From Candidatus Moraniibacteriota bacterium (GTDB taxonomy: Bacteria > Patescibacteriota > Minisyncoccia > Moranbacterales > GWC2-37-73), in contig DAOOTD010000002.1 in the NCBI GenBank assembly GCA_035390125.1, forward strand, positions 41,908 through 105,907: 64,000 bases of DNA. Direction: 5' to 3'. Below the pieces are notes generated by a model, which was not told where the DNA came from, did not search any database, and worked only from the letters and a program-made list of their open reading frames with translations. Made by a program: the position numbers and the translations under genes. The first letter of the stretch is position 1; every line of letters begins with the position of its first letter. Shown here in pieces: positions 1 through 64,000 of the stretch.

Positions 1-299
1 ATTCTGTATATAAAAAAGGATTCTGCATTGAAGAAGATGCTCTTTTAATCAAATATTTGAAATCTGAACAACCCTTAAGCCGTATAGGGTTTTCGGTCAG
101 CAAGCATTTTTCCAAGAAAGCCGTATCAAGAAATCGAACAAAAAGAGTGCTCCAAGAAGTTTGTCGATTTTATCTTCCCTCATTAAAAAATGGCTTTGAT
201 ATAGTAATTACCCCAAGACCAAACCAAGAAAGGATTGAATTTAATAAAACAAAGGATATTTTAAATAACATTTTTATAAAAGCTAATTTGTTTAAATAA
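1..299 (+). CDS. rnpA: RNase P protein component, 5'-partial (frame open to window start)
   Basis: Translation ...SRNRTKRVLQEVCRFYL... matches the RnpA basic motif. The frame is open upstream of the TTG at 57 to position 3. yidC and jag follow directly, the classic rnpA-yidC-jag order. Confidence 0.8.
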   Translation, partial: SVYKKGFCIEEDALLIKYLKSEQPLSRIGFSVSKHFSKKAVSRNRTKRVLQEVCRFYLPSLKNGFDIVITPRPNQERIEFNKTKDILNNIFIKANLFK

Positions 300-333
300 T
301 ATTTCTCCAATTGGGAGATTTTGCTAAAACAAA

Positions 334-1059
334 ATGACTATTCTCTTTCATTCACTTATATATCAGCCTCTCTATAATATGCTTATTTTCCTGTATAATA
401 TTGTTCCGGGAAAAGATTTTGGCATATCAATAATCCTTATTACGATACTTCTCAGGATAGTTTTGATCCCTATATATAAAAAACAGATAGAGTCACAGAA
501 AAAAATGCAAGAGTTGCAGCCTAAAATAAAGGAACTGCAAGAAAGAACAAAGGGAAACAAAGAACAACAGACAAAGCAAATGATGGAATTATATAAGGAG
601 CACAAAACAAATCCTTTTTCCGGTTGCCTGCCTCTTATAGTCCAGCTGATTTTCCTCATTGCAATCTATAGGGTTCTGATAACTATTTCAAATAATGGAT
701 TATTAGCAGACACTTCCCAGCTTTATTCTTTTGTTAAAAACCCGGGACAAATAAACCAGTTTTTTATTGGCATAGTTGATCTCACAAAACCAAGTGTTGT
801 AATTGCGGTTTTAGCGGCTATAGCACAGTATTTCCAAACAAAGATGCTGATGAAACAACAACCTAAGGTTGAAAAGAAAAATGATTCTGACAAGCCAGAT
901 TTAGCACAAATGATGAGCAAGCAAATGCTGTATCTTGGTCCAATTATGACTCTTTTCATAGGAATAAAATTTCCCGCAGGACTTTCTCTTTACTGGTTAA
1001 TCGGAACACTATTCATGCTAGTACAGCAGTTTTTGATTGAAAAGAAATCATTACGCTAA
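334..1059 (+). CDS. yidC: membrane protein insertase YidC (short form)
   Basis: Multi-TM protein with YidC/Oxa1 core motifs (GCLPLIVQL..., PAGLSLYWLIGTLFMLVQQ). Synteny with rnpA and jag. Confidence 0.85.
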   Translation: MTILFHSLIYQPLYNMLIFLYNIVPGKDFGISIILITILLRIVLIPIYKKQIESQKKMQELQPKIKELQERTKGNKEQQTKQMMELYKEHKTNPFSGCLPLIVQLIFLIAIYRVLITISNNGLLADTSQLYSFVKNPGQINQFFIGIVDLTKPSVVIAVLAAIAQYFQTKMLMKQQPKVEKKNDSDKPDLAQMMSKQMLYLGPIMTLFIGIKFPAGLSLYWLIGTLFMLVQQFLIEKKSLR

Positions 1060-1080
1060 TTTTTCACAATTTACAAATAT

Positions 1081-1554
1081 ATGGAAGAACAAATAAGCAA
1101 TGACCTCAAAAAAATTATTACGGATTTAATCCAAAAAATGGGTTTTTCTGCTCAGGTTTCTGTTTCAAATTCCAAAGAAAATGACAGCATAATTTGCAAT
1201 CTTTCGACCGACACTGATTCTCATTTTCTCATAGGACAACATGGTACAAATTTACAAGCAATACAACACATTGTCAGGCTTGTTGTAAGAAAAAAAATAT
1301 CAGAAAAAATAAACTTTATTCTTGATGTAAATTCTTATAAACAGCAGAGAAATGAGTCCATAGCAGAACAGGCTCAATCTGCAGCTAAGGAAGCAATAAC
1401 TCAGCATCGCGCAATAATTATGAAACCCATGTCGACATATGAACGCAGGATTGTCCATATGGAGCTTTCAAAAAATCCTAAAGTTTATACAGAAAGCGTT
1501 GGGGAGGGAGATGAGCGAAAAATAATCGTAAAGCCAAAAGATTCTATCGAATAA
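1081..1554 (+). CDS. jag: Jag/KhpB RNA-binding protein (KH + R3H domains)
   Basis: C-terminal R3H-like segment (YERRIVHMELSKNPKVYTESVGEGDERKIIVKP). Position immediately after yidC. Confidence 0.8.
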   Translation: MEEQISNDLKKIITDLIQKMGFSAQVSVSNSKENDSIICNLSTDTDSHFLIGQHGTNLQAIQHIVRLVVRKKISEKINFILDVNSYKQQRNESIAEQAQSAAKEAITQHRAIIMKPMSTYERRIVHMELSKNPKVYTESVGEGDERKIIVKPKDSIE

Positions 1555-1572
1555 TTTTAGTTTCATAATTAA

Positions 1573-2988
1573 ATGGCTATCGCACGAAAAATTGCGTATA
1601 ATGTGGTTTTTAATGTAATTACTAAGATTCTTTCAACTATTCTTGCTTTAGTTGGGATAGCTTTTATTACGCGATACCTTGGAACACAAGGCTTCGGTGA
1701 TTATTCTACTGTTTTAGCTTTTTTTTCGTTTTTTGGTTCAATTGCTGATCTTGGATTGTATTCCATAACTGCGCGCGAGATTTCACGACCTGGCGCTGAT
1801 GAAAAAAAAATATTAGGCAATGCCTTTTCCCTTCGCCTACTTTCTTCTGTTACAGTTTTTATTATTACCCCCTGTATTATTTTTTTCCTTCCTTATTCTC
1901 ATGACGTAAAATTGGGAATATTTATCGCAGCAGCTTCTTTTGTTTTTTCTTCAACCTACATGGTTCTTAATGGCGTCTTCCAGAAAAATCTAGCCATGGA
2001 TAAGGTGGCGGGAGCAGAAGTCCTTGGAAAATTACTACAAATTATAATAATAGTACTGGCCGTTAAGAATGATTTAGGATTTACATCCATTGTTCTGTCC
2101 GTGCTTTTCTCTATGATTTTTAATTTTCTTGCTGTTCTTCTCATGGTAAATAAATATATCCCCCTTAAGCTCCAGTTTGATTTTGCTTATTGGAAAAAAT
2201 TCCTTAAAGAATCCCTGCCTCTTGGAATATCTGTTGCAGTTATATTTATGTATTTTAAAATGGACACAATTATTTTGTCTATACTAAAAACAAATGCAGA
2301 AGTTGGCATATACAACGCGGCTTATAAGGTCATAGAAAATGCTTCATTTTTTCCATCCATGATTACGGGTTTAATGTTTCCCCTGTTTTCTTTGCATATT
2401 TTTTCTGATAAAAAAAGATTTTACTATTTAGCCAATGAAACATTCAAGGTTTTCACTATTCTTATCGTACCTATAGTAGTTGGAACACTATTTCTTTCGG
2501 AGGGAATAATAAACCTTATTGGTGGAGCAGCTTTTTCCCAATCAGCTGGAACTCTACGAATTTTGGTTTTTGCTTTGGCTTTTATTTTTTTTGGAGGATT
2601 GTTCAATAATATCCTGATTGCAAGTAATCATCAAAAGAAAATGCTTTGGGTTTTTGTGGCCTGCGCCTTATTCAACATAATTTTTAATATCATTTTCATA
2701 CCTTTATTTTCTTATACCGCTTCCGCTGTCATATCTTCTTTCACTGAATTTTTTGTAGCCTTGGCAGGATTTGTTCTCACTGCAAAATATGTTGGCTACA
2801 TTCCTTTGGTAAAAAATTTTCCTCAGATATTATTGTCTGGGCTAGCCATGGGTGTTTTTCTTTACCTTTTCAGAAATCAGGGATTTTTCTTACTTGCAAT
2901 ATCAAGCTCTTTTGTATATGCGACATTCCTTTGGATAACTAAAACAATAACCTTTAAAGAATTCTCTGAAATTTTCACTACCAAATAA
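1573..2988 (+). CDS. polysaccharide biosynthesis flippase (MOP/Wzx-like)
   Basis: 471 aa, about 12-14 predicted TM helices, polysaccharide-biosynthesis-protein-like. Followed by glycosyltransferases. Confidence 0.7.
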   Translation: MAIARKIAYNVVFNVITKILSTILALVGIAFITRYLGTQGFGDYSTVLAFFSFFGSIADLGLYSITAREISRPGADEKKILGNAFSLRLLSSVTVFIITPCIIFFLPYSHDVKLGIFIAAASFVFSSTYMVLNGVFQKNLAMDKVAGAEVLGKLLQIIIIVLAVKNDLGFTSIVLSVLFSMIFNFLAVLLMVNKYIPLKLQFDFAYWKKFLKESLPLGISVAVIFMYFKMDTIILSILKTNAEVGIYNAAYKVIENASFFPSMITGLMFPLFSLHIFSDKKRFYYLANETFKVFTILIVPIVVGTLFLSEGIINLIGGAAFSQSAGTLRILVFALAFIFFGGLFNNILIASNHQKKMLWVFVACALFNIIFNIIFIPLFSYTASAVISSFTEFFVALAGFVLTAKYVGYIPLVKNFPQILLSGLAMGVFLYLFRNQGFFLLAISSSFVYATFLWITKTITFKEFSEIFTTK

Positions 2989-3015
2989 AATACTAGGAGA
3001 TGGCAATAATTTATT

Positions 3016-3891
3016 ATGAGCGAAAAAATATATCCAAAAATTTCTGTCATTGTACTTAATTTTAATGGCAAAAAAACTCTCGACAATTGCTTGTCATCGG
3101 TCTTTCATTCTGATTATTCCAATTTTGATGTTGTGGTTGTAGACAATAATTCTGAAGACGGATCACTAGAACAAGCGATGAAACTTTTTTCCCGTGCATA
3201 TTTTATTAAAAACGATGATAATGTTGGTTTTTCCAAGGGAAATAATATTGGAATCCGCTATGCTTTGGAAAAATTTGCCGACTATGTTTTTATTTTGAAT
3301 AATGACACGCTTGTTGAAAAAAATACTCTTTCCTTATTGATTGATGCTATGGAAAATTATCCTTTGGCTGGAATCGGAAGTCCTTTGGTTTTCACTCCTG
3401 ATAACACAAGCATTTGGTTTGCTGGAGGAAATATCCATTGGAAAAAAATGAAAGCCAGTCATTTGCACAAGATAGAATCGGAAGCTCCATATCCGACCGA
3501 ATATATAAGTGGCTGTGCCATGCTTGTCAAAAAGGATGTTTTTAAAAAAATAGGCCTTTTTGATGAAAGATTTTTTCTTTATTACGAAGATGCTGACTTT
3601 TCTTTTAGAACAAAAGAGGCTGGCTTTAAATTAATAATTATTCCTTCAGCACATATAAGGCATTTTGAGCAAAGCAATGCAATTAATAAAATGAAGGCTT
3701 ATTGGCTAGTTTTATCTGGTCTTATTTTTTTTCGCACTCATTCTTCTTTCTTGAATAAGCTTTGGATCTTTTTTGTATATATTCCGCTCAGAAAATTGAA
3801 AAATTACTACGACGTGTGTTTCGGAAAAAATAATGTTGCGCGTGATGTGCAAAAAGCTTATAAAGATTTTAAAAATGCTTTTAAAAAGTAA
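3016..3891 (+). CDS. glycosyltransferase family 2
   Basis: N-terminal GT-A signature (ISVIVLNFNG...VVVDNNSEDGS) and a DxD-type region (YYEDADF). Confidence 0.8.
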   Translation: MSEKIYPKISVIVLNFNGKKTLDNCLSSVFHSDYSNFDVVVVDNNSEDGSLEQAMKLFSRAYFIKNDDNVGFSKGNNIGIRYALEKFADYVFILNNDTLVEKNTLSLLIDAMENYPLAGIGSPLVFTPDNTSIWFAGGNIHWKKMKASHLHKIESEAPYPTEYISGCAMLVKKDVFKKIGLFDERFFLYYEDADFSFRTKEAGFKLIIIPSAHIRHFEQSNAINKMKAYWLVLSGLIFFRTHSSFLNKLWIFFVYIPLRKLKNYYDVCFGKNNVARDVQKAYKDFKNAFKK

Positions 3892-4670
3892 TGGATGTCT
3901 CTTTTATTATTATTAATTATAGGAGCAGGAATTTTTTAGAAAATTGTATAAAATCCATATTTAAATATGCCACAAATTTTTCCTTTGAGGTTATTATAAT
4001 AAACAACGATAGAGAAGCATTAGAAAAAATCTTAGATTCATATGATTTAAAAATAGTGGAAAATAATTTAAACAAGGGCTTTTCTCACGCTTCAAATCTG
4101 GGAGCTGAAAAAGCGACAGGCAAAATATTGTTTTTTTTAAACGCTGATACTGAACTCACGGATTATAACATCATTGACATTAAGAATTCTTTCAATGATC
4201 CACTTATTGGTGCAGCTGCGCCAAAGCTAATATTGCCGAATGGGCATCCTCAGTCTTGGGGGGCTGGTTATGAAATAACTTTTTGGGATATCATTAAAAA
4301 CAATTTAGGATACATAAAAAGCAAAGCTGTTTGGTTTAAACAAGAAATCAGTGAGGTTGATTGGGCAAGTGGAGCTGCTTTAGCTGTTTCAAAAGAAGTT
4401 TTTGAAAAATGCCATGGGTTTGATGAAAATTTTTTCATGTATTTCGAAGATGTTGATTTGTGCAGACGCATAAGAAATATGGGCAAAAAAATTATACTTT
4501 TCCCAAATGCCCATGTTATCCATAATGGCGGCCAAAGTAAATTAAATGCAAAAAAACAAAAGGAACAATACTATCTGTCACAGGATTACTATTTTAAAAA
4601 GAACTTTGGCACGATTTATTATTTCATGATAAGGACAATCAGAAGTATTTTTTTATTTTTTATAGGATAA
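3891..4670 (+). CDS. glycosyltransferase family 2
   Basis: GT2-like N-terminus (VSFIIINYRS...) with an FEDVDL acidic motif. Start codon overlaps the stop of the previous gene (operon). Confidence 0.75.
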   Translation: MDVSFIIINYRSRNFLENCIKSIFKYATNFSFEVIIINNDREALEKILDSYDLKIVENNLNKGFSHASNLGAEKATGKILFFLNADTELTDYNIIDIKNSFNDPLIGAAAPKLILPNGHPQSWGAGYEITFWDIIKNNLGYIKSKAVWFKQEISEVDWASGAALAVSKEVFEKCHGFDENFFMYFEDVDLCRRIRNMGKKIILFPNAHVIHNGGQSKLNAKKQKEQYYLSQDYYFKKNFGTIYYFMIRTIRSIFLFFIG

Positions 4671-4680
4671 TCTTTGTCTC

Positions 4681-5934
4681 ATGTTTTATAAAATTTTTCT
4701 GATTTTTTGCGCATTTTTGCCGTTTCAATTTGCTCTAAACCCGCTGGAAGGAGTCGATTTAGCCGTGTCCAGAATAATCATACCTTTGCTGTTTATTTTT
4801 TGGATAATCATTTCAATAAAGAACAAATATCCACTGATTATAAAAAATAAAATAACTTACTCTCTTGTTCTTTTTGCTTTACTTGCTGTCATTTCTCTTT
4901 GTTTTTCTCAAAAAATAAGCTGGTCATTGAAAAAATTAATGTTTCTTTTTTCTTTGATGCCTGTTTATTTTATTGCTGCCCACCTATTTTATGAAAAATA
5001 CCGACAACGTAAAATAATCATTGCTCTTGTTGCTGGTGCAGGTATTATTTCCCTTTTTGGACTCTTCCAGTTTGCTTCTCAATTTATTTTTGGAATAGAT
5101 TTTGTTTATTCGTTTTTAGCAGAAAAGATTGCTCCATTTTTTCTCGGAAATTCGTTCTCGAAAGAAGTTCTTTCTTATCCCAGCTGGCTAGTCAACAGTG
5201 ACGGATCTACCTATATGCGTACAATTGCAAACTTTCCCGATCCACATATGTTTTCCTATTATCTTGAAATGCTTATGCCTTGGTCCCTGGTTCTTTGGGC
5301 GACAGCAACTAAATATAAAAAAGCTTTTCTTCTTATTTTTGTTTCGATATTACTGGCTGATATTTTTACTTTTACGCGCGGAAGTTATGTCGCCATCATT
5401 GCTGGCACATTGACGACTTTGCCTTTAGTCTCCAGGCGTGTGGTTAAAAAATTATTGGCTGGAGTTTTGTTTTTTGTCTTATTAATCATGCTTGTTCCGC
5501 ATAACCCAGTTGCTGGCAGACTCATATCAACTTTTGACGTGCAAGAAGGTTCCAATAAAGCAAGAATTTCCAACTGGCAACAAGCATTGGAAATTATAAC
5601 AGAAAAACCCTTGGGAGTAGGTATAGGAGCCTATTCGCTTGAAATCAAGCCAGATGCTGATTATCGCGAGCCTATTTATGCCCACAATTTATACCTGGAT
5701 ATAGCCAGCGAACTTGGTGTTTTGGCGACAGGTGTTTTTCTTTTTCTTTTGCTTTATGTTTTTATTGTTTTTTGGAAAAATGCCAAAAAAAATCCTTTTT
5801 TTATAGCTGGAGTTGCCAGCATAACTATTTTTTCCATTCATTCATTATTTGAAAATCCATTGTTCTCTGTTCATGTCTTAATTCTTTTCTTTATTATTAT
5901 CGCTTTAAGTTCTGCTGTTGAAAAATATGAATAA
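4681..5934 (+). CDS. O-antigen ligase-like (Wzy_C) membrane protein
   Basis: Multi-TM protein. Wzy_C-type motif (EPIYAHNLYLDIASELGVLA) within a large periplasmic loop. Confidence 0.65.
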   Translation: MFYKIFLIFCAFLPFQFALNPLEGVDLAVSRIIIPLLFIFWIIISIKNKYPLIIKNKITYSLVLFALLAVISLCFSQKISWSLKKLMFLFSLMPVYFIAAHLFYEKYRQRKIIIALVAGAGIISLFGLFQFASQFIFGIDFVYSFLAEKIAPFFLGNSFSKEVLSYPSWLVNSDGSTYMRTIANFPDPHMFSYYLEMLMPWSLVLWATATKYKKAFLLIFVSILLADIFTFTRGSYVAIIAGTLTTLPLVSRRVVKKLLAGVLFFVLLIMLVPHNPVAGRLISTFDVQEGSNKARISNWQQALEIITEKPLGVGIGAYSLEIKPDADYREPIYAHNLYLDIASELGVLATGVFLFLLLYVFIVFWKNAKKNPFFIAGVASITIFSIHSLFENPLFSVHVLILFFIIIALSSAVEKYE

Positions 5935-7135
5935 AATACTTTCTATTGAAAATTTTTTCTGCTTGGTTATTTTCAGCCTGCCCTTATATTTGTACCGCTT
6001 AAGCCTTGGAGGAATATCAACCAATCTTTTCGAGATATTAGCGGTTTCAGTTATGTTTTTTTCATTCTTTAAGAGAAAAAAATTATTTATAAATGATTTT
6101 TACGGCCTGCCAAAATATTTTATTGCTTCTGTTGTTCTTGTTGTAACGGGAGTTTTATTTTCAATACTTCTGAATAATTCTTATGCTTCGGGCTTTTCCA
6201 TTTTCAAGAGCTGGTTTATTTTGCCGATTATTTTTTCTTTTATGCTCTATGTTTTTTTGGACTCGGAAATTTTTCTTGAAAAAATATTCATGACAATTTT
6301 TCTTTCTACCGCACTCGTTGGCGCCATAAGCATTGTCTATAAAATATTGGGAATTGTAACTTATGACAATCGCTTGCAATCTTTTTATTTGTCTCCTAAC
6401 TATCTGGCTATGTATATTGCTCCAGGAATATTTTTCGGTTTTTATTTTTTAGCCAAGTCTTTCAGAAAAAATGCGTATGGATACGGTTTTTTTACAAATG
6501 TTTTTTTGCTGTTGCTTGTTTTATCGCCTTTATATTATACCTATTCCTATGGGGCATGGATGGCCGCTTGCACTTCTTTTTTGGTTTTAATAGTACTTGC
6601 TGCAAAAAAAAGGAAGTTTCTGTTTATAGCGATCTTTCTTTTAACTATTGCAGCTGCATTTGTACTTCAGATAAATTCTCCCAAGTTTTTAGATTTGTTT
6701 TCTGAAAGATCATCCTGGGCATCTCGGACTATGGTTTGGAAAGCTTCTGTGCTTATGATTAAACAAAATCCAGTTTGGGGGGTTGGACCAGGAAATTTTC
6801 AGACAAATTATCTTTCTCTTCAGAAATATTTTCCTCCTTATTTACAATGGGCAGTTCCAGAACCTCATAATATTTTCTTGGCTTTTTGGATACAGACTGG
6901 CCTGCTTGGTTTAGCTGGTTTTTTATTTTTATTATTCTATGTTTTCCGAATTCTCTTGGATATTTTAAGAGATAACAAAAAAAATGCAGCTTTTGCTGCA
7001 CCTATTTTTGGTTTTTTTCTTTACACTGTTTTACACGGATTGATAGATACTCCTTACTGGAAAAATGATCTCTCTTTTCTGTTTTGGGTTTGTGTTTTTT
7101 TAACTCTTGTTGTTTATAAAAAATATAAACATTAA
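5918..7135 (+). CDS. O-antigen ligase-like (Wzy_C) membrane protein, paralog
   Basis: Multi-TM protein. Motif VPEPHNIFLAFWIQTGLLGLAGF, the Wzy_C signature. Overlaps the upstream paralog by 17 nt. Confidence 0.65.
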   Translation: MKNMNKILSIENFFCLVIFSLPLYLYRLSLGGISTNLFEILAVSVMFFSFFKRKKLFINDFYGLPKYFIASVVLVVTGVLFSILLNNSYASGFSIFKSWFILPIIFSFMLYVFLDSEIFLEKIFMTIFLSTALVGAISIVYKILGIVTYDNRLQSFYLSPNYLAMYIAPGIFFGFYFLAKSFRKNAYGYGFFTNVFLLLLVLSPLYYTYSYGAWMAACTSFLVLIVLAAKKRKFLFIAIFLLTIAAAFVLQINSPKFLDLFSERSSWASRTMVWKASVLMIKQNPVWGVGPGNFQTNYLSLQKYFPPYLQWAVPEPHNIFLAFWIQTGLLGLAGFLFLLFYVFRILLDILRDNKKNAAFAAPIFGFFLYTVLHGLIDTPYWKNDLSFLFWVCVFLTLVVYKKYKH

Positions 7136-7175
7136 TAACTTTCTTCCACTTTCGTTTTTCATTTTTCTATTTTGT

Positions 7176-8297
7176 TTACATTTCAATTCTGTACAATTTG
7201 CCGTCAATTTTATTTACAAAATAAAGAAAGTCTTCAGTTTTGGAAAGAAATAAATTGCTTGAATCGTATTTTTTGGGAATGTTTGCTGAACTTACCACAC
7301 GCTCTTTCTTGGCTGTAGCAACATCCATTTTCCAAAAAGTATCTTCGGTTGTAAATTTGTTTTCTTGGTAATCGTTTGGCATAACAGCCTTATCGGGTAT
7401 CCCTCCGGGAAGAGCATAATAAATGGTCTTTCCGTCAGATGACCACACACACTTTGAAACCATGGTGGGTATGTTTAAATCATGATACTCGCCACTGCTT
7501 GTTACCAGCCCAAGCGTGGTTATCTTGCTGTTTTCACTAGCCAAGGAACTTACAAGCGCCTGTGTTCCATCCGGAGACCATAAGTAATCCGCTCCATGTT
7601 TCCCCCTAAAAATAGTTTGGGGCTGACCACTGATTGCGTTTACTATTATTAATTGTGATTCTTGCCCTGCGTCAGGATAATTCCAGTAGGAAACATTGGG
7701 AGTTGATGGAACAGCGGACATGGATATTTTTCTGAAATCTATATTGGCAAGCTTCTGCCAGTTTCCTCCGTCCGGATCAGCTATGTTTAAAGATCTTTCC
7801 TTTTTTATCGAGTCATAATATTTATAGAAAATTTTTGCACCTGCATTGTCCCAAACAACTAGGTCGGTGCCATCTTTTAATCTGGTACCCTTTTTGTTTT
7901 GGTGATCATAGGCATAAAAATAAGTCTGCCCATCTTTTTTGAAAGTTGTCAGAACCTTTTTGTGGTCAAGAGACCACAACGCGCCAGCCAGACCATCGAG
8001 CTTGGTCGGGTCTATTTGTTTTTCTCCACTGCCGTTCTCAATCGCTTGCCAAACAGTTCCGTCTTCTGCCGAATAAAAAACTATTGTTCCGTTTTTTTCG
8101 TCAAAAAATGGGCTCATTACTTCCTGATCAGAAACTGATTTTATTTTTTCAGGTATTTTTTGCGGAACCATTTCTTTGTTTTCCTCTGGCTGGACAATTT
8201 TTTCCGGAACATCTTGTTTAAAAGCAAAGTTATATATGCCTAAAAAAAAGAGAATGAATACGAGCAAGGCTGAGGAAAATATAAAAATTTTTTTCAT
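7176..8297 (-). CDS. secreted/anchored protein, beta-propeller-like (TolB/WD40-like repeats)
   Basis: N-terminal TM anchor followed by repeated DG..W/YY beta-strand-rich segments. Last gene of the minus-strand surface cluster. Confidence 0.4.
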   Translation of the reverse strand: MKKIFIFSSALLVFILFFLGIYNFAFKQDVPEKIVQPEENKEMVPQKIPEKIKSVSDQEVMSPFFDEKNGTIVFYSAEDGTVWQAIENGSGEKQIDPTKLDGLAGALWSLDHKKVLTTFKKDGQTYFYAYDHQNKKGTRLKDGTDLVVWDNAGAKIFYKYYDSIKKERSLNIADPDGGNWQKLANIDFRKISMSAVPSTPNVSYWNYPDAGQESQLIIVNAISGQPQTIFRGKHGADYLWSPDGTQALVSSLASENSKITTLGLVTSSGEYHDLNIPTMVSKCVWSSDGKTIYYALPGGIPDKAVMPNDYQENKFTTEDTFWKMDVATAKKERVVSSANIPKKYDSSNLFLSKTEDFLYFVNKIDGKLYRIEM

Positions 8298-8315
8298 AAA
8301 TATTTTGTATTGTTA

Positions 8316-9218
8316 TTAATTGCAAGCTGAAGACATTTTGGGCTTTTCGAAGTGCCAGGGCTCAGAAGCAAGAACGCAAAAACCTTTTTCTTTCATTGCA
8401 TCGATAAGGGGTTTTTGTATTCGTTTGCAATTGCCAATATCTTTTAAACATTGTTTTTGATAAATAACTTGAGCTCCGCCTTTGGCAACCCATATGTCTG
8501 CCGCTGCGCCCACGCAATGTGGACATCTCTTGAGAGAATCTCTTCCGTTTTTTAGTGTGTTGGTTGGTATCCTGCATTGACTTGATCTTTTTGTAGTAGG
8601 ATAACTTCCACAGTTTTGTATCACTAGCGCCTTCTGTTCCTCGAAAGTCCTGATGCCAGAAGTTACTATCGTTTTCACGCCTTTGCTATTAGCATAATCT
8701 AGCGCCTCGATAAACGGCTGGCTAAGTGGCTTGGTGTTGCGTGATTTGCTTTGGGCTATATCTCTTGGTGTCGGCGCTGGTGTTGGTCCAGGAGATATTG
8801 CGTCTTCATCTTCTGCTCCTTCTTCAATAATTACCGGCACAAAAGCTATATTTATATTAGTAAGATCGGGGTTGATGACATATACAATCAGATAAGCTGA
8901 CATGGCCGCCACAATGCCCAGCAGAGAATCAGCAATCAATTGCTTGGCGGTTTCAGCTCTGGCAGTGTTGCCTGCGCTGGTCATATACCAAAATCCGCCT
9001 ATGGTTATCATAAAAAGTCCGGCGATGCCAACTGTCCAGATGCCGAATTTATAGATGGCTAGGATCAGATCCGGAAAACTCTCAACCTTTGCGCCTGCAT
9101 CATAAAAACCAGGAATACCTTGTAGCAGTTTGTATTCCATTATCGCAGCCTGAGTTGTGTTGCTTAGTCCCCAAAAAAGAAAAAGGGCTATGGGGATAAT
9201 TAAAAAAAATTTTTTCAT
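8316..9218 (-). CDS. signal peptide + VirB2/TrbC-like two-helix pilin domain fused to an M15 (VanY-like) D-Ala-D-Ala peptidase domain
   Basis: N-terminus has a signal peptide then two long hydrophobic helices split by a short polar loop (YKFGIWTVGIAGLFMITIGGFWYMTSAGNTARAETAKQLIADSLLGIVAAMSAYLI). The C-terminus carries LAS-family zinc peptidase motifs (HCVGAAADIW and SEPWHFE). Confidence 0.6.
   Translation of the reverse strand: MKKFFLIIPIALFLFWGLSNTTQAAIMEYKLLQGIPGFYDAGAKVESFPDLILAIYKFGIWTVGIAGLFMITIGGFWYMTSAGNTARAETAKQLIADSLLGIVAAMSAYLIVYVINPDLTNINIAFVPVIIEEGAEDEDAISPGPTPAPTPRDIAQSKSRNTKPLSQPFIEALDYANSKGVKTIVTSGIRTFEEQKALVIQNCGSYPTTKRSSQCRIPTNTLKNGRDSLKRCPHCVGAAADIWVAKGGAQVIYQKQCLKDIGNCKRIQKPLIDAMKEKGFCVLASEPWHFEKPKMSSACN
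8889..9078. repeat. 190-bp identical direct repeat, copy 1 (inside the pilin-like domain coding region)
   Basis: Run atcagataagctgacatggccgcc...gatccggaaaa is identical to 9343-9533. Confidence 0.9.
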
Positions 9219-9265
9219 TTTAATTCTTTTGGGTATAATGCAATTCTGTTTTTTATTGATTATTA

Positions 9266-9673
9266 TTACTCTCCGGACTGAAAGGTTCTCTGGATAATAC
9301 TTAGATCAACTTTTGTAAGATCGGGATTGATGATATATAAAATCAGATAAGCTGACATGGCCGCCACAATGCCCAGCAGAGAATCAGCAATCAATTGCTT
9401 GGCGGTTTCAGCTCTGGCAGTGTTGCCTGCGCTGGTCATATACCAAAATCCGCCTATGGTTATCATAAAAAGTCCGGCGATGCCAACTGTCCAGATGCCG
9501 AATTTATAGATGGCTAGGATCAGATCCGGAAAATTATCCACAGTTTCGCCTGCAGCGTAAAAGCCAGGAATCCCTTGCAGTAGATTGTACTTCATTTCTA
9601 CACCATGAACTGCTCTGCCTAAAAATAAAGAGGATAGAAAACTTATTGCTATAATTATTTTTTTTCTTTTCAT
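9266..9673 (-). CDS. VirB2/TrbC-like two-helix pilin-like protein (paralog lacking the peptidase domain)
   Basis: Over 90 percent identical to the N-terminal 110 aa of the 8316-9218 product. Has its own signal peptide. Confidence 0.55.
   Translation of the reverse strand: MKRKKIIIAISFLSSLFLGRAVHGVEMKYNLLQGIPGFYAAGETVDNFPDLILAIYKFGIWTVGIAGLFMITIGGFWYMTSAGNTARAETAKQLIADSLLGIVAAMSAYLILYIINPDLTKVDLSIIQRTFQSGE
9343..9533. repeat. 190-bp identical direct repeat, copy 2
   Basis: Identical to 8889-9078. Flanks diverge immediately outside. Confidence 0.9.
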
Positions 9674-9745
9674 TTTTGTTTTATCTCATAATTATTCTTA
9701 TTGAAATTTTTTAAAACATTTTTAAACAAGCTATCCATTTTGTTT

Positions 9746-12700
9746 TTATTCTTTTTTTTCAAAAATTGATTCTGGCATTAAAGAAAATATTATCCCCATC
9801 GAGAACACCAGAACGATTGAAGTTACTGTTATTCTTAGCAAAAACAACATCTGCTCTGGCAGGTTTGTTATGAGGCTCGCAAAAATACCTGCTTTTTGGG
9901 GACTTTTCATAAACGTTATAGGGTCTTTTGTCACTTCTATAACAAACTCCTGATTAACATAGATGTCTTTATTTGAACTTAGAGGAGAGATGCCCCACTT
10001 ATCTTTAAGCTCTTTGCGCAAAGCATTGAGACCCTCCCTCTCCGCTCTTTCTAGTTTTGCTGTTCTGACTTTATATCCCACCAAATAGCTGTCCTTAGCT
10101 TCTTTTTTAACTGTAAATTCGAATGTGGAAGAATCTCCTGTAGAGGAAATTGTAATATCACCATCATCATTTCCATATGAAGCATCTCCATCTAATACCT
10201 GGACTCCATCAAGATACCATTCAAAAACTGCTTTTTGCCCAAAACTGTTTCCTGCAGTAGCTGTTAAAGAAACCCTCGTGTCTTCTTTAGCTTCCATAAC
10301 TGTATTACTAAAAGAGTCAACTTCATTGTTGTCTACGGTGTAGTATGTGCCCATAAATTTTCTCATAGCTCCTGAGGCACTGGATATCTGAGCATAGGAT
10401 CCGACAATAACAAATCTTTGGGTAATTTCTTGCCTGACGCCATTTTGGTTTGTTCCCCTAGCAACAACATTCACGGATTCTCCCGGATTACCTATAATAG
10501 GAAAGATTAGACCATTAAAACCCTGGCAGAGAGTTGAAAGACATTCCATTGATTGGCCGTTAACTTTCCAGGAATAGCCGCTTCCTCCATCTACCTCGAC
10601 CGCCACTAATTTGTTTTGTGTCACGGGACAAATTGCTTCTCCTTGTCCATTACATATTTGACTTCCTATACTAATCCCTGATGCGGAATAGCTTATCTCT
10701 CTTACTTTTATTGTTTCCGTTTGATTTCTAACCTTAACGATAACCTGCCCTTGGCTTGATTGGCCAGAGTTATTGTCCGTGGTTTTTACTGTAATCCTTA
10801 GATAAAATATGTCGCCCTCTATATCTAATGTGAGCGGGAAGCTTATTTTGCTTTTACCTAAACCGCTTAAAGATCCTATTTTCACGTCCTGTCCGCCCGT
10901 GCTTGATTCAGTTGGCGGAGAAGTAAATGCCTCCACTTTCCACTCATAATAAATGTCTTTCAAATCACCCGAGTTTTTTGACATAGCCTGAACCGTCAGG
11001 GTGTCGCTGTTTAAACCCTCTGGGTCATTCAGGGGATTTGTAGGCGTGGCAGAAAGTTTTGTTTCAAAAGCATATGAGACTCCGCCGGTTGCATCACTGC
11101 TAAGCGGATCCACTAAGTTTTCTTCTAGGCATCTATCTAAATCAAAATCTGTAGTCAATATTCCTTTATTGTTTTCAGGGTCTTTATAAAAAGCTGTCGT
11201 TGCTGTTCCATTAGTTCCTCCGTCTGTCATTTCTTTCCCCACTATGTCCTTTAATTCATCACACTTGCCTTTTGAAAATGCCCACATAATCATATTCTTT
11301 GAATCATTGTGTGGTCCCGCTAGTTGGCTTTCGCCCTCAACAACCACCCCGATTTCATCGCCATCAGTATATGTCCAATTAAATTTTTTAGCTCCCAATC
11401 CAATTACAGTAGCTTCATCTGCTTTTCCTTTAAAATTTTCTCCAAAATAAAAATTTTTTTCATTAGTTTTAAATTGGCCATCCCCGGGCTTAAAATTTTC
11501 GTCCGGATCATAAGGAAATAGGTGTTTGCATAAATTATCTTCCTCCCCCAACGCCGGTCCAAAGGAACAACTTGGTTCAAGATCTGGATTTCCTGTTACC
11601 TCAGAATTAGAATCTTCTACAAACACCCCGCTAATGGTTCCGTCTGACTTTACTCCATTTATCAGGCCCTGCGTCAGATAAGAACAATTTTCATGTTCTG
11701 AACTATAGAGCACTTCATCTAAAATTCCTGGTGGAGGTGCAAGTAGACCAATGTTAGTGTTGGGCTTTCCCAATGAAGAACAAAACGCGCCTTCACTTCT
11801 AACTATAGTCGCTCTAATATTATCAGGCGCAGTTTTATTGTTATCTATCATATTAAAATTCCCGCTTGCCGGCATGCATATCGGTGTTCCTCCATTTTTA
11901 CACGACAAATATGCATGAAACAGTTTATAGTCCTCACTTTTAGTTGTGCAATTAAATACCTGTTTCATTCCGGCTTCTCCAGTTGAGCTTGCAATACTTT
12001 TAACCATGCAGCCACTAAAATTCATGTCATTATGTTTCAGTTCCCAGCATGCATTTGCATCATAAAAAGGCGGTATAGTGTTGGGCGGACTTGTGTTTGT
12101 TGGGTCACAGACCGGCTCTGTTCCTGTAAATGCTGGGTCCAGCACCTCGCAGTTCATTGTTCGGTCTTCTACGCAAGCTGGCACCGGATAGTCATCTGGG
12201 CATGGGGTCTTGAAAATTGGTTCCGTTTTTCTTAATTCATAAATAAGTCCGCTTACTGGTTCCTGTACATAGCAATTTTCTGCTTCATACTTATTGCCGC
12301 TTTCTCTTTTCCAGGTTTTAATCCATCCATCATCATCTTCGACTGAGGGCACCGCCTCTATTCCAGCTTCCGCGGAGGTGTCTCCCTCGGCACTATTTTG
12401 GCCGGCATATCTTAGGGCGGCTAACTTCCAATCGTTAGGCGTTATGACATTATCGTTATCCAAATCACACGAGTCTCCATCGGCTCCTCCGTCCTTATCC
12501 CACCACTCGTCTGTTAAATCACAGTCTTTATTCTTTAAATACCATGTATAATAAAGATTATCACCACTAAATCCTGCCACCACTGCTTCGGCAGTTGCGG
12601 AAGCTCCAGTTTGAGGAACACCTCCTGGGAACATGACTCTTATTTCTACCTTGGGACCCTCTTTTTTGCCTTCAGCGGTTTGTTGCGCTATGGTAATCTC

Positions 12701-12832
12701 ATCTTCATCTTCCTGACTTAAGTCGGAAGAGACAGAAGCTGCTTGCAAATATACTGGAGCAGGAAATGTTTGTAAAAAAAGCATACATAAAATAGTTGCC
12801 AGATAAACTAATTTTTTATTTTTTTTACGCAT
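9746..12832 (-). CDS. giant (1028 aa) Cys-rich secreted surface protein with C-terminal TM anchor
   Basis: N-terminal signal peptide (MRKKNKKLVYLATILCMLFLQTFPAPVYLQAA) and a C-terminal hydrophobic anchor. Many paired Cys and Gly/Asp/Thr-rich segments. First gene of a co-directional cluster with the pilin-like genes. Confidence 0.6.
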   Translation of the reverse strand: MRKKNKKLVYLATILCMLFLQTFPAPVYLQAASVSSDLSQEDEDEITIAQQTAEGKKEGPKVEIRVMFPGGVPQTGASATAEAVVAGFSGDNLYYTWYLKNKDCDLTDEWWDKDGGADGDSCDLDNDNVITPNDWKLAALRYAGQNSAEGDTSAEAGIEAVPSVEDDDGWIKTWKRESGNKYEAENCYVQEPVSGLIYELRKTEPIFKTPCPDDYPVPACVEDRTMNCEVLDPAFTGTEPVCDPTNTSPPNTIPPFYDANACWELKHNDMNFSGCMVKSIASSTGEAGMKQVFNCTTKSEDYKLFHAYLSCKNGGTPICMPASGNFNMIDNNKTAPDNIRATIVRSEGAFCSSLGKPNTNIGLLAPPPGILDEVLYSSEHENCSYLTQGLINGVKSDGTISGVFVEDSNSEVTGNPDLEPSCSFGPALGEEDNLCKHLFPYDPDENFKPGDGQFKTNEKNFYFGENFKGKADEATVIGLGAKKFNWTYTDGDEIGVVVEGESQLAGPHNDSKNMIMWAFSKGKCDELKDIVGKEMTDGGTNGTATTAFYKDPENNKGILTTDFDLDRCLEENLVDPLSSDATGGVSYAFETKLSATPTNPLNDPEGLNSDTLTVQAMSKNSGDLKDIYYEWKVEAFTSPPTESSTGGQDVKIGSLSGLGKSKISFPLTLDIEGDIFYLRITVKTTDNNSGQSSQGQVIVKVRNQTETIKVREISYSASGISIGSQICNGQGEAICPVTQNKLVAVEVDGGSGYSWKVNGQSMECLSTLCQGFNGLIFPIIGNPGESVNVVARGTNQNGVRQEITQRFVIVGSYAQISSASGAMRKFMGTYYTVDNNEVDSFSNTVMEAKEDTRVSLTATAGNSFGQKAVFEWYLDGVQVLDGDASYGNDDGDITISSTGDSSTFEFTVKKEAKDSYLVGYKVRTAKLERAEREGLNALRKELKDKWGISPLSSNKDIYVNQEFVIEVTKDPITFMKSPQKAGIFASLITNLPEQMLFLLRITVTSIVLVFSMGIIFSLMPESIFEKKE

Positions 12833-12863
12833 AAATAAAAAGGGGATTATTTTATTAAAAACA

Positions 12864-13502
12864 TTATATTTGCATATTTATTAAACGCACCATATTTGCA
12901 TGTAAAACAATTATTACAAGAAATTGACAGGCTGTTGCATAAAAAATAGATCTACTCTTATATACAATCCAACCAGCTAAAGGAGCGCTTATTAAATAGG
13001 GAAAAAGAGACCAAGTTAAAGATTTTGTCCCAATAACTAAGGCAAAAAAAAGTAAAAATTGGACCAATATCCCCCACTGGGATATTCTTTTTTCTAGTAT
13101 CAGAAGCACAAATCCCCGGAAGAAAAAATCATATATAAAAATAACAGGCAAAACTCTTGAAAATTCATAAAAAATAAACTCCTTATAATTATTTATAATA
13201 GAAGAAGTTATGGGATATTTTGTTAAAAAATCAAAAAAATAAATAGCTATAAAAAAAGCAAAACCAGTTATAATTAAACTTATGCCACTCCAAATTAATC
13301 CTTGTTTCCAATTGCCAATCTTAATCCCAATATCACTTAACTTTTTTTTTAATATAAATTTATTAAATATTATAGGGATTAAAATAAAAAAAGTAACCAT
13401 TATAATAAGTAGCTGAAAATTATTTCTTGAAGGAAAAAGACCATAGGTAATTAATAAGCAAATAATAAAAAATAAGCTCATTATAAATTCTTTTGTTTTC
13501 AT
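12864..13502 (-). CDS. multi-TM membrane protein, possible CPBP (CAAX protease)-family
   Basis: Six hydrophobic helices. Weak matches to CPBP motifs (YEFSRV...FFFRGFV, LHANM). Confidence 0.3.
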   Translation of the reverse strand: MKTKEFIMSLFFIICLLITYGLFPSRNNFQLLIIMVTFFILIPIIFNKFILKKKLSDIGIKIGNWKQGLIWSGISLIITGFAFFIAIYFFDFLTKYPITSSIINNYKEFIFYEFSRVLPVIFIYDFFFRGFVLLILEKRISQWGILVQFLLFFALVIGTKSLTWSLFPYLISAPLAGWIVYKSRSIFYATACQFLVIIVLHANMVRLINMQI

Positions 13503-13818
13503 GGAAATTTAAATATATTAAAAACTCCTATTGAAATTATATTAGCATATTTTTTAGAAAAATACTAATAAATTAATTTTAATTTATTTAATTATAATAA
13601 ACCTAATTATTATTAAGATAGATGTTTTTGTGGATAAGATAAAAATCAATTAGAAAATTAGGTAACTTTTTGTTTTCCGTGTTGTGTATAAAGCATAACT
13701 AAAAATTATATGTATATGTTGACAAAAATAAACAAAAAGAAATAAATTATGTTTTTATTTTTTATACACAATTAAATAAGGTTATATTAACAAAAGAAAA
13801 CGCCTTAAAAAACTATTA

Positions 13819-14274
13819 TTAACAAATTATCCACTTTTTATTAAAGTTTTTATTTAATAATGTAAGAAACATAATAAAACTTCCAATAAAAATTCCTATA
13901 TCGGCAATATTAAAGACGGGCAATAATTCTCTAAAAAATACAATATAATCAAAAACACACCCAAAAAAAGCCCTATCAAAGGCATTTGAAAGTGCTCCAC
14001 CAATAAAAACTCCTGTGCTTAAAAAAAAGACACATAAATCAGTTTTTATTTTAATCAGGAAGATAATAAAGATCAAGCAAAAAAGGCCTAAAAAAAGCCA
14101 AAAAAAAGCATTTGGCATGCTTATGCTAAAAGATATGCCTTCATTGCATATATAAAATCCGTCTTCATGACGGATTTTATATTTAAAAAACTGATCTATA
14201 AAAAAAATAAGAGAAAAAGCAGTGAAAAAACACAAAAATCTAAAAAAATAGTTTATTAAAATTTTTCTTTGCAT
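13819..14274 (-). CDS. lspA: lipoprotein signal peptidase II
   Basis: Conserved LspA motifs GGALSNAFDR, VFDYIVF and FNIADIGIFIGS. Confidence 0.85.
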   Translation of the reverse strand: MQRKILINYFFRFLCFFTAFSLIFFIDQFFKYKIRHEDGFYICNEGISFSISMPNAFFWLFLGLFCLIFIIFLIKIKTDLCVFFLSTGVFIGGALSNAFDRAFFGCVFDYIVFFRELLPVFNIADIGIFIGSFIMFLTLLNKNFNKKWIIC

Positions 14275-14275
14275 T

Positions 14276-14629
14276 TTACTGGCAATTAAAGCATTTTTTA
14301 GCTGCTGGATAGGCCCTTAAACGTTCTAATGGTATATCAGCCTTACAATTTTCACATTTACCATAATTATCAGTAGCCATTTTATCAAGGGCGTCAGAAA
14401 TTTCTTTTAGCTGTTTTTCAAAAACAGCCTCCAACGCAAGGTTGTCTGCATATTCCTCAACCTCAGTTGCATTTTCATCCTCATCGTCCCCTATATTATC
14501 AAAAGTAGTGTTGTAATCATCAGGATTTTTTGTCGGCTTAGCTATTCTCGCAAGCTCTTCCCGTATCCTCTTTTTTTCTTTAATAAGACTTTCTTTTAAT
14601 TCTGCTAAATTTTGTTGCTCAATAGACAT
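14276..14629 (-). CDS. TraR/DksA-family C4 zinc-finger protein
   Basis: C-terminal CENCKADIPLERLRAYPAAKKCFNC four-Cys finger with an acidic coiled-coil N-terminus. Adjacent to lspA. Confidence 0.75.
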   Translation of the reverse strand: MSIEQQNLAELKESLIKEKKRIREELARIAKPTKNPDDYNTTFDNIGDDEDENATEVEEYADNLALEAVFEKQLKEISDALDKMATDNYGKCENCKADIPLERLRAYPAAKKCFNCQ

Positions 14630-14690
14630 ATAATTATGACAATTAATGGTTTATATCTGAAATTATAGCAAAAAAAAAGTCCGATGTCTA

Positions 14691-15086
14691 CTATAAAAAA
14701 ATGTTTTTTAAATGTCTTAATTCGGAACAATTTTTGTTGTTATCCAACAATATGGAAATAGCATCAAATCGGCAAGAAACATCAAATAAACTATGTTTAT
14801 TAATATAAAAATTAGCTATTTTATTTATTTTATGCAGTTTTTTTGCATTTATGCTTTCTTCAGGTAGAGGAGAATTTTTATTGAAATCTGAGCGAGTTTT
14901 TACTTCAATAAAAACCATTTCTTCCCTGTCTTTGGCGATTATGTCAATTTCGCCTAAACGGCGACCATCCGGATTAGAAAAGTTTGTTTCCAATATCTTG
15001 TATCCATGGCCTTTAAGGTACTCAGTGGCTATTTTTTCTCCGTGCTTACCTATTAAAAGGCTTTTAAATTTAAATGAAAAAGACAT
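14691..15086 (-). CDS. yraN: YraN-family endonuclease (UPF0102)
   Basis: GEIDIIAKD...VFIEVKTR...RFDAISI pattern typical of YraN PD-(D/E)xK-like proteins. Confidence 0.8.
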   Translation of the reverse strand: MSFSFKFKSLLIGKHGEKIATEYLKGHGYKILETNFSNPDGRRLGEIDIIAKDREEMVFIEVKTRSDFNKNSPLPEESINAKKLHKINKIANFYINKHSLFDVSCRFDAISILLDNNKNCSELRHLKNIFL

Positions 15087-15120
15087 ATAATGTGCATAAA
15101 AACAAAAACCCTCTGTTGAG

Positions 15121-15420
15121 GGAAGCGTCTTTAAGGTTAATGTGAGGATAAAACCGGATTTTTATGCTCGCATTATCCCTAAAATAAGGTATGGAAACCC
15201 GGCGCTGTAAAGCGCCCAATTATATAATAAATGGCGAACAGCGCCGAGTGTTTGTATGTATCAACACTCAACGTGGAAATGATATAGCCCGGGTGAAGGC
15301 TTGTTCGTCATTATAGCGTAAGTGTATTTTGTATACATACGGAAATTCATTAGTTTCTAACTTTACTAATGTTTATGCTTCTACCGTTCTCTGGCATGAT
15401 AGCCTTTGATTGGTTGTTTA
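15121..15420. ncRNA. GC-enriched structured intergenic region; candidate unidentified ncRNA
   Basis: In an otherwise AT-rich genome this 300-bp stretch has local GC-rich hairpins (ggcgctgtaaagcgcc, ggcgaacagcgccgagtg, agcccgggtgaagg). It lies in a 760-bp gene-free gap between two minus-strand genes. No rnpB/ssrA/ffs hallmark motif found by eye. Confidence 0.3.
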
Positions 15421-15533
15421 AGGTACTACTTTTTTATTGTTTATTTTTATATTTAAAAAAGTTTTTTGTTTTTGTTTTAGGGTCCCTGGTTAGAATCAGG
15501 GCGGCTTCTTGATTCATTGATCAAGAAACACTT

Positions 15534-15596
15534 GAACAGTGGAAGCGTTCCAATCACAAATAGGGGGAAATTGTGATTGGAACGCTTCCACTGTTC
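15534..15596. repeat. perfect 26-bp inverted repeat with 11-nt G-rich loop
   Basis: gaacagtggaagcgttccaatcacaa + atagggggaaa + ttgtgattggaacgcttccactgttc. No flanking T-run, so not a canonical terminator. Two shorter hairpins lie just upstream (15484-15501, 15506-15527). Confidence 0.9.
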
Positions 15597-15844
15597 CAAA
15601 AAGAAGATTTAATTTAGTAAAGAACATTTTATAACCTAATTATAGCAAAAAAAAGACAATCGGTCAATAATATTTTATAATAAAAGGCTTTTTATGGGGA
15701 AAAATGATGAAAATAACTTTTTTAACAAAAATAACTCAATAAAAAGAAAAGATAGTAAAAATTAAAAAGTAATTTATTTTTGTTTTTTAATTAGCAAAAT
15801 CCACAATTATCCCCAAGTTATCCACAATTAAACAAAAAAGCTGG

Positions 15845-16954
15845 TCACTTTTTGTCTATTAATCGATCAACTATTGCGCGCATGGTGTTTTTACTTGTGG
15901 AAACAATCAATTTATCCGAAATTATAGAATAATCTATCGACATTGTTATGCGGTCATTTACGTTAAAAAACCTTATGGGAATGTCTCTGTAAATGCTGTC
16001 TTTAAAAAGCCCCTTGGCTATCTCGGGTTTTTCATTTAGAAAGAGAAAAGAAGCATCGGTAATAAAACTTTTTTCCTGTTTCAAGAGTTCGGCTATCAAA
16101 ATTTCTTTTTTGACTACATTTGCTGCAAAGGAAAGGCGTGAGTTTCCGGAATCGTTGTAAAGAAATAGAGAAAAATTTTCTCCCAAGCTGCTCAAAATCA
16201 AGGGCGACAAATTAAGCTTTGCTGCAGTTGCAAAAATTGGGAACGCCACCGGCTTATTGTTGGCGTCAACAACAACAAACTCATAGGAAGCTCTTTCTTG
16301 AGATATTGTTTTTAATTCTTCGGCCAAACTAGTAAGTGTTTTTTTAATGTCTTCAGAAGAAATGGTTGTAAAGTCAAGAGACAAATAATTCGGTTTTGTA
16401 GAAGAATATTTTTCCATAGACACGGTGGGCTCAGTCGCGGGCGTAACCCCTGTTGGTTTTTGAGATGTTTCTTCCTCCGCAATCTCAATTGGGACATAGG
16501 CATTTTCACTTTTTTTGTTTAAGAAATAGGATTTTCCTGCATAATATCCTCCCAACATAATAACAATAGTAGCGACTACTCCAGACATAATTATGGCAAT
16601 TTTACGCCTATTGGAAGCACTTTTTTTGTTATTAGAAAAGGCCATATCAAGATCTTTTGTATCTAGCTTCCCATCCTGTTTCACAAAAGGATGAACAAGT
16701 TTAGAAGAAACTTCACCCGGAACGAAAGTCTTTTTTTGCGGAGCTTCCATTGGGGTCGGCTTAGGTATAAATATTTTAGAAACCTCGGCCTGATTTATGT
16801 TTTTTATATCACCTTTATTTTTTTGCAAATAAAGAAGATCATCTTTCATTGTATGGATTGAAAACTCTCCCACTCCCTCAATTTTCTCATCGTTAGTTTT
16901 GTTGGTAACGGTATTATTAATAAAAGGAGACCCTAGATTGGTTGGTGTTGTCAT
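15845..16954 (-). CDS. hypothetical bitopic membrane protein
   Basis: 369 aa with one central TM (IAIIMSGVVATIVIMLGGYYAG), a cytoplasmic N-terminus and an extracytoplasmic C-domain. Confidence 0.5.
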   Translation of the reverse strand: MTTPTNLGSPFINNTVTNKTNDEKIEGVGEFSIHTMKDDLLYLQKNKGDIKNINQAEVSKIFIPKPTPMEAPQKKTFVPGEVSSKLVHPFVKQDGKLDTKDLDMAFSNNKKSASNRRKIAIIMSGVVATIVIMLGGYYAGKSYFLNKKSENAYVPIEIAEEETSQKPTGVTPATEPTVSMEKYSSTKPNYLSLDFTTISSEDIKKTLTSLAEELKTISQERASYEFVVVDANNKPVAFPIFATAAKLNLSPLILSSLGENFSLFLYNDSGNSRLSFAANVVKKEILIAELLKQEKSFITDASFLFLNEKPEIAKGLFKDSIYRDIPIRFFNVNDRITMSIDYSIISDKLIVSTSKNTMRAIVDRLIDKK

Positions 16955-17045
16955 TTTTTTATTTTATAAAATAAATTTACAAAAAATGTAAGCACATTGA
17001 TTGCACTTACATTTTACAATAAACACCTTTTTTTGCCAAGAAAAA

Positions 17046-19154
17046 TTAATTCGTTATTGGCCTTACGTTTTTTGCAGTCAAGTTAATGCGACCTTGATCA
17101 TCAATAAGTTTTACTCTTACTGGAACAATGTCTCCAATTTTTACGACATCCTCAACCCTGGCTATACGCTGGTCGGAAAACTCCGAAATGTGGATAAGGC
17201 CTTCCTGTCCCGGTAAAATTTCTGCAAAAGCGCCAAAAGTCATAAGACGGGTAACCTTAGCATTGAAAATTTCTCCAACCTTTACTTCATGGGTAAGGTT
17301 ATCAATCCATTTTTGAGCTCGGAGAGCTGAAGTTTCATCGGTTGAGGTAATGAAAATAGAACCATCGTCTTCAATGTCGATCTGTACCCCGGTTTCATCG
17401 ATAATTTCATTGATAATTTTACCACCAGTTCCGATAACATTTCTGATTTTGTCAGGGTTTATGTGAAGAGTTATTATTCTAGGAGCATATTGAGACATAT
17501 TTTTTTTTGATTCCGGTATAGTAGCCAGTATTTTGTCTAATATTTCCATGCGATTATTTTTAGATTGCATCAAAACTGCCTTTAACATATCAACAGTTAT
17601 ACCATCAACTTTAACGTCCATTTGCAGGGCAGTAATTCCTTCGCTGGTTCCGGCCGCCTTAAAATCCATGTCGCCATAATGATCTTCAAGGCCCTGAATA
17701 TCAGTTAAAATCTTGAATTTATTGTTTTTTCCAACAATAATTCCCATAGCAATTCCGCTAACTGGCCGTTTTATAGGTACCCCGGCATCCATAAGGGAAA
17801 GAGTCGAACCACAGGTTGAAGCCATTGATGAAGAACCATTTGATTCAAGAATCTCACTTACAACTAAGACAGTATAAGGAAATTCTTCTTTTGGTGGGAT
17901 TACAGGCAAAAGAGCTCGTTCAGCCAAGGCCCCGTGACCAATTTCTCTTCTTCCTGGTCCACGCATGGCTTTTATTTCTCCTACGGAATAAGGAGGAAAA
18001 TTATAATGATGTATATACCTTTTCTTAGTGTCAATTTCCATTGTGTCTATAACCTGTTCATCACCTGGAGACCCTAGGGTCGTTACGGTCAGAGCCTGAG
18101 TTTCTCCGCGAGTGAAAAGTCCTGTACCATGAGTCCTTGGAAGAATTCCAACCTTACAATCAATGTGGCGAATTTCATCTAATTTTCTACCATCAGGTCT
18201 TTTTTCCTTTTCTAAAATATTCGCGTGTACGATCTCATCAGAAGCTTCTTCAAAAACTTGCTCGGCAATTTCTTTTAGCTTTTCTATATCTTCTGTGAAG
18301 GTTTCTTTTATGTATTCATTTACCTTTTCCTTTATTTTCGCGGTTTTTTCTTCTACTATTTTCTTCTTTGGATCATATAAAGCTTCAGCCAGGCCCTCTG
18401 CGAGCAAAATTTCTTTAACTTTAGCTTCAAACTCTTGGGTGCCCTGAATTAAAACTGGCTCAATTTTTTCTTTGCCAACTTCCTTGGCTATTTCTTCAAT
18501 GAAAGTAGCAATTTTTGTAATGGCCTCCTGTCCAAAAGCAAAAGCTTTAACAATTTCTTCTTCCGGAACCTCTTTGGCACCAGCTTCTAGCATGTTTATT
18601 TTGCTTTTTGTTCCAGAAATTACCAAATCAAGATTGCTTTCAGCTAATTCTCCATTTACCGGATTTAAAACAAATTCTCCATTAACTTGACCAACCCTGA
18701 CTGCAGCTACCGGACCGTTCCATGGAATATTTGAAATAGACAAAGCTGTTGAAGCGGCAATAATCGAGACGATATCTGGATCGTTTTCGCCATCAATTGA
18801 AAGTACTGTCACTACAACCTGCACCTCATTTCTCATGCGGCCATTAAAAAGAGGCCTGATGGTTCGGTCAACAACTCGTCCAGTTAAAACGGCTTCTTCT
18901 GAAGGACGGCCATCTCTTTTAATAAATTTTGAACCTTTTATTTTTCCGGCAGCATAATATCTTTCCTCAAATTCAACTGAAAGAGGAAAATAACCGCTGA
19001 CCCTGGCAGCCTCTTTGCTCATAACAGCAGTTGCTAAAACAACTGTATCACCATAACGAGCAGTTACAGCTCCGCCAGCCTGCTTAGCCAAAAGACCAGT
19101 TTCTATTTCAAGAACCCGACCTCCGATCTGGAGAGACCATTTTTTTTGTTCCAT
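17046..19154 (-). CDS. pnp: polyribonucleotide nucleotidyltransferase (PNPase)
   Basis: Two RNase PH domains plus KH and S1 tails. Highly conserved blocks (FTRGETQAL, GxxGxREIGHG). rpsO upstream. Confidence 0.95.
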   Translation of the reverse strand: MEQKKWSLQIGGRVLEIETGLLAKQAGGAVTARYGDTVVLATAVMSKEAARVSGYFPLSVEFEERYYAAGKIKGSKFIKRDGRPSEEAVLTGRVVDRTIRPLFNGRMRNEVQVVVTVLSIDGENDPDIVSIIAASTALSISNIPWNGPVAAVRVGQVNGEFVLNPVNGELAESNLDLVISGTKSKINMLEAGAKEVPEEEIVKAFAFGQEAITKIATFIEEIAKEVGKEKIEPVLIQGTQEFEAKVKEILLAEGLAEALYDPKKKIVEEKTAKIKEKVNEYIKETFTEDIEKLKEIAEQVFEEASDEIVHANILEKEKRPDGRKLDEIRHIDCKVGILPRTHGTGLFTRGETQALTVTTLGSPGDEQVIDTMEIDTKKRYIHHYNFPPYSVGEIKAMRGPGRREIGHGALAERALLPVIPPKEEFPYTVLVVSEILESNGSSSMASTCGSTLSLMDAGVPIKRPVSGIAMGIIVGKNNKFKILTDIQGLEDHYGDMDFKAAGTSEGITALQMDVKVDGITVDMLKAVLMQSKNNRMEILDKILATIPESKKNMSQYAPRIITLHINPDKIRNVIGTGGKIINEIIDETGVQIDIEDDGSIFITSTDETSALRAQKWIDNLTHEVKVGEIFNAKVTRLMTFGAFAEILPGQEGLIHISEFSDQRIARVEDVVKIGDIVPVRVKLIDDQGRINLTAKNVRPITN

Positions 19155-19320
19155 AAGAACGTATCAGCCTATAGCTAATGACGTTATAAACACGATATTA
19201 AACTCAAAAATTAAGTTTATTATTGTGTCTCCTACGCACAGGCCAAGGCTTTGAAATTGTTAATTGTTCGAATAATAGCCTCTTTTTTTATTTTTGTCAA
19301 CGTAAATTTAAAAACAGGAT

Positions 19321-19350
19321 TAAGTATTATTCCTGTTTTTAAATAAAAAA
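19321..19350 (-). terminator. hairpin + T-run downstream of the NYN gene
   Basis: aacaggattaagtattattcctgtt stem-loop with T tracts on both sides. Confidence 0.5.
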
Positions 19351-19357
19351 CAAAGAG

Positions 19358-19855
19358 TTATATCAAAAACTTTTTCTTATTTTCGCTGATATCTATGAAT
19401 CCATCAGCCTTTTCTAGCAGTTTGGTGCTGGCAGATTCTCTGAAAGCCATAACCTCCACGCGGCAGCCGGTGGTATTTTGTATATATTCAACTACGGGGA
19501 TGTAGTCTCCATCGCCAGAAACTAAAATGATAGAATCCAGGCTTTTAGATAATTTAATAGCGTCAACAGCAATGCCGACATCCCAATCTCCCTTTTTAGC
19601 TCCTCCGGGAAAAATTTGCAGATCCTTAGTTTTAACTTCAAACCCTTGTTTTTCCAGAGCTTCAAAAAACTTTTCTTCTTGTCCTTCTAGTGTTTTAATG
19701 CCATAAGCAATGGCGCGAATAATTTTTCTTTCACCCACGCCTAATTTTAGAAGCTGTCCAAAGTTAACCTTCTTTTTATATAAAACCCGAGCGCTGTAGT
19801 AGAGATTTTGGATGTCAACCAAAACTCCGACGCGCTGTTCTTTAAATTGAGCCAT
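19358..19855 (-). CDS. NYN-domain (LabA-like) protein
   Basis: LVDIQNLYYS...ILVSGDGDY pattern of NYN/LabA ribonuclease-fold proteins. Confidence 0.6.
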   Translation of the reverse strand: MAQFKEQRVGVLVDIQNLYYSARVLYKKKVNFGQLLKLGVGERKIIRAIAYGIKTLEGQEEKFFEALEKQGFEVKTKDLQIFPGGAKKGDWDVGIAVDAIKLSKSLDSIILVSGDGDYIPVVEYIQNTTGCRVEVMAFRESASTKLLEKADGFIDISENKKKFLI

Positions 19856-19938
19856 AAGCTTAGAATTTTGAATTATGAATTTATAATTTTGAATAAAGAC
19901 GGAAAAATAAAAGCAGGTTACCCTGCTTTTATAATATA

Positions 19939-20208
19939 TTAACCTTTAAGGTTTAGATCCTTTGTTATTTTCTTATAGGATTTTTCATTGGTCTTTTCGA
20001 GATAAGCCATTAGCTTGCGTCTTTTGGCAACCATCTTAAGAAGTCCTCGGCGTGAATGGAAATCTTTCTTGTTTTTCTTAAGGTGAGAAGTCAGTTTTTT
20101 GATTCTCTCTGTGAACATCGCGATCTGATATTCCGGCGAACCGGTATCTTTTTCGTGACGCTTCACTTCTTTTGTCACTTTTTCCTTTTGCTTGTGCGTT
20201 AAAGCCAT
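19939..20208 (-). CDS. rpsO: 30S ribosomal protein S15
   Basis: DTGSPEYQIAMFTERIKKLTSHLKKNKKDFHSRRGLLKMVAKRRKLMAYL is strong S15 identity. True start is the internal Met (MALTHKQ); the track ORF is over-extended. Confidence 0.9.
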   Translation of the reverse strand: MALTHKQKEKVTKEVKRHEKDTGSPEYQIAMFTERIKKLTSHLKKNKKDFHSRRGLLKMVAKRRKLMAYLEKTNEKSYKKITKDLNLKG

Positions 20209-20351
20209 AGCATTTTGTAGGCGATGAATGAGTTTTGGTTTACCCTCACGCCAACACTGTTGGTTGTGGAGAGCTGTGCCGAAAACCAATCCATGCTCAT
20301 TAAATTATTACTAAAAAACGATATCATAAATAATCTATTATGGCAATATAT

Positions 20352-22817
20352 TTATATTATTGCTGCGGCAGAAACTTTATCTCCCGTGCTTGGTTTCATA
20401 ATTCTGACACCTTGCGTAGCGCGGCCGAGAGTCGAAATGCTAGAGAGCGGGATGCGGATAATTTGTCCCTGAGCGGAAGTTACAATTAAATCACCTTCAA
20501 TGTCATCAACATTAACAATGTGTGCCCCGACAAGCTTGCCAATCTTGGCGGTAACGTTAGCAGTCTTAATTCCTGATCCTCCGCGATGCTGAATTTTGTA
20601 AGCTGAAAGATCGGTGCGTTTTCCGAAACCATTTTCAGAAATTATCAGCAACTGATTTCCTTTTTGTCCTTTAATGACAACATCCATTCCAACAACCCTG
20701 TCGCTTCCTTTGAGTTTGATGCCACGCACGCCGGCTGCATTTCTCCCCATAGCTCTTACATCTGACTCCCTAAATCTAATAGCCTGTCCCCCGGAAGTGC
20801 TAATAATAATCTCATCTGTTCCAGTTGTTGGTAAAACCCAATTTAAAGTGTCGCCTTTGTCTAATGTTATGGCAATGAGTCCACTTCTCCTGACATTATC
20901 AAAGTCTTCCACTTTAGTTTTCTTGACCACTCCAGCTGTTGTGGTAAAGAAAAAGAATTTATATCCATCAGATTTGTTAAATGGAATCATAGCAGTGATT
21001 TTTTCTTCTTGTCCAAGTTGTAAGAAATTTACAATCGCCTGACCTTTAGCAGTCCTAGATGATTCTGGGATTTCATAGGCCTTGGTTTGAAAAACTTTTC
21101 CTGAATTTGTGAAGAACATTAGATTGTCATGGGCCATAACACTGGTAACTTTTTCAATTGAATCTCCTTCGCGCGTAGTGGCGCCAATAACTCCCTTGCC
21201 GCCACGTTTCTGAACTTTATAAACCCCAGGATTCATACGCTTGATATAGCCATCTTGTGAAATAGTGATAATGGCTTCCTCGTTTGGAATCAAATCTTCC
21301 TGCTTGAATTCTTCAATGCCAGTTTTTAGTACTTTAGTTTTGCGTTCGTCACCGTATTTTTCTTTGAGCTCAATGAGTTCATTTTTAACAACAGCCAAAA
21401 TTTTCTTAGGGCTGGCTAATAAACTTTCCAGCTCGGCAATAAGATTTAATTTTTCTTTTAACTCATCTTCAATTTTCTTTCTTTCCAGTCCCGCTAAAGT
21501 CTGAAGTTTCATTTCCAGAATAGCACTAGCCTGTTTCTCGGATAATTTAAATTTTTTCATCAAATTAGCATGAGCCTCTTCTTTAGTTGGAGATTTTTTG
21601 ATAGTTTCAATGACTGCATCAATATGATCCAATGCTTTCTTTAATCCTTCCAGAATATGAGCGCGATCCCTAGCTTTATCCAACTCAAACTGCGTGCGCC
21701 TTTTGACTACTATGTTTCGGTGCTGGATATAGTGTTCCAAAATTGATTTCAAGTTTAAAATCTGTGGATCAATACCATCAACTAAGGCCAGCATGTTTAC
21801 ATTGAAATTCTTCTGCAAATCAGTCGTATCGTAAAGCTTATTTAAAACCTTTTGCGGATAAGCATCCTTTTTAAGGTCAATAACTATACGCACACCCTCT
21901 TTGTCTGACTCATCGCGCAAATCCTTGATACCTAATATTTTTCCGTCTCTTACTAATTCAGCAATTTTAGCTATCAAGGCTGATTTATTAGTGGCATAGG
22001 TTATCTCAGAAACGATGACCTGGAAGTTTCCTGCTTTTGTTTCCACTATTTCTGCCTTGGCTCTGGTTACGATTTTGCCGCGTCCGGTAGAATAAGCTTC
22101 TCGAATTCCTGGTGTATTATACATGATTCCTCCAGTTGGGAAATCAGGCCCTTTTATAAAATGCATCAAATCGTTAACAGTAGCTTCTGGGTTATCAATT
22201 AAGTGATTTATGGCATCAGCTAATTCGCTTAAATTGTGTGGAGGAATGTTTGTAGCCATACCAACAGCAATACCCATTGTTCCGTTAAGTAGAAGCTGGG
22301 GCAATTTGGCTGGCAATACAACTGGCTCTTTATGTACTCCATCAAAATTAGGCACGAAATCGACGGTGTTTTTTTCGATATCAAAAAGCATCTCTTCTGC
22401 AATAGGTCTAAGCTTTGCTTCTGTATAACGATATGCAGCTGCGCCATCCCCATCCATAGAGCCAAAGTTTCCCTGTCCCCAAATTAATGGATAGCGCAAG
22501 GAAAAATCCTGAGCTAAACGCACCATGGATTCATAAACAGCACTGTCGCCATGCGGATGATATTTTCCTAAAACTTCTCCGACAACGGTAGCTGATTTTC
22601 TGAATTTGGCAGAAGGTCTCAGTCCGCTTTCCCACATGGAATATAAAATCCGACGGTGAACAGGTTTTAGTCCATCGCGGACATCAGGCAAAGCGCGAGC
22701 CACGATTACACTCATAGCATAATCAAGATAAGACTGTTGCACTTCAGACACAATCTCTTGTGATGTAATAGTTTCCTTTTCAAGACCTGTTTTTTTGGAA
22801 GACTCTGTTTTCATCAT
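20352..22817 (-). CDS. gyrA: DNA gyrase subunit A
   Basis: Topo IV/gyrase A catalytic core (AAAMRYTEAKL-like block) and a GyrA-box-like QKRGGKGV in the C-terminal beta-pinwheel. Confidence 0.95.
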
Positions 22818-22873
22818 TTATTTTATAAATTTAAATATGGAATGTTTACCTAAAATTTTAATTAACATTATTT

Positions 22874-23257
22874 TCATTGATTGTTAGCTGGCAAATCAAT
22901 ATACCTGTTTGACTCTACCCCACTAGTAATATCAAGCGAGTCAATAGAATTATTATCAGAAGTGTTAGTATCAGGAAGAGTTTTTTCGTTACTAGTGTTG
23001 CTATTAACAGAAGATTCCGGACTGAGTTTTTCTATAGAGAGATTTTGCTCTGATAATGCCCGCATTTGTTCATTAATGCTTGGAATAATTTCATTATTTA
23101 AATTACGATGCTCAGCAATCATTGAATTTATTGAAAAAATCCACACTAAAAAGAAAACAATCATGAAAAAGGCAACACATCCCCACACATATAACATACG
23201 TATATGTTCCGGCTGATTACGAATAAGCTCAATTTTTTTAGAAATATTTATTGACAC
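22874..23257 (-). CDS. hypothetical N-terminally anchored protein (FtsB/DivIC-like topology)
   Basis: Single N-terminal TM, then a coiled-coil-like segment and a Ser/Asn-rich tail. Confidence 0.35.
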   Translation of the reverse strand: MSINISKKIELIRNQPEHIRMLYVWGCVAFFMIVFFLVWIFSINSMIAEHRNLNNEIIPSINEQMRALSEQNLSIEKLSPESSVNSNTSNEKTLPDTNTSDNNSIDSLDITSGVESNRYIDLPANNQ

Positions 23258-23304
23258 AGGTTCTTGCTTTATTTATATTAAAAAGTTTTTTATAAGCACA
23301 ATCA

Positions 23305-23967
23305 CTAAGCCTCATGTTTCATTAGAATTATTTCCATGCCCTTATTTTCAAGGTCTTTTTTCTTTACATTTAATCTGGATATTTTTTCCTTGGGACAATT
23401 TCCTATCTCGGTGCAAAACTTTTTTTCATCTTCTATTTTTAAGTTTAATCCGGGTACTTTGTAATGCATTGGAATAACCAGAGTTGGTTCTATTTTGTGA
23501 ACCAATTCGGCAGCTTTTTTTCCATCCAACGTGTAGGTTCCACCAATTGGAATTAAAAGAATGTCTACGCCGTCAATTTCTTCAAGTTGTTTAGCTGTCA
23601 AATCGCAACCCAAATCTCCCAGATGACAAATTTTTAGACCTTCTGCCTCAATAATAAAAATAGTAGAATGTCCTCTCAGTGTTCCATTTTGATTATCATG
23701 AAAAGAATCTATTCCTAAAACGTTTATGCCTTTAACTGCATATTCTCCGGGTGTATCTATAATAACAGGGTTGCCCTTTATAGCTGTTGTATTGTTGTGG
23801 TCATTATGATCATGAGAAACAAAAACAACATCTGCCTGACCCTGTGGTGGCCTGAGTCCAATTCCCTTATTAAAGGGATCAAAAAAAACAACAATATCTT
23901 CAGTTGCTCTACCTGCTGGTTTTGTTGATATTTTGAAACAAGAGTGTCCGTAATATTGAATTTGCAT
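23305..23967 (-). CDS. MBL-fold metallo-hydrolase
   Basis: HxHxDH-type motif (VVFVSHDHNDHNN) and downstream conserved His/Asp. Confidence 0.75.
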   Translation of the reverse strand: MQIQYYGHSCFKISTKPAGRATEDIVVFFDPFNKGIGLRPPQGQADVVFVSHDHNDHNNTTAIKGNPVIIDTPGEYAVKGINVLGIDSFHDNQNGTLRGHSTIFIIEAEGLKICHLGDLGCDLTAKQLEEIDGVDILLIPIGGTYTLDGKKAAELVHKIEPTLVIPMHYKVPGLNLKIEDEKKFCTEIGNCPKEKISRLNVKKKDLENKGMEIILMKHEA

Positions 23968-24322
23968 ATAATATCTTATTTATACAAAATTAGTATATCA
24001 CGCTGGAGACTTTTTGTCGAGAGTTTTTAGGCAAAAAAACACTCATTTAAAAGCAAAAAAAATAACTATAAAATAATTTCTGAGCTATAATTGATTTATA
24101 AAAGCATAAAACAACAATTGACCCGGCAATACAAAAACAGTGCTGGGCTTGTCAAATTAATAAATATACTATATACTTATCCTGCAGTTAATTATTAAGA
24201 AAATTAAATAGCGAAATGCTTCAATTTCGCAATAAAGATTTCTTTTTAATTTCCTGAAGGGAAATTTTTTTGTGCCTTTTAATTATTAAGGCAGGTTGGG
24301 CACACCTGATAATACTAAAAAT

Positions 24323-25546
24323 ATGGCAAAAAATATACTAGATAAGTTGGCCGAGGAAGTTGATAAAATAAAAAGCAACATTGCTTCTACAGAGCCAAAA
24401 AAAAGCAAGAAAACCATTTCTAAAATAGCAAAAACAACAAAAGAAGGAAATGTTTCTTTAATGGAAAGTTTGCTGGAGAAAAATCCGGTAAAAATACCTC
24501 AAATAGGGGATGTTTTAGAGGGAACTGTCATGGATATTACCTCAAACTCATTACTGCTTGACTTAGGAGCTCTAGGAACTGGCGTTGTTTTGGGAAAAGA
24601 AATAAAGGATGGCCTAGCTCTAAATAAAGTAAAAAAAGGAGACAAAGTCGGAGCAACGCTTGTTGATTTTGAAAATGAAGATGGCTATATAGAACTCTCA
24701 ATTCGCGAGGCTTCTTATGAACGAGCATGGGACGACCTTGAATCAAAAAGAGATTCTATGTCAGCGGTTACAACTAAAGTTCTCGATGCGAATAAAGGGG
24801 GTCTTATGGTTGAAATAAATGGAATAACCGGTTTTATTCCTGTTTCACAGCTTTCAAGCGAACATTATCCAAGAGTTGAAGATGGTGATAAAAACAAAAT
24901 ACTTGAGCTTCTTAAAAAAATGGTAGGCAAGGAAATTCTAGTAAGAATATTGGATGTAGATAGGGAAGCGGAAAAACTGATTATAAGCGAAAGAGCTGCA
25001 TCAAGCGAAAAAGAAAAAGAGGTGATTTCTCAGTTACAGGTGGGAGATATTATAGAAGGCGAAATCAGTGGAGTTGTTGATTTTGGAGCATTTGTAAAAT
25101 TTCTGCCACCATCAAAAGCAGATTCGACTAACGAAAGTGATAAAATAGAAGGGTTGGTACATATTTCTGAATTAGCTTGGCAACTAATTGATGATCCAAG
25201 AACGATCATCAAAACAAATGATAAAGTTAAAGCTAAAATAATTGGAATTGATGATACCAGAATCTCCCTTTCTATGAAGGCCTTAGCTAAAGATCCGTGG
25301 AGTGAAATTGCAGAGAAGTATAAAGTTGGAGATACGGTTCAAGGAAAAATAGACAAAATTAACCCGTTTGGAGCTTTTGTATATTTAGACAAGGACATTC
25401 ATGGTCTAGCTCATGTTAGCGAATTCCAGGAAGTTTATCCGGGCAAAAAAATGGATGAAATTCTAAAAGCTGGAGAAACATATTCTTGGAAAATTCTTTC
25501 CATTGAGCCGAAAGACCATAGGATGGGATTAATAATTGTTAAATAA
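24323..25546 (+). CDS. rpsA: 30S ribosomal protein S1-like (four S1 domains)
   Basis: Repeated S1 OB-fold segments (GDVLEGTVMDI..., GGLMVEINGITGFIPVSQL, GDIIEGEISGVVDFGAFVKF, GDTVQGKIDKINPFGAFVYL). ATG at 24323 preferred over the upstream TTG. Confidence 0.8.
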   Translation: MAKNILDKLAEEVDKIKSNIASTEPKKSKKTISKIAKTTKEGNVSLMESLLEKNPVKIPQIGDVLEGTVMDITSNSLLLDLGALGTGVVLGKEIKDGLALNKVKKGDKVGATLVDFENEDGYIELSIREASYERAWDDLESKRDSMSAVTTKVLDANKGGLMVEINGITGFIPVSQLSSEHYPRVEDGDKNKILELLKKMVGKEILVRILDVDREAEKLIISERAASSEKEKEVISQLQVGDIIEGEISGVVDFGAFVKFLPPSKADSTNESDKIEGLVHISELAWQLIDDPRTIIKTNDKVKAKIIGIDDTRISLSMKALAKDPWSEIAEKYKVGDTVQGKIDKINPFGAFVYLDKDIHGLAHVSEFQEVYPGKKMDEILKAGETYSWKILSIEPKDHRMGLIIVK

Positions 25547-25569
25547 TAGAAGTATTTTTGATAAATATG

Positions 25570-25597
25570 AAAACCCCGATTTTTATCGGGGTTTTTT
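25570..25597 (+). terminator. rho-independent terminator after rpsA
   Basis: aaaaccccgatttttatcggggtttttt. Confidence 0.8.
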
Positions 25598-25656
25598 GTT
25601 TTCAGACATTGCATTATGTTAAAATATATATATATACTTATATAACCAATAAAAAC

Positions 25657-26232
25657 ATGAAAAAATCAAAAATTATTATAATAGCGGGACCTACTGGTTG
25701 CGGTGAAAGCACTGTAACTAAAGAAATTATAAAAAAATTCCCGAAGTTTAAACGCTTAGTAACTGCAACGACTCGAATGCCAAGACTTAATGAAAAAAAT
25801 AAAATTGATTATTATTTTTTTTCAAAAAAAAGATTTAAAAATGAAATTGAAAAAGGAAACATTTTAGAATATACGTATATTAAAAACAGAGACACTTATT
25901 ATGGCACATACAAAAAAGACTTAGAAAAAAAATTAAATAGTGGCTTTAGTTTGATAATTAATCCAGACGTTATAGGTGCAAAATTTTTTAAAGAGAATTA
26001 TAGAGCAGTGACTATTTTTGTAAAACCAGAATCCATAGAAAGTCTCAAAAAGCGCCTAATGGATCGTGACCCGAATATTTCTCAAACTGAGCTAAAAAAA
26101 CGGCTTGAAAACGCAAAAAAAGAAATTAAAAATGAAGAGAGATTTTACGACTATACGATTATAAATAAATATGGAAAATTAAATCAAGCAGTCAAAGAAG
26201 TAATAAAAATAATTAAAAAAAATAATGTCTAA
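25657..26232 (+). CDS. gmk: guanylate kinase
   Basis: P-loop IIIIAGPTGCGEST and TTRMPR...Y motif. The track ORF start lies inside the rpsA terminator, so the true start is ATG 25657. Confidence 0.85.
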   Translation: MKKSKIIIIAGPTGCGESTVTKEIIKKFPKFKRLVTATTRMPRLNEKNKIDYYFFSKKRFKNEIEKGNILEYTYIKNRDTYYGTYKKDLEKKLNSGFSLIINPDVIGAKFFKENYRAVTIFVKPESIESLKKRLMDRDPNISQTELKKRLENAKKEIKNEERFYDYTIINKYGKLNQAVKEVIKIIKKNNV

Positions 26233-27187
26233 CCTCATCAAAAACATCCAGAATTTTGCTTTTCAAAACAATCTTTGGGAAAAAGGAGCAAAGATTGTTT
26301 TGGGTGTGTCTGGCGGGCCAGACAGTGTTTGTCTTTTAGATATTTTCAATAAACTATCTAAAAAATATGATTTTGAATTGCACATTGTTCATGTAAATTA
26401 TAATCTTCGCGGGAAAGACTCAAAAAAAGACGAATTATTCGTGAAAGATTTGGCAAAAAAATATAAGATTGCCATCGATGCTCTTTCTTCAAAGAAAAAA
26501 AATAAAGGCAATTTGGAAAATAATCTGCGCAAAATCCGTTATGATTACCTTGAACAAATCCGCAAAAAATTAAAATTCGATATTATCGCAGTTGCACACA
26601 ATCAGGATGATCAGGCTGAGACTGTTTTAATGCGTATTATAAGAGGCACAGGTCTCAATGGCCTTTCGGCCATGAAAGCTAAAAATGGAAAAATTATCCG
26701 ACCGCTTCTAGGTATTAGCCGCAAAGAAATACTTGGTTATCTGAAAAAAAATAAACTTAAATACAGAATTGATAAATCTAATAGTGATACAAAATTTACC
26801 CGAAACGCTGTAAGACATAAACTTATCCCATTTTTAGAAAAAAAATTCAATTCCTCGATTAAAAAAACTCTTAGTCATTGGTCATTTTCAGTAGCAGACG
26901 ACTATGAGTTTATAAATAAAAACACAGAAGACTTTATGAATAATATCCATAAAAGCAATTACGTTAAATTTAGCGCTAAAAATTTTCTTAAATTACACAG
27001 TGCTATTCAGCGGCAAACACTAAGAAATATTTTTCAAGAACTGAAAATAATAGCAGACGTTGATAATCAGCAAATTGAAGAAATTTCTAAAATAATCAGG
27101 AGCACCAAAAACAAGAGTCAGAAAAGCTTAATAGGAGGCTTGAGTATATTAAAAAAAGGTGATAAGGTTATTATGTTTTTGAAATAA
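26225..27187 (+). CDS. tilS: tRNA(Ile)-lysidine synthetase
   Basis: PP-loop SGGPDS (VLGVSGGPDSVCLL). Upstream of ftsH as in many bacteria. Confidence 0.85.
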   Translation: MSNLIKNIQNFAFQNNLWEKGAKIVLGVSGGPDSVCLLDIFNKLSKKYDFELHIVHVNYNLRGKDSKKDELFVKDLAKKYKIAIDALSSKKKNKGNLENNLRKIRYDYLEQIRKKLKFDIIAVAHNQDDQAETVLMRIIRGTGLNGLSAMKAKNGKIIRPLLGISRKEILGYLKKNKLKYRIDKSNSDTKFTRNAVRHKLIPFLEKKFNSSIKKTLSHWSFSVADDYEFINKNTEDFMNNIHKSNYVKFSAKNFLKLHSAIQRQTLRNIFQELKIIADVDNQQIEEISKIIRSTKNKSQKSLIGGLSILKKGDKVIMFLK

Positions 27188-27222
27188 CAAAATAAAGAAA
27201 ATAACTCGTAAAATTTAAAAAA

Positions 27223-29064
27223 ATGGAAAAATTTTTAAAAAATATAGGTTTTGTTGTATTGTTTTTTCTTCTTCTTTCAACAATAATGATTCTTTACAGC
27301 GGACCAGCTCAAAAACCAGCCACTATCTCATTGAGCGAACTAGTCACTCAGATAAATGAGGGAAAGGTTAGGGCTATTTCCATAAAAGGAAATGACTTAG
27401 AAATTGAATTAAATGATGGCACAAAAGAAATTTCTATTAAGGAACCTCAAAGCGCTCTGACTGATTCACTTAATAATTATGGAGCTGATAAAGAAAAATT
27501 TAAGGCAGTTCAAATGAAAATTATTCAAGAATCAGGCTTTAGTTCTTTTGCTAAAAATATACTTATTCCGATATTTCTCCCATTTGTTATTATAGGTGCC
27601 TTTATTTGGTTTATGTTTAGGCAAGCCCAAAGAGGAAATTCCCAGGCCTTATCTTTTGGTTTAAGCAAAGCAAGAATGACCGATCCAAAAGATAAAAATA
27701 AAAAAACAACCTTTGCAGACGTTGCTGGAGCCAAGGAGGCAAAAGAAGAGCTGGGGGAAATTGTAGAATTTTTAAAACATCCCAAAAAATTTATCTCAAT
27801 CGGAGCAAAAATTCCAAAAGGCGTTTTGCTTCTTGGCTCCCCAGGAACAGGAAAAACGCTTATTGCAAAAGCAGTGGCCGGTGAAGCCGGAGTGCCATTT
27901 TTTAATATAAGTGGTTCTGAATTCGTAGAAATGTTTGTAGGCGTTGGAGCAAGCAGGGTGCGTGATCTTTTTAAACAAGCGAAAAAAAATGCGCCAGCGA
28001 TAGTTTTTATTGACGAAATAGATGCAGTAGGCAGACACAGAGGGGCTGGTCTAGGAGGCGGTCACGACGAAAGAGAGCAGACACTGAATCAAATTTTGGT
28101 AGAAATGGATGGTTTTGAGAGCAATGTTAGCGTTATTGTAATCGCTGCCACAAATCGTCCGGATGTATTGGACCCAGCGCTTTTAAGGCCAGGACGCTTT
28201 GATCGACGCGTAGTTATGGACTTACCAGACATAAACGAGAGAGAAGAAATCTTAAAGATACATATGAAAAATAAACCTTTAGCAAAAGACATAAATGTCA
28301 GGACTTTGGCCGAAAGGACAGCGGGATTTTCTGGAGCAGATTTGGCTAACCTGGTAAATGAGGCTGCTATATTATCTGTAAGACGTGACAAAAAATCTAT
28401 AACGGAAGATGAACTGAAAGAATCAATAGAAAAAGTTATTCTTGGTCCAGAAAGGCGCAGTAAGGCCATAAACAAGAAAGAAAAAGAAATAATAGCCTAT
28501 CATGAAGCGGGACATGCCTTGGTAGGAGCCACCCTGCCAAATGCTGATCCTGTACAGAAAGTTTCTGTTATTGCCCGCGGACAAGCTGGCGGATACACAT
28601 TATCTGCTCCGACAGAAGATAAAAGACTTCAATCAAAAGCTTATTTTCTTGATGAATTAGCAACGCTTCTTGGCGGACATGTTAGCGAGAAAATGTTTAT
28701 TGGTGACCTTACTACCGGACCATCAAATGATTTAGAAAGAGCCACTCATATGGCCAGAGCTATGGTTACCAGATATGGCATGAGCAGTTTAGGGCCCAGG
28801 ACATTTGGCAAAAAAGAGGAACTCGTTTTTCTGGGCCGGGAAATAAGTGAAGAAAAAGATTATTCGGAACACACAGCTGAAGCTATAGACAAAGAAGTTT
28901 CTTTTTTGATAAAGAATGCTTTTGATACTGCCGAAAAAATCCTAAAGGAAAAGCAGGACATCTTGAAGAAGCTGGTTGCTGAGCTTTTAGAAAAAGAAAC
29001 TCTTGAAAAAGATGAATTCGATGAAATTGTTGGTATAAAAACGACCAAGAACGAATCCGAATAA
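27223..29064 (+). CDS. ftsH: ATP-dependent zinc metalloprotease FtsH
   Basis: N-terminal TM pair, AAA Walker [12 protein letters not shown] region, zinc site HEAGHA. Confidence 0.95.
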
Positions 29065-29109
29065 AAAACCAAGACAAAAAACAAACAGATAATCGAAAGA
29101 ATATTATTT

Positions 29110-30036
29110 ATGAAAATAAAAGCAATTAAATATTCCGATATCTTCAGAAAATCATTAGCTATGGCACTTAGAAACAAACCAATGTGGTTTTTCGGCTTGC
29201 TTATTTTTCTTAGTTCAATTTTTTCAAATGTAATGAATGTTTTTTCTACAACCGGAAACAAAGAACAAGTGCAATCCCTGATAATAGTGGTGAAAGAAAA
29301 TCCCTCATTTTTTCTAAAAGCAGTCATTGTTTTTGTTTTATTATGGCTGGTATTTTTTCTTTTAAGGTTTATTGCAATTGCTGGAATTATAAAGTCTGCA
29401 AACAACATTAATATATATAAGCAAAGCAAAATTAGAGCTATCTTTTACGAGGGGACAATATATTTATGGCCCATGTTCTTAATTGAAATTATAATCAGTT
29501 TCGCATTAGCTGTAATTTTTTTGGCACTTTATTTTCCTGTTTTATATTTATTGATTCTTGGAGAAAAGTTTTTTGCAGCAAGCTTATTTTTAACTGCTTC
29601 TTTTATCATTACTGTAATAGTTGTTGTGGCATATTATTTAAAAAAATATGCCTATTTATATGTTGTTATTGGCAATATGAAAATAAAAATGGCCATAGAA
29701 GAAGCTTATCGTTTGCTGGCGAAAAATATTTGGGAAAGTCTGATAATGGGATGCTTTATTGGAATTTTACAAGTGTTATTTTCAGCGGTGCTTTTATCAT
29801 TGTTATTTCTTGACTTAATGATATATTCTCAAATATTTGAGATGAAAAATATCTTTGTGGGCTTGATTATGGTTATTGAAATTTTAATTTTTATAGCATT
29901 GTTCTCAATATATGCCTCTTTTTATCAGATTGTCTGGGTTTTATTTTTTCAGGAAATTTCTTTAGATAAAAAGGAAAATATAGCTGTTAGGGAATTGGAA
30001 ACTGAAACAAAAGAAGCAACAATTGAAACAATATAA
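29110..30036 (+). CDS. hypothetical multi-TM membrane protein
   Basis: 308 aa with about six hydrophobic helices and no recognisable motif. Confidence 0.5.
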   Translation: MKIKAIKYSDIFRKSLAMALRNKPMWFFGLLIFLSSIFSNVMNVFSTTGNKEQVQSLIIVVKENPSFFLKAVIVFVLLWLVFFLLRFIAIAGIIKSANNINIYKQSKIRAIFYEGTIYLWPMFLIEIIISFALAVIFLALYFPVLYLLILGEKFFAASLFLTASFIITVIVVVAYYLKKYAYLYVVIGNMKIKMAIEEAYRLLAKNIWESLIMGCFIGILQVLFSAVLLSLLFLDLMIYSQIFEMKNIFVGLIMVIEILIFIALFSIYASFYQIVWVLFFQEISLDKKENIAVRELETETKEATIETI

Positions 30037-30063
30037 AAATTTAATTTATCTATTTTCATTAAT

Positions 30064-30137
30064 GGGCCTATAGCTCAGTTGGTTAGAGCGCTACATTGAC
30101 ATTGTAGAGGTCTGCAGTTCGAGTCTGCATAGGCCCA
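30064..30137 (+). tRNA. tRNA-Val (anticodon GAC)
   Basis: Cloverleaf folds by eye. Acceptor gggccta/taggccc, anticodon loop ttGACat, T-loop ttcgagt. Confidence 0.85.
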
Positions 30138-30158
30138 CAAAAATTTTTAAAAACAAAA

Positions 30159-30189
30159 AAGAGAATCCAATGGGATTCTCTTTTTTTTG
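30159..30189 (+). terminator. rho-independent terminator
   Basis: gagaatccaatgggattctc followed by T8. Confidence 0.8.
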
Positions 30190-30200
30190 CTTAAATAAGT

Positions 30201-31373
30201 TTAATAACCATAATAATCCAATTCTGCATTACGTTCAGCATCACTGTTATTATTACTGGTAGCATTTCTGACTCCTTCAACAGCAGATCCAATGGCGCCT
30301 ACCTGAGCAGCATTTACAGTGTCAATAGCGCTGTTAAGAGAATCAGTGACTTTATTTGTAACACCGGTTACAGCATTAGTAATAACGTTGTTATAAGCTG
30401 TGCTGAAAGGGAATTGGTTGTTTTGCGCAATAATTGCTGCTTTTCCTTCATCATCAGAAATGCCATAATTAGCCGATCGAGCTAGTGTACTTATAACCAT
30501 GCCTTCAGCAATTTGGGCAAGTGCTGCTCCTGCATCATCAACTCCAGTGGCTTCTGCAGTCATGATGAGATCAGTTCCCATTTTGTCAAGAGTTGAAAAA
30601 GCACTGCTTATGAGGGCTGTTGGCTTGATTATACGTCCAAGCTTTTTTTGTGGTATAAGCCCATTGTTCTGCTCTGTTTTGGCCTGCTCCTTGTTTTGCT
30701 TTAAATATTCATCATATTGGGTCTGAGACATAATAGAAAAACAAGGCAGATTATTGGCGCATTTGACATATGCCATCACTCCTCTCATATTTCTACTCTT
30801 GAAAAGGCTTTGGCGGGGATCACCTCCTCCTGTAATGTCTTGGATATCAGTTGCGTGTTTCTCGCCGCCCTTTATCATTTTGGTGGCACCTGAGCTCAAA
30901 TAAACATCATAAATCGAACCGACACCTTCATAATTAGCAGAAGAAAGCCTTCCTTTGGCGACAGTATTATAAAAGGTTTCCATTTGATTCATGGCTTTCT
31001 GTGCTGGAGCCGTAAATAAATAATTAGCATAGTCTCTTATCATTAAAGACCCACCGCTATCCTCGGAGTCGCCACCGATAAGTTCAGCTGTAAACTTCTG
31101 AACTGCATATAAAGCAACCATTTTAGCAGCAAATACGGCTAAAGCAGCAAGATAATTTTTCAAAACCTCATAAACTTCCCAAGCAAATTCTCCTATGGCT
31201 GTCATCCAATCGCCGAGGTTGGTCACCCAATCTCCGGTATTTGGTACAAAATTCGGTGCATCAAAAACTGTATAAGCTTGGGCTACCTTTAAGTTTGTAA
31301 CAAAAACGCCATAAAATATTATGGAAAAGCATAATATAACTGAGATTACTGAAAAAAAAGGCTTCTTTTTCAT
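30201..31373 (-). CDS. hypothetical secreted/anchored protein
   Basis: N-terminal signal/anchor (MKKKPFFSVISVILCFSIIFYGVFV). Gly/Ala/Thr-rich C-terminal region. Confidence 0.5.
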   Translation of the reverse strand: MKKKPFFSVISVILCFSIIFYGVFVTNLKVAQAYTVFDAPNFVPNTGDWVTNLGDWMTAIGEFAWEVYEVLKNYLAALAVFAAKMVALYAVQKFTAELIGGDSEDSGGSLMIRDYANYLFTAPAQKAMNQMETFYNTVAKGRLSSANYEGVGSIYDVYLSSGATKMIKGGEKHATDIQDITGGGDPRQSLFKSRNMRGVMAYVKCANNLPCFSIMSQTQYDEYLKQNKEQAKTEQNNGLIPQKKLGRIIKPTALISSAFSTLDKMGTDLIMTAEATGVDDAGAALAQIAEGMVISTLARSANYGISDDEGKAAIIAQNNQFPFSTAYNNVITNAVTGVTNKVTDSLNSAIDTVNAAQVGAIGSAVEGVRNATSNNNSDAERNAELDYYGY

Positions 31374-31389
31374 AGCTTGAAAAACTTAT

Positions 31390-32373
31390 TTAATTAGCAC
31401 TTATTTCTTTATAGTATGATTGAAAATCATTTTTAAAAAAATCAGCAAATAGGTCTAAATAGGCAGTTGCTTTGTTTGCAATGACTAGCTTTCCCATTGG
31501 GTCGTTTGAACTCAAAGAATAGTCTTTTAATGTCAAAACGCCCTTGATAAGCCTTAAAAATTTTACATGTAAATCAACCATGGTCTCTGGAACCTGGACA
31601 CTACTGACTTGATTTGAAAACGCTTCTAATCTATTACCAAGATCAGAAAAATAGGAGATATTTTCTTTTGAATTTCCAACATCAGCTACCTTTGAAAGGA
31701 AATCTTCTTGAAATGCAGTAAAATCATCTTTTGTTAAAATTTGAACAGGAAGATTATTGGCCATTAGATATAATACCTGATTCAAATATCTTGCGGAGTC
31801 TTCAGCTTCTCTCTTTTTCCTGTCTGCATCACTGAGTGATGAATAATTTTGTTTCAGTATGTTGAGTTGTGTTTCATCAACAAAAGGTAACGTATCCCAA
31901 GTTATAGAATCTCCCATATTTTTAGCAATTTGTTCATCGGCAAAATTGCGCAAATCGGTTACTGAAACATTCTGGCCTTCTTTCGAGGAAACAAATGCAC
32001 TTAAGTTTTGCAAATATTCATCTGTGAGTGTTGAACTGTTGCTAACTGAAGATGTGCTTTTTGAAGAAGCATCAGAAGTCTTTATTCCAGTTTCAATTTT
32101 ATCTCCCGGGGCCGGCTTAAGAGGATCATATCCGCTTTGGACTTCAATGCCATCCGAATAGCTATCATTATCGGTGTCATTTTTGTTAATGTCTGTTCCG
32201 TATAAATTTTCTTCTGTGTTTGTAAGTCCGTCACAATCAGAATCAATATTTTTATCACAAGAATTTGAGTCTGAATCAATATTTTCTGCATATGTAAAAT
32301 AATTGAAACTTGCAAAAAAAATACAAACCATGATTAGGAATAATTTTTTAAGAGTGTTTATTTTTATATACAT
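31390..32373 (-). CDS. hypothetical secreted protein with Asp-rich (TSP3-like) calcium-binding-type repeats
   Basis: Signal peptide, then DSDCDGLTNTEEN...DTDNDSYSDGIE repeats. Confidence 0.5.
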   Translation of the reverse strand: MYIKINTLKKLFLIMVCIFFASFNYFTYAENIDSDSNSCDKNIDSDCDGLTNTEENLYGTDINKNDTDNDSYSDGIEVQSGYDPLKPAPGDKIETGIKTSDASSKSTSSVSNSSTLTDEYLQNLSAFVSSKEGQNVSVTDLRNFADEQIAKNMGDSITWDTLPFVDETQLNILKQNYSSLSDADRKKREAEDSARYLNQVLYLMANNLPVQILTKDDFTAFQEDFLSKVADVGNSKENISYFSDLGNRLEAFSNQVSSVQVPETMVDLHVKFLRLIKGVLTLKDYSLSSNDPMGKLVIANKATAYLDLFADFFKNDFQSYYKEISAN

Positions 32374-32651
32374 AACATTTATTATTTTATGTCGTAATTA
32401 TACTATTATTTTTAAAAGCAGTAAAGTATCCTATTTAAAAAATTTAATATATTTCAAAAATATGTTTTTAGGATAAAAATAAAAACGTAATGCACAATTA
32501 ATACACCACGCGTGAAATCTATAATAAATAAAAAATTTATATTTTTTATTATCAGAATTAAATAATTTTAATTTTTAAAAAACATACTAAACAATTAAAA
32601 AAAGAGTACAGCCATTTTTATATTAAGACATAATATATTTATATTGTCAAG

Positions 32652-34265
32652 TTAAATAAAGCTCTTCTTGTTACTTAAAATAAATCCAAATATAAGCCAC
32701 AACAGTATTTGCCCCTGTTGGATATCCCAAAAGTAATGATCGAAAAGCATTATAAAAAGAAATGAAACAAGTACCGCCCTAAAATGATAATTTTCTAAGG
32801 TATTTATTTGTATATTTTTTTCAATAGACTCATTATTTTTAAAGTTACTTAAATTGTTCCACGTGGAACAAATGTCAATTTTTTCACCGAATAGCTTAAA
32901 CAAAAAGATTAAAAAAAGAAAAAGCATCAATATACCAAAATCATTTAATAAAAGCAAAAAAACATTATGGACGGGCTGAAATTGCCATATTTGTACATCT
33001 TTTATTTTTTCTATGTAAGCAATAAATTGTCCACTACCTAATCCTAGAATTGGGTTTAGAGCAAAAATTTGGCTTGAAATACTTGTATAAAATCCTCTTT
33101 CTTGAAGGCTTTTATAAAATATTGAATTCAGATCTGTATTTAGTAGAAAAAATAGAAAGAAAAATATACATAAAATCAAGAAAAATTTTTTAATAAAGAC
33201 TATTTTATTAAAAAAAATGAAATTGTTCCACGTGGAACAATTTTTTTTACAGAGGTAAATAAAAGCTATTATAAGACCTAAGATTGCGGATTTTGAAAAT
33301 GTTAAAAAAATGGCTAAAAACTGAATTAATATAATGAAAAAAAATATAAATGTTTCACGTGGAACATTTATATTAAAAACATTAATAAATAACATTTTTT
33401 CAGGTGCTTTTTTAAGCCTTGAAAATTGTTCCACGCGGAACAATTTAAAATATAGTATAGATATGATTATAGAAAAAACTAAAAAACCTCCAAGTATATT
33501 TGGATGAGGAAAAAGACCGTAAGCTCTCAGGTATGTTGATCCATTTATGATAATTTTAGCGACTCCTGTTAATTGAGTTGAAATAATGCTTTCTTTCAGC
33601 CATATTAAACCTAGGGATTGTTGGCTTAAAATCTGAATTATTCCGATAATTGATTGTAATATACCTATTCCTATAATTATCTTAAAAATTATTCTAAGCC
33701 TATATAAATGTTCCACGTGGAACATTTTGCTTATATAAATAAAAAGTAGAACAAATTCGAGAATTTTTAATGATCTAAATAGAGCAATTTGGTGACTTTC
33801 TGACCATAGGATAGATATAAAAGAAAAAATAACTAAAAATAAAGGAAAAAATAATAGTAAGTTGTGATTAAATTGTTGATAAAGGTTTTTTAAACATGAA
33901 AAAAGATTATTAAATGTTTTTTTATTTAATATTTTGTTGTAATTGTTCCACGTGGAACAATTTATTTTTAGAGTAGAAAAAGCTGTCAATATTGACAGAA
34001 TACTATTTTTATTGCATAATATTAAAAACCAAGTAAATAATGTCAGAAAAAGGAATATGTCAGACAAGTATATGTATACTCCCATATATTCATTAAATAC
34101 ACCTTTTACAGGATAATAGAAAAGCACTTTTCTTATGGATAATGTGCTTGTGGCAAGAAAAGCACAAAAAAACCAAAAATCTGGTTTTTTTCTAAAAGAG
34201 ATTAAAGTTTTTCTGATTAAATCAGTCATATTCTTATTATAATGTATTTTTAGCAAAAAAAACAT
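32652..34265 (-). CDS. Wzy_C/O-antigen-ligase-like polytopic membrane protein carrying six in-frame palindrome insertions
   Basis: 537-aa ORF open in AT-rich DNA with many TM helices and a Wzy_C-like segment (FPHPNILGGFLVFSI). Palindrome copies translate as CSTWNN (three times), NVPRETF, LFRVEQF and MFHVEHL. Confidence 0.55.
   Translation of the reverse strand: MFFLLKIHYNKNMTDLIRKTLISFRKKPDFWFFCAFLATSTLSIRKVLFYYPVKGVFNEYMGVYIYLSDIFLFLTLFTWFLILCNKNSILSILTAFSTLKINCSTWNNYNKILNKKTFNNLFSCLKNLYQQFNHNLLLFFPLFLVIFSFISILWSESHQIALFRSLKILEFVLLFIYISKMFHVEHLYRLRIIFKIIIGIGILQSIIGIIQILSQQSLGLIWLKESIISTQLTGVAKIIINGSTYLRAYGLFPHPNILGGFLVFSIIISILYFKLFRVEQFSRLKKAPEKMLFINVFNINVPRETFIFFFIILIQFLAIFLTFSKSAILGLIIAFIYLCKKNCSTWNNFIFFNKIVFIKKFFLILCIFFFLFFLLNTDLNSIFYKSLQERGFYTSISSQIFALNPILGLGSGQFIAYIEKIKDVQIWQFQPVHNVFLLLLNDFGILMLFLFLIFLFKLFGEKIDICSTWNNLSNFKNNESIEKNIQINTLENYHFRAVLVSFLFIMLFDHYFWDIQQGQILLWLIFGFILSNKKSFI
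32854..33960. repeat. array of six copies of an 18-22 bp perfect palindrome (AA)TTGTTCCACGTGGAACAA(TT)
   Basis: Copies at 32854, 33223, 33351 (variant), 33427 (CACGCG variant), 33709 and 33943. All lie inside one ORF and occupy three different reading frames. Confidence 0.9.
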
Positions 34266-34316
34266 TGACCTATTTTTTATGGTTGTTATGATAGAAAGAG
34301 CTCAAGTTTGAAACAC

Positions 34317-34387
34317 GGGCCTATAGTAAAATGGTATTACGCGTCCATGGCATGGATGAAGCTGGAGTTCAATTCTCCATAGGTCCA
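34317..34387 (+). tRNA. tRNA-Ala (anticodon GGC)
   Basis: Acceptor gggccta/taggtcc, anticodon loop atGGCat, T-arm tggagttcaattctcca. Confidence 0.75.
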
Positions 34388-34415
34388 CAGAATAAAAAAT
34401 TAAAAATTAAATCAA

Positions 34416-34487
34416 GCCCCCATAGCTCAACGGATAGAGCGGATCCGTCCTAAGGATACGATGTGTGTTCAATTCATGCTGGGGGCA
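34416..34487 (+). tRNA. tRNA-Arg (anticodon CCU)
   Basis: Acceptor gccccca/tgggggc, D-arm gctc...gagc, anticodon loop gtCCTaa, T-loop ttcaatt. Confidence 0.7.
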
Positions 34488-34497
34488 CAAAAGCTAA

Positions 34498-35946
34498 ATG
34501 ATAAAAAAAATTCCAAAATCAATAATCAATGTTTTGGATAAAATAGAAAAAGCTGGATTCGAAGCTTATATTGTTGGGGGTTCCGTGCGTGATTTATTGA
34601 TGAAACGTGAAGTCAGGGATTGGGATATAACAACCAATGCTAAGCCTAGAGATATTTTAGAAATTTTTACGGAAAGTTTTTATGAAAATGATTTTGGGAC
34701 GGTGGGAGTGAAAATAAAAGAAAAAGGAATAACAAAAAATATTGTAGAAATAACAACTTATCGTACCGAATCACAATATTCAGACAAAAGACATCCAGAC
34801 AAAATAAAATTCGCCAAAACCATAGAAGAAGATTTGAGTCGCAGGGATTTTACCATGAATGCTTTAGCTGCAAGAGTCAAAAAAAATAGTTTTGAAGTGG
34901 TTGATCTCTTTAATGGACAAAATGATATTAAAAATAAAATCATTCGTGCAGTGGGAGATGCTGAAAGCAGATTTTCTGAAGATGCTCTCCGCATGATGCG
35001 TGCAGTTCGTTTCCAAGCTGAATTGGGCTTTTCTATTGAAGAAAAAACTTTAGAGGCCATTAAAAAAAATGCACAGCTTATCAAGTTGGTTGCTTTGGAA
35101 AGGATTAAAGATGAATTAACCCGCATAATCATTTCAGAAAATCCTGCAGGAGGAATTGATGCTATGCAAAAAACTGGTCTGCTTTCTTATATAATGCCGG
35201 AGCTTGAGAAAGGAATCGGGGTAGCTCAAAACAGGCATCATATACATACTATATACAAGCACAGCCTTTTAGCTCTCAAATATTGCCCATCAAAAAATGT
35301 AAGTGTAAGATTGGCGGCGCTTCTGCATGACATCGCAAAACCACAGACAAAAAGAGGTGAGGGCACATATGCAACATTTTATAACCATGATCATGTGGGC
35401 GCATGTGTGGCGGAAAAAATTCTTTCTAGACTAAGATTTTCAAAAGAAATCATAGAAAAGGTGAAACTGCTTGTGGATAATCATATGTTTTATTACAATC
35501 CCGACGAGGTTGGTGAAAGTAGCGTAAGAAAGCTTATAAAAAAAGTCGGGTTGGAAAACATTAAAGACTTGATCGAACTTAGAATCGCTGATCGCCTGGG
35601 AAGTGGAACTCCGAAAGCAAAACCTTATAAACTGAGGCATTTGGAATATATGATAGATAGGGTTTCGCACGATGCGGTTTCAGTCAAAATGCTTAAAATA
35701 AATGGCAATGATCTTATAAAAAAAATAAAAATTAAACCTGGTCCTAAAATAGGCGCTATCCTAGACGTTCTTTTAGCTGAAGTTATTGAAAATCCTGAAA
35801 AAAATGAAAAAAAACATCTCCTCGCTTTAGCCGAAGAATTGAGTAAAAAAGACCTGACAAATCTTCGTGAAATGGCGCAGGAAAAAATAGAAGATAGAAA
35901 AGAAGAAAATGACAAAGAGATAAAAAATAAATATTGGGTAAAATAA
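34498..35946 (+). CDS. cca: CCA-adding tRNA nucleotidyltransferase with HD domain
   Basis: Pol-beta NTase head (YIVGGSVRDLLMKREVRDWDITT) and HD motif (LLHDIAKP). Immediately follows two tRNA genes. Confidence 0.85.
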   Translation: MIKKIPKSIINVLDKIEKAGFEAYIVGGSVRDLLMKREVRDWDITTNAKPRDILEIFTESFYENDFGTVGVKIKEKGITKNIVEITTYRTESQYSDKRHPDKIKFAKTIEEDLSRRDFTMNALAARVKKNSFEVVDLFNGQNDIKNKIIRAVGDAESRFSEDALRMMRAVRFQAELGFSIEEKTLEAIKKNAQLIKLVALERIKDELTRIIISENPAGGIDAMQKTGLLSYIMPELEKGIGVAQNRHHIHTIYKHSLLALKYCPSKNVSVRLAALLHDIAKPQTKRGEGTYATFYNHDHVGACVAEKILSRLRFSKEIIEKVKLLVDNHMFYYNPDEVGESSVRKLIKKVGLENIKDLIELRIADRLGSGTPKAKPYKLRHLEYMIDRVSHDAVSVKMLKINGNDLIKKIKIKPGPKIGAILDVLLAEVIENPEKNEKKHLLALAEELSKKDLTNLREMAQEKIEDRKEENDKEIKNKYWVK

Positions 35947-36965
35947 TTATGCAAATCAATAGAAAAAGCAAGATAATTTTTTGTTGGGCATTATTTTTTA
36001 TTATTGTTTTTCTGGTTGTTTTCAAAGATCAAATGATTTTAAAAACTCATGCTTATTTTTCAATTAGGAAAAGCTTGTCTTATATTTTTTCTCAGCAATC
36101 GGAAAACGGAGAATTTAAAACATATGCCTGCAAGAACGAAAACATGGATGAATGTATTTTAGATTCCACATCTTATAATGTTTCCATGGTGATTAATTCA
36201 ATACAAAATATAAAAATAAAAAAGTCAAAGAAGAATATAATTTTAAAAAAGGGAGCCAATTTTTTATTAAAGAGCCAGGAAAAAAATGGAGCATGGCATT
36301 ATTGGACAAGTAAAGTTTTAAAAGGATTTATAATACCGCCGGACGTCGATGATACAGTAAATGCTTCTTATGCTTTGCTTAAAAATAATATCAAATTTAT
36401 CGACAATAAAGATTTGATAGAAAAAAATAGAGACGAAAGAGGACTTTTCTATACTTACATAAGAGAAAAACACACCGGATTTGACCCGGATATTGATTGT
36501 GTCGTAAATATAAGCGCACTGCTGTATTTGCAGAGCAATGATCCGAGGATATGTTCATATATAAATGAATCAATACGTTCTGAAAATAAGTGTTCCCCGT
36601 ATTATTATCCGGATAGACTGGGGATGTACTATTTTTTATCCAGGGCATATACAAACGGCATAACATGTCTAGGAGATGAAAAAAATATTATTATTTCTTC
36701 CATATTGAAAAAGCAAAATAAAGATGGATCTTTTGGTAATGATTTGCAAAATGGATTAGCAATCAACGCTCTTTTGGATATGGGCTATTCTGGTCCGGAA
36801 ATAAAAAAAGGAATTTCATTGATAATAAAAAATCAGAAAGAAGATGGTTCCTGGGAAAATGAAAGTTTTTGGATGGGTATGCAACCATATCAACACAACG
36901 GATCACCCGTATTAACAACAGCTATAAATAGTGAAGCGCTAAATAAATATTTGTTTAAATTATAG
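35934..36965 (+). CDS. alpha/alpha-toroid repeat protein (prenyltransferase / terpene-cyclase-like), N-terminally anchored
   Basis: Repeated Q/K-x-x-DGS/W motifs (KNGAWHYW, KDGSFGN, EDGSWEN) typical of squalene-cyclase/prenyltransferase beta-subunit repeats. Confidence 0.5.
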   Translation: MGKIIMQINRKSKIIFCWALFFIIVFLVVFKDQMILKTHAYFSIRKSLSYIFSQQSENGEFKTYACKNENMDECILDSTSYNVSMVINSIQNIKIKKSKKNIILKKGANFLLKSQEKNGAWHYWTSKVLKGFIIPPDVDDTVNASYALLKNNIKFIDNKDLIEKNRDERGLFYTYIREKHTGFDPDIDCVVNISALLYLQSNDPRICSYINESIRSENKCSPYYYPDRLGMYYFLSRAYTNGITCLGDEKNIIISSILKKQNKDGSFGNDLQNGLAINALLDMGYSGPEIKKGISLIIKNQKEDGSWENESFWMGMQPYQHNGSPVLTTAINSEALNKYLFKL

Positions 36966-38690
36966 CGAAGAAACAAACAAAAGAAGCAGATATAAAAATA
37001 TAGATAGAAATATATATTTTTCCTGGTATATTTTTTTAATAAATAGATAAAATAAGAACGAGGCTATTAAAATAGAAAAAAACAACATTGAGTACATCTT
37101 TAATATAATAGGTATAGTAATAATAACGATAGCACATAAAGTTGCAATTATGTATTTCGCATTTTTAAGCCCAAAAACAACCGGAATAGTTTTTATGTTT
37201 TCATAACTATCTCCTTCAAAATCTTTTATATCTTTAAGGTTTGAAACAAGAGCATAAGAAATTCCCAGGATGACGATAGCTTTTATAGGAAAAACGAAAA
37301 AAGATTGATTCGGGGAAACTAGGAAAAATCCCGACATTGCAACTGAAATAGTAGCAAAACCAATCAAAATAGAAGAAAACAAGAAATGCTTCTTTAGTCT
37401 TAATGGCTTGGCGGAATAAATATAGTAGGGGGCTTGCGCTAAAAGAAGCAAAAAAGCGGTGGCATTATTCAAGGTGGCCAGACCAAAGGCGATAAAGATG
37501 CAAAGAACAACTTGGGCTGTATGCCATTCTTGTTCTGAGAATTCTTTTTTTACAAGAGGTCTTTCAGGATTTGATATTTTGTCGATCTCGATGTCTTCCG
37601 CATCATTGATAAAAACAGCCAGCCAGATATTCAAAGCAATCAATGAAAAAAACAATAATAAGGAAATAAAATTTACGGGATTTTGCAAATTAATACTTCC
37701 GAACATTTTTTGGTTTATAATAATTCCAATGGTTGCAATAATAAACCAGTATGCAATTCTTTCTATGCGCAAGTTTTTTTTGAAAGAACTCCAAAGGCGC
37801 TTATTGGTTATAAATAGTATTATTATTATTTCAATGAATATATATATCCAAAAGAAACGTGCGATTGCAATCTCATTCCAAAAATTTAATGTAGTCGGAG
37901 TTATCAAAAAACTGTCCAGATTATTAGAAATATTTTCAAATGAATTGGTTATCCAGCTGTCTTTTAAAATAAAAGCATAGGAAGATATGGCAGACTGGTC
38001 ATGAATAAAATTTTTATTTCCGAAAAAAGAAATTATGCTTGGAATCACAGCATCAACAAAAAGGATTGCATAACCTGCTATTATTGAAAATAAAGATTTT
38101 GAAACACTTCTTGTTTTTTTATAAATAAAAATAGCTAAGGATATAAAAATGGCATAAGCCCCAATATGCTGACCAAGTGTTATTCCTTGTCCGCTGAAAG
38201 GATTCATTATTTTAAAAAAGGTTACTAAAATTTCATTTGTTTCGGTAACTAAATAAATTGGCGGACTAGTCTTGCCTATTGTAAAAACGAGATCAGTCAG
38301 TGGTACTAACAAAATAAACAGAAATACTTTTGTTAAAAAATTTAAAACATCTTTGAAGGATATTTTTGTAAGGAGATAAACTAAAATTGAGAGTGCAAGA
38401 AAAACAGAAAAATAATATAAAGAAGCATGGACAGCTCTTTCATAAGGCAGAAAATAATTACCTGTACTTTGGTAAGCTAATTTATCCAGGGGCATTCTTA
38501 TGCCGATTATGCAGAAAACGGTAAATATGACCTTAAGTAAAGAAAAATCACTGTCGTTTTCAGATGCTTCATTATTTGAATTTGACATATGTTTCGAAAG
38601 GTTTATCTTAAGAGTAATACAAAATCTTAATATTATTATGAGGCTAAAATTCGAAAATATCAAGGAAAATTCAGCTATGCTAATGCGCAA
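36960..38690 (-). CDS. polytopic membrane protein with C-terminal UbiA-family prenyltransferase domain
   Basis: Asp-rich motifs NDAEDIEID and KDIKDFEGD in the UbiA spacing. About 16 TM helices. Confidence 0.6.
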   Translation of the reverse strand: MRISIAEFSLIFSNFSLIIILRFCITLKINLSKHMSNSNNEASENDSDFSLLKVIFTVFCIIGIRMPLDKLAYQSTGNYFLPYERAVHASLYYFSVFLALSILVYLLTKISFKDVLNFLTKVFLFILLVPLTDLVFTIGKTSPPIYLVTETNEILVTFFKIMNPFSGQGITLGQHIGAYAIFISLAIFIYKKTRSVSKSLFSIIAGYAILFVDAVIPSIISFFGNKNFIHDQSAISSYAFILKDSWITNSFENISNNLDSFLITPTTLNFWNEIAIARFFWIYIFIEIIIILFITNKRLWSSFKKNLRIERIAYWFIIATIGIIINQKMFGSINLQNPVNFISLLLFFSLIALNIWLAVFINDAEDIEIDKISNPERPLVKKEFSEQEWHTAQVVLCIFIAFGLATLNNATAFLLLLAQAPYYIYSAKPLRLKKHFLFSSILIGFATISVAMSGFFLVSPNQSFFVFPIKAIVILGISYALVSNLKDIKDFEGDSYENIKTIPVVFGLKNAKYIIATLCAIVIITIPIILKMYSMLFFSILIASFLFYLFIKKIYQEKYIFLSIFLYLLLLFVSSL

Positions 38691-38934
38691 GGCAGGATAT
38701 ATTTTTCAGCATAAGGAAGGGGCAAAGATGAGTTTTATTAAGCCTCTTGCCAGAAGTGGTTATCCTCGTTTCCATGCATATATTGAAGTCGATGGTGCTA
38801 ACCTGATTCTGAATTTGCATTTAGATCAGAAAAAAGTGACTTATGGAAGAGCAACGAGGCATCATGGTGAGTATGAAGACAGCGATTTAGTAAAAAACGA
38901 AGCAGAAAGAATAAAAAAGACAGCGAATCCATAA
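38677..38934 (+). CDS. hypothetical small protein
   Basis: Open frame with internal ATG at 38677 (MLMRKAGYIFQHKEGAK...HHGEY). Start uncertain because it overlaps the start of the divergent UbiA gene. Confidence 0.3.
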   Translation: MLMRKAGYIFQHKEGAKMSFIKPLARSGYPRFHAYIEVDGANLILNLHLDQKKVTYGRATRHHGEYEDSDLVKNEAERIKKTANP

Positions 38935-38972
38935 TTGACTTAATGGAATAATTTGGATAGAATCTTATTTAT

Positions 38973-39056
38973 GCCGCGGTGGTGGAATTGGTATACACGC
39001 CAGTCTTAGGAACTGGTAGAGCAATCTGTGCGAGTTCGAGTCTCGCTCGCGGCACC
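38973..39056 (+). tRNA. tRNA-Leu (anticodon UAG), type II
   Basis: D-arm ggtggaattggtatacac, anticodon loop ctTAGga, long variable arm, T-arm gcgagttcgagtctcgc. Confidence 0.85.
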
Positions 39057-39094
39057 GGCTTAAAATTAAATAAAATTTTTTAAAGGAGGTTAAT

Positions 39095-39274
39095 GTGGCC
39101 AGAAGAGAAGATATTTGCAAGTTTTGTGGTCATCCAAAGGAGGATCACACATCGAAGCTTTTTCATGAATACAAGTTAAAGTACAAGGATACTGAAAAGG
39201 CTTGGAAAGTGCTAAAGGAAATTCACCCCAAACTTCTAAAATGTTTTGGTTTCAAACCAGCTGATAAGAATTAA
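39095..39274 (+). CDS. small (59 aa) Cys/His-containing protein absent from the ORF track
   Basis: GTG start 5 nt after a consensus AGGAGG. Product MARREDICKFCGHPKEDHTSKLFHEYKLKYKDTEKAWKVLKEIHPKLLKCFGFKPADKN. Followed by a hairpin terminator. Confidence 0.45.
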   Translation: MARREDICKFCGHPKEDHTSKLFHEYKLKYKDTEKAWKVLKEIHPKLLKCFGFKPADKN

Positions 39275-39287
39275 CAATAAGCCAAAA

Positions 39288-39325
39288 GAAGAGAGTGTGC
39301 TTATTTTTCGCACTCTCTTTATCTA
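39288..39325 (+). terminator. hairpin terminator
   Basis: agagagtgtgc ttatttttc gcactctct. Confidence 0.5.
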
Positions 39326-39341
39326 ATTTTTTATTCTAAAT

Positions 39342-40271
39342 ATGCAAAATATAGTAGTTAAAAAAAAATTTGCAGATATCCGATTAGACAAATTCCTTTC
39401 CAAGGAATTTTTTTCGCATACTCGCGGAGAAATTATTAAAAAAATAAAAGAGGAAAAAATTTCAGTTAATGGTAAAAAAACAAAACCTAGCTATATTCTC
39501 AAGGAAAATGATATTGTCGGATTGAAAAATTTTTCAAAGGAAGGTGCTGATAAAAAACTTATTAAAAATAGCAAAATTCCTTTGGAAATAATATTTGAAA
39601 ACAGTGATATTGTCGTTATCAATAAACAAGCAGGAATACAGGTTCACCCAAGTCACAATGAAAAAATAAACACTATAGCTAACGCACTTTTGGCACATTT
39701 TCCTGAGATTGCCAAGGTTCATGACGATTCTGTTGGTGGTGAGTCTCGACCTGGCATAGTACACAGGCTCGACAAAGATACTTCCGGGGTTATGGTAATT
39801 GCACGCAATAAAAAAACATTCAATGAATTGAAAAAAAAATTTAAAGACAGAAGCATTTCCAAAAAATATGTTGCAATTTGTGAAGGAATTTTTGAAAAAA
39901 AGCAGGGAGTCATAAAAAAACCCATCGCACGCTCTTCGAATTACCGCAAACAGATTATCGCCAAAAAAAATACGAAAACAAAAATAAGGCCTGCCGAAAC
40001 AGAATATAAAGTCATAAAGGAATCAAAGGAATATTCTTTTGTTGAGGTGGTTCCAAAAACGGGCAGGATGCATCAGATCAGGCTTCATCTTGCTTCGATG
40101 GGTCATCCAGTAGTGGGAGATTTATTGTATAAAAATAGGGGAGATAAAGACAAAGCAAAACGGCAACTTCTGCATGCTGAAAAATTGGAATTTGAAATTT
40201 TTAATAAAAAATATACTTTTTTAGTTCCATTGCCACAAGATTTCATCGATTTTTTGGCTAATATTGACTAA
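39342..40271 (+). CDS. RluA-family pseudouridine synthase (RluD-like, S4 + catalytic domain)
   Basis: Catalytic motif HRLDKDTSGVMVIA. N-terminal S4-like segment. Confidence 0.85.
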   Translation: MQNIVVKKKFADIRLDKFLSKEFFSHTRGEIIKKIKEEKISVNGKKTKPSYILKENDIVGLKNFSKEGADKKLIKNSKIPLEIIFENSDIVVINKQAGIQVHPSHNEKINTIANALLAHFPEIAKVHDDSVGGESRPGIVHRLDKDTSGVMVIARNKKTFNELKKKFKDRSISKKYVAICEGIFEKKQGVIKKPIARSSNYRKQIIAKKNTKTKIRPAETEYKVIKESKEYSFVEVVPKTGRMHQIRLHLASMGHPVVGDLLYKNRGDKDKAKRQLLHAEKLEFEIFNKKYTFLVPLPQDFIDFLANID

Positions 40272-40383
40272 ACTTTATTTTTTTATTATTATAAAATAGC
40301 TTTTTAATTTACATTTAACTTATTTTCCGATGCCTCCTGAGGGCTGTTTTAGCAGTATGCTCATGTCGGATTGGGATTAAAAT

Positions 40384-40842
40384 ATGAACAAGAAATTATT
40401 GGAATTCAACATGTTACAAAAAACTTCAAAAATGCCAGTTTTTAGAGCTGGTGATGTGGTTAAGGTTTATCGAAAAATTGTTGAAGGCGGGAAAGAAAGA
40501 TCTCAGGTTTTTGAGGGTATGATCATTGCAGTTAAAGGTAACCAAAGCTCATCTACAATGATAACTGTGCGTAAAGTATCAAACGGGGTTGGAGTAGAAA
40601 TTATCGTACCTATCCAGTCACCAAATATTGAGAAAATAGTCCTTGTAAAAAGAGCCAAAGTCCGTCAAGGAAAACTATATTTTATTCGTGAAAAAAGCGC
40701 CAAGTCTTTAAAAATGAAATATAAAGATTTAGCTGCTGTGGCCAAGGTTGAAGAAGAGATTGTCCCGGAGGTTCAAGTAGAAACTAAAACTGAAACAGTA
40801 GAAAATACCGAAAATAAAGCTGAAGAAAAAAAGGAAAACTAA
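40384..40842 (+). CDS. rplS: 50S ribosomal protein L19 with C-terminal extension
   Basis: FRAGDVVKVYRKIVEGGKERSQVFEGMIIAVKG...ITVRKVSNGVGVE matches the L19 core. Confidence 0.85.
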   Translation: MNKKLLEFNMLQKTSKMPVFRAGDVVKVYRKIVEGGKERSQVFEGMIIAVKGNQSSSTMITVRKVSNGVGVEIIVPIQSPNIEKIVLVKRAKVRQGKLYFIREKSAKSLKMKYKDLAAVAKVEEEIVPEVQVETKTETVENTENKAEEKKEN

Positions 40843-40856
40843 TTATATTTTCTTTT

Positions 40857-40937
40857 GGGGATATGGTGGAATTGGTATACACACACGTTTGAGGGGCGTG
40901 ACCGAAAGGTGTGAGGGTTCGAGTCCCTCTATCCCCA
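40857..40937 (+). tRNA. tRNA-Leu (anticodon GAG), type II
   Basis: Acceptor ggggata/tatcccc, same D-arm as the other Leu genes, anticodon loop ttGAGgg, T-arm gagggttcgagtccctc. Confidence 0.85.
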
Positions 40938-40946
40938 CGTGTTCAA

Positions 40947-41025
40947 AAGGATGTTTAGCTCAGTTGGCTAGAGCACTTCTCTTACAAAGAAGGGGTCACT
41001 GGTTCGAGTCCAGTAACATCCACCA
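40947..41025 (+). tRNA. tRNA-Val (anticodon UAC), CCA encoded
   Basis: Acceptor ggatgtt/aacatcc + a + cca. Anticodon stem-loop cttct-ctTACaa-agaag. Confidence 0.85.
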
Positions 41026-41040
41026 TGCAAAAAAGATAGA

Positions 41041-41113
41041 GCCGAAATAGCTCAGCGGTAGAGCGAAGGACTGAAAATCCTTGCGTCGGCAGTTCAACTC
41101 TGCCTTTCGGCAC
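41041..41113 (+). tRNA. tRNA-Phe (anticodon GAA)
   Basis: Anticodon stem-loop aagga-ctGAAaa-tcctt. T-arm ggcagttcaactctgcc. Confidence 0.85.
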
Positions 41114-41141
41114 ATTTTAAAAATCAAAGATTGAGCTAAGA

Positions 41142-41213
41142 GGGACCATAGCTCAGCGGTAGAGCAGGCGACTCATAATCGCTTGGTCATAGGTTCGAAT
41201 CCTATTGGTCCCA
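41142..41213 (+). tRNA. tRNA-Met (anticodon CAU)
   Basis: Anticodon stem-loop ggcga-ctCATaa-tcgct. Initiator versus elongator not resolved. Confidence 0.8.
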
Positions 41214-41228
41214 CAAGAATTTAAAAAT

Positions 41229-41300
41229 GCGGGTATCGTATAGTGGCTATTATACGTCCTTGCCAAGGATGAGACGGCAGTTCGATTCTGCTTACCCGCT
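41229..41300 (+). tRNA. tRNA-Gly (anticodon GCC)
   Basis: Anticodon stem-loop cgtcc-ttGCCaa-ggatg. The 3' end overlaps the stop of the recombinase gene. Confidence 0.85.
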
Positions 41301-42899
41301 CAGAAGTTCAAAAACGGCCTTAGATTGGGCTGTTTTTGTTTTATCTAAGGCAAAATTAGTCAGTTCTAACCTTGGACATTCTGCCTTTATGGTTTCCAAT
41401 CCTTTTTCAATGAGTTGGTATTGTTTTCTTAGTGTGATATCTAGCACGCCATCCTTGAGGGTGAAATCTGATCCCAAAGCCCGTAAAATGTTGGTTTTCT
41501 CGGTATAATCACCAACATTAAAATTATGTTTTGCATATACCGCAAACTTGAATGTTTTTTCGGTCAGTTCTAACCATTCATCGGCTCGCTGGTTTATGTC
41601 ATCTAAAGATTGTTGAATCTTGTCTTTTTCTTTCAGTAGGGTCGCTTTTCTTTCCTTGAATTCGTCATCGCCAATTAAATCCTTGTTGGCATTTTCGGGT
41701 GAGATGTAGATATCTAACAACTTATCAATCCTATCTTGGCATTTCTTCAATGCTTTTTGTTGGTTTTCAATCATTATGTTCCTATTATCAACTTCGAGTT
41801 CGTTATCTCGCCTTAAGATTTTCAAAGCATAATCCAAAAAACTTTTAGGTATAGTGATTTTATCCAACTTATCTGCAATCTGCTTGTTGATGTCGTTGTA
41901 GGTAATGGATTTTTGTTTGCAATTAACATTCAACTTCTTTCTAGTGCAGTTATGATAGATGAATGTTCGGACAACATTTTCGGTTTTTATATGCTTCAGT
42001 TTTAGTTGGGTAGTAATATGACATCCGCACTCACCGCAACGGATAGTTCCTCGATAGGGAAGAATTTTATGTTTTGTTTGTGGCTTAGTTTTATTTCCCA
42101 AAAGTCCTTGAACATAATCAAATTCAGCTTCGGTTATCATCGGTGTGTGATTTCCTTCATAAACCTTACCAGTCCATTCATATTTTCCACAATAAAAAGG
42201 ATTGGTAAAAATATCGTATCCATGGCTAGCGTGCAGTTTTATTTCTTGCCCCTTGCACATTCTTCGCAAACCCCATTCATTGTTGGCAATCTCGATAATT
42301 TTTGAAACAGAATAGTCGCCAGTTAACATCAAGTCCCACATCTTACGAACAATGGGGAATTTTACTTCATCTACAAAAATCTGTTTTTTACCTTGGTCTG
42401 TTCCTTTGTCATTTTTATATCCTATCGGTGCACGACCAGGTCTCCAGCCTTGCTCTGCCTTATTCAACAGTCCTCGTCGGACATCTTTTCCTAAATCAAT
42501 AACATATTGGTTCGCCATTCCAAATTCAACACTCATCATTATCACATTGTCTACGGTTTTGTATTCTCTGCCGACTGTTTGGATGGACTGGATGAGTCCT
42601 TGTTGAAGCAACCACATTATCTCACCACCATCAACGGGATTTCTTGCTAGACGATTTAACTTCCAGCATATAATTCCATCTGCCTTGCCTTGTTTAATAG
42701 CAGACAGCATTTTGTTGAATTGTTCCCGACCTGGCTTTTTCGCTGATTTGCTCTCTTGAAAAACACCGACAATTTTAACATCGAGATGGCGTGCTAATTT
42801 TTCCAGTTCTTTTTTCTGGCTTTCAATAGATTGCGTTTGACGATCTTCCGCTTCGGTACTTTTGCGAAGATACATCAGATATTTTTGTTTTGTTTCCAT
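41292..42899 (-). CDS. large serine recombinase (phage-integrase type)
   Basis: N-terminal resolvase catalytic domain (YLRKSTEAEDRQTQSIESQ with the nucleophilic Ser), recombinase domain, zinc-ribbon CGECGCH...C and a C-terminal coiled-coil. The stop overlaps the tRNA-Gly 3' end. Confidence 0.85.
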   Translation of the reverse strand: METKQKYLMYLRKSTEAEDRQTQSIESQKKELEKLARHLDVKIVGVFQESKSAKKPGREQFNKMLSAIKQGKADGIICWKLNRLARNPVDGGEIMWLLQQGLIQSIQTVGREYKTVDNVIMMSVEFGMANQYVIDLGKDVRRGLLNKAEQGWRPGRAPIGYKNDKGTDQGKKQIFVDEVKFPIVRKMWDLMLTGDYSVSKIIEIANNEWGLRRMCKGQEIKLHASHGYDIFTNPFYCGKYEWTGKVYEGNHTPMITEAEFDYVQGLLGNKTKPQTKHKILPYRGTIRCGECGCHITTQLKLKHIKTENVVRTFIYHNCTRKKLNVNCKQKSITYNDINKQIADKLDKITIPKSFLDYALKILRRDNELEVDNRNIMIENQQKALKKCQDRIDKLLDIYISPENANKDLIGDDEFKERKATLLKEKDKIQQSLDDINQRADEWLELTEKTFKFAVYAKHNFNVGDYTEKTNILRALGSDFTLKDGVLDITLRKQYQLIEKGLETIKAECPRLELTNFALDKTKTAQSKAVFELLSG

Positions 42900-42932
42900 A
42901 TTAGTGTGTACAGAATTTATGCCACGGATTGA

Positions 42933-43115
42933 TTATATTATGTTCTCTCTTCTTGTACATGGCTCAGAGTCGACCTTTCTGAGAGGTTTATATATATGTC
43001 TAATCATTTCAACCAAAGTTTCCGCACATTCCAAAGACTCCTCGGATGACAGTTTTTGTCCGAATTCTTTTTCATAAAGTGCTTGAAATTTTTTTGCGTC
43101 AGCCTTGGTTATCAT
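42933..43115 (-). CDS. small acidic protein upstream of the integrase (candidate directionality factor / regulator)
   Basis: 60 aa, co-directional and 33 nt from the integrase start. Palindromic operator-like sites lie upstream. Confidence 0.35.
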   Translation of the reverse strand: MITKADAKKFQALYEKEFGQKLSSEESLECAETLVEMIRHIYKPLRKVDSEPCTRRENII

Positions 43116-43221
43116 TTTAATTTAATAAAATAAGATAGATGAATAGGATATTTATAGATTTAGGATATGTATAGTTCCTCTTATTTAGAGGTATATATAG
43201 ACTAAAGTAAAAATTATAGTA

Positions 43222-43263
43222 TTTACTATAGTAAGGAGGAGAATTATCCTTACTATAGTAAGG
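43222..43263. promoter_or_regulatory. two tandem copies of the palindrome CCTTACTATAGTAAGG
   Basis: ttactatagtaagg-aggagaattat-ccttactatagtaagg, in the 150-bp gap upstream of the integrase operon. Confidence 0.5.
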
Positions 43264-43266
43264 TTA

Positions 43267-43575
43267 TTATTCTTCAACGATTTCAATACTGGCATAGTCA
43301 TAAGCGTCTAAAATAAATTTTCTGATTTTATTCCAAATCGCTTTTTCAAAAAGACAGAATTTGAATCCAGCTTTCTGTGGCATCGTGACATTTAATCCCT
43401 CAAACTTGCTTTTCCAAACACCAAAGCCAGTGACCGTAAAGTATTCTCCAGTTTCAAACTTGAAACTCACATTGGCGTTGGCAAGCAAGTTCTCGTGCTT
43501 TCCTTTAATCATGTTTATTTTTATCGACACTTCTTTAAGATGTAGGTCGAGCGGGTAGGTGGTAAATGGTTTCAT
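43267..43575 (-). CDS. hypothetical protein
   Basis: 102-aa ORF with no recognisable motif. Confidence 0.4.
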   Translation of the reverse strand: MKPFTTYPLDLHLKEVSIKINMIKGKHENLLANANVSFKFETGEYFTVTGFGVWKSKFEGLNVTMPQKAGFKFCLFEKAIWNKIRKFILDAYDYASIEIVEE

Positions 43576-43592
43576 AATTTTCGGTAATTTTG

Positions 43593-43808
43593 TTAAGATG
43601 GTTCAGTTTTATTTTTTTGTTTAGATTTTTCTGCCATTATTCTGTCGACAGACTCATTAAAATAACTCAACATATCAGAGGCAACTTTCCAAAAATCGTC
43701 ATCGTTAAAATTTGCATTAGGTATTAGTTTCATGTACTTTACAACAAATTCATCAAGGTCAGCCCATAAGTTTTCTTCAATTGACAGTTCTTCATTGATT
43801 GATTCCAT
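43593..43808 (-). CDS. hypothetical acidic small protein
   Basis: 71 aa. Tightly spaced with the 43267-43575 gene. Confidence 0.35.
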   Translation of the reverse strand: MESINEELSIEENLWADLDEFVVKYMKLIPNANFNDDDFWKVASDMLSYFNESVDRIMAEKSKQKNKTEPS

Positions 43809-44043
43809 AAAATTAAAATTTAATAATTAGACACACACCCCGATTTTTCAGTGGGAGAACGACATTTTGGGGAATTTTTCATAAAATATTCTTTAAATTA
43901 TTTTTTATTTTTTCATTATATTTAACCCACTATTTGATAAAGAATTAGTGGGTTGCTAGTGGTTTAAAAAAACAAAAAAAGACTTTTAATAAAGTCTTTT
44001 GATACAACTAAAGAAGTTTTAAGTTTAGGTATAAACCACTCTT

Positions 44044-44844
44044 TTACCTATAAGATAGCCATGCTTTATCGCTGTCAATTTTAAATTTAAATTTTTTATT
44101 AACATCATGTGCTGATAACAATCTCTGCAACTCTTTTATTGTTCCCTCAATTTTAAGTTTCTTGTAATTTTTTTTCAAATATTCATCAGCTTCATCCGAT
44201 GCATTTTTTTTGGTAAATCTCTTTATTTTTTCAAATAAATATTCCAAAGTTCGTGCTGTTCCAATAGGATTACAAAAAGATTTTAATAATTGATACTTGG
44301 CTGTTTCAGCGTTACCAACTTCAATATTTTTCTTATCAACCTTTAAATAACCGATCCCATTTTTTTCAAATGTGGCAACTTTTATTTTACTTGTTTTTTC
44401 CTTCAATTTTTCAATTTTATTGTTTCCTATTCGATAACTGGAATATTCTAATATTTTATTCAAGCTTTCTTTGAATTTACCAGCCTCGTTTTTATTTGCC
44501 TTAAACAATAATGGATGCGTGGATTTACAAATAATGTTAAATAGTATTTTCTTGTTTTTCTTGCATGAATAATAAAGCAATATATTATGAAGTAGTTTTT
44601 GTCTTGAGTTGAAATAATTTGTCTTTAAAGATTCAGCCATATAATTGAGTGTAGATATATGGCCATATAAATCTTTTTTTACACCGCATTCATTTAAAAA
44701 ATCGCCCATTTTTATGTGAGATTTTAAACTTTCTATGGCATTTATTTTTTTAGCAATAAGTTCCAATGACTGCTCATTTAATATACAGCCTTCTTTTTTA
44801 AGGGAGCTTACTGTTATTGCTAATTCAATTTCATTTTTAAACAT
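44044..44844 (-). CDS. hypothetical protein (Lys-rich)
   Basis: 266-aa ORF with no recognisable domain. Confidence 0.45.
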   Translation of the reverse strand: MFKNEIELAITVSSLKKEGCILNEQSLELIAKKINAIESLKSHIKMGDFLNECGVKKDLYGHISTLNYMAESLKTNYFNSRQKLLHNILLYYSCKKNKKILFNIICKSTHPLLFKANKNEAGKFKESLNKILEYSSYRIGNNKIEKLKEKTSKIKVATFEKNGIGYLKVDKKNIEVGNAETAKYQLLKSFCNPIGTARTLEYLFEKIKRFTKKNASDEADEYLKKNYKKLKIEGTIKELQRLLSAHDVNKKFKFKIDSDKAWLSYR

Positions 44845-44924
44845 ATATTTATTATTGATATTTTCTCACTAGATAGGCTTAAAAGCAAGATAAATGTTTA
44901 CTTTTAGCCATTTTTATATTACAT

Positions 44925-45078
44925 TGTAAGTGGTACCATACTCATATAGACACTGAGAGTAATCTCAGTAATTTTGCTTCATCACGCCTTTAAGCGGGCG
45001 GCTCGGCGCACATGATGGGGCATTTCGGTGTCTTTTGAGTGTGGTACCCGTCGGGTCGTCCACTCAAGCGGAACTTCT
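44925..45078 (+). ncRNA. GC-rich structured element; candidate ncRNA or cis-acting site
   Basis: A 13-bp long-range helix (GGTACCATACTCA at 44928 pairs with TGAGTGTGGTACC at 45035) encloses local hairpins. GC is about 50 percent versus about 28 percent around it. Ends at a strong terminator. Confidence 0.3.
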
Positions 45079-45112
45079 CGACGACTTAATTATTAAGTCG
45101 TTTTTTGTTTTT
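45079..45112 (+). terminator. rho-independent terminator
   Basis: acgacttaattattaagtcgt followed by T6. Confidence 0.75.
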
Positions 45113-45138
45113 AAAAAACAAATTACACAATAAAAAAT

Positions 45139-45489
45139 ATGGGTGTAATTGAATCAATCGGAGCTAACCGAGCAAGAATCATTTTCGATGATTTTTGTGT
45201 TAGATTATTTTTAAAATATAAAGGAAACTATTGCTCTGATGTTAGAATATGGAAATTATCAAAATCCAATATACTTTTTGGCATGTTTAATAGTAAAAAT
45301 TTATACTGGGCTGTTTGTGATGAGGCGGCCAATTCTTTACACGGTTGGTTTTATAAAGAAGGCGATCTACTTAAGTCATTGGCGCATAGAATAGAGCAAT
45401 GCTCTAATGAGAATGAACTGAAAAGATTGTGTCTTAATCTGGAAAATATAATTGAAAAAGGAATTCCATTAGATATAGGAGAATTTTAA
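45139..45489 (+). CDS. hypothetical protein
   Basis: 116-aa ORF, Cys-containing, no motif recognised. Confidence 0.45.
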   Translation: MGVIESIGANRARIIFDDFCVRLFLKYKGNYCSDVRIWKLSKSNILFGMFNSKNLYWAVCDEAANSLHGWFYKEGDLLKSLAHRIEQCSNENELKRLCLNLENIIEKGIPLDIGEF

Positions 45490-45490
45490 T

Positions 45491-45700
45491 ATGGAAAATA
45501 AAAAACATCGTCTCCAATCAAATTTCGAATTTATTGCTGAAACATCCTTGCGAGTAGTGCGAGCGTTTTCATATTTCTTTATGGTTGCGATACCCCTTTT
45601 GAATTATAAAGATCTGCGATTTTCAATTAAAACTATCTTGATTTGCTTGAGTTTGGTTTTTATTTCTAATAGACTACTTGGCAAAATTAGAAGCAAATAA
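45491..45700 (+). CDS. hypothetical small membrane protein
   Basis: 69 aa with one or two hydrophobic helices. Start is 2 nt after the previous stop. Confidence 0.35.
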   Translation: MENKKHRLQSNFEFIAETSLRVVRAFSYFFMVAIPLLNYKDLRFSIKTILICLSLVFISNRLLGKIRSK

Positions 45701-46130
45701 GGTTTTATCTAAAACGAATAATCGTGTTTGGTCGCGGATTCTAGCTATGCAAGATATAACAAAAAACGACCCTCTCTTTTTTGCGAAGGTCTTTTTTTAT
45801 TCCTCTTTTGTCACCAAAACACTCTCTTTTGGCTTTAAATAGCCAAAGATATAAAGTTATATGGCTGACCAGCCAAGACATCCTCTAGGGATGAAATAAA
45901 GCCTCCAGGGGCAGTGAGAGTGTCTCGCCAAATGGGCTTTTTGGCTAAAATAAGGCAAAGATTTCTTAATTAAACGATAAAAGGTTTTAAATAGCGGAAA
46001 TTATCGTGTTTGGTCGATTAATTTGTGTAGTATGATAACTGTTTAAAGAATTAATTATTATATAAGTTTATGGGTTAAAAAGCTATATATTGGCATAAGG
46101 CAATTTAAGTGATAAGCTAAAAATACAAAT

Positions 46131-47045
46131 ATGGCATTATTTAGCATACAAGGCGAGAAAACTAAAAAGATTTTATCTAAAAGCTTAGATTTAGAAAAAA
46201 AACTTCAAAAATTATTCGAGAATAATCTTGAAGACGTTTTGAATATCACTTTTTTAGCCCATGAATATTCCACAAGTTTTGGCGGAAGAATTGATACATT
46301 GGGAATAGATAAAAACGGATCTCCCGCAATAATAGAATATAAAAAGAACCAAAATGATAATGTAATTAATCAAGGACTCTCCTATTTGCGATGGCTTTTA
46401 GATCATAAGGCTGATTTTGAAATATTATGCAGAAATAATAAAGTTGCAGTTGAAATTGATTGGGATTCGCCAAGGGTTATCTGTATAGCAGAAAACTATA
46501 ATAAATTTGATATTGACACTGCGGATATTTTGCCTATAAATATTGAATTGCTAAGATATAGGATCTATGAAAACGATATTTTATCTCTAGACATAGAAAA
46601 TTATCAAAAAGTAAGAATTTCAACTTCTGGCATATTAAAGAAAGCAAGAAATCAAAAAGAGAAGCAGAATGTTCTTCAGAAAAATTATTTATTAGAAGAT
46701 CATCTGAAAAATGCGCAAAAGGAAATAAAATTACTTTTTTATAAGTTGCGAGAAAAGATCACAGCACTTGATGAAAATATTATTGAAGAGGCTAAGGCAA
46801 AGTATATCGCCTATAAAACTTCAACTAATTTTGTTGATATTGTGGTGCTTGGCAATAGTTTAAAAATATTTTTAAATGTGAAAAGTGGAAAACTTATTGA
46901 TAAAAATTCAATAGCCAGAGACTTAACTAAGCCAAAATCCGTTGGTCATTGGGGGAATGGTGATTATGAGGTAAAATTGCAAAGCGAAAATGATTTAGAA
47001 AAAGTTTTTGACCTAATAAAACAAAGTTATGGTTATAATAAATAA
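46131..47045 (+). CDS. PD-(D/E)xK nuclease-fold protein (NucS/DUF91-like core) with C-terminal extension
   Basis: GRIDTLGIDKNGSPAIIEYKKN...NVINQGLSYLRWL carries the D...D...ExK...Q..Y signature. Overlaps the downstream gene by 17 nt. Confidence 0.6.
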   Translation: MALFSIQGEKTKKILSKSLDLEKKLQKLFENNLEDVLNITFLAHEYSTSFGGRIDTLGIDKNGSPAIIEYKKNQNDNVINQGLSYLRWLLDHKADFEILCRNNKVAVEIDWDSPRVICIAENYNKFDIDTADILPINIELLRYRIYENDILSLDIENYQKVRISTSGILKKARNQKEKQNVLQKNYLLEDHLKNAQKEIKLLFYKLREKITALDENIIEEAKAKYIAYKTSTNFVDIVVLGNSLKIFLNVKSGKLIDKNSIARDLTKPKSVGHWGNGDYEVKLQSENDLEKVFDLIKQSYGYNK

Positions 47046-48348
47046 AACTATGTACCAAGTAAAAATACCTAAGATATTATTTTTAGCACTAGGGACAGCA
47101 AGATTTTATTATAAAGGTTATTATAATACAAATGATCTCGCTGGAATTGCAAATAAATATGCCGAACATCTCGTTCGTTTAAGATCAGACAAAAAAGATT
47201 ATAAGTATTTGGATGATACTAATTTTGGTGGATTAAGAGGAAATTTTTCAACACTTCTTACGTGGAAAGGGTTTGTTAAAAGGGGAAATGCCATAGTAAG
47301 TAGATATTATATTGGCAGGGATAAAAGATTGGCTAATGCAGTATGTAATGGTGAAATTATACTAAATGAGAGTAATATGACTGCGTATACTACAAATGAA
47401 AAATTAAAAGAACTTTTAGAATTAGAAGCATGGCTTTTCACCGTAAAGGAAACACAGGCACATATAAAAGTTATGTTAGGAAAAGATAAGAGCATACCTC
47501 TTTCTAGAGATAACGATAATTTCAAAAAAGTATCTGTCGTAAGGAGTGCAAATGGTCAATATTTTATAAGATCGTTAGTTAACAATTTTATTGATTCAAA
47601 AAATAAAGTTCTGGAGTACAGTATAGTTAATTTTTGGGAAGGAAAAAAGTTAAAGAAGAAAAATCTTCATCCATTAATAGTTATTCCTACGAAAGATACT
47701 CCTTGGAGTAAAATATTTGCAATAAAAATGGAAGATTTGATTGATAATAAACCTTTGACATTATTGGTTGATTTAGAAAAAGAAATTTGTTTTGATACGG
47801 ACAATAATAAATACAAGCTATATTCTCTAAGGGAAGCCGTTGACGAATTTACAACTGGAGATGAAAATATACCTCAAAGGCTTTCATATTCCTGGGAAAA
47901 AATAAAAGAGGCTCACTGTGATAAAGAAGCTGATTTTTCTGAAATCAAAGAAGATGAATTTATAATTTTTCTAGAGAAATTCCTCAAGTGGCAAAAAGAA
48001 TTTGAAGTTGGAGAAAAGAAAGTTGTGGGTGTAAATGTATCGAGCTCTGGTGGTCCCGATGTTCACTTAACATTTTCGGGTGGCACAGCCCAAAAATTAG
48101 AACTTGAACATAACTGGAAAAGCTACTTAGATCACAGGCATCACGAAAGTAATGCATGGGTAGATACATGGCTTTTTGCAGAAGAAGAATGGAATCCTAA
48201 AAGAATATTAAGTTTATACAAGACACATAGAAAAACCAATGGTCAAAGAATTCCTAATGTATTTTTATGTTTAGAAAGAGGAGAACGCAAGTGCTATGAA
48301 GCAAATTGGGATGAAGAAACATTTACAGAAATACCTTTAAAATTTTAG
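47029..48348 (+). CDS. hypothetical 439-aa protein, candidate second endonuclease subunit / specificity partner
   Basis: No family recognised. Possible D...ExK-like patch (PTKD...LLVDLEKE). Start overlaps the PD-(D/E)xK gene and the 3' end overlaps the convergent methyltransferase by 12 nt. Confidence 0.45.
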   Translation: MVIINKTMYQVKIPKILFLALGTARFYYKGYYNTNDLAGIANKYAEHLVRLRSDKKDYKYLDDTNFGGLRGNFSTLLTWKGFVKRGNAIVSRYYIGRDKRLANAVCNGEIILNESNMTAYTTNEKLKELLELEAWLFTVKETQAHIKVMLGKDKSIPLSRDNDNFKKVSVVRSANGQYFIRSLVNNFIDSKNKVLEYSIVNFWEGKKLKKKNLHPLIVIPTKDTPWSKIFAIKMEDLIDNKPLTLLVDLEKEICFDTDNNKYKLYSLREAVDEFTTGDENIPQRLSYSWEKIKEAHCDKEADFSEIKEDEFIIFLEKFLKWQKEFEVGEKKVVGVNVSSSGGPDVHLTFSGGTAQKLELEHNWKSYLDHRHHESNAWVDTWLFAEEEWNPKRILSLYKTHRKTNGQRIPNVFLCLERGERKCYEANWDEETFTEIPLKF

Positions 48349-49128
48349 TTTACTTAATTGATTTTTATTTTTTAACACAACTATTTTCGAGGTTGTGTTA
48401 TTTTTTTTCGCTCGATTTTTCATTATTTCAAAATATTCATTGTCATTCTCTATACTTATACTGTTCCTTTTTAATTGATCCGCTGAAGATTGAAGCGTTC
48501 CACTGCCGGCAAAACAATCTAAAACCCAGTCATTTTCATTAGTAAATATTTTTAGTAAGTGCTCTAAAACCTTGGCTGGTTTTTGAGTGGGATGTTTCGT
48601 TCTTTCATTGCCCATGCATATCGGAGTTTCTACAAAATCAGCCTTGATGTGATTATGCATTTCATTTTGCTTTGTAAAATTGAAAGTATAATCTATTTTT
48701 TTTTCATTAAATCCTTTCGTTGCCCATAAAATTGCCTCACATGAAGATAAAAAACCTGTTTTTCTAATTTGGGGGGCTGGATTAGTTTTGTGCCAAATAA
48801 TAGTAGCATGGTGTTTAAAATCATGCTTTTCATATATTCTTTTTATATCACTAATATATTCTAATTTGCTAAAAATTAACAAATTTCCAGATTCTTTAAC
48901 TTTATTTTTTGTATTCTTTATCCATTTATCAGTAAATAATAGATATTCATCATCAGAAAAATAATCCCACTTTCCAAAATCTGATGATCTAGCCTTTCTT
49001 CCTTTTAATATCTTGGTATTTTTATTAGCAGTATTGTAAGGAGGATCAACAATTACGGCATCGAATTTTTTATTGATTTTTGGCAAAATATCCAAAGCAT
49101 CTCCGAATATTAAATAATGTGAATTCAT
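48337..49128 (-). CDS. DNA methyltransferase, beta-class amino-MTase (N6A or N4C)
   Basis: Motif IV DPPY (AVIVDPPYNT) precedes motif I FxGxG (LDCFAGSGTL). Confidence 0.85.
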   Translation of the reverse strand: MNSHYLIFGDALDILPKINKKFDAVIVDPPYNTANKNTKILKGRKARSSDFGKWDYFSDDEYLLFTDKWIKNTKNKVKESGNLLIFSKLEYISDIKRIYEKHDFKHHATIIWHKTNPAPQIRKTGFLSSCEAILWATKGFNEKKIDYTFNFTKQNEMHNHIKADFVETPICMGNERTKHPTQKPAKVLEHLLKIFTNENDWVLDCFAGSGTLQSSADQLKRNSISIENDNEYFEIMKNRAKKNNTTSKIVVLKNKNQLSKLKF

Positions 49129-49133
49129 AAAGT

Positions 49134-49898
49134 TTATTTTTTTAGTCGTTTAAGTGAATCAATATAATAACCCTTGTCAACTTCAGAACCTATAAAATTT
49201 CTTTTTAATCTTTTCGCCACAACCGCAGTAGTCCCTGAACCCATAAAAGGATCGAATATAATATCATTTTCATTTGAAGTTGCTAGTATTATTTTCTCTA
49301 AAAGCCATTCTGGTTTTTGTGTAGGATGTATTTTTTTTCCTCCCGCAGTTTTTCCTCTTGTCAAAACAGCTTCTCCATACCACATGCACCTCATTTGCTT
49401 TCCGTGATTAATCTTTTTCATCTCACCATAATTAAATGTATTTTTTTTAGTTTTTCTTGCCCATATGAAATTTTCATGATCAGCTACAAATCTCGTACAA
49501 GACAAATTTGGTGTAGCATCAGATTTGTGCCATATTATTTCATTTAAAGGCTCAAGCCCTATTTTTTTTAATAAGTATCCTGTTAAATAAATATTATGAT
49601 AAGTTCCTGCAACCCATATTGCTCCTTCATTTTTTAATATTCTATAACATTCTTGTAGCCATTTCTTTGTAAATTCTTCGAATTCAATATCTCCAAAATT
49701 ATCCCAATGCCCTTTATTTGTGCTTAAATCAGAACCGCCAGATTTTATGAATTTTATCTTAAAATTGCTTTTGCTTAGGTTATAGGGAGGATCTGCAAAT
49801 ATCAAGTCAATAGAGTTGCTTTTAATTTTTTTCATTAATTTTAAGCAATCTTCATTGTAGATTTTATTTATTTTCAGTTTTTTATCTGTAAAAATCAT
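49134..49898 (-). CDS. DNA methyltransferase, beta-class amino-MTase (N6A or N4C), second copy
   Basis: IFADPPYNL then FDPFMGSGTTAVVA. Lies 5 nt upstream of the other MTase. Confidence 0.85.
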   Translation of the reverse strand: MIFTDKKLKINKIYNEDCLKLMKKIKSNSIDLIFADPPYNLSKSNFKIKFIKSGGSDLSTNKGHWDNFGDIEFEEFTKKWLQECYRILKNEGAIWVAGTYHNIYLTGYLLKKIGLEPLNEIIWHKSDATPNLSCTRFVADHENFIWARKTKKNTFNYGEMKKINHGKQMRCMWYGEAVLTRGKTAGGKKIHPTQKPEWLLEKIILATSNENDIIFDPFMGSGTTAVVAKRLKRNFIGSEVDKGYYIDSLKRLKK

Positions 49899-50198
49899 CC
49901 TTATTTTTTAATTTATAGATTATAGGTTAATTATAACCTTAAAAGAGAGAAAAATACACCCCCAGGGCAATTTATTAAAAATATGCGAATTCTGTGTTTA
50001 AAATGTACCTAAATTGCTTTGACAAAGCACTTATTCCATGCTATAGTTTTTTCTAAAGACGAGGCATAGCTTTAAAGCTTTTAGGTATATCTCGATCGCT
50101 CTTATCTGAGTAGCGGCATTGGAACGGGCCGTGAAGAACGGTATAAGAAGAAAGTGGTCGAGCCTTCTTGTGTAATTAAGACATAATAAGAGAGCCAT

Positions 50199-50408
50199 AT
50201 GCCAAAGAAGCAAGATGCTTCTGGTATGCGAGGATATCGAACTCGAAACGAAGATGGAGAATTGCGCGATAAGCGTGATGATACCCACATTGGGACCATT
50301 GAGAAGCAGTACGATATAGATCTCGAAGTCAGAAGTGATATGCACTTAGGAACATATCTTAAGGAGCATAAAATAAAATCCCTTAACGACCTAATTAATG
50401 GTCAATAA
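50199..50408 (+). CDS. hypothetical small charged protein
   Basis: 69-aa ORF after a GC-rich leader. Flanked by a 14-bp inverted repeat (50059 / 50426). Confidence 0.3.
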   Translation: MPKKQDASGMRGYRTRNEDGELRDKRDDTHIGTIEKQYDIDLEVRSDMHLGTYLKEHKIKSLNDLINGQ

Positions 50409-50465
50409 GAGATTTTAGAACAAGAAGCTATTGCCTCGTCTTTATTTTACCATAAAATAGAGCAA

Positions 50466-51368
50466 TTGTTATCCACAACAAATATGTCTGATGGTGAAGA
50501 ACTTAAAATCTATATAGACGGATCTGCTATAACAAATCCAGGAAAATTAGTTGGATGTGCGGGAATAGTTTGCTATCCAGAATTCCTTAATATCCCAAAC
50601 AAAGAGCTCAGATGGTCCTACTCATTGGGGTCAATTGGCAGCATGGAACTTCTGGCTTTGATAAATGCTTTAAAGTGGATTAACAAAAATGTAGCACATC
50701 TTCTTGAAAATTCTATAAGTTCAATATTAATCCTAAGTGATTCTGACTACATTGTTAGTTCGGCCAATTCATGGGTCTATAAATGGAGCAATCCATGGAA
50801 TAAAAATAAATGGAAAAAATCTGATGGTGGTACGGTTAAACACGAGAAATTATGGAAAGAATTTCTAAAAGAACGTAAAAAAACACGGATCAATTTCAAT
50901 ATTACAATTGAATGGATTGAAGGCAAGAGTACCCAAGAGACGAAAAGTGTCGATAAGGCAGCAAAAAGATCAGCAAGAAGTCTGGTGAAAAAGCCGAATT
51001 TTGAACAAATGCCTTATAAACAAGGGCGATCTTTACTGGGAAAAAAATCAAAATTAGAGTTATTTCTTGAAGTTGGAGAAACACACTTAATAAGAGTTTA
51101 CTCTCATTGTTTAGTCAGTAGAAAAAAAGATGCCGAATGTGAAGTTAGATTTGAGGTGATTAAAGACAAAAGCATCGAAGGAAGATTTAAAGCTTTCACA
51201 TCTCAGAAAATAGGTATTAGCAATATTGATAGGGGGCATTATTATTATGCGACTTTTGCTGACAATAAAATATTGCCGTGGATTGATAAAATAGAAGAAA
51301 TTGAAGAAAAAGAGGTTGAAATTATTAAGAAAAAGGCAAAGACCATAATAAAAGCGAAAACTAGTTAA
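50466..51368 (+). CDS. RNase H (type 1) domain protein with about 130-aa C-terminal extension
   Basis: DEDD-type pattern: IYIDGSA..., SMELLALINAL, ILSDSDYIV, KSVDKAAKRSA. Alternative start at 50484. Confidence 0.65.
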   Translation: MLSTTNMSDGEELKIYIDGSAITNPGKLVGCAGIVCYPEFLNIPNKELRWSYSLGSIGSMELLALINALKWINKNVAHLLENSISSILILSDSDYIVSSANSWVYKWSNPWNKNKWKKSDGGTVKHEKLWKEFLKERKKTRINFNITIEWIEGKSTQETKSVDKAAKRSARSLVKKPNFEQMPYKQGRSLLGKKSKLELFLEVGETHLIRVYSHCLVSRKKDAECEVRFEVIKDKSIEGRFKAFTSQKIGISNIDRGHYYYATFADNKILPWIDKIEEIEEKEVEIIKKKAKTIIKAKTS

Positions 51369-51439
51369 GATAAAGCACCTTGTAGGGTTGATTCAATTGT
51401 ATTAGGATATTAATATGTTTAGACAATATTTTTTACCAT

Positions 51440-51522
51440 AAATCCAGTTCTAACCGTATTAACTAGCCCGCTCAGGTATAAATTTACGGCTTTGTTAAGC
51501 CGTATTTTTGTTGTGGTATAAT
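51440..51522 (+). promoter_or_regulatory. cassette module A: 19-nt boundary motif + palindromic operator ACGGCTTTGTTAAGCCGT + extended -10 TGGTATAAT
   Basis: Operator 51486-51503, TATAAT 51517-51522. Same module recurs at 52209, 53200, 55932 and 57671. Confidence 0.7.
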
Positions 51523-51547
51523 AGAAATATAAAATTAAAATAAAAAA

Positions 51548-52171
51548 ATGCTAAACATTGATTCTGCAAATAAATTAAATCCAAAAGCTATATATTTATT
51601 TGCACTTAGATCATTTATCGCTTGGAGCTTACTAATGCTTGTTGTCGTCGGTCTTACAATATTTGTTATAAACATTTTTAATCAGAAAGAAATTATCTTA
51701 TCATCTAGCACAAAAGTTGGAGTTGGAATTCTAAATGAATACGACTATAGCAAAGCATTTCTTTTATTAATTTGGTTATTGCCAACAATAATTTTGTCTA
51801 TCCTTAGTTCGCTAATTTGGGGATTTCTAGTCTGGAAAAATTATACTTTTGAAATAACCGAAAATTCGATAAATATCAACTATGGAATTATAAAAAAAAC
51901 AAAAGATGTGATTTTTTATTTGGATATTGAAAAAATTGAATCTGAAAAACTAATAGCAGAAACATTAACAGGATTGGTAGCTCTAACTTTCTATTGTTCT
52001 GAAAATAAAACAAGCTCATTTCATAAAATAGTAAGAAATAGAATTATGCAAGCAACTTATTCAAGTGATTTTGTTGATGGCAGATCAATTCCAGGACTTT
52101 CGCCTGAAGAAGCATTAAAATTGAAAGAGACAATCTTGTCGTTCATAGGAAACAAGATAAATAAGAATTAA
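51548..52171 (+). CDS. membrane protein with bacterial PH-like (YdbS/YdbT-type) topology
   Basis: Two N-terminal TM helices then a roughly 120-aa soluble domain. Similar in architecture to bPH_2/DUF304 proteins. Confidence 0.4.
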   Translation: MLNIDSANKLNPKAIYLFALRSFIAWSLLMLVVVGLTIFVINIFNQKEIILSSSTKVGVGILNEYDYSKAFLLLIWLLPTIILSILSSLIWGFLVWKNYTFEITENSININYGIIKKTKDVIFYLDIEKIESEKLIAETLTGLVALTFYCSENKTSSFHKIVRNRIMQATYSSDFVDGRSIPGLSPEEALKLKETILSFIGNKINKN

Positions 52172-52208
52172 CAATGCATTTAAAATTTTAAATAAGGAAT
52201 TCTCCCCT

Positions 52209-52291
52209 AAACTCATTTCGAACATCATCTGCTAATGGGCTCACCTATGAATTTACGGCTTTTTTAAGCCGTATTTTTGTTGTGGTATAAT
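52209..52291 (+). promoter_or_regulatory. cassette module B (operator ACGGCTTTTTTAAGCCGT + TGGTATAAT)
   Basis: Operator 52254-52272, TATAAT 52286-52291. ATG lies 6 nt after the -10, so leaderless geometry. Confidence 0.7.
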
Positions 52292-52297
52292 GAAAAC

Positions 52298-53182
52298 ATG
52301 AATTCTATGAATCCAGAATGGCAAAAGCAAAAGATAGAAAAACAAGAAGCCAAAATTAACATTGGAGATGTTTATTTTAGTGAAGGCTTAAAATCTGTTT
52401 TTGAGAAAGAGGAGTTTGAGAATGAAATACTAAAAATAAATAAGGAAATCGAAAAATACTTGGGAGAGAATAAAAATTCAGCCGTTTACGATTTTAGGAT
52501 ATATGACAACAGAAAAGAATATGAAGAATATTTCAGAACCAATTATCCAGAAAAATCTGATTATATGGAAAATGACATGGTTTTTTATTCTCCAGATGAA
52601 AAACATAATAAAAATGTTATAGCTAAGTTTATGGAGCAAGCGACCTTAGATCCAAATGATTTAAAGATTCGAAAATATCTCGAAAAAGAAAAAATCAAAT
52701 TCGATGAGTTAGAGGCTTTGTCTAAGCAGAATTATAAAAATAATATTTATCCAACAATAGCACATGAATTAACTCATTCTCACCCATTTTTTAAAGGAAT
52801 GGATAATAAATCATCTAGAAGTAAATGGGAACAAGAAATGGTGTGTGTGTTTATTGACCAAAAAATGTGGGAGGAATATGTTCCATCCTATGGCAAAATG
52901 ATAAGAACAAAAGCAAAAGATCAATCTTTAGGTAGAGATTTGTTTGATGAAATCATTAAAGATTTTGAAGAAGGTGATTTTCAGGTTGAAGACTGGGAAA
53001 GGCTTTTTTACAACTTTTTGGAAAACAGACATGGCAAAGAAAAATTAAAAGATTTTTGGAATATTTTGGCCGAACTAAAAGACAAAGCTAATTTTGAACG
53101 ATGCTATGAAAAAATTTTTAGAGAAAATTTGAAAGATGCTATGATTATATTTCAAGAAAGAATAACAACAGATAAAATTTAA
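52298..53182 (+). CDS. HExxH-motif protein (putative zinc metallopeptidase)
   Basis: IAHELTHSHPFF. The track ORF start at 52277 is an artefact that reads through the promoter (TTG TTG TGG TAT AAT). Confidence 0.5.
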   Translation: MNSMNPEWQKQKIEKQEAKINIGDVYFSEGLKSVFEKEEFENEILKINKEIEKYLGENKNSAVYDFRIYDNRKEYEEYFRTNYPEKSDYMENDMVFYSPDEKHNKNVIAKFMEQATLDPNDLKIRKYLEKEKIKFDELEALSKQNYKNNIYPTIAHELTHSHPFFKGMDNKSSRSKWEQEMVCVFIDQKMWEEYVPSYGKMIRTKAKDQSLGRDLFDEIIKDFEEGDFQVEDWERLFYNFLENRHGKEKLKDFWNILAELKDKANFERCYEKIFRENLKDAMIIFQERITTDKI

Positions 53183-53199
53183 ATAAAGCTCTTATTCAC

Positions 53200-53310
53200 A
53201 AACCCAGTTCGAACGTCATCTACTAAGGGGCTCAGTTTTCTAAATTATGGCTTGCTAAAGCCATTTTTTGGTATTAGACATTGACATAATTATTAAAAAT
53301 ATACTATCAT
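53200..53310 (+). promoter_or_regulatory. cassette module C (boundary motif + variant palindrome ATGGCTTGCTAAAGCCAT + TTGACA promoter)
   Basis: Boundary motif 53200-53218, palindrome 53247-53264, consensus -35 TTGACA at 53281. Confidence 0.55.
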
Positions 53311-53388
53311 CAAATATTAGTTTTAGTTCGTTAATATAGATTAATAAATAATTTTACAAAAACAAAAAATATCGAAAGGAGAGAGGAA

Positions 53389-53961
53389 ATGAAATTTAAA
53401 ATACTCTGTATTCACGATACCAAAGGTATCAATTCTAATGAAACAGTAGCAGACTACCACCCGTTAACACTAGTGGATGTCTCAATGCTGATTCACGTGG
53501 CGTATGCCTTTAGAAAAAATGACCAAAAAGTTGCTGACATTCAAGCGCGACTCATTCAGGGGGTTATAGGTATGACCTGTCCATTTCCTGAAAAAGGTGA
53601 AATTAACGAAAGGGCAATAATAATTAAACGATTGTTTATGGAGGCAATGAGAAATAATAAACCCCCAGTTTATTCACAGTTAGCTCTACAACTTTTCGAA
53701 AACATGATGTTTGAAACAGACGCTGATATATTTACGCCAAAGTCTTCAGAAGATGACATGCTTACAAAAAGCATTGAGGAACTCGAATTACCTATTCGTG
53801 CATACAGATTTCTCAAAAGCATCAACATTAATACAATTGGAGAGTTAGTTCAAAAGACAGAAACAGAAATACTTAAGGAAAGAAATGCAGGCCAAAAGAT
53901 ACTTAGCCAAATAAAAGATGCTCTCATTGAGCATGATCTGTATTTCGCCGTAAGAACATAA
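53389..53961 (+). CDS. protein with C-terminal RNA polymerase alpha-subunit CTD-like (helix-hairpin-helix) domain
   Basis: SIEELELPIRAYRFLKSININTIGELVQKTETEILKERNAGQKILSQIKDALIEHDL aligns position-by-position with the bacterial RpoA alpha-CTD (IEELELSVRSANCLK...GELVQRTE.ELLK.PNLGKKSL.EIKD.L). The roughly 120-aa N-terminal domain is unknown. Confidence 0.6.
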   Translation: MKFKILCIHDTKGINSNETVADYHPLTLVDVSMLIHVAYAFRKNDQKVADIQARLIQGVIGMTCPFPEKGEINERAIIIKRLFMEAMRNNKPPVYSQLALQLFENMMFETDADIFTPKSSEDDMLTKSIEELELPIRAYRFLKSININTIGELVQKTETEILKERNAGQKILSQIKDALIEHDLYFAVRT

Positions 53962-54045
53962 AAAAATCCAATTTGATATTAAAAAAAGCCGAAAACCTGG
54001 ATTCAAGTCGTAGGCTTTTTTATTTTAAATAAAACATTTTTTCAT

Positions 54046-54064
54046 AAACCCAGTTCAAACGTCA
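54046..54064 (+). repeat. boundary motif AAACCCAGTTCAAACGTCA (copy D, without operator module)
   Basis: Identical 19-mer directly after the stop of the alpha-CTD-like gene. Downstream promoter differs (TTGACA at 54098 and 54118). Confidence 0.8.
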
Positions 54065-54217
54065 TATACTTAAGTAATTATTTAATAACACTTTAAATTG
54101 ACATTTAGGCTGTGATCTTGACAAATTAGCGCAGAAAGAGGACAATAGAAAACTAATTAGAGGAAAGTTTTTAGTAATTTTAAAACAAGTTCGAAATTCG
54201 AACAGAGAGGTGCAATA

Positions 54218-54613
54218 ATGAAAGAAAAGGTGAAAAATGCATGGTTTTTTGGAAAAGACAGCCCGGAAAAGAACGTTTTGCTTTTGTATTGTATCCTGCT
54301 GCAATTCCATACAAGCGGGTACAAAGACAGAGAGGCTCCCCTGAGAATTCTTAGCAAAAAGGAGCGGAACTTTGTTAATGAGAAAAAAAAGGAGGTCAGA
54401 GAAGATGGTGAAGGAAGAATACCATTCAGATTTTTTCAACTGATAGTGAAAAAAGGAGATGCATTATTGCAAGATGAATGTGTAATGATCCACTTTTGTC
54501 GCTACAAAAACAACTCTTCAATGATTGAGGAACTGAAAAAAGTGGGGAGCAAAAACAACTTCCTGCTGATTAAAAAGAAAAAAAACCTGTTCATATTGAA
54601 ATTCGAAGAATAA
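54218..54613 (+). CDS. hypothetical protein
   Basis: GAGAGG RBS 7 nt upstream of ATG. 131 aa. The overlapping minus-strand ORF 54062-54439 is rejected. Confidence 0.45.
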   Translation: MKEKVKNAWFFGKDSPEKNVLLLYCILLQFHTSGYKDREAPLRILSKKERNFVNEKKKEVREDGEGRIPFRFFQLIVKKGDALLQDECVMIHFCRYKNNSSMIEELKKVGSKNNFLLIKKKKNLFILKFEE

Positions 54614-54626
54614 AGGTTGAAAAAGT

Positions 54627-54678
54627 AGAGCCTCATGAGATAAACACTTTCTCATGAGGCTCTTGTTCTTTGTGTTTT
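54627..54678 (+). terminator. rho-independent terminator (12-bp perfect stem)
   Basis: gagcctcatgag-ataaacacttt-ctcatgaggctc followed by a T-rich run. Confidence 0.7.
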
Positions 54679-54726
54679 ACAATGGTAACATTAGGTAGTA
54701 TTGTAAAAATTAATGACTTAAATCTT

Positions 54727-55812
54727 ATGCCAAGACAAGAAAAATTCGAAACATTTGTGGGCAAAACCTACAAGGAAGGTAGTTTGGAAAAAAGAAAAGA
54801 AATAAGAACTGACTATGAAAATATAGAAGATCAAATAAATTCTTATTATGAAAAGAAAATCACCGCAAAAAATTTAGTTGATAACTTGGGGCTAGTTATT
54901 CTTGGTTCACAAGGTGAGCATGCCAGCACTCAAATTTATGCCTATGAAAATTTGATAAAAACAATTGCTGAAACAGAAAAAGAAGAAGACATAGACATAA
55001 TAGCTGAAGAAATTTTTTATAGCGCAGCAACTGAAAATAATCCAATGAAAAAAGCTTATTTGTTGGGGATATTAAATAATTTTTCTAATCTGGAAAGACT
55101 GGAAGAATTGTTTGGTAAAAAAGATGAAACAAACAATTCAGCAGATGTAAAAATTACAGAAGAAATAAATATAATTCAAAAAATCAGAAAAGCTGCACTA
55201 AGAATAAAAAAAGAAGGGAAAGTTTCCGAACAAGAGGAAGAAGTGTTAAATTATGTCCTAGATAATTTTCCAAGAGATAATAACGAGTGCGAATCCGCTC
55301 GGTTGGTGTCAGCTTATTATAGCAAGGAAAATTATGCGACAAGAATGCCTGCGCTAGGAAAACAAAAATTGCTCGAAGATGAAGTGTGGAAATGTTTAGA
55401 AGGAAACGGAATTCCTCGCTATGTGTATGCTCTTCCGGCGGGATGGCATCCTTCTGGCGAAAAATTAGATGAGGCTGATAGGTTTGGTATTAATTTGACT
55501 CAACAAGCGGCTATTTTCGAAGGAAAAGAAAAAATATTTATTGAATACGACATGAATCCACGATTATCGCGGCTTTATAATAGAAGAATAAAATATTATA
55601 GAGATCAAAAAAATCTCAAGAAAGTTGAAGAACTAGAAAATGCTTTAAAATTGAGGGTGTGGAGAGAAATTGAAAAAGATCCTGAAGCTATGGAAACATT
55701 CCAAAATATTGATAATATAGTTATTATCAAAAAAACAATTCGAGATTACGCAGACGATGTTGATATTAATAATTTAATGGAAAAAGACTTCCGTGATGAT
55801 GCAGTTCGATAA
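54727..55812 (+). CDS. hypothetical protein
   Basis: About 360 aa, Glu/Lys-rich, no motif recognised. Start taken at MPRQEKF just after the terminator. Confidence 0.45.
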   Translation: MPRQEKFETFVGKTYKEGSLEKRKEIRTDYENIEDQINSYYEKKITAKNLVDNLGLVILGSQGEHASTQIYAYENLIKTIAETEKEEDIDIIAEEIFYSAATENNPMKKAYLLGILNNFSNLERLEELFGKKDETNNSADVKITEEINIIQKIRKAALRIKKEGKVSEQEEEVLNYVLDNFPRDNNECESARLVSAYYSKENYATRMPALGKQKLLEDEVWKCLEGNGIPRYVYALPAGWHPSGEKLDEADRFGINLTQQAAIFEGKEKIFIEYDMNPRLSRLYNRRIKYYRDQKNLKKVEELENALKLRVWREIEKDPEAMETFQNIDNIVIIKKTIRDYADDVDINNLMEKDFRDDAVR

Positions 55813-55931
55813 TTAGCTTAATGTTTTAAATCTAAATTCTATTTTTAAATAAAAAACTTCCATTTTGGGAGTTTTTTATTAATATTTATTTATATTTAGA
55901 GCTTCTGAATAAAAGCAGATAGGGCACATTT

Positions 55932-55969
55932 ACTGCTTTGTTAAGCCGTATTTTTTGTTGTGGTATAAT
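55932..55969 (+). promoter_or_regulatory. cassette module E (operator ACTGCTTTGTTAAGCCGT + TGGTATAAT)
   Basis: One-mismatch palindrome 55932-55949, TATAAT 55964-55969. Confidence 0.65.
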
Positions 55970-55993
55970 GAAAAATGTAAATTGATAAATAAT

Positions 55994-56512
55994 ATGGAAA
56001 TCAAAAATAAGCTTCTATTTAAAACTGAAGTAAAAAAGAAAATAGATAGATTTATCAAAGAATTCCCTATATATTTTTTTATAAACATCGTTATTAACAT
56101 TTCTCTCATAGTAATGATATTGGGAAGTGCCTTTTTTGTAGCTTTTAGCCTTGAAATGCTCGGCACCGGAATACATGCATATATAATCTTATTTATTGCT
56201 TTTTTATCTCTCGTTTTCAGAATAACCATAAAAGGCTTTTTTCGAAATATTAAAATTCTGAAAAGCATTCAAGCGGGCGACTATGAATTTGGAATTGAAA
56301 ATCATGAGCTGGATAATGCGATAGAATTTATTGAAGACATGCCGATAAAAAAAGACGAAGTTGAAAAAATGAGAGTAGCTCTTTCTTTTAATAAATTGAT
56401 TGATGTACTTGAGTACGCGCGTATTATAAAATGTAGCAAAGGCTTATATGATGTTGATTTGGTTTTTAAATATAGAGTAGAAAAAGTTATAGAAGATTGT
56501 ATTAAAATGTAA
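55994..56512 (+). CDS. hypothetical membrane protein
   Basis: Three N-terminal TM helices and a cytoplasmic C-domain. The track start 55955 reads through the promoter (the same MLWYNE artefact). Confidence 0.5.
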   Translation: MEIKNKLLFKTEVKKKIDRFIKEFPIYFFINIVINISLIVMILGSAFFVAFSLEMLGTGIHAYIILFIAFLSLVFRITIKGFFRNIKILKSIQAGDYEFGIENHELDNAIEFIEDMPIKKDEVEKMRVALSFNKLIDVLEYARIIKCSKGLYDVDLVFKYRVEKVIEDCIKM

Positions 56513-56534
56513 ATTTGTAAACTAATAGAAAAAC

Positions 56535-56855
56535 ATGATTCCAATAGAATTTCTCAGGCAGTTTCGCGTTGGTGAATATGCAATCTTCGATCTAGCAGTA
56601 TCTTTTCTAGGAATTTATTTATTATCCTCTTTGCTGTCAAAAATGTTTCTTAAAATAAGAATCAATGTTCCTAAACATAACTGGTTGTTTCTAACTTTGC
56701 CAATTGGCATTGTTGCTCATCTGATTTTCGGACATATGACACCCATGACTAAAAATTTCCTGGATATTCATGGTCATTATGTTCTAAAAAGCTTAATTGT
56801 AGGTCTGTTGATTCTTGGTTTGAGGAATATAAAAATAATTAAGAAAAATAAATAA
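56535..56855 (+). CDS. hypothetical small membrane protein
   Basis: 106 aa with three hydrophobic helices. Confidence 0.4.
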   Translation: MIPIEFLRQFRVGEYAIFDLAVSFLGIYLLSSLLSKMFLKIRINVPKHNWLFLTLPIGIVAHLIFGHMTPMTKNFLDIHGHYVLKSLIVGLLILGLRNIKIIKKNK

Positions 56856-56878
56856 TCTTTTTCCGATAGAATATTTTC

Positions 56879-57649
56879 ATGGAAAAAATAATTATCAAAA
56901 ACAGGAAAGATCAAAACGTTGTAGTTTTGTTAGAAAGAGCTGCAAATCAAAAAGGATTGGCATTTGTTATGCATGGACTAGGGGGTTTTAAGGAGCAAGA
57001 ACATATTGAAACATTTGCCGATGCTTTCAAGAAAAAGAACTATACCGTAATTAGATTTGATACAACAAATACAATAGGTGAAAGCGATGGAAACATGGTT
57101 GACGCAACACTTACTAATTATTATGAAGACTTAGAAGATGTGATTGATTGGGCGAGTAAACAAAATCTTTATCAACAACCATTTGTTTTGTGTGGTCATA
57201 GTCTTGGTGCAATATCCTCGGCTTTATATGCTGAAAAATATCCAGAAAAAATAAAAGCTCTCGCTCCTATTTCCACGGTGATTTCCGGAAAGCTAACAGA
57301 AGAAACGCCAAATTTCATGGAAATTGGAAAAGAATGGGAAGAAAAAGGCATAAGAGAATGGGAAAGCAAAAGTCAGCCAGGTTTAGTTAAAAAATTAAAA
57401 TGGTCGCATGTTGAAGACAGAAGGAAATACGATTTGCTTCCAGCGGTTAAAAAATTAAAAATGCCTGTACTTTTAATTGTTGGTGATTTAGACGATACCA
57501 CTCCACTTAATCAACAAGAATTGCTATATAATAGTTTACCCGGGAAGAGAGAGCTCCATATTATAAGGGGCGCAGAACATACTTTTAGAGAAAAAGAGCA
57601 TCTCGATGAAATATATAAAATATTTTTGAGGTGGATTGAAAGTCTATAG
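56879..57649 (+). CDS. alpha/beta-hydrolase fold protein (esterase/lipase-like)
   Basis: Nucleophile elbow GHSLG. Downstream Asp/His in the usual order (VGDLDD..., GAEHTF). Confidence 0.7.
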   Translation: MEKIIIKNRKDQNVVVLLERAANQKGLAFVMHGLGGFKEQEHIETFADAFKKKNYTVIRFDTTNTIGESDGNMVDATLTNYYEDLEDVIDWASKQNLYQQPFVLCGHSLGAISSALYAEKYPEKIKALAPISTVISGKLTEETPNFMEIGKEWEEKGIREWESKSQPGLVKKLKWSHVEDRRKYDLLPAVKKLKMPVLLIVGDLDDTTPLNQQELLYNSLPGKRELHIIRGAEHTFREKEHLDEIYKIFLRWIESL

Positions 57650-57670
57650 TCTAAATGAAGCATTTTCTCT

Positions 57671-57754
57671 AAACCCAGTTCAAACGTCAGATAATAATGG
57701 GCTCAGGTATGAATCTACAGCTTTGTTAAGCTGTATTTTTTGTTGTGATATAAT
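57671..57754 (+). promoter_or_regulatory. cassette module F (boundary motif + operator ACAGCTTTGTTAAGCTGT + TGATATAAT)
   Basis: Motif 57671-57689, perfect palindrome 57717-57734, TATAAT 57749-57754. ATG 6 nt downstream (leaderless geometry). Confidence 0.7.
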
Positions 57755-57760
57755 TTAATT

Positions 57761-58249
57761 ATGAAGAAAAAAACGAAAGAAGCTTTTGATTGGATAATTA
57801 AAATATTCAGAGATAATAATATACCCTTTCAATTATCCGGAGGCCTTGCTGCTAAAATTTATGGTTCGCCAAAAGATTTGTGGGATATTGATTTTGATAT
57901 TCCAGATAGCTGTTTTTCCAAGGTGAGAAATTTAGTTTCCAAATATGTTATATTTGGTCCTAAAAAAACAACCGCCGAAGGTTTTGATTGTATGCTTTTA
58001 AGGCTGAATTATCATGGGCAGCAAATTGATGTGAGCGGAAATTGTATAAAAATTTTTGATAAGGTTAAAAAGAAATGGGTCAAAGATAATACTGACTTTG
58101 AAAGATCAGCCAAAAAAAGAGTGTTCGATAGAATTGTTCCGGTGATATGTCCGGAAGATCTGCTAAAGTATAAAAGCAAACTCTCAAGAAAGGCGGATTC
58201 AATAGACATAAAGGCTTTAAAAAAATATCTATTACAAAAAAATAAATAA
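57761..58249 (+). CDS. minimal nucleotidyltransferase-fold (Pol-beta superfamily) protein
   Basis: hG[GS]-x9-DhD pattern: LSGGLAAKIYGSPKDLWDIDFDI. Confidence 0.5.
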   Translation: MKKKTKEAFDWIIKIFRDNNIPFQLSGGLAAKIYGSPKDLWDIDFDIPDSCFSKVRNLVSKYVIFGPKKTTAEGFDCMLLRLNYHGQQIDVSGNCIKIFDKVKKKWVKDNTDFERSAKKRVFDRIVPVICPEDLLKYKSKLSRKADSIDIKALKKYLLQKNK

Positions 58250-58355
58250 AGTATTTCTATCTTAAAAGGATAGTGTCATCAACTCTTGTTTTATAAATTA
58301 TGCAATTTTTGTTATAATAAAGGCGTAAGAATAAAGGCAATAATCAAATAAGCAT

Positions 58356-58643
58356 ATGAATAAACCAAAAGTAAATTATGTTATAGATTTTTTAGCTTTT
58401 ATTTCTTTTATCATCACCGCCCTCTCGGGTTTAGTGATAAAGTTTTTTATGCCTAGTGGAGTGAGGCAGGGCAGATTCCAGGAATTTCTTGGTGTCCAAA
58501 AAGGAGCTTGGTCAGAAGTCCACGATTTTTTTGGAATACTGATGATCATTCTTGTTTTGGTTCATTTTATCCTGCACTGGGACTGGATTGTTTGTATGAC
58601 GAAAAATATATTAAAATCAAATAATTGTGAAGTTAAAAAATAA
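58356..58643 (+). CDS. hypothetical small membrane protein
   Basis: Two TM helices with conserved His (HDFFG...HFILHWDW). Confidence 0.4.
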   Translation: MNKPKVNYVIDFLAFISFIITALSGLVIKFFMPSGVRQGRFQEFLGVQKGAWSEVHDFFGILMIILVLVHFILHWDWIVCMTKNILKSNNCEVKK

Positions 58644-58660
58644 TAATTAATAACAAATCA

Positions 58661-59326
58661 ATGAAAAAGACACTACTCATTGCTTTCCTTCTGATGTTTG
58701 GTTTGGTCATCCAAGCTCAGGCGGCAAGTACTAATGCCAATCAGGGGAATAAAACGGGGCAGGAAAATTCCCAGGGGAATCAAAACGGTAATACTGTCCA
58801 AGTTCAAGAAAAAAATCAGGTTCAAAATCAAGGGGAAGAAACTCAAGTTCAGACGCAAGAACAGAATACAGTCCAGACAAAGGATAAAAATGAAAACAAA
58901 AAACAAGACAATGCCGAGGTGCACAGAAGCGCAGTAGCTAACTTTGTGCAAAATTTATTATCTGTAGCTGATCGGGAAGGCGGAATTGGTCAGGAAGTGA
59001 GAGTGATTGCTCAGCAGCAAAATGATATGAAAGACAGAGCAGCGGATCTGATATATGCCGTGGAAAACAGAAACAAAGTGAAAACATTTTTTATCGGTAC
59101 CAGCTATAGAAATGTCGGGGAACTAAGGAGCCAAATGGTGCAAACAAGGAATCAAGTTGAGCAATTGAAAAGATTGATAGAAAAAACCACCAACGAACAA
59201 GACAAGACGGAGTTGCAAAACCAGATTCAAACAATGGAGCAGGAACAAGCAAGGATTAATGATTTTATAACTCAAAATGAAAGCAAATTCAGCTTGTTTG
59301 GATGGGCGGTAAAAATGTTTAGATAG
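58661..59326 (+). CDS. secreted Gln/Asn-rich coiled-coil protein
   Basis: Signal peptide MKKTLLIAFLLMFGLVIQAQA. Q/N/T-rich low-complexity region then a coiled-coil. Confidence 0.5.
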   Translation: MKKTLLIAFLLMFGLVIQAQAASTNANQGNKTGQENSQGNQNGNTVQVQEKNQVQNQGEETQVQTQEQNTVQTKDKNENKKQDNAEVHRSAVANFVQNLLSVADREGGIGQEVRVIAQQQNDMKDRAADLIYAVENRNKVKTFFIGTSYRNVGELRSQMVQTRNQVEQLKRLIEKTTNEQDKTELQNQIQTMEQEQARINDFITQNESKFSLFGWAVKMFR

Positions 59327-59344
59327 GTTTGCTTTTAATAAATA

Positions 59345-59368
59345 AAAAACACCCGAAAGGTGTTTTTT
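59345..59368 (+). terminator. rho-independent terminator
   Basis: aaaaacacccgaaaggtgtttttt. Confidence 0.85.
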
Positions 59369-59509
59369 ATTATGTCTCAAAAATCCAATTCTATAATTAA
59401 TCTGCTTATGTATAAAAATAGAAGAGAAAATTTTTCATTGACAGTTTAATATTTTAGACTAAACTCAAAGCAGTTATTTGTATCTATTTTTTAAAACAGG
59501 AGGTTGAAA

Positions 59510-59671
59510 ATGGCAACTAGAGAAATAGCAAAAAATGAAGACAGGGAAATAATCAAAAAAATAAATCGTCTTCAAGCAGATCATGAAAAGGAGGAGGAAG
59601 AGCTTTGTTTTTGTGATATATGTGCCTTTTCCAGAGCTCTAAAGGGCGGTCTTGAAAAAAGAGCAAAATAA
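59510..59671 (+). CDS. small (53 aa) protein with CxC..C motif, absent from the ORF track
   Basis: Consensus SD AGGAGG 6 nt upstream. Product MATREIAKNEDREIIKKINRLQADHEKEEEELCFCDICAFSRALKGGLEKRAK. Followed by a hairpin. Confidence 0.4.
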   Translation: MATREIAKNEDREIIKKINRLQADHEKEEEELCFCDICAFSRALKGGLEKRAK

Positions 59672-59689
59672 AAATCAAAGTTCTGCACA

Positions 59690-59727
59690 GGGGCTATTTG
59701 TATGTTTACAATAGCCCCTCATTTTTA
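59690..59727 (+). terminator. hairpin terminator
   Basis: aggggctatt-tgtatgtttaca-aatagcccct then a T-rich run. Confidence 0.55.
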
Positions 59728-60067
59728 ATTAAATTTATACAAAGAGAATATTTTTTAGAAATACTTTATTTAAGCCACGAAAAGTGTATTTTTTATTAAT
59801 TCTCAAAATAAAATGGCTTATTTAAGCAAAAAATATCTTTTAAGTGTTGACCATATAATTATAATGTGCTAATATTAGTTGTTGACAATAATAAACAATA
59901 AAGATCCCTAGATTAAGGGATTTTTGGTTTAAATAAGTGTTGACTCGCTTATTGCAGAAGCATAACTGAACTAAAACCTACACTTCTACGTGAAGATTTT
60001 TGTTTAGCGAATTAGTTATAGCGGAGTAAATGCAAATCAATAGCGAATAACAATTAAGATATATTGC

Positions 60068-60652
60068 ATGCGTATTGTAAAGTTAGTCGTATTTTTATTA
60101 ATAGCTGTTTGCTCTGTTTTACCACAAACAACATTAGCTAGTGAAAAAAGTATAAATGTGGAAGAAAATAAAAACACATTCTCAGAAATTATAGGCCTTC
60201 TTTCTCCCGGATCCATTACAATGAGAGAAAAAGCCTCTAGAGATAAAATGAAAAATGATTTTATCCTAAAAAAAGAAACCAAATCAGAAGAAGACATAAA
60301 AAGAGAACAAGTATTAAACAAATGGAAAGAAAAACAATATAAAAAATGGAAAAACTTGCCCGAAGGACAATTTAGAATAAATGCTTCAGCCTATACGGCA
60401 GCAGCCGATGAATGCGGTAAAAACGATGGAATTACAGCCTCGGGGCTAAAAGTGAAAGAAAACAGAACTATTGCCTGTCCCAAAGAATTTCCTTTCGGAG
60501 TTAAATTAAAAATAGAAGGAATGGGAATATACACCTGCGAAGATCGTGGGGGAGCGATCAAGGGTAATAAAATTGATATCTACATGGAAACAAAGAAAGA
60601 AGCATTTAGATTCGGGCGTCAGCATTTAAAAGCTGAAATTATCGAAGGATAA
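60068..60652 (+). CDS. 3D-domain (MltA-like / YuiC-like) cell-wall-binding protein
   Basis: Signal peptide. C-terminal NASAYTAAADECGKNDGITASG...CEDRGGAIKGNKIDIY has the three conserved Asp of the 3D domain. Confidence 0.7.
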   Translation: MRIVKLVVFLLIAVCSVLPQTTLASEKSINVEENKNTFSEIIGLLSPGSITMREKASRDKMKNDFILKKETKSEEDIKREQVLNKWKEKQYKKWKNLPEGQFRINASAYTAAADECGKNDGITASGLKVKENRTIACPKEFPFGVKLKIEGMGIYTCEDRGGAIKGNKIDIYMETKKEAFRFGRQHLKAEIIEG

Positions 60653-60671
60653 AAATTGAGAAAGAAACAAA

Positions 60672-60699
60672 AAACATCCGTTCAAAGCGGATGTTTTTT
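60672..60699 (+). terminator. rho-independent terminator
   Basis: aaaacatccgttcaaagcggatgtttttt. Confidence 0.85.
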
Positions 60700-60759
60700 A
60701 ATATTTGTGGATTGACCTCGCATAATAATTTTGCTAATCTGAAAGAAGTTTAAAATAAT

Positions 60760-60830
60760 GGTCACATGGCGGAAAGGTTACGCAGCGGTCTGCAAAACCG
60801 CGTATGCCGGTTCAATTCCGGCTGTGACCT
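60760..60830 (+). tRNA. tRNA-Cys (anticodon GCA)
   Basis: Acceptor ggtcaca/tgtgacc, anticodon stem-loop gcggt-ctGCAaa-accgc, T-arm gccggttcaattccggc. Short D-stem. Confidence 0.75.
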
Positions 60831-60836
60831 CATTTT

Positions 60837-60920
60837 GCCCGGATGGTGGAATTGGTATACACAAGGGACTTAAAATCCCTCGGTAGTAATACCTTGCGAG
60901 TTCGAGTCTCGCTCCGGGCA
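60837..60920 (+). tRNA. tRNA-Leu (anticodon UAA), type II
   Basis: Same D-arm as the other Leu genes. Anticodon stem-loop aggga-ctTAAaa-tccct. Long variable arm. Confidence 0.85.
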
Positions 60921-60924
60921 CAAC

Positions 60925-60950
60925 TAAAAAAGAGCATTACTGCTCTTTTT
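60925..60950. terminator. bidirectional hairpin terminator between tRNA-Leu and the convergent udg
   Basis: aaaaaagagcattactgctcttttttt. Confidence 0.7.
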
Positions 60951-61527
60951 TTGTTTTTTCTAAAATCTTTGGAATTTTTCTGAAATCTTTTATGAGCACT
61001 TCGCGCATACTTCCATTATAGAGTGCAGCAGCCGGATGATAGAGCGCGTAGAAAACCCGGGAACCTATTTTGGGAAAATTTCGACGAAATGCTTTCCCGT
61101 GAACTTCAGAAATTTTCATAAGCGGGAAGAATCTTCCCAAAGAATGCCTTCCCAGCGTTATTATCAGTTTGGGATCAATAATTTCGATTTGTTTTTCTAG
61201 CCATGGCCAGCAAGCTCCAATTTCTTCCGGCAGCGGATCGCGATTTTCCGGTGGACGGCACTTTATTACATTGGCGATATAGATATCTTCACGTTTTAAA
61301 TTTATAGATGCCAGCATTTCATTGAGGAATTTTCCGGCTGCTCCGACGAAAGGAATTCCCATTTCATCTTCTTTTTTTCCTGGTGCTTCACCAATAAACA
61401 TAATTTCAGCTTCAGGATTGCCGTCCCCAGAGACAACCTGAGAACAACCTTTGCGGAGCGCGCAGTTATTACAGAGAGAAGCGAGCATATTTAATTGTTC
61501 CATTTGTTCCTTTTTTGTCATAAGCAT
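60937..61527 (-). CDS. uracil-DNA glycosylase, family 4 (Fe-S type)
   Basis: Motif A GEAPG (FIGEAPGKKEDEMGIPFVGAAGKFL), N-terminal Cys cluster and C-terminal HPAA. Confidence 0.85.
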   Translation of the reverse strand: MLMTKKEQMEQLNMLASLCNNCALRKGCSQVVSGDGNPEAEIMFIGEAPGKKEDEMGIPFVGAAGKFLNEMLASINLKREDIYIANVIKCRPPENRDPLPEEIGACWPWLEKQIEIIDPKLIITLGRHSLGRFFPLMKISEVHGKAFRRNFPKIGSRVFYALYHPAAALYNGSMREVLIKDFRKIPKILEKTKKEQ

Positions 61528-61528
61528 C

Positions 61529-62035
61529 TTATACTAGTTCATTTATTTTGATCAGATCAAATTTGTTATTTTCTGTATGCCACACCGCAAATGTTGGCGG
61601 ATAAATCTGATTGGCAACATTGCCGGGATTAAGAATCGTACGGTTGTTTATTTTTTCAGTCCATGGCTTGTGAGTATGGCCATGGAAAACGAAATCATAT
61701 TTTCCTGTTTCGCATAAGTTTTTAGCTGGTTCCGGCTTATGTACAAAAGCAATTTTTTGTTTTTCAATTTCAGCTTCGCCAAAGTCTTTGAATATTTTGG
61801 TGTGTTTGTATATATTATTTTCAAAAGGATAATTTCTGAGATAATCATCATCCATGTTACCGAAAACAAAAAATATTTCTTTCTGAAAATTATCATTCAG
61901 GAAATCCAGAGTTTCCAGCGACGCCAAATCTCCGCAGCAGATTGTTTTTTCAATTTTATGCTCACGGCAATAATCCAACACTTTCGTGAGATTGGTGATA
62001 TTGTCATGAATGTCAGAAATAATAGCGATTTGCAT
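61529..62035 (-). CDS. metallophosphoesterase (YfcE-like)
   Basis: MPP motifs ISDIHDN, CCGDL, GNMD and GHTHKP. Confidence 0.8.
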   Translation of the reverse strand: MQIAIISDIHDNITNLTKVLDYCREHKIEKTICCGDLASLETLDFLNDNFQKEIFFVFGNMDDDYLRNYPFENNIYKHTKIFKDFGEAEIEKQKIAFVHKPEPAKNLCETGKYDFVFHGHTHKPWTEKINNRTILNPGNVANQIYPPTFAVWHTENNKFDLIKINELV

Positions 62036-62047
62036 AAATAAATAATT

Positions 62048-62836
62048 TTAATTTTTATCTAAAGTATTCTCCGGCAGTTTTTTCCAAAGCAATTCAAAAA
62101 TTGATTTCATGGTTTTGCAGACCTCTGTGCTTTCAATGATGGCTGCCATAGATTCTTTGGCTGATATCAAGGAAACTTTTGAATCACCATAAATATCAAT
62201 TTCAATCGAGAAAGGAAAATCTTTCGAGTCAATAAATTTCATCGACCTCAATTGCTCCTTATCTTTCTCCAAGAGATTTTTTGCATAATATTCCGTCTGG
62301 GGGACAATGGCTCTTACGGATATTTTATTTTTTACCCGATCTTTAATGAAGCTGTCCATCCATTCATTGCCCAAAACATCGGCCATGTTTTCAGATCCAA
62401 AGGCTAGAAATTCCTGTCCATGTTTCAGGGTGTCTTTGTAAACTTCTTTCACGCCCTCCGGTCCCTCGAAATAGGAAACATTTACTTTGCCTATGTTTTT
62501 CTTTTGCATTGCCAAAAGTTCCGGCAAAATTTCTTTGGCTTCGTTAAATTTTTGCTGAACTAAATTTATACATTCCTGGGGAGATTTAGCTATGTAGAAG
62601 CTTTTTTTATCTTGAGGGGTTTTCAAAACAAAGCCCCTTTTGACTAATTCTTCTAAAATAACATAGGTTGTTGGCTTTTTTAAGCCGCTTTTGAGGGCAA
62701 TATAATAGGCTGTAGCTTTTTGTAGAGGCAAAAGAGCTAAGTATACTTTAGCCTCTTTTTCATTTAAGCCCAAATTAATTAGTTTTTCAATGTATTCCAT
62801 ATAATCTATTTTAGCATGTTTTTGCAGTATGGTCAA
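62048..62836 (-). CDS. TrmB-like HTH transcriptional regulator
   Basis: N-terminal winged helix (LNEKEAKVYLALL...ATAYYIALKSGLKKPTTYVILEELVKRGFV) and a C-terminal effector-like domain. Confidence 0.6.
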   Translation of the reverse strand: MTILQKHAKIDYMEYIEKLINLGLNEKEAKVYLALLPLQKATAYYIALKSGLKKPTTYVILEELVKRGFVLKTPQDKKSFYIAKSPQECINLVQQKFNEAKEILPELLAMQKKNIGKVNVSYFEGPEGVKEVYKDTLKHGQEFLAFGSENMADVLGNEWMDSFIKDRVKNKISVRAIVPQTEYYAKNLLEKDKEQLRSMKFIDSKDFPFSIEIDIYGDSKVSLISAKESMAAIIESTEVCKTMKSIFELLWKKLPENTLDKN

Positions 62837-63074
62837 TATTTTTGACGAATATATTATTTATATCAATATTTTGCTTTATTGAAGCAATAAATAGCTAGAT
62901 TATATATTCTCCATAATTGACTATTTGCTGTTTTTGGTATATAATAAGCTGTTAAGATGAAAATTAAAAAACATCCTAACAAGTTCATTGAAAATCAAAT
63001 AAGAATTTCTCCGAATATTATGCTATCCGGCCGGAAGCATAATATTAACTAAACTAAAAAAGGAGAAAAAATCA

Positions 63075-64000
63075 TGAAACAAATTACACAACATGGGTTG
63101 GGGAGAAAGAATGCGGGTAATTTGCAGACAATCTGGGTTGAACTGCCTGGTTACTGCAATTTAGCATGTTCCTACTGCTTTGCTCGCGGTGGAGAAAACA
63201 TTGATGTTGCAAATTTGTTGACCTGGGAAAATTATGAATTGATTATCGATGAAGCAAAAAAAATCGGAATCAATTCGATATCCATTCCAGGAGCTGGTGA
63301 GCCGTTCATCGCCAAGAATCTTGATCTGGCAATGAGGTTTTTGCATAAATGTAAAGAAGTCGGCATATTTGTAACTTTGTTTACAACTGCCGAATTCATT
63401 ACCGATGAATTGGCCGACGAGTTGTTTTCTTTACCAGTCGAATTGATGGTTAAGGGAAACAGTCTTAACCCGGAAATGCAGGATCGTTTTGTTTCTGACC
63501 CTAATCGTGGAAGAATTATTCACGGCTTTGGGGAAAGACGCAACGCGGCTATCGAACTTCTTATGCAACATGGCTTCAACGACGAAGCTAAGTGTATGGA
63601 AAGTTTCGGTTGCAAATCACGCATGGCACTGGTATCGTCGATCATGACGGACGAAAGTGAATTGTCCAACTATGATGAAATCGTAGACATCCTGCGGTTT
63701 TGTCGGAAAAACAATTTCATTTTCGATTGTGACAGTGTTCTGGGGATTGGCCGCGGTGCATCCTGCAGTCTTTGTACAGCAGACGAGAGATTGAAAGCCA
63801 AAATGATCGAGCTTCAGCGAGTTGATCGCGAAGAGTTCGGGAATTTTTGGGAAATCTCGCAGAGCTATGTCGGGGCGGTGTGTGATCGCTTCCATCACCA
63901 TTTATACATTAATCAGTATGGCGATATTCGCCCCTGTATTGGTGCAAATGGTGTGGATCTCGGAAACGTAAGAGGCATTTCTTTATTTGATGCTTTTAAC
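63075..64000 (+). CDS. radical SAM protein, 3'-partial (runs off window)
   Basis: CxxxCxxC cluster (CNLACSYC) 30 aa from the N-terminus, SD-like AAGGAG upstream. Visibly GC-richer than the rest of the window. Not reported in the ORF track because there is no stop within the window. Confidence 0.75.

Follow-up and report, generated by a model that had tools for sequence, protein, structure and literature searches.

Large serine integrases such as those of phiC31, Bxb1 and Listeria A118 (LI integrase) consist of Resolvase, Recombinase and zinc-ribbon domains, are encoded at the edge of their element and act on attP and attB sites with a short common core. The large serine recombinase (LSR) encoded in the 64,000-nucleotide stretch analysed here (the window) shares these features. 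Between attP and attB half-sites of such integrases the zinc-ribbon motif is shifted by 5 bp (PMC3783163), and the same outward placement in attP is found in the window family. In contrast to the phiC31, Bxb1 and A118 enzymes, this family targets the 3′ end of tRNA-Gly, its attP lies within the 3′ end of the integrase ORF, its right half-sites are poorly conserved and attP-like junctions persist in chromosomal arrays.

An att site in the recombinase gene and a tRNA gene as target are shared with the archaeal 'suicidal' integrases of the SSV1, pTN3 and pT26-2 type. Those are tyrosine recombinases which integration splits into inactive halves, and they are known only from Archaea according to a review (PMC8371274). 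In the bacterial serine recombinase described here, however, the lost tail is just 15 residues long and all domains are retained. In both systems the position of att within the recombinase gene means that integration carries a 3′ fragment of this gene off to the distal end of the element, where it persists as a fossil. A C-terminus changed by integration is also a feature of the mycobacteriophage integration-dependent immunity which Broussard et al. are said to have described in 2013 in Mol Cell. There, attP reportedly lies inside a phage gene, so that integration alters the C-terminus of that protein; the gene is said to encode a repressor, the integrase to be a tyrosine recombinase and the removed tail to act as a degradation tag, whereas here the protein losing its tail is the LSR itself, of the serine type.

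Tycheposons and other tRNA-anchored islands formed by serial integration (10.1101/2020.12.28.424599) likewise unite an integrase with genes for replication (among relatives, a primase) and with cargo. In both systems elements insert at tRNA genes, newcomers appear to displace older elements into the island, and degenerate remnants and att repeats are scattered across it. Unlike in tycheposons, the repeats described here are not partial tRNAs but P arms of the element that include just 4–9 nt of tRNA, an LSR acts as the recombinase, and the remnants take the regular form of units with one to three genes and a terminator-promoter module of their own. LSRs are a small minority among the elements of that study (10.1101/2020.12.28.424599). 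With integrons, the locus shares a one-orientation array of small, functionally unrelated cassettes separated by recombination-site copies, as well as a content and order that differ between relatives. Unlike integrons, it contains neither an IntI tyrosine recombinase nor a folded attC with R''/L''-L'/R' boxes; its cassettes carry promoter-like sites of their own and the platform is a tRNA gene instead of attI.

Junctions of this array carry a 19-mer, AAACCCAGTTCAAACGTCA. It is probable, at roughly 0.85, that this motif is the conserved outer P-arm segment of the LSR attP and that its copies are insertion scars in a cassette island of Candidatus Moranbacteria. The sequence-only reading had counted six copies, one at every cassette boundary. 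We find five, all on the + strand: three near-exact ones, namely exact matches at 54046 and 57671 (chance expectation 0.02) and a one-mismatch match at 53200, and two degenerate variants at 51440 and 52209, both already named in that reading. A whole-arm profile search over the 64 kb returned these five copies and nothing else (E 1e-10 to 1.8e-6). The junction near 55.9 kb (55915–55969) lacks the 19-mer; it contains 'gcagatagggcacat' alone, followed by hairpin and promoter. The distances from the stop codon of the upstream gene are 71, 37, 17, 84 and 21 nt in the order of the copies, so the proposed spacing of 10–30 nt applies to two of the five and not to those at 71, 37 and 84 nt. The 19-mer itself is indeed free of a hairpin plus T-run, but a terminator hairpin with T-run follows 27–28 nt 3′ of it in four of the five copies (51485, 52254, 53247 and 57716), the stem being kept by compensatory changes (TACGGC/GCCGTA, TACAGC/GCTGTA, ATGGC/GCCAT). 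The motif is the 5′ portion of a repeat of ~125 nt. A longer repeat spread genome-wide had been named as an argument against a recombination site; all copies, however, lie within 51.4–57.7 kb.

A tRNA-Gly(GCC) gene is located at 41229–41301 on the + strand (ARAGORN, Rfam). The 3′ end of the gene (GTTCGATTCTGCTTACCCGCTC) serves as the left, chromosomal half-site of attB (B arm) and now forms attL, with the GCTC core at 41298–41301. The LSR gene (41292–42899, − strand, 535 aa; Pfam Resolvase, Recombinase and Zn_ribbon_recom) receives its last two codons and stop (AGC GGG TAA) from this tRNA 3′ end; the window LSR is the integrated, tail-less form. More than 2700 homologs were found, most of them 535 aa long, with S14 (RKST motif) and S534/G535 invariant. 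The family is widespread in bacteria of the candidate phyla radiation (CPR), inserting at tRNA-Gly 3′ ends. In nine loci, counted as the integrated relatives reaching the junction, an LSR homolog abuts tRNA-Gly likewise (GCC in L056, L058/59, L060, L062, L063, L065 and L067; TCC in L064 and L066). The integrated element of the window is intact, comprises ~10.2 kb (41302–51469) between tRNA-Gly(GCC) and copy 1, and has CCCGCTCAG at both boundaries, namely at the end next to the tRNA and within copy 1. Besides the LSR, it encodes small ORFs, a DUF5655 protein, two N6/N4 DNA methylases and an RNase H-like protein (Pfam), as well as a candidate structured RNA; its GC content is 31.9%, compared with 34–36% for the backbone. 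In L062 an LSR element occupies the same chromosomal site with the same flanking genes, and there is no cassette array.

A circular LSR relative of 8.6 kb (L069; 101-nt terminal overlap, no tRNA) carries the uninterrupted attP CCATAAATCCAGTTCTAACCGTATTAACTAAACTGCTCATAGATTCAAAAACGGCC.., which equals the left half of the first window junction (copy 1) joined to the right part of the window attL, i.e. the post-tRNA sequence. Its LSR (P0002) shows 88% identity, has 550 aa and ends in SSLVNTVRTGFMGKSFV. Six intact elements (L056, L062, L064, L065, L066 and L067) have P arms at their distal ends, which align gap-free with every window copy; those of L065 and L066 start with ctctAAACCCAGT and ctctgAACCCAGTT and resemble the canonical motif. 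The sequence-only reading had suggested a recombination or insertion site at the cassette junctions, and this is borne out: the circular attP has a P arm identical to copy 1, and the remaining copies align with that arm without gaps. GCTC is the sole block common to attL and attR in 7/7 pairs, and the GTTC..GCTC span is 27 nt in all P arms compared. GTTCGA..GCTC, in turn, measures 27 nt in the P arm versus 22 nt in tRNA-Gly. Compared with the tRNA, the P arm has the GTTC(G/T)A motif placed 5 bp farther from GCTC, which fits the known half-site rule for LSR attP and attB (PMC3783163). Comparison of the right halves, on the other hand, gave no clear mirrored zinc-ribbon motif, which speaks against this explanation.

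In the free circle, attP consists of the P arm (..AAAYCCAGTTCNAACSKYA..N11), GCTC and P′ (A-rich stretch, hairpin, T-run). Strand exchange would occur within GCTC, common to attP and the tRNA 3′ end. Breakpoints had been expected inside the 19-mer; recombination at the junction agrees with this, but the crossover would lie in GCTC, 11 nt 3′ of the motif. Integration would produce attL, consisting of the intact tRNA and P′, with the LSR then ending in ..SG and its stop codon provided by the tRNA, and attR at the far end, consisting of the P arm with 19-mer, GCTC and the former post-tRNA sequence. Since there is no constraint on the sequence at the right-hand side of the tRNA, this gene would remain a target after insertion. 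Presumably, later arrivals insert beside the tRNA and displace earlier ones outward. The intact 10.2-kb element would then be the newest insertion, with copy 1 as its attR, while copies 2, 3, 4 and 6 (numbered by junction) are probably P arms of earlier related insertions, now one-to-three-gene units, each with a P′-like terminator and then a promoter at the 5′ end and a P arm at the 3′ end. It counts against such scars that P-GCTC-P′ junctions in the chromosome imply insertion beside a P′-like right half. To our knowledge, canonical LSRs do not insert next to such a half using attL.

The LSR reading frame runs across attP on the strand opposite to the 19-mer. Consequently, the 19-mer also encodes D/T-V-R-T-G-F of the C-terminal tail, which comprises 15 residues in the circular-form protein and is cut off by integration. 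Reverse-strand translations of the arms (asterisks denote stops) conserve xLVxxVRTGFxxKxxx*; the Arg is encoded by synonymous codons (AGA, CGA, CGG), the stop position is identical in eight arms, and the most variable positions are third codon positions. Part of the motif conservation is due to this coding function. A targeted search for a full-length LSR with the canonical tail (SPLCNDVRTGFMQK) gave only three short J1-type fossil ORFs, so an LSR as the enzyme for copies 3, 4 and 6 is presumed from homology. Copies 4 and 6 have identical 19-mers despite an in-frame stop in each and different flanks, which is not explained by pure decay of a coding fossil.

All junctions (J1–J6) are on the + strand. 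The left half of J1 (51433–51473), attR of the resident element, comprises the P arm ccATAAATCCAGTTCTAACCGTATTAACTAGCCC with the 19-mer variant (51440–51458) and the core GCTC (51470–51473). The arm matches the P arm of the circular attP at 19/19 positions, is near-identical to the attR of L056 and translates on the reverse strand to SGLVNTVRTGFMVKNIV*. The right half (51474–51522) contains an A-rich stretch, the terminator hairpin (51485–51504), a T-run and the extended −10 element TGGTATAAT for the next gene (TATAAT, 51517–51522); it is similar to P′ in attL, where the CAAAAACGGCC hairpin precedes TTTTTGTTTT. J2 (52202–52291; E=5.6e-8) has a degenerate 19-mer (52209–52227), GCTC (52239–52242), a hairpin (52254–52273) and TATAAT (52286–52291), and translates to SPLADDVRNEFRGEFLI*. 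In J3 (53178–53269; E=1e-10) the 19-mer (53200–53218) is followed by GCTC (53230–53233) and a hairpin with T-run (53247–53264); the downstream promoter differs (TTGACA-18-TATCAT, 53281–53310). Here, the fossil tail ORF has its reverse-strand stop within TTTAAATAA, and the translation SPLVDDVRTGFVNKSFI* has the length of the P0002 tail. J4 (54024–54069; E=1.8e-6, model positions 2–31 only) is a truncated P arm located 3′ of the upstream gene's own terminator, with the 19-mer at 54046–54064 and the translation DV*TGFMKKCFI*; GCTC core and right half are missing, in agreement with the earlier remark that no module follows this copy. J5 (55915–55969) retains an arm remnant gCAGATAGGGCACAT, hairpin, T-run and TGGTATAAT. 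From hairpin to promoter, and in the gene that follows, it matches L004 (blastn: L004 5501–6078 to window 55943–56522, 82.6%), where these parts stand directly 3′ of tRNA-Gly(TCC). J6 (57664–57754; E=5.7e-9) comprises the 19-mer (57671–57689), GCTC (57701–57704), hairpin (57716–57735), T-run and the promoter TGATATAAT (TATAAT, 57749–57754); its translation is SPLLSDV*TGFRENASFRL*, with CGA changed to TGA.

The cassette genes between the junctions (51548–58249, + strand; Pfam, gene calls and homologs in other arrays; GC content of the region 30.8%) encode a bPH_2 protein (51548–52171), a 294-aa protein (52298–53182), an RpoA-CTD-only protein (53389–53961), 131-aa and 376-aa proteins, a 172-aa membrane protein (55994–56512), a 106-aa protein, an alpha/beta hydrolase (56879–57649) and a 162-aa nucleotidyltransferase-like protein (57761–58249). 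In 5/5 relatives with enough flank, tRNA-Gly(TCC) lies upstream of the array on the same strand, and content and order differ between these tRNA-Gly-anchored arrays. L009 and L022 have a common block, 90% identical, which ends exactly at GCTCA; the same cassette stands 3′ of a P arm in L022 and 3′ of a tRNA-3′-end repeat in L009. The proposed search for cassette presence/absence thus yielded one cassette variable between L009 and L022, with the breakpoint within the junction. For one difference in cassette content between L004 and the window, the breakpoint lies at the 5′ edge of the 19-mer and does not reflect a junction-to-junction event. A comparison of 17 contigs belonging to the same species as the window revealed no polymorphism, which speaks against the insertion-scar explanation.

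The junctions might instead be live sites, the small units being non-autonomous cassettes with a complete attP (P-GCTC-P′) moved in trans by the LSRs of full-length elements. Those LSRs would capture, excise and reshuffle cassettes, and the array would resemble an integron platform anchored on tRNA-Gly. We consider this possible but doubtful. Both attP halves are still adjacent at the junctions, P′ cut-off and promoter position are identical in J1, J2, J5, J6 and L004, and in L004 tRNA-Gly(TCC) and a P arm enclose just one unit, of 0.67 kb. The L009 array begins with the F8-F9 cassette, which takes second place in that of L022, and the canonical arm is identical over ~40 nt across genomes whose proteins are 48–78% identical. 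However, deletion or homologous exchange between repeats is expected to give the same patterns, neither a circular cassette nor an empty site was observed, the 17 contigs show no polymorphism, two arms contain stop codons and one is truncated. Moreover, we know of no LSR that recombines attP-like sites with each other.

Local duplication of an intergenic module of terminator and promoter, with unequal or homologous recombination as the means of spread and without a site-specific recombinase, is very unlikely. It would account for the location of all copies within 6.3 kb and for the mutual similarity of the right halves of J1, J2, J5 and J6 (69–90% identical to the family reference copy), but it is contradicted by the left half, which matches the circular-element attP as well as attR in six further LSR elements and encodes the LSR tail in frame; anchoring at tRNA-Gly recurs in independent genomes as well.

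Even less probable is a role of the motif as RNA, either as a signal in the 3′ UTR for stability or processing or as a small RNA whose end is the next terminator. The motif lies 5′ of a terminator hairpin in 4/5 window copies, and in J4, L009 J1, L018 and L022 J(b) it is located 3′ of an upstream terminator, so that it could belong to a separate short transcript. Yet the arm is no more structured than shuffled sequence (z +0.2 to +1.4) and matches no Rfam family, which leaves the suggested RNase-processing site unsupported as well; its variation obeys codon logic on the opposite strand, and the last arm of an array faces a convergent gene. Similarly improbable is a transcription-factor operator for the downstream promoters, for although the motif contains the palindrome GTTCGAAC and in the window precedes TGGTATAAT by ~85 nt, a terminator intervenes between motif and promoter, the distance between these two is variable among genomes, terminal copies have no downstream gene, and the palindrome is broken in the common window variant GTTCAAAC.

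The 19-mer AAACCCAGTTCAAACGTCA occurs exactly at positions 54046 and 57671 and with one mismatch at 53200 (0.02 matches expected by chance); two variants quoted in the sequence-only reading are located at 51440 and 52209. A profile search of the 64 kb with the whole conserved arm containing the 19-mer found five copies and none besides, all on the + strand (E-values from 1e-10 to 1.8e-6). The motif is therefore real, but the six copies originally counted have to be reduced to five, because the 19-mer is missing from the sixth junction (J5, 55915-55969, 5' of the gene at 55994), in which hairpin and promoter are present. The spacing from the preceding stop codon is also looser than the 10-30 nt proposed, with 71, 37, 17, 84 and 21 nt in the five copies. 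The 19-mer forms the 5' portion of a repeat of about 125 nt with the order TTTAAATAA - N13 - 19-mer - N10 - GGGCTCAGG - hairpin - T-run - GTTGTGGTATAAT, the last element lying about 25 nt 5' of the next ATG. The junction hairpins scored as intrinsic terminators, and their pairing is preserved by compensatory changes. The genes between the junctions are mutually unrelated and encode a bPH_2 protein, an RpoA-CTD-only protein, an alpha/beta hydrolase and several unknowns. The second of these is an unusual stand-alone cargo: the cassette at 53389-53961 encodes 190 aa, and the RNA polymerase alpha-subunit C-terminal domain is the sole recognisable domain (E = 6e-17). At J4 (54046-54069) the 19-mer is present with the core and right half missing, and J5 retains the right half and, on the core side, the remnant gCAGATAGGGCACAT. 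The two resemble parts of a single junction that a 1.85-kb insertion with genes for 131 and 376 aa has separated.

A tRNA-Gly(GCC) gene at 41229-41301 is overlapped by 10 nt by a convergent gene (41292-42899) for a large serine recombinase (LSR) of 535 aa, which contains the Pfam domains PF00239, PF07508 and PF13408 (Resolvase with the catalytic Ser, Recombinase and zinc ribbon). S14 in its RKST motif does not vary among 13 homologs. The homologs number more than 2700, mainly in bacteria of the candidate phyla radiation (CPR), and most have exactly 535 aa. We examined LSR loci from twelve relatives, nine of which are integrated and extend to the tRNA junction. In all nine the LSR gene adjoins tRNA-Gly as in the window, the tRNA being of the GCC type in L056, L058/59, L060, L062, L063, L065 and L067 and of the TCC type in L064 and L066. 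Where the far end of the element was within reach, the arm is present on the tRNA strand: ccATAAATCCAGTTATAACCGTATTAACTAAACCGCTCA in L056, taATCTAGTTCTAACCGCATGTACCAGCCAGCTCA in L062, cGGTTCTAACCTCCTTTACTAAGGAGCTC in L064, ctctAAACCCAGTCCGAACTGCCTCCACTTCCCCGCTCA in L065, ctctgAACCCAGTTCTAACCGTATCAACTAGCCAGCTCA in L066 and two arms 1.1 kb apart in L067, to be compared with ccATAAATCCAGTTCTAACCGTATTAACTAGCCCGCTCA at J1 (51433-51522). Since the elements of the relatives carry the arm at their far end, J1 is presumably attR, the far end of a 10.2-kb element at 41302-51469. L062 has the same flanks as the window, namely L19 and a tRNA cluster on one side and a 3D-domain gene, tRNA-Cys and tRNA-Leu on the other, and between them only the LSR element. 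Consequently, the window from 51.5 to 60 kb is variable DNA. The GC content is 31.9% in the element, 30.8% in the array and 34-36% in the backbone. Inside the element, a GC-rich intergenic stretch at 44925-45110 (+) folds very stably, with -73.4 kcal/mol (z = -7.05 vs shuffles), and ends with a terminator hairpin and T-run; it has no Rfam match and is a candidate for a structured RNA of the mobile element.

The free form of a related element was found on contig L069 (8,612 bp), which lacks a tRNA and has a 101-nt terminal overlap indicating a circular assembly. Its LSR (P0002) is 88% identical and has 550 aa with the C-terminus ..KAVFESMSSLVNTVRTGFMGKSFV. The uninterrupted attP of L069, ..CCATAAATCCAGTTCTAACCGTATTAACTAAACTGCTCATAGATTCAAAAACGGCCTTAGATTGGGCTGTTTTTGTTTTATC.., corresponds to the left half of J1 (51436-51473) joined to the post-tRNA sequence of the window (41302 onward), and both carry the identical variant of the 19-mer. 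GCTC is the sole block common to attL (the element end at the tRNA) and attR in 7 of 7 pairs, and the crossover must therefore fall inside it. The junction repeats likewise have only GCTC in common with the tRNA (up to CCCGCTCAG). A decayed tRNA 3' half was rejected as origin of the arm, since the arm exceeds it by 5 nt and its T-stem is unable to pair. This finding led to the spacing rule of LSRs: the motif of the zinc-ribbon domain lies 5 bp closer to the centre of attB than to that of attP (PMC3783163). For the left half-site, from GTTC (GTTCGA in tRNA-Gly) to the end of GCTC, we counted 27 nt in all P arms, the left halves of attP, versus 22 nt in tRNA-Gly. This 5-bp shift matches the published rule. 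As to an imperfect dyad symmetry of the two half-sites around a central dinucleotide, TCTAA is, by inspection, mirrored at about +/-20-24 in the attP of the window and of L056, and at these positions the right halves in other elements lack conservation. The sequence that follows the tRNA differs among the window, L056 and L062; thus, the right half of attB, the chromosomal site at the tRNA-Gly 3' end, seems loosely constrained, and we infer that this is why repeat insertion at one tRNA is possible. The P-arm motif core CAGTTCTAACC recurs in direct orientation on the P' (right) side of attP, within the LSR gene and about 65 nt from its 3' end, in attL of the window (41365-41375), L056, L058, L060 and L062. 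This recurrence may reflect another binding site or a coincidence of the coding sequence.

The motif has a coding origin. On the reverse strand the LSR reading frame runs across attP, giving 550 aa in the circular form versus 535 aa in the integrated form, and the reverse complement of the 19-mer, GAC GTT CGA ACT GGG TTT, reads D V R T G F. Reverse-strand translation, in each case up to a stop codon, yields SSLVNTVRTGFMGKSFV for the circular attP of L069, SGLVNTVRTGFMVKNIV for J1, SGEVEAVRTGFREKGFV for the L065 arm, SWLVDTVRTGFREKYLI for the L066 arm, SPLVDDVRTGFVNKSFI for J3 (53178-53269), SPLADDVRNEFRGEFLI for J2 (52202-52291), SRLCNDVRTGFREKGFV for the L024 arm and SPLCNDVRTGFMQKCLQ for L022 J(b). 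The base that varies in GTTC[T/G]AAC begins an Arg codon and changes it synonymously (AGA or CGA; CGG in L065), and the TTTAAATAA repeat 5' of the motif contains the reverse-strand stop codon of the tail. Within the 19-mer, third codon positions are the most variable (entropy 0.82 vs about 0.5). The stretch AGTTCNAAC is nearly invariant at all three positions, so that the coding constraint is probably supplemented by one on the DNA site. In three arms the Arg codon shows one and the same change from CGA to TGA (GTTCAAAC or GTTCAAGC): J4 (54046-54064) and J6 (57664-57754, 19-mer at 57671-57689) of the window, whose 19-mers are identical despite different flanks, and L009 J2 (7831-7850 in reverse-complement coordinates). 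The change could stem from gene conversion, from a mutational hotspot at TCGA or from selection on the DNA site.

In the integrated LSR gene, GGG TAA is supplied by the tRNA and hence the enzyme ends with ..SG; S534 and G535 are invariant. In some gene calls the LSR alternatively reads on into the antisense strand of the tRNA. Integration removes only the last 15-17 codons, and all Pfam domains are kept in the 535-aa form. A targeted search for full-length LSRs with the canonical tail (SPLCNDVRTGFMQK) gave three short fossil ORFs only. Short called ORFs on other, unrelated contigs (P0121 and P0122) read ..KTAQSKAVFELLSYLVNTVRTGFMNKSFF.. and are fossils of an LSR 3' end across attP, as in the window junctions. 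Taken together, the 19-mers would mark the P arms of attP-type sites, with J1 as the putative attR of the resident element and J2, J3, J4 and J6 as junctions probably left by earlier related insertions. Each junction can be read as P-GCTC-P', i.e. a likely fossil of about the last 30 LSR codons followed by a promoter and cargo. In domain architecture, composition of attP and spacing of the left half-site the system appears, as judged from sequence, to behave as a large serine integrase system.

The same anchoring is seen in related cassette arrays. Five relatives (L004, L009, L022, L024 and L029) have enough flank to show what precedes the first arm, and in each of them ARAGORN placed a same-strand tRNA-Gly(TCC) gene about 0.6-2.2 kb upstream of it. 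The tRNA 3' end of L004, ..CCCGCTCA, is directly followed by a right-half module of the window type (GGcataaaaaTACGGC.., hairpin, TTGTGGTATAAT); behind this module come a gene that shares 78% identity with window 55994-56512 and, after it, the 19-mer. The arrays differ in gene families and order: L009 has tRNA, [F8 F9], junction, [hydrolase], junction, SOD, and L022 has tRNA, [F2, 449 aa], junction, [F8 F9], junction, SOD, where F2, F8 and F9 are cassette gene families. The block common to both (90% identity) stops exactly at GCTCA, and the 5' module of the F8 cassette is preceded by a P arm in L022 and by the direct repeat of the tRNA 3' end, CCCTACCCGCTCA, in L009. Therefore, GCTC(A) is the cassette boundary, and the place to its left can be taken by either the motif arm or the tRNA 3' end. 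The proposal that the motif is a recombination or insertion site is thus supported with corrections, by the match to the P arm of an LSR attP and by the end of this shared block.

Among 185,579 species genomes scanned with an 18-mer, 19 matched; five of these are low-GC Moranbacteria or Parcubacteria-type assemblies, and the other 14 are high-GC genomes matched by chance. A metagenome scan added further copies. In the genomes of relatives the consensus is cATAAACCCAGTTCGAACGTCATTGCACAAGGGGCTCA, always followed by a hairpin, which varies by genome, and a T-run; an ordinary promoter lies 3' of most copies. A profile search revealed second copies 0.6-1.3 kb away, with one gene between, in L009, L022/L013 and L026, so such arrays are not unique to the window. 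In viral contigs, a 16-mer matched by chance only, in high-GC phage genes, and a separate scan of viral contigs found no LSR relatives. Small GIY-YIG genes (83-88 aa) directly adjoin tRNA-Gly genes in L024, L029, L056, L058/59 and L065, and that of L024 sits between tRNA-3'-end repeats (CCCGCTCA). Inverted tRNA-Gly 3' ends (GCGGGTAGGGGGAATCGAAC and degenerate forms) lie just 5' of TGTGGTATAAT-type promoters at L022 4665-4685, in junction right halves of L026 and L029 and in the segment 'X' after tRNA-Gly(TCC) of L009 and L022. In L022, a 75-nt post-tRNA sequence recurs after the last junction.

The small units may be decayed elements or non-autonomous cassettes moved in trans. Stop codons in the arms, one truncated arm and the fact that 17 contigs from the species of the window show no cassette polymorphism point to scars. 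Mobility is favoured by the right half being cut off uniformly, by the insert of a single cassette in L004 and by the order shuffled among relatives. Rather improbable, in our estimate, is a further-reaching scheme in which CPR bacteria capture genes in an integron-like manner through an LSR acting in trans at tRNA-Gly, the LSR existing in a free and an integrated form. If true, LSRs would insert single-gene cassettes at tRNA-Gly genes and reshuffle them there, each cassette bringing a promoter of its own and a complete attP. The exchange of the conserved VRTGF tail for a tRNA-encoded stop on integration gives two enzyme forms, which could set directionality or stability, and the system would be a bacterial serine-type counterpart of archaeal suicidal integrases.

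The likeness to integrons lies in the array layout only. As in integrons, small cassettes are arrayed in one orientation between recombination sites with content that varies among relatives, but IntI and attC are missing and the cassettes have their own promoters. No tyrosine recombinase was found among the scanned ORFs of at least 95 aa from 32.6 to 62.8 kb or among ten scanned flanking ORFs of relatives, and neither strand of the window contains an inverted motif copy that could be an attC-type partner. An integron attC was accordingly rejected, as there is no inverted partner, there are no R boxes and the arm is no more structured than shuffles. Tycheposon-like islands resemble the locus in tRNA anchoring, serial integration and an intact element next to the tRNA with remnants and att repeats further out (tRNA-Gly, LSR element, array in the window and in identical order in L067); they differ in using a tyrosine integrase with partial-tRNA repeats, whereas the recombinase here is an LSR. 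With suicidal integrases the system shares an att site inside the recombinase ORF. However, those enzymes are inactivated by splitting, while here a short tail is removed and the domains stay intact. A 2021 review describes an att site within the recombinase gene as exclusive to archaeal tyrosine 'suicidal' integrases (PMC8371274); the bacterial serine enzyme shows a mild version of this arrangement. In the literature we searched, neither LSR elements of CPR bacteria that target tRNA-Gly nor an LSR with attP inside its own gene are described.

A processing site, the other possibility raised by the sequence-only reading, is not supported: the arm has no RNA structure beyond shuffles (z +0.2 to +1.4), and Rfam gave no match except tRNAs in the region, the whole window and eight related loci. 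Also rejected were a Xer/dif-like site (arms not inverted repeats), a sigma-54 or sigma-70 promoter with the motif as spacer (unsuitable spacing and hexamers) and a LexA box (wrong position, no lead in the literature).

The puzzling repeat is explained as the arm of an integrase attachment site, not as a new regulatory or processing signal. The LSR family is unusual in targeting tRNA-Gly genes and in having attP within its own reading frame. Its attP, attB, attL and attR are short and defined and could interest users of serine integrases for genome engineering. At one tRNA gene, accessory genes seem to have accumulated as a stack of small self-expressing units, which offers a defined place to study how an uncultured lineage with tiny genomes gains genes.

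Other repeats were noticed in the window. Within 1.2 kb (32836-33960) there are five to six irregularly spaced copies of an 18-bp perfect palindrome, TTGTTCCACGTGGAACAA, or of a close variant, and they appear to be located inside an ORF with a Wzy_C domain (32652-34265, -). A 300-nt direct repeat with 91% identity (8857-9156 and 9312-9611) extends across two adjacent minus-strand ORFs.
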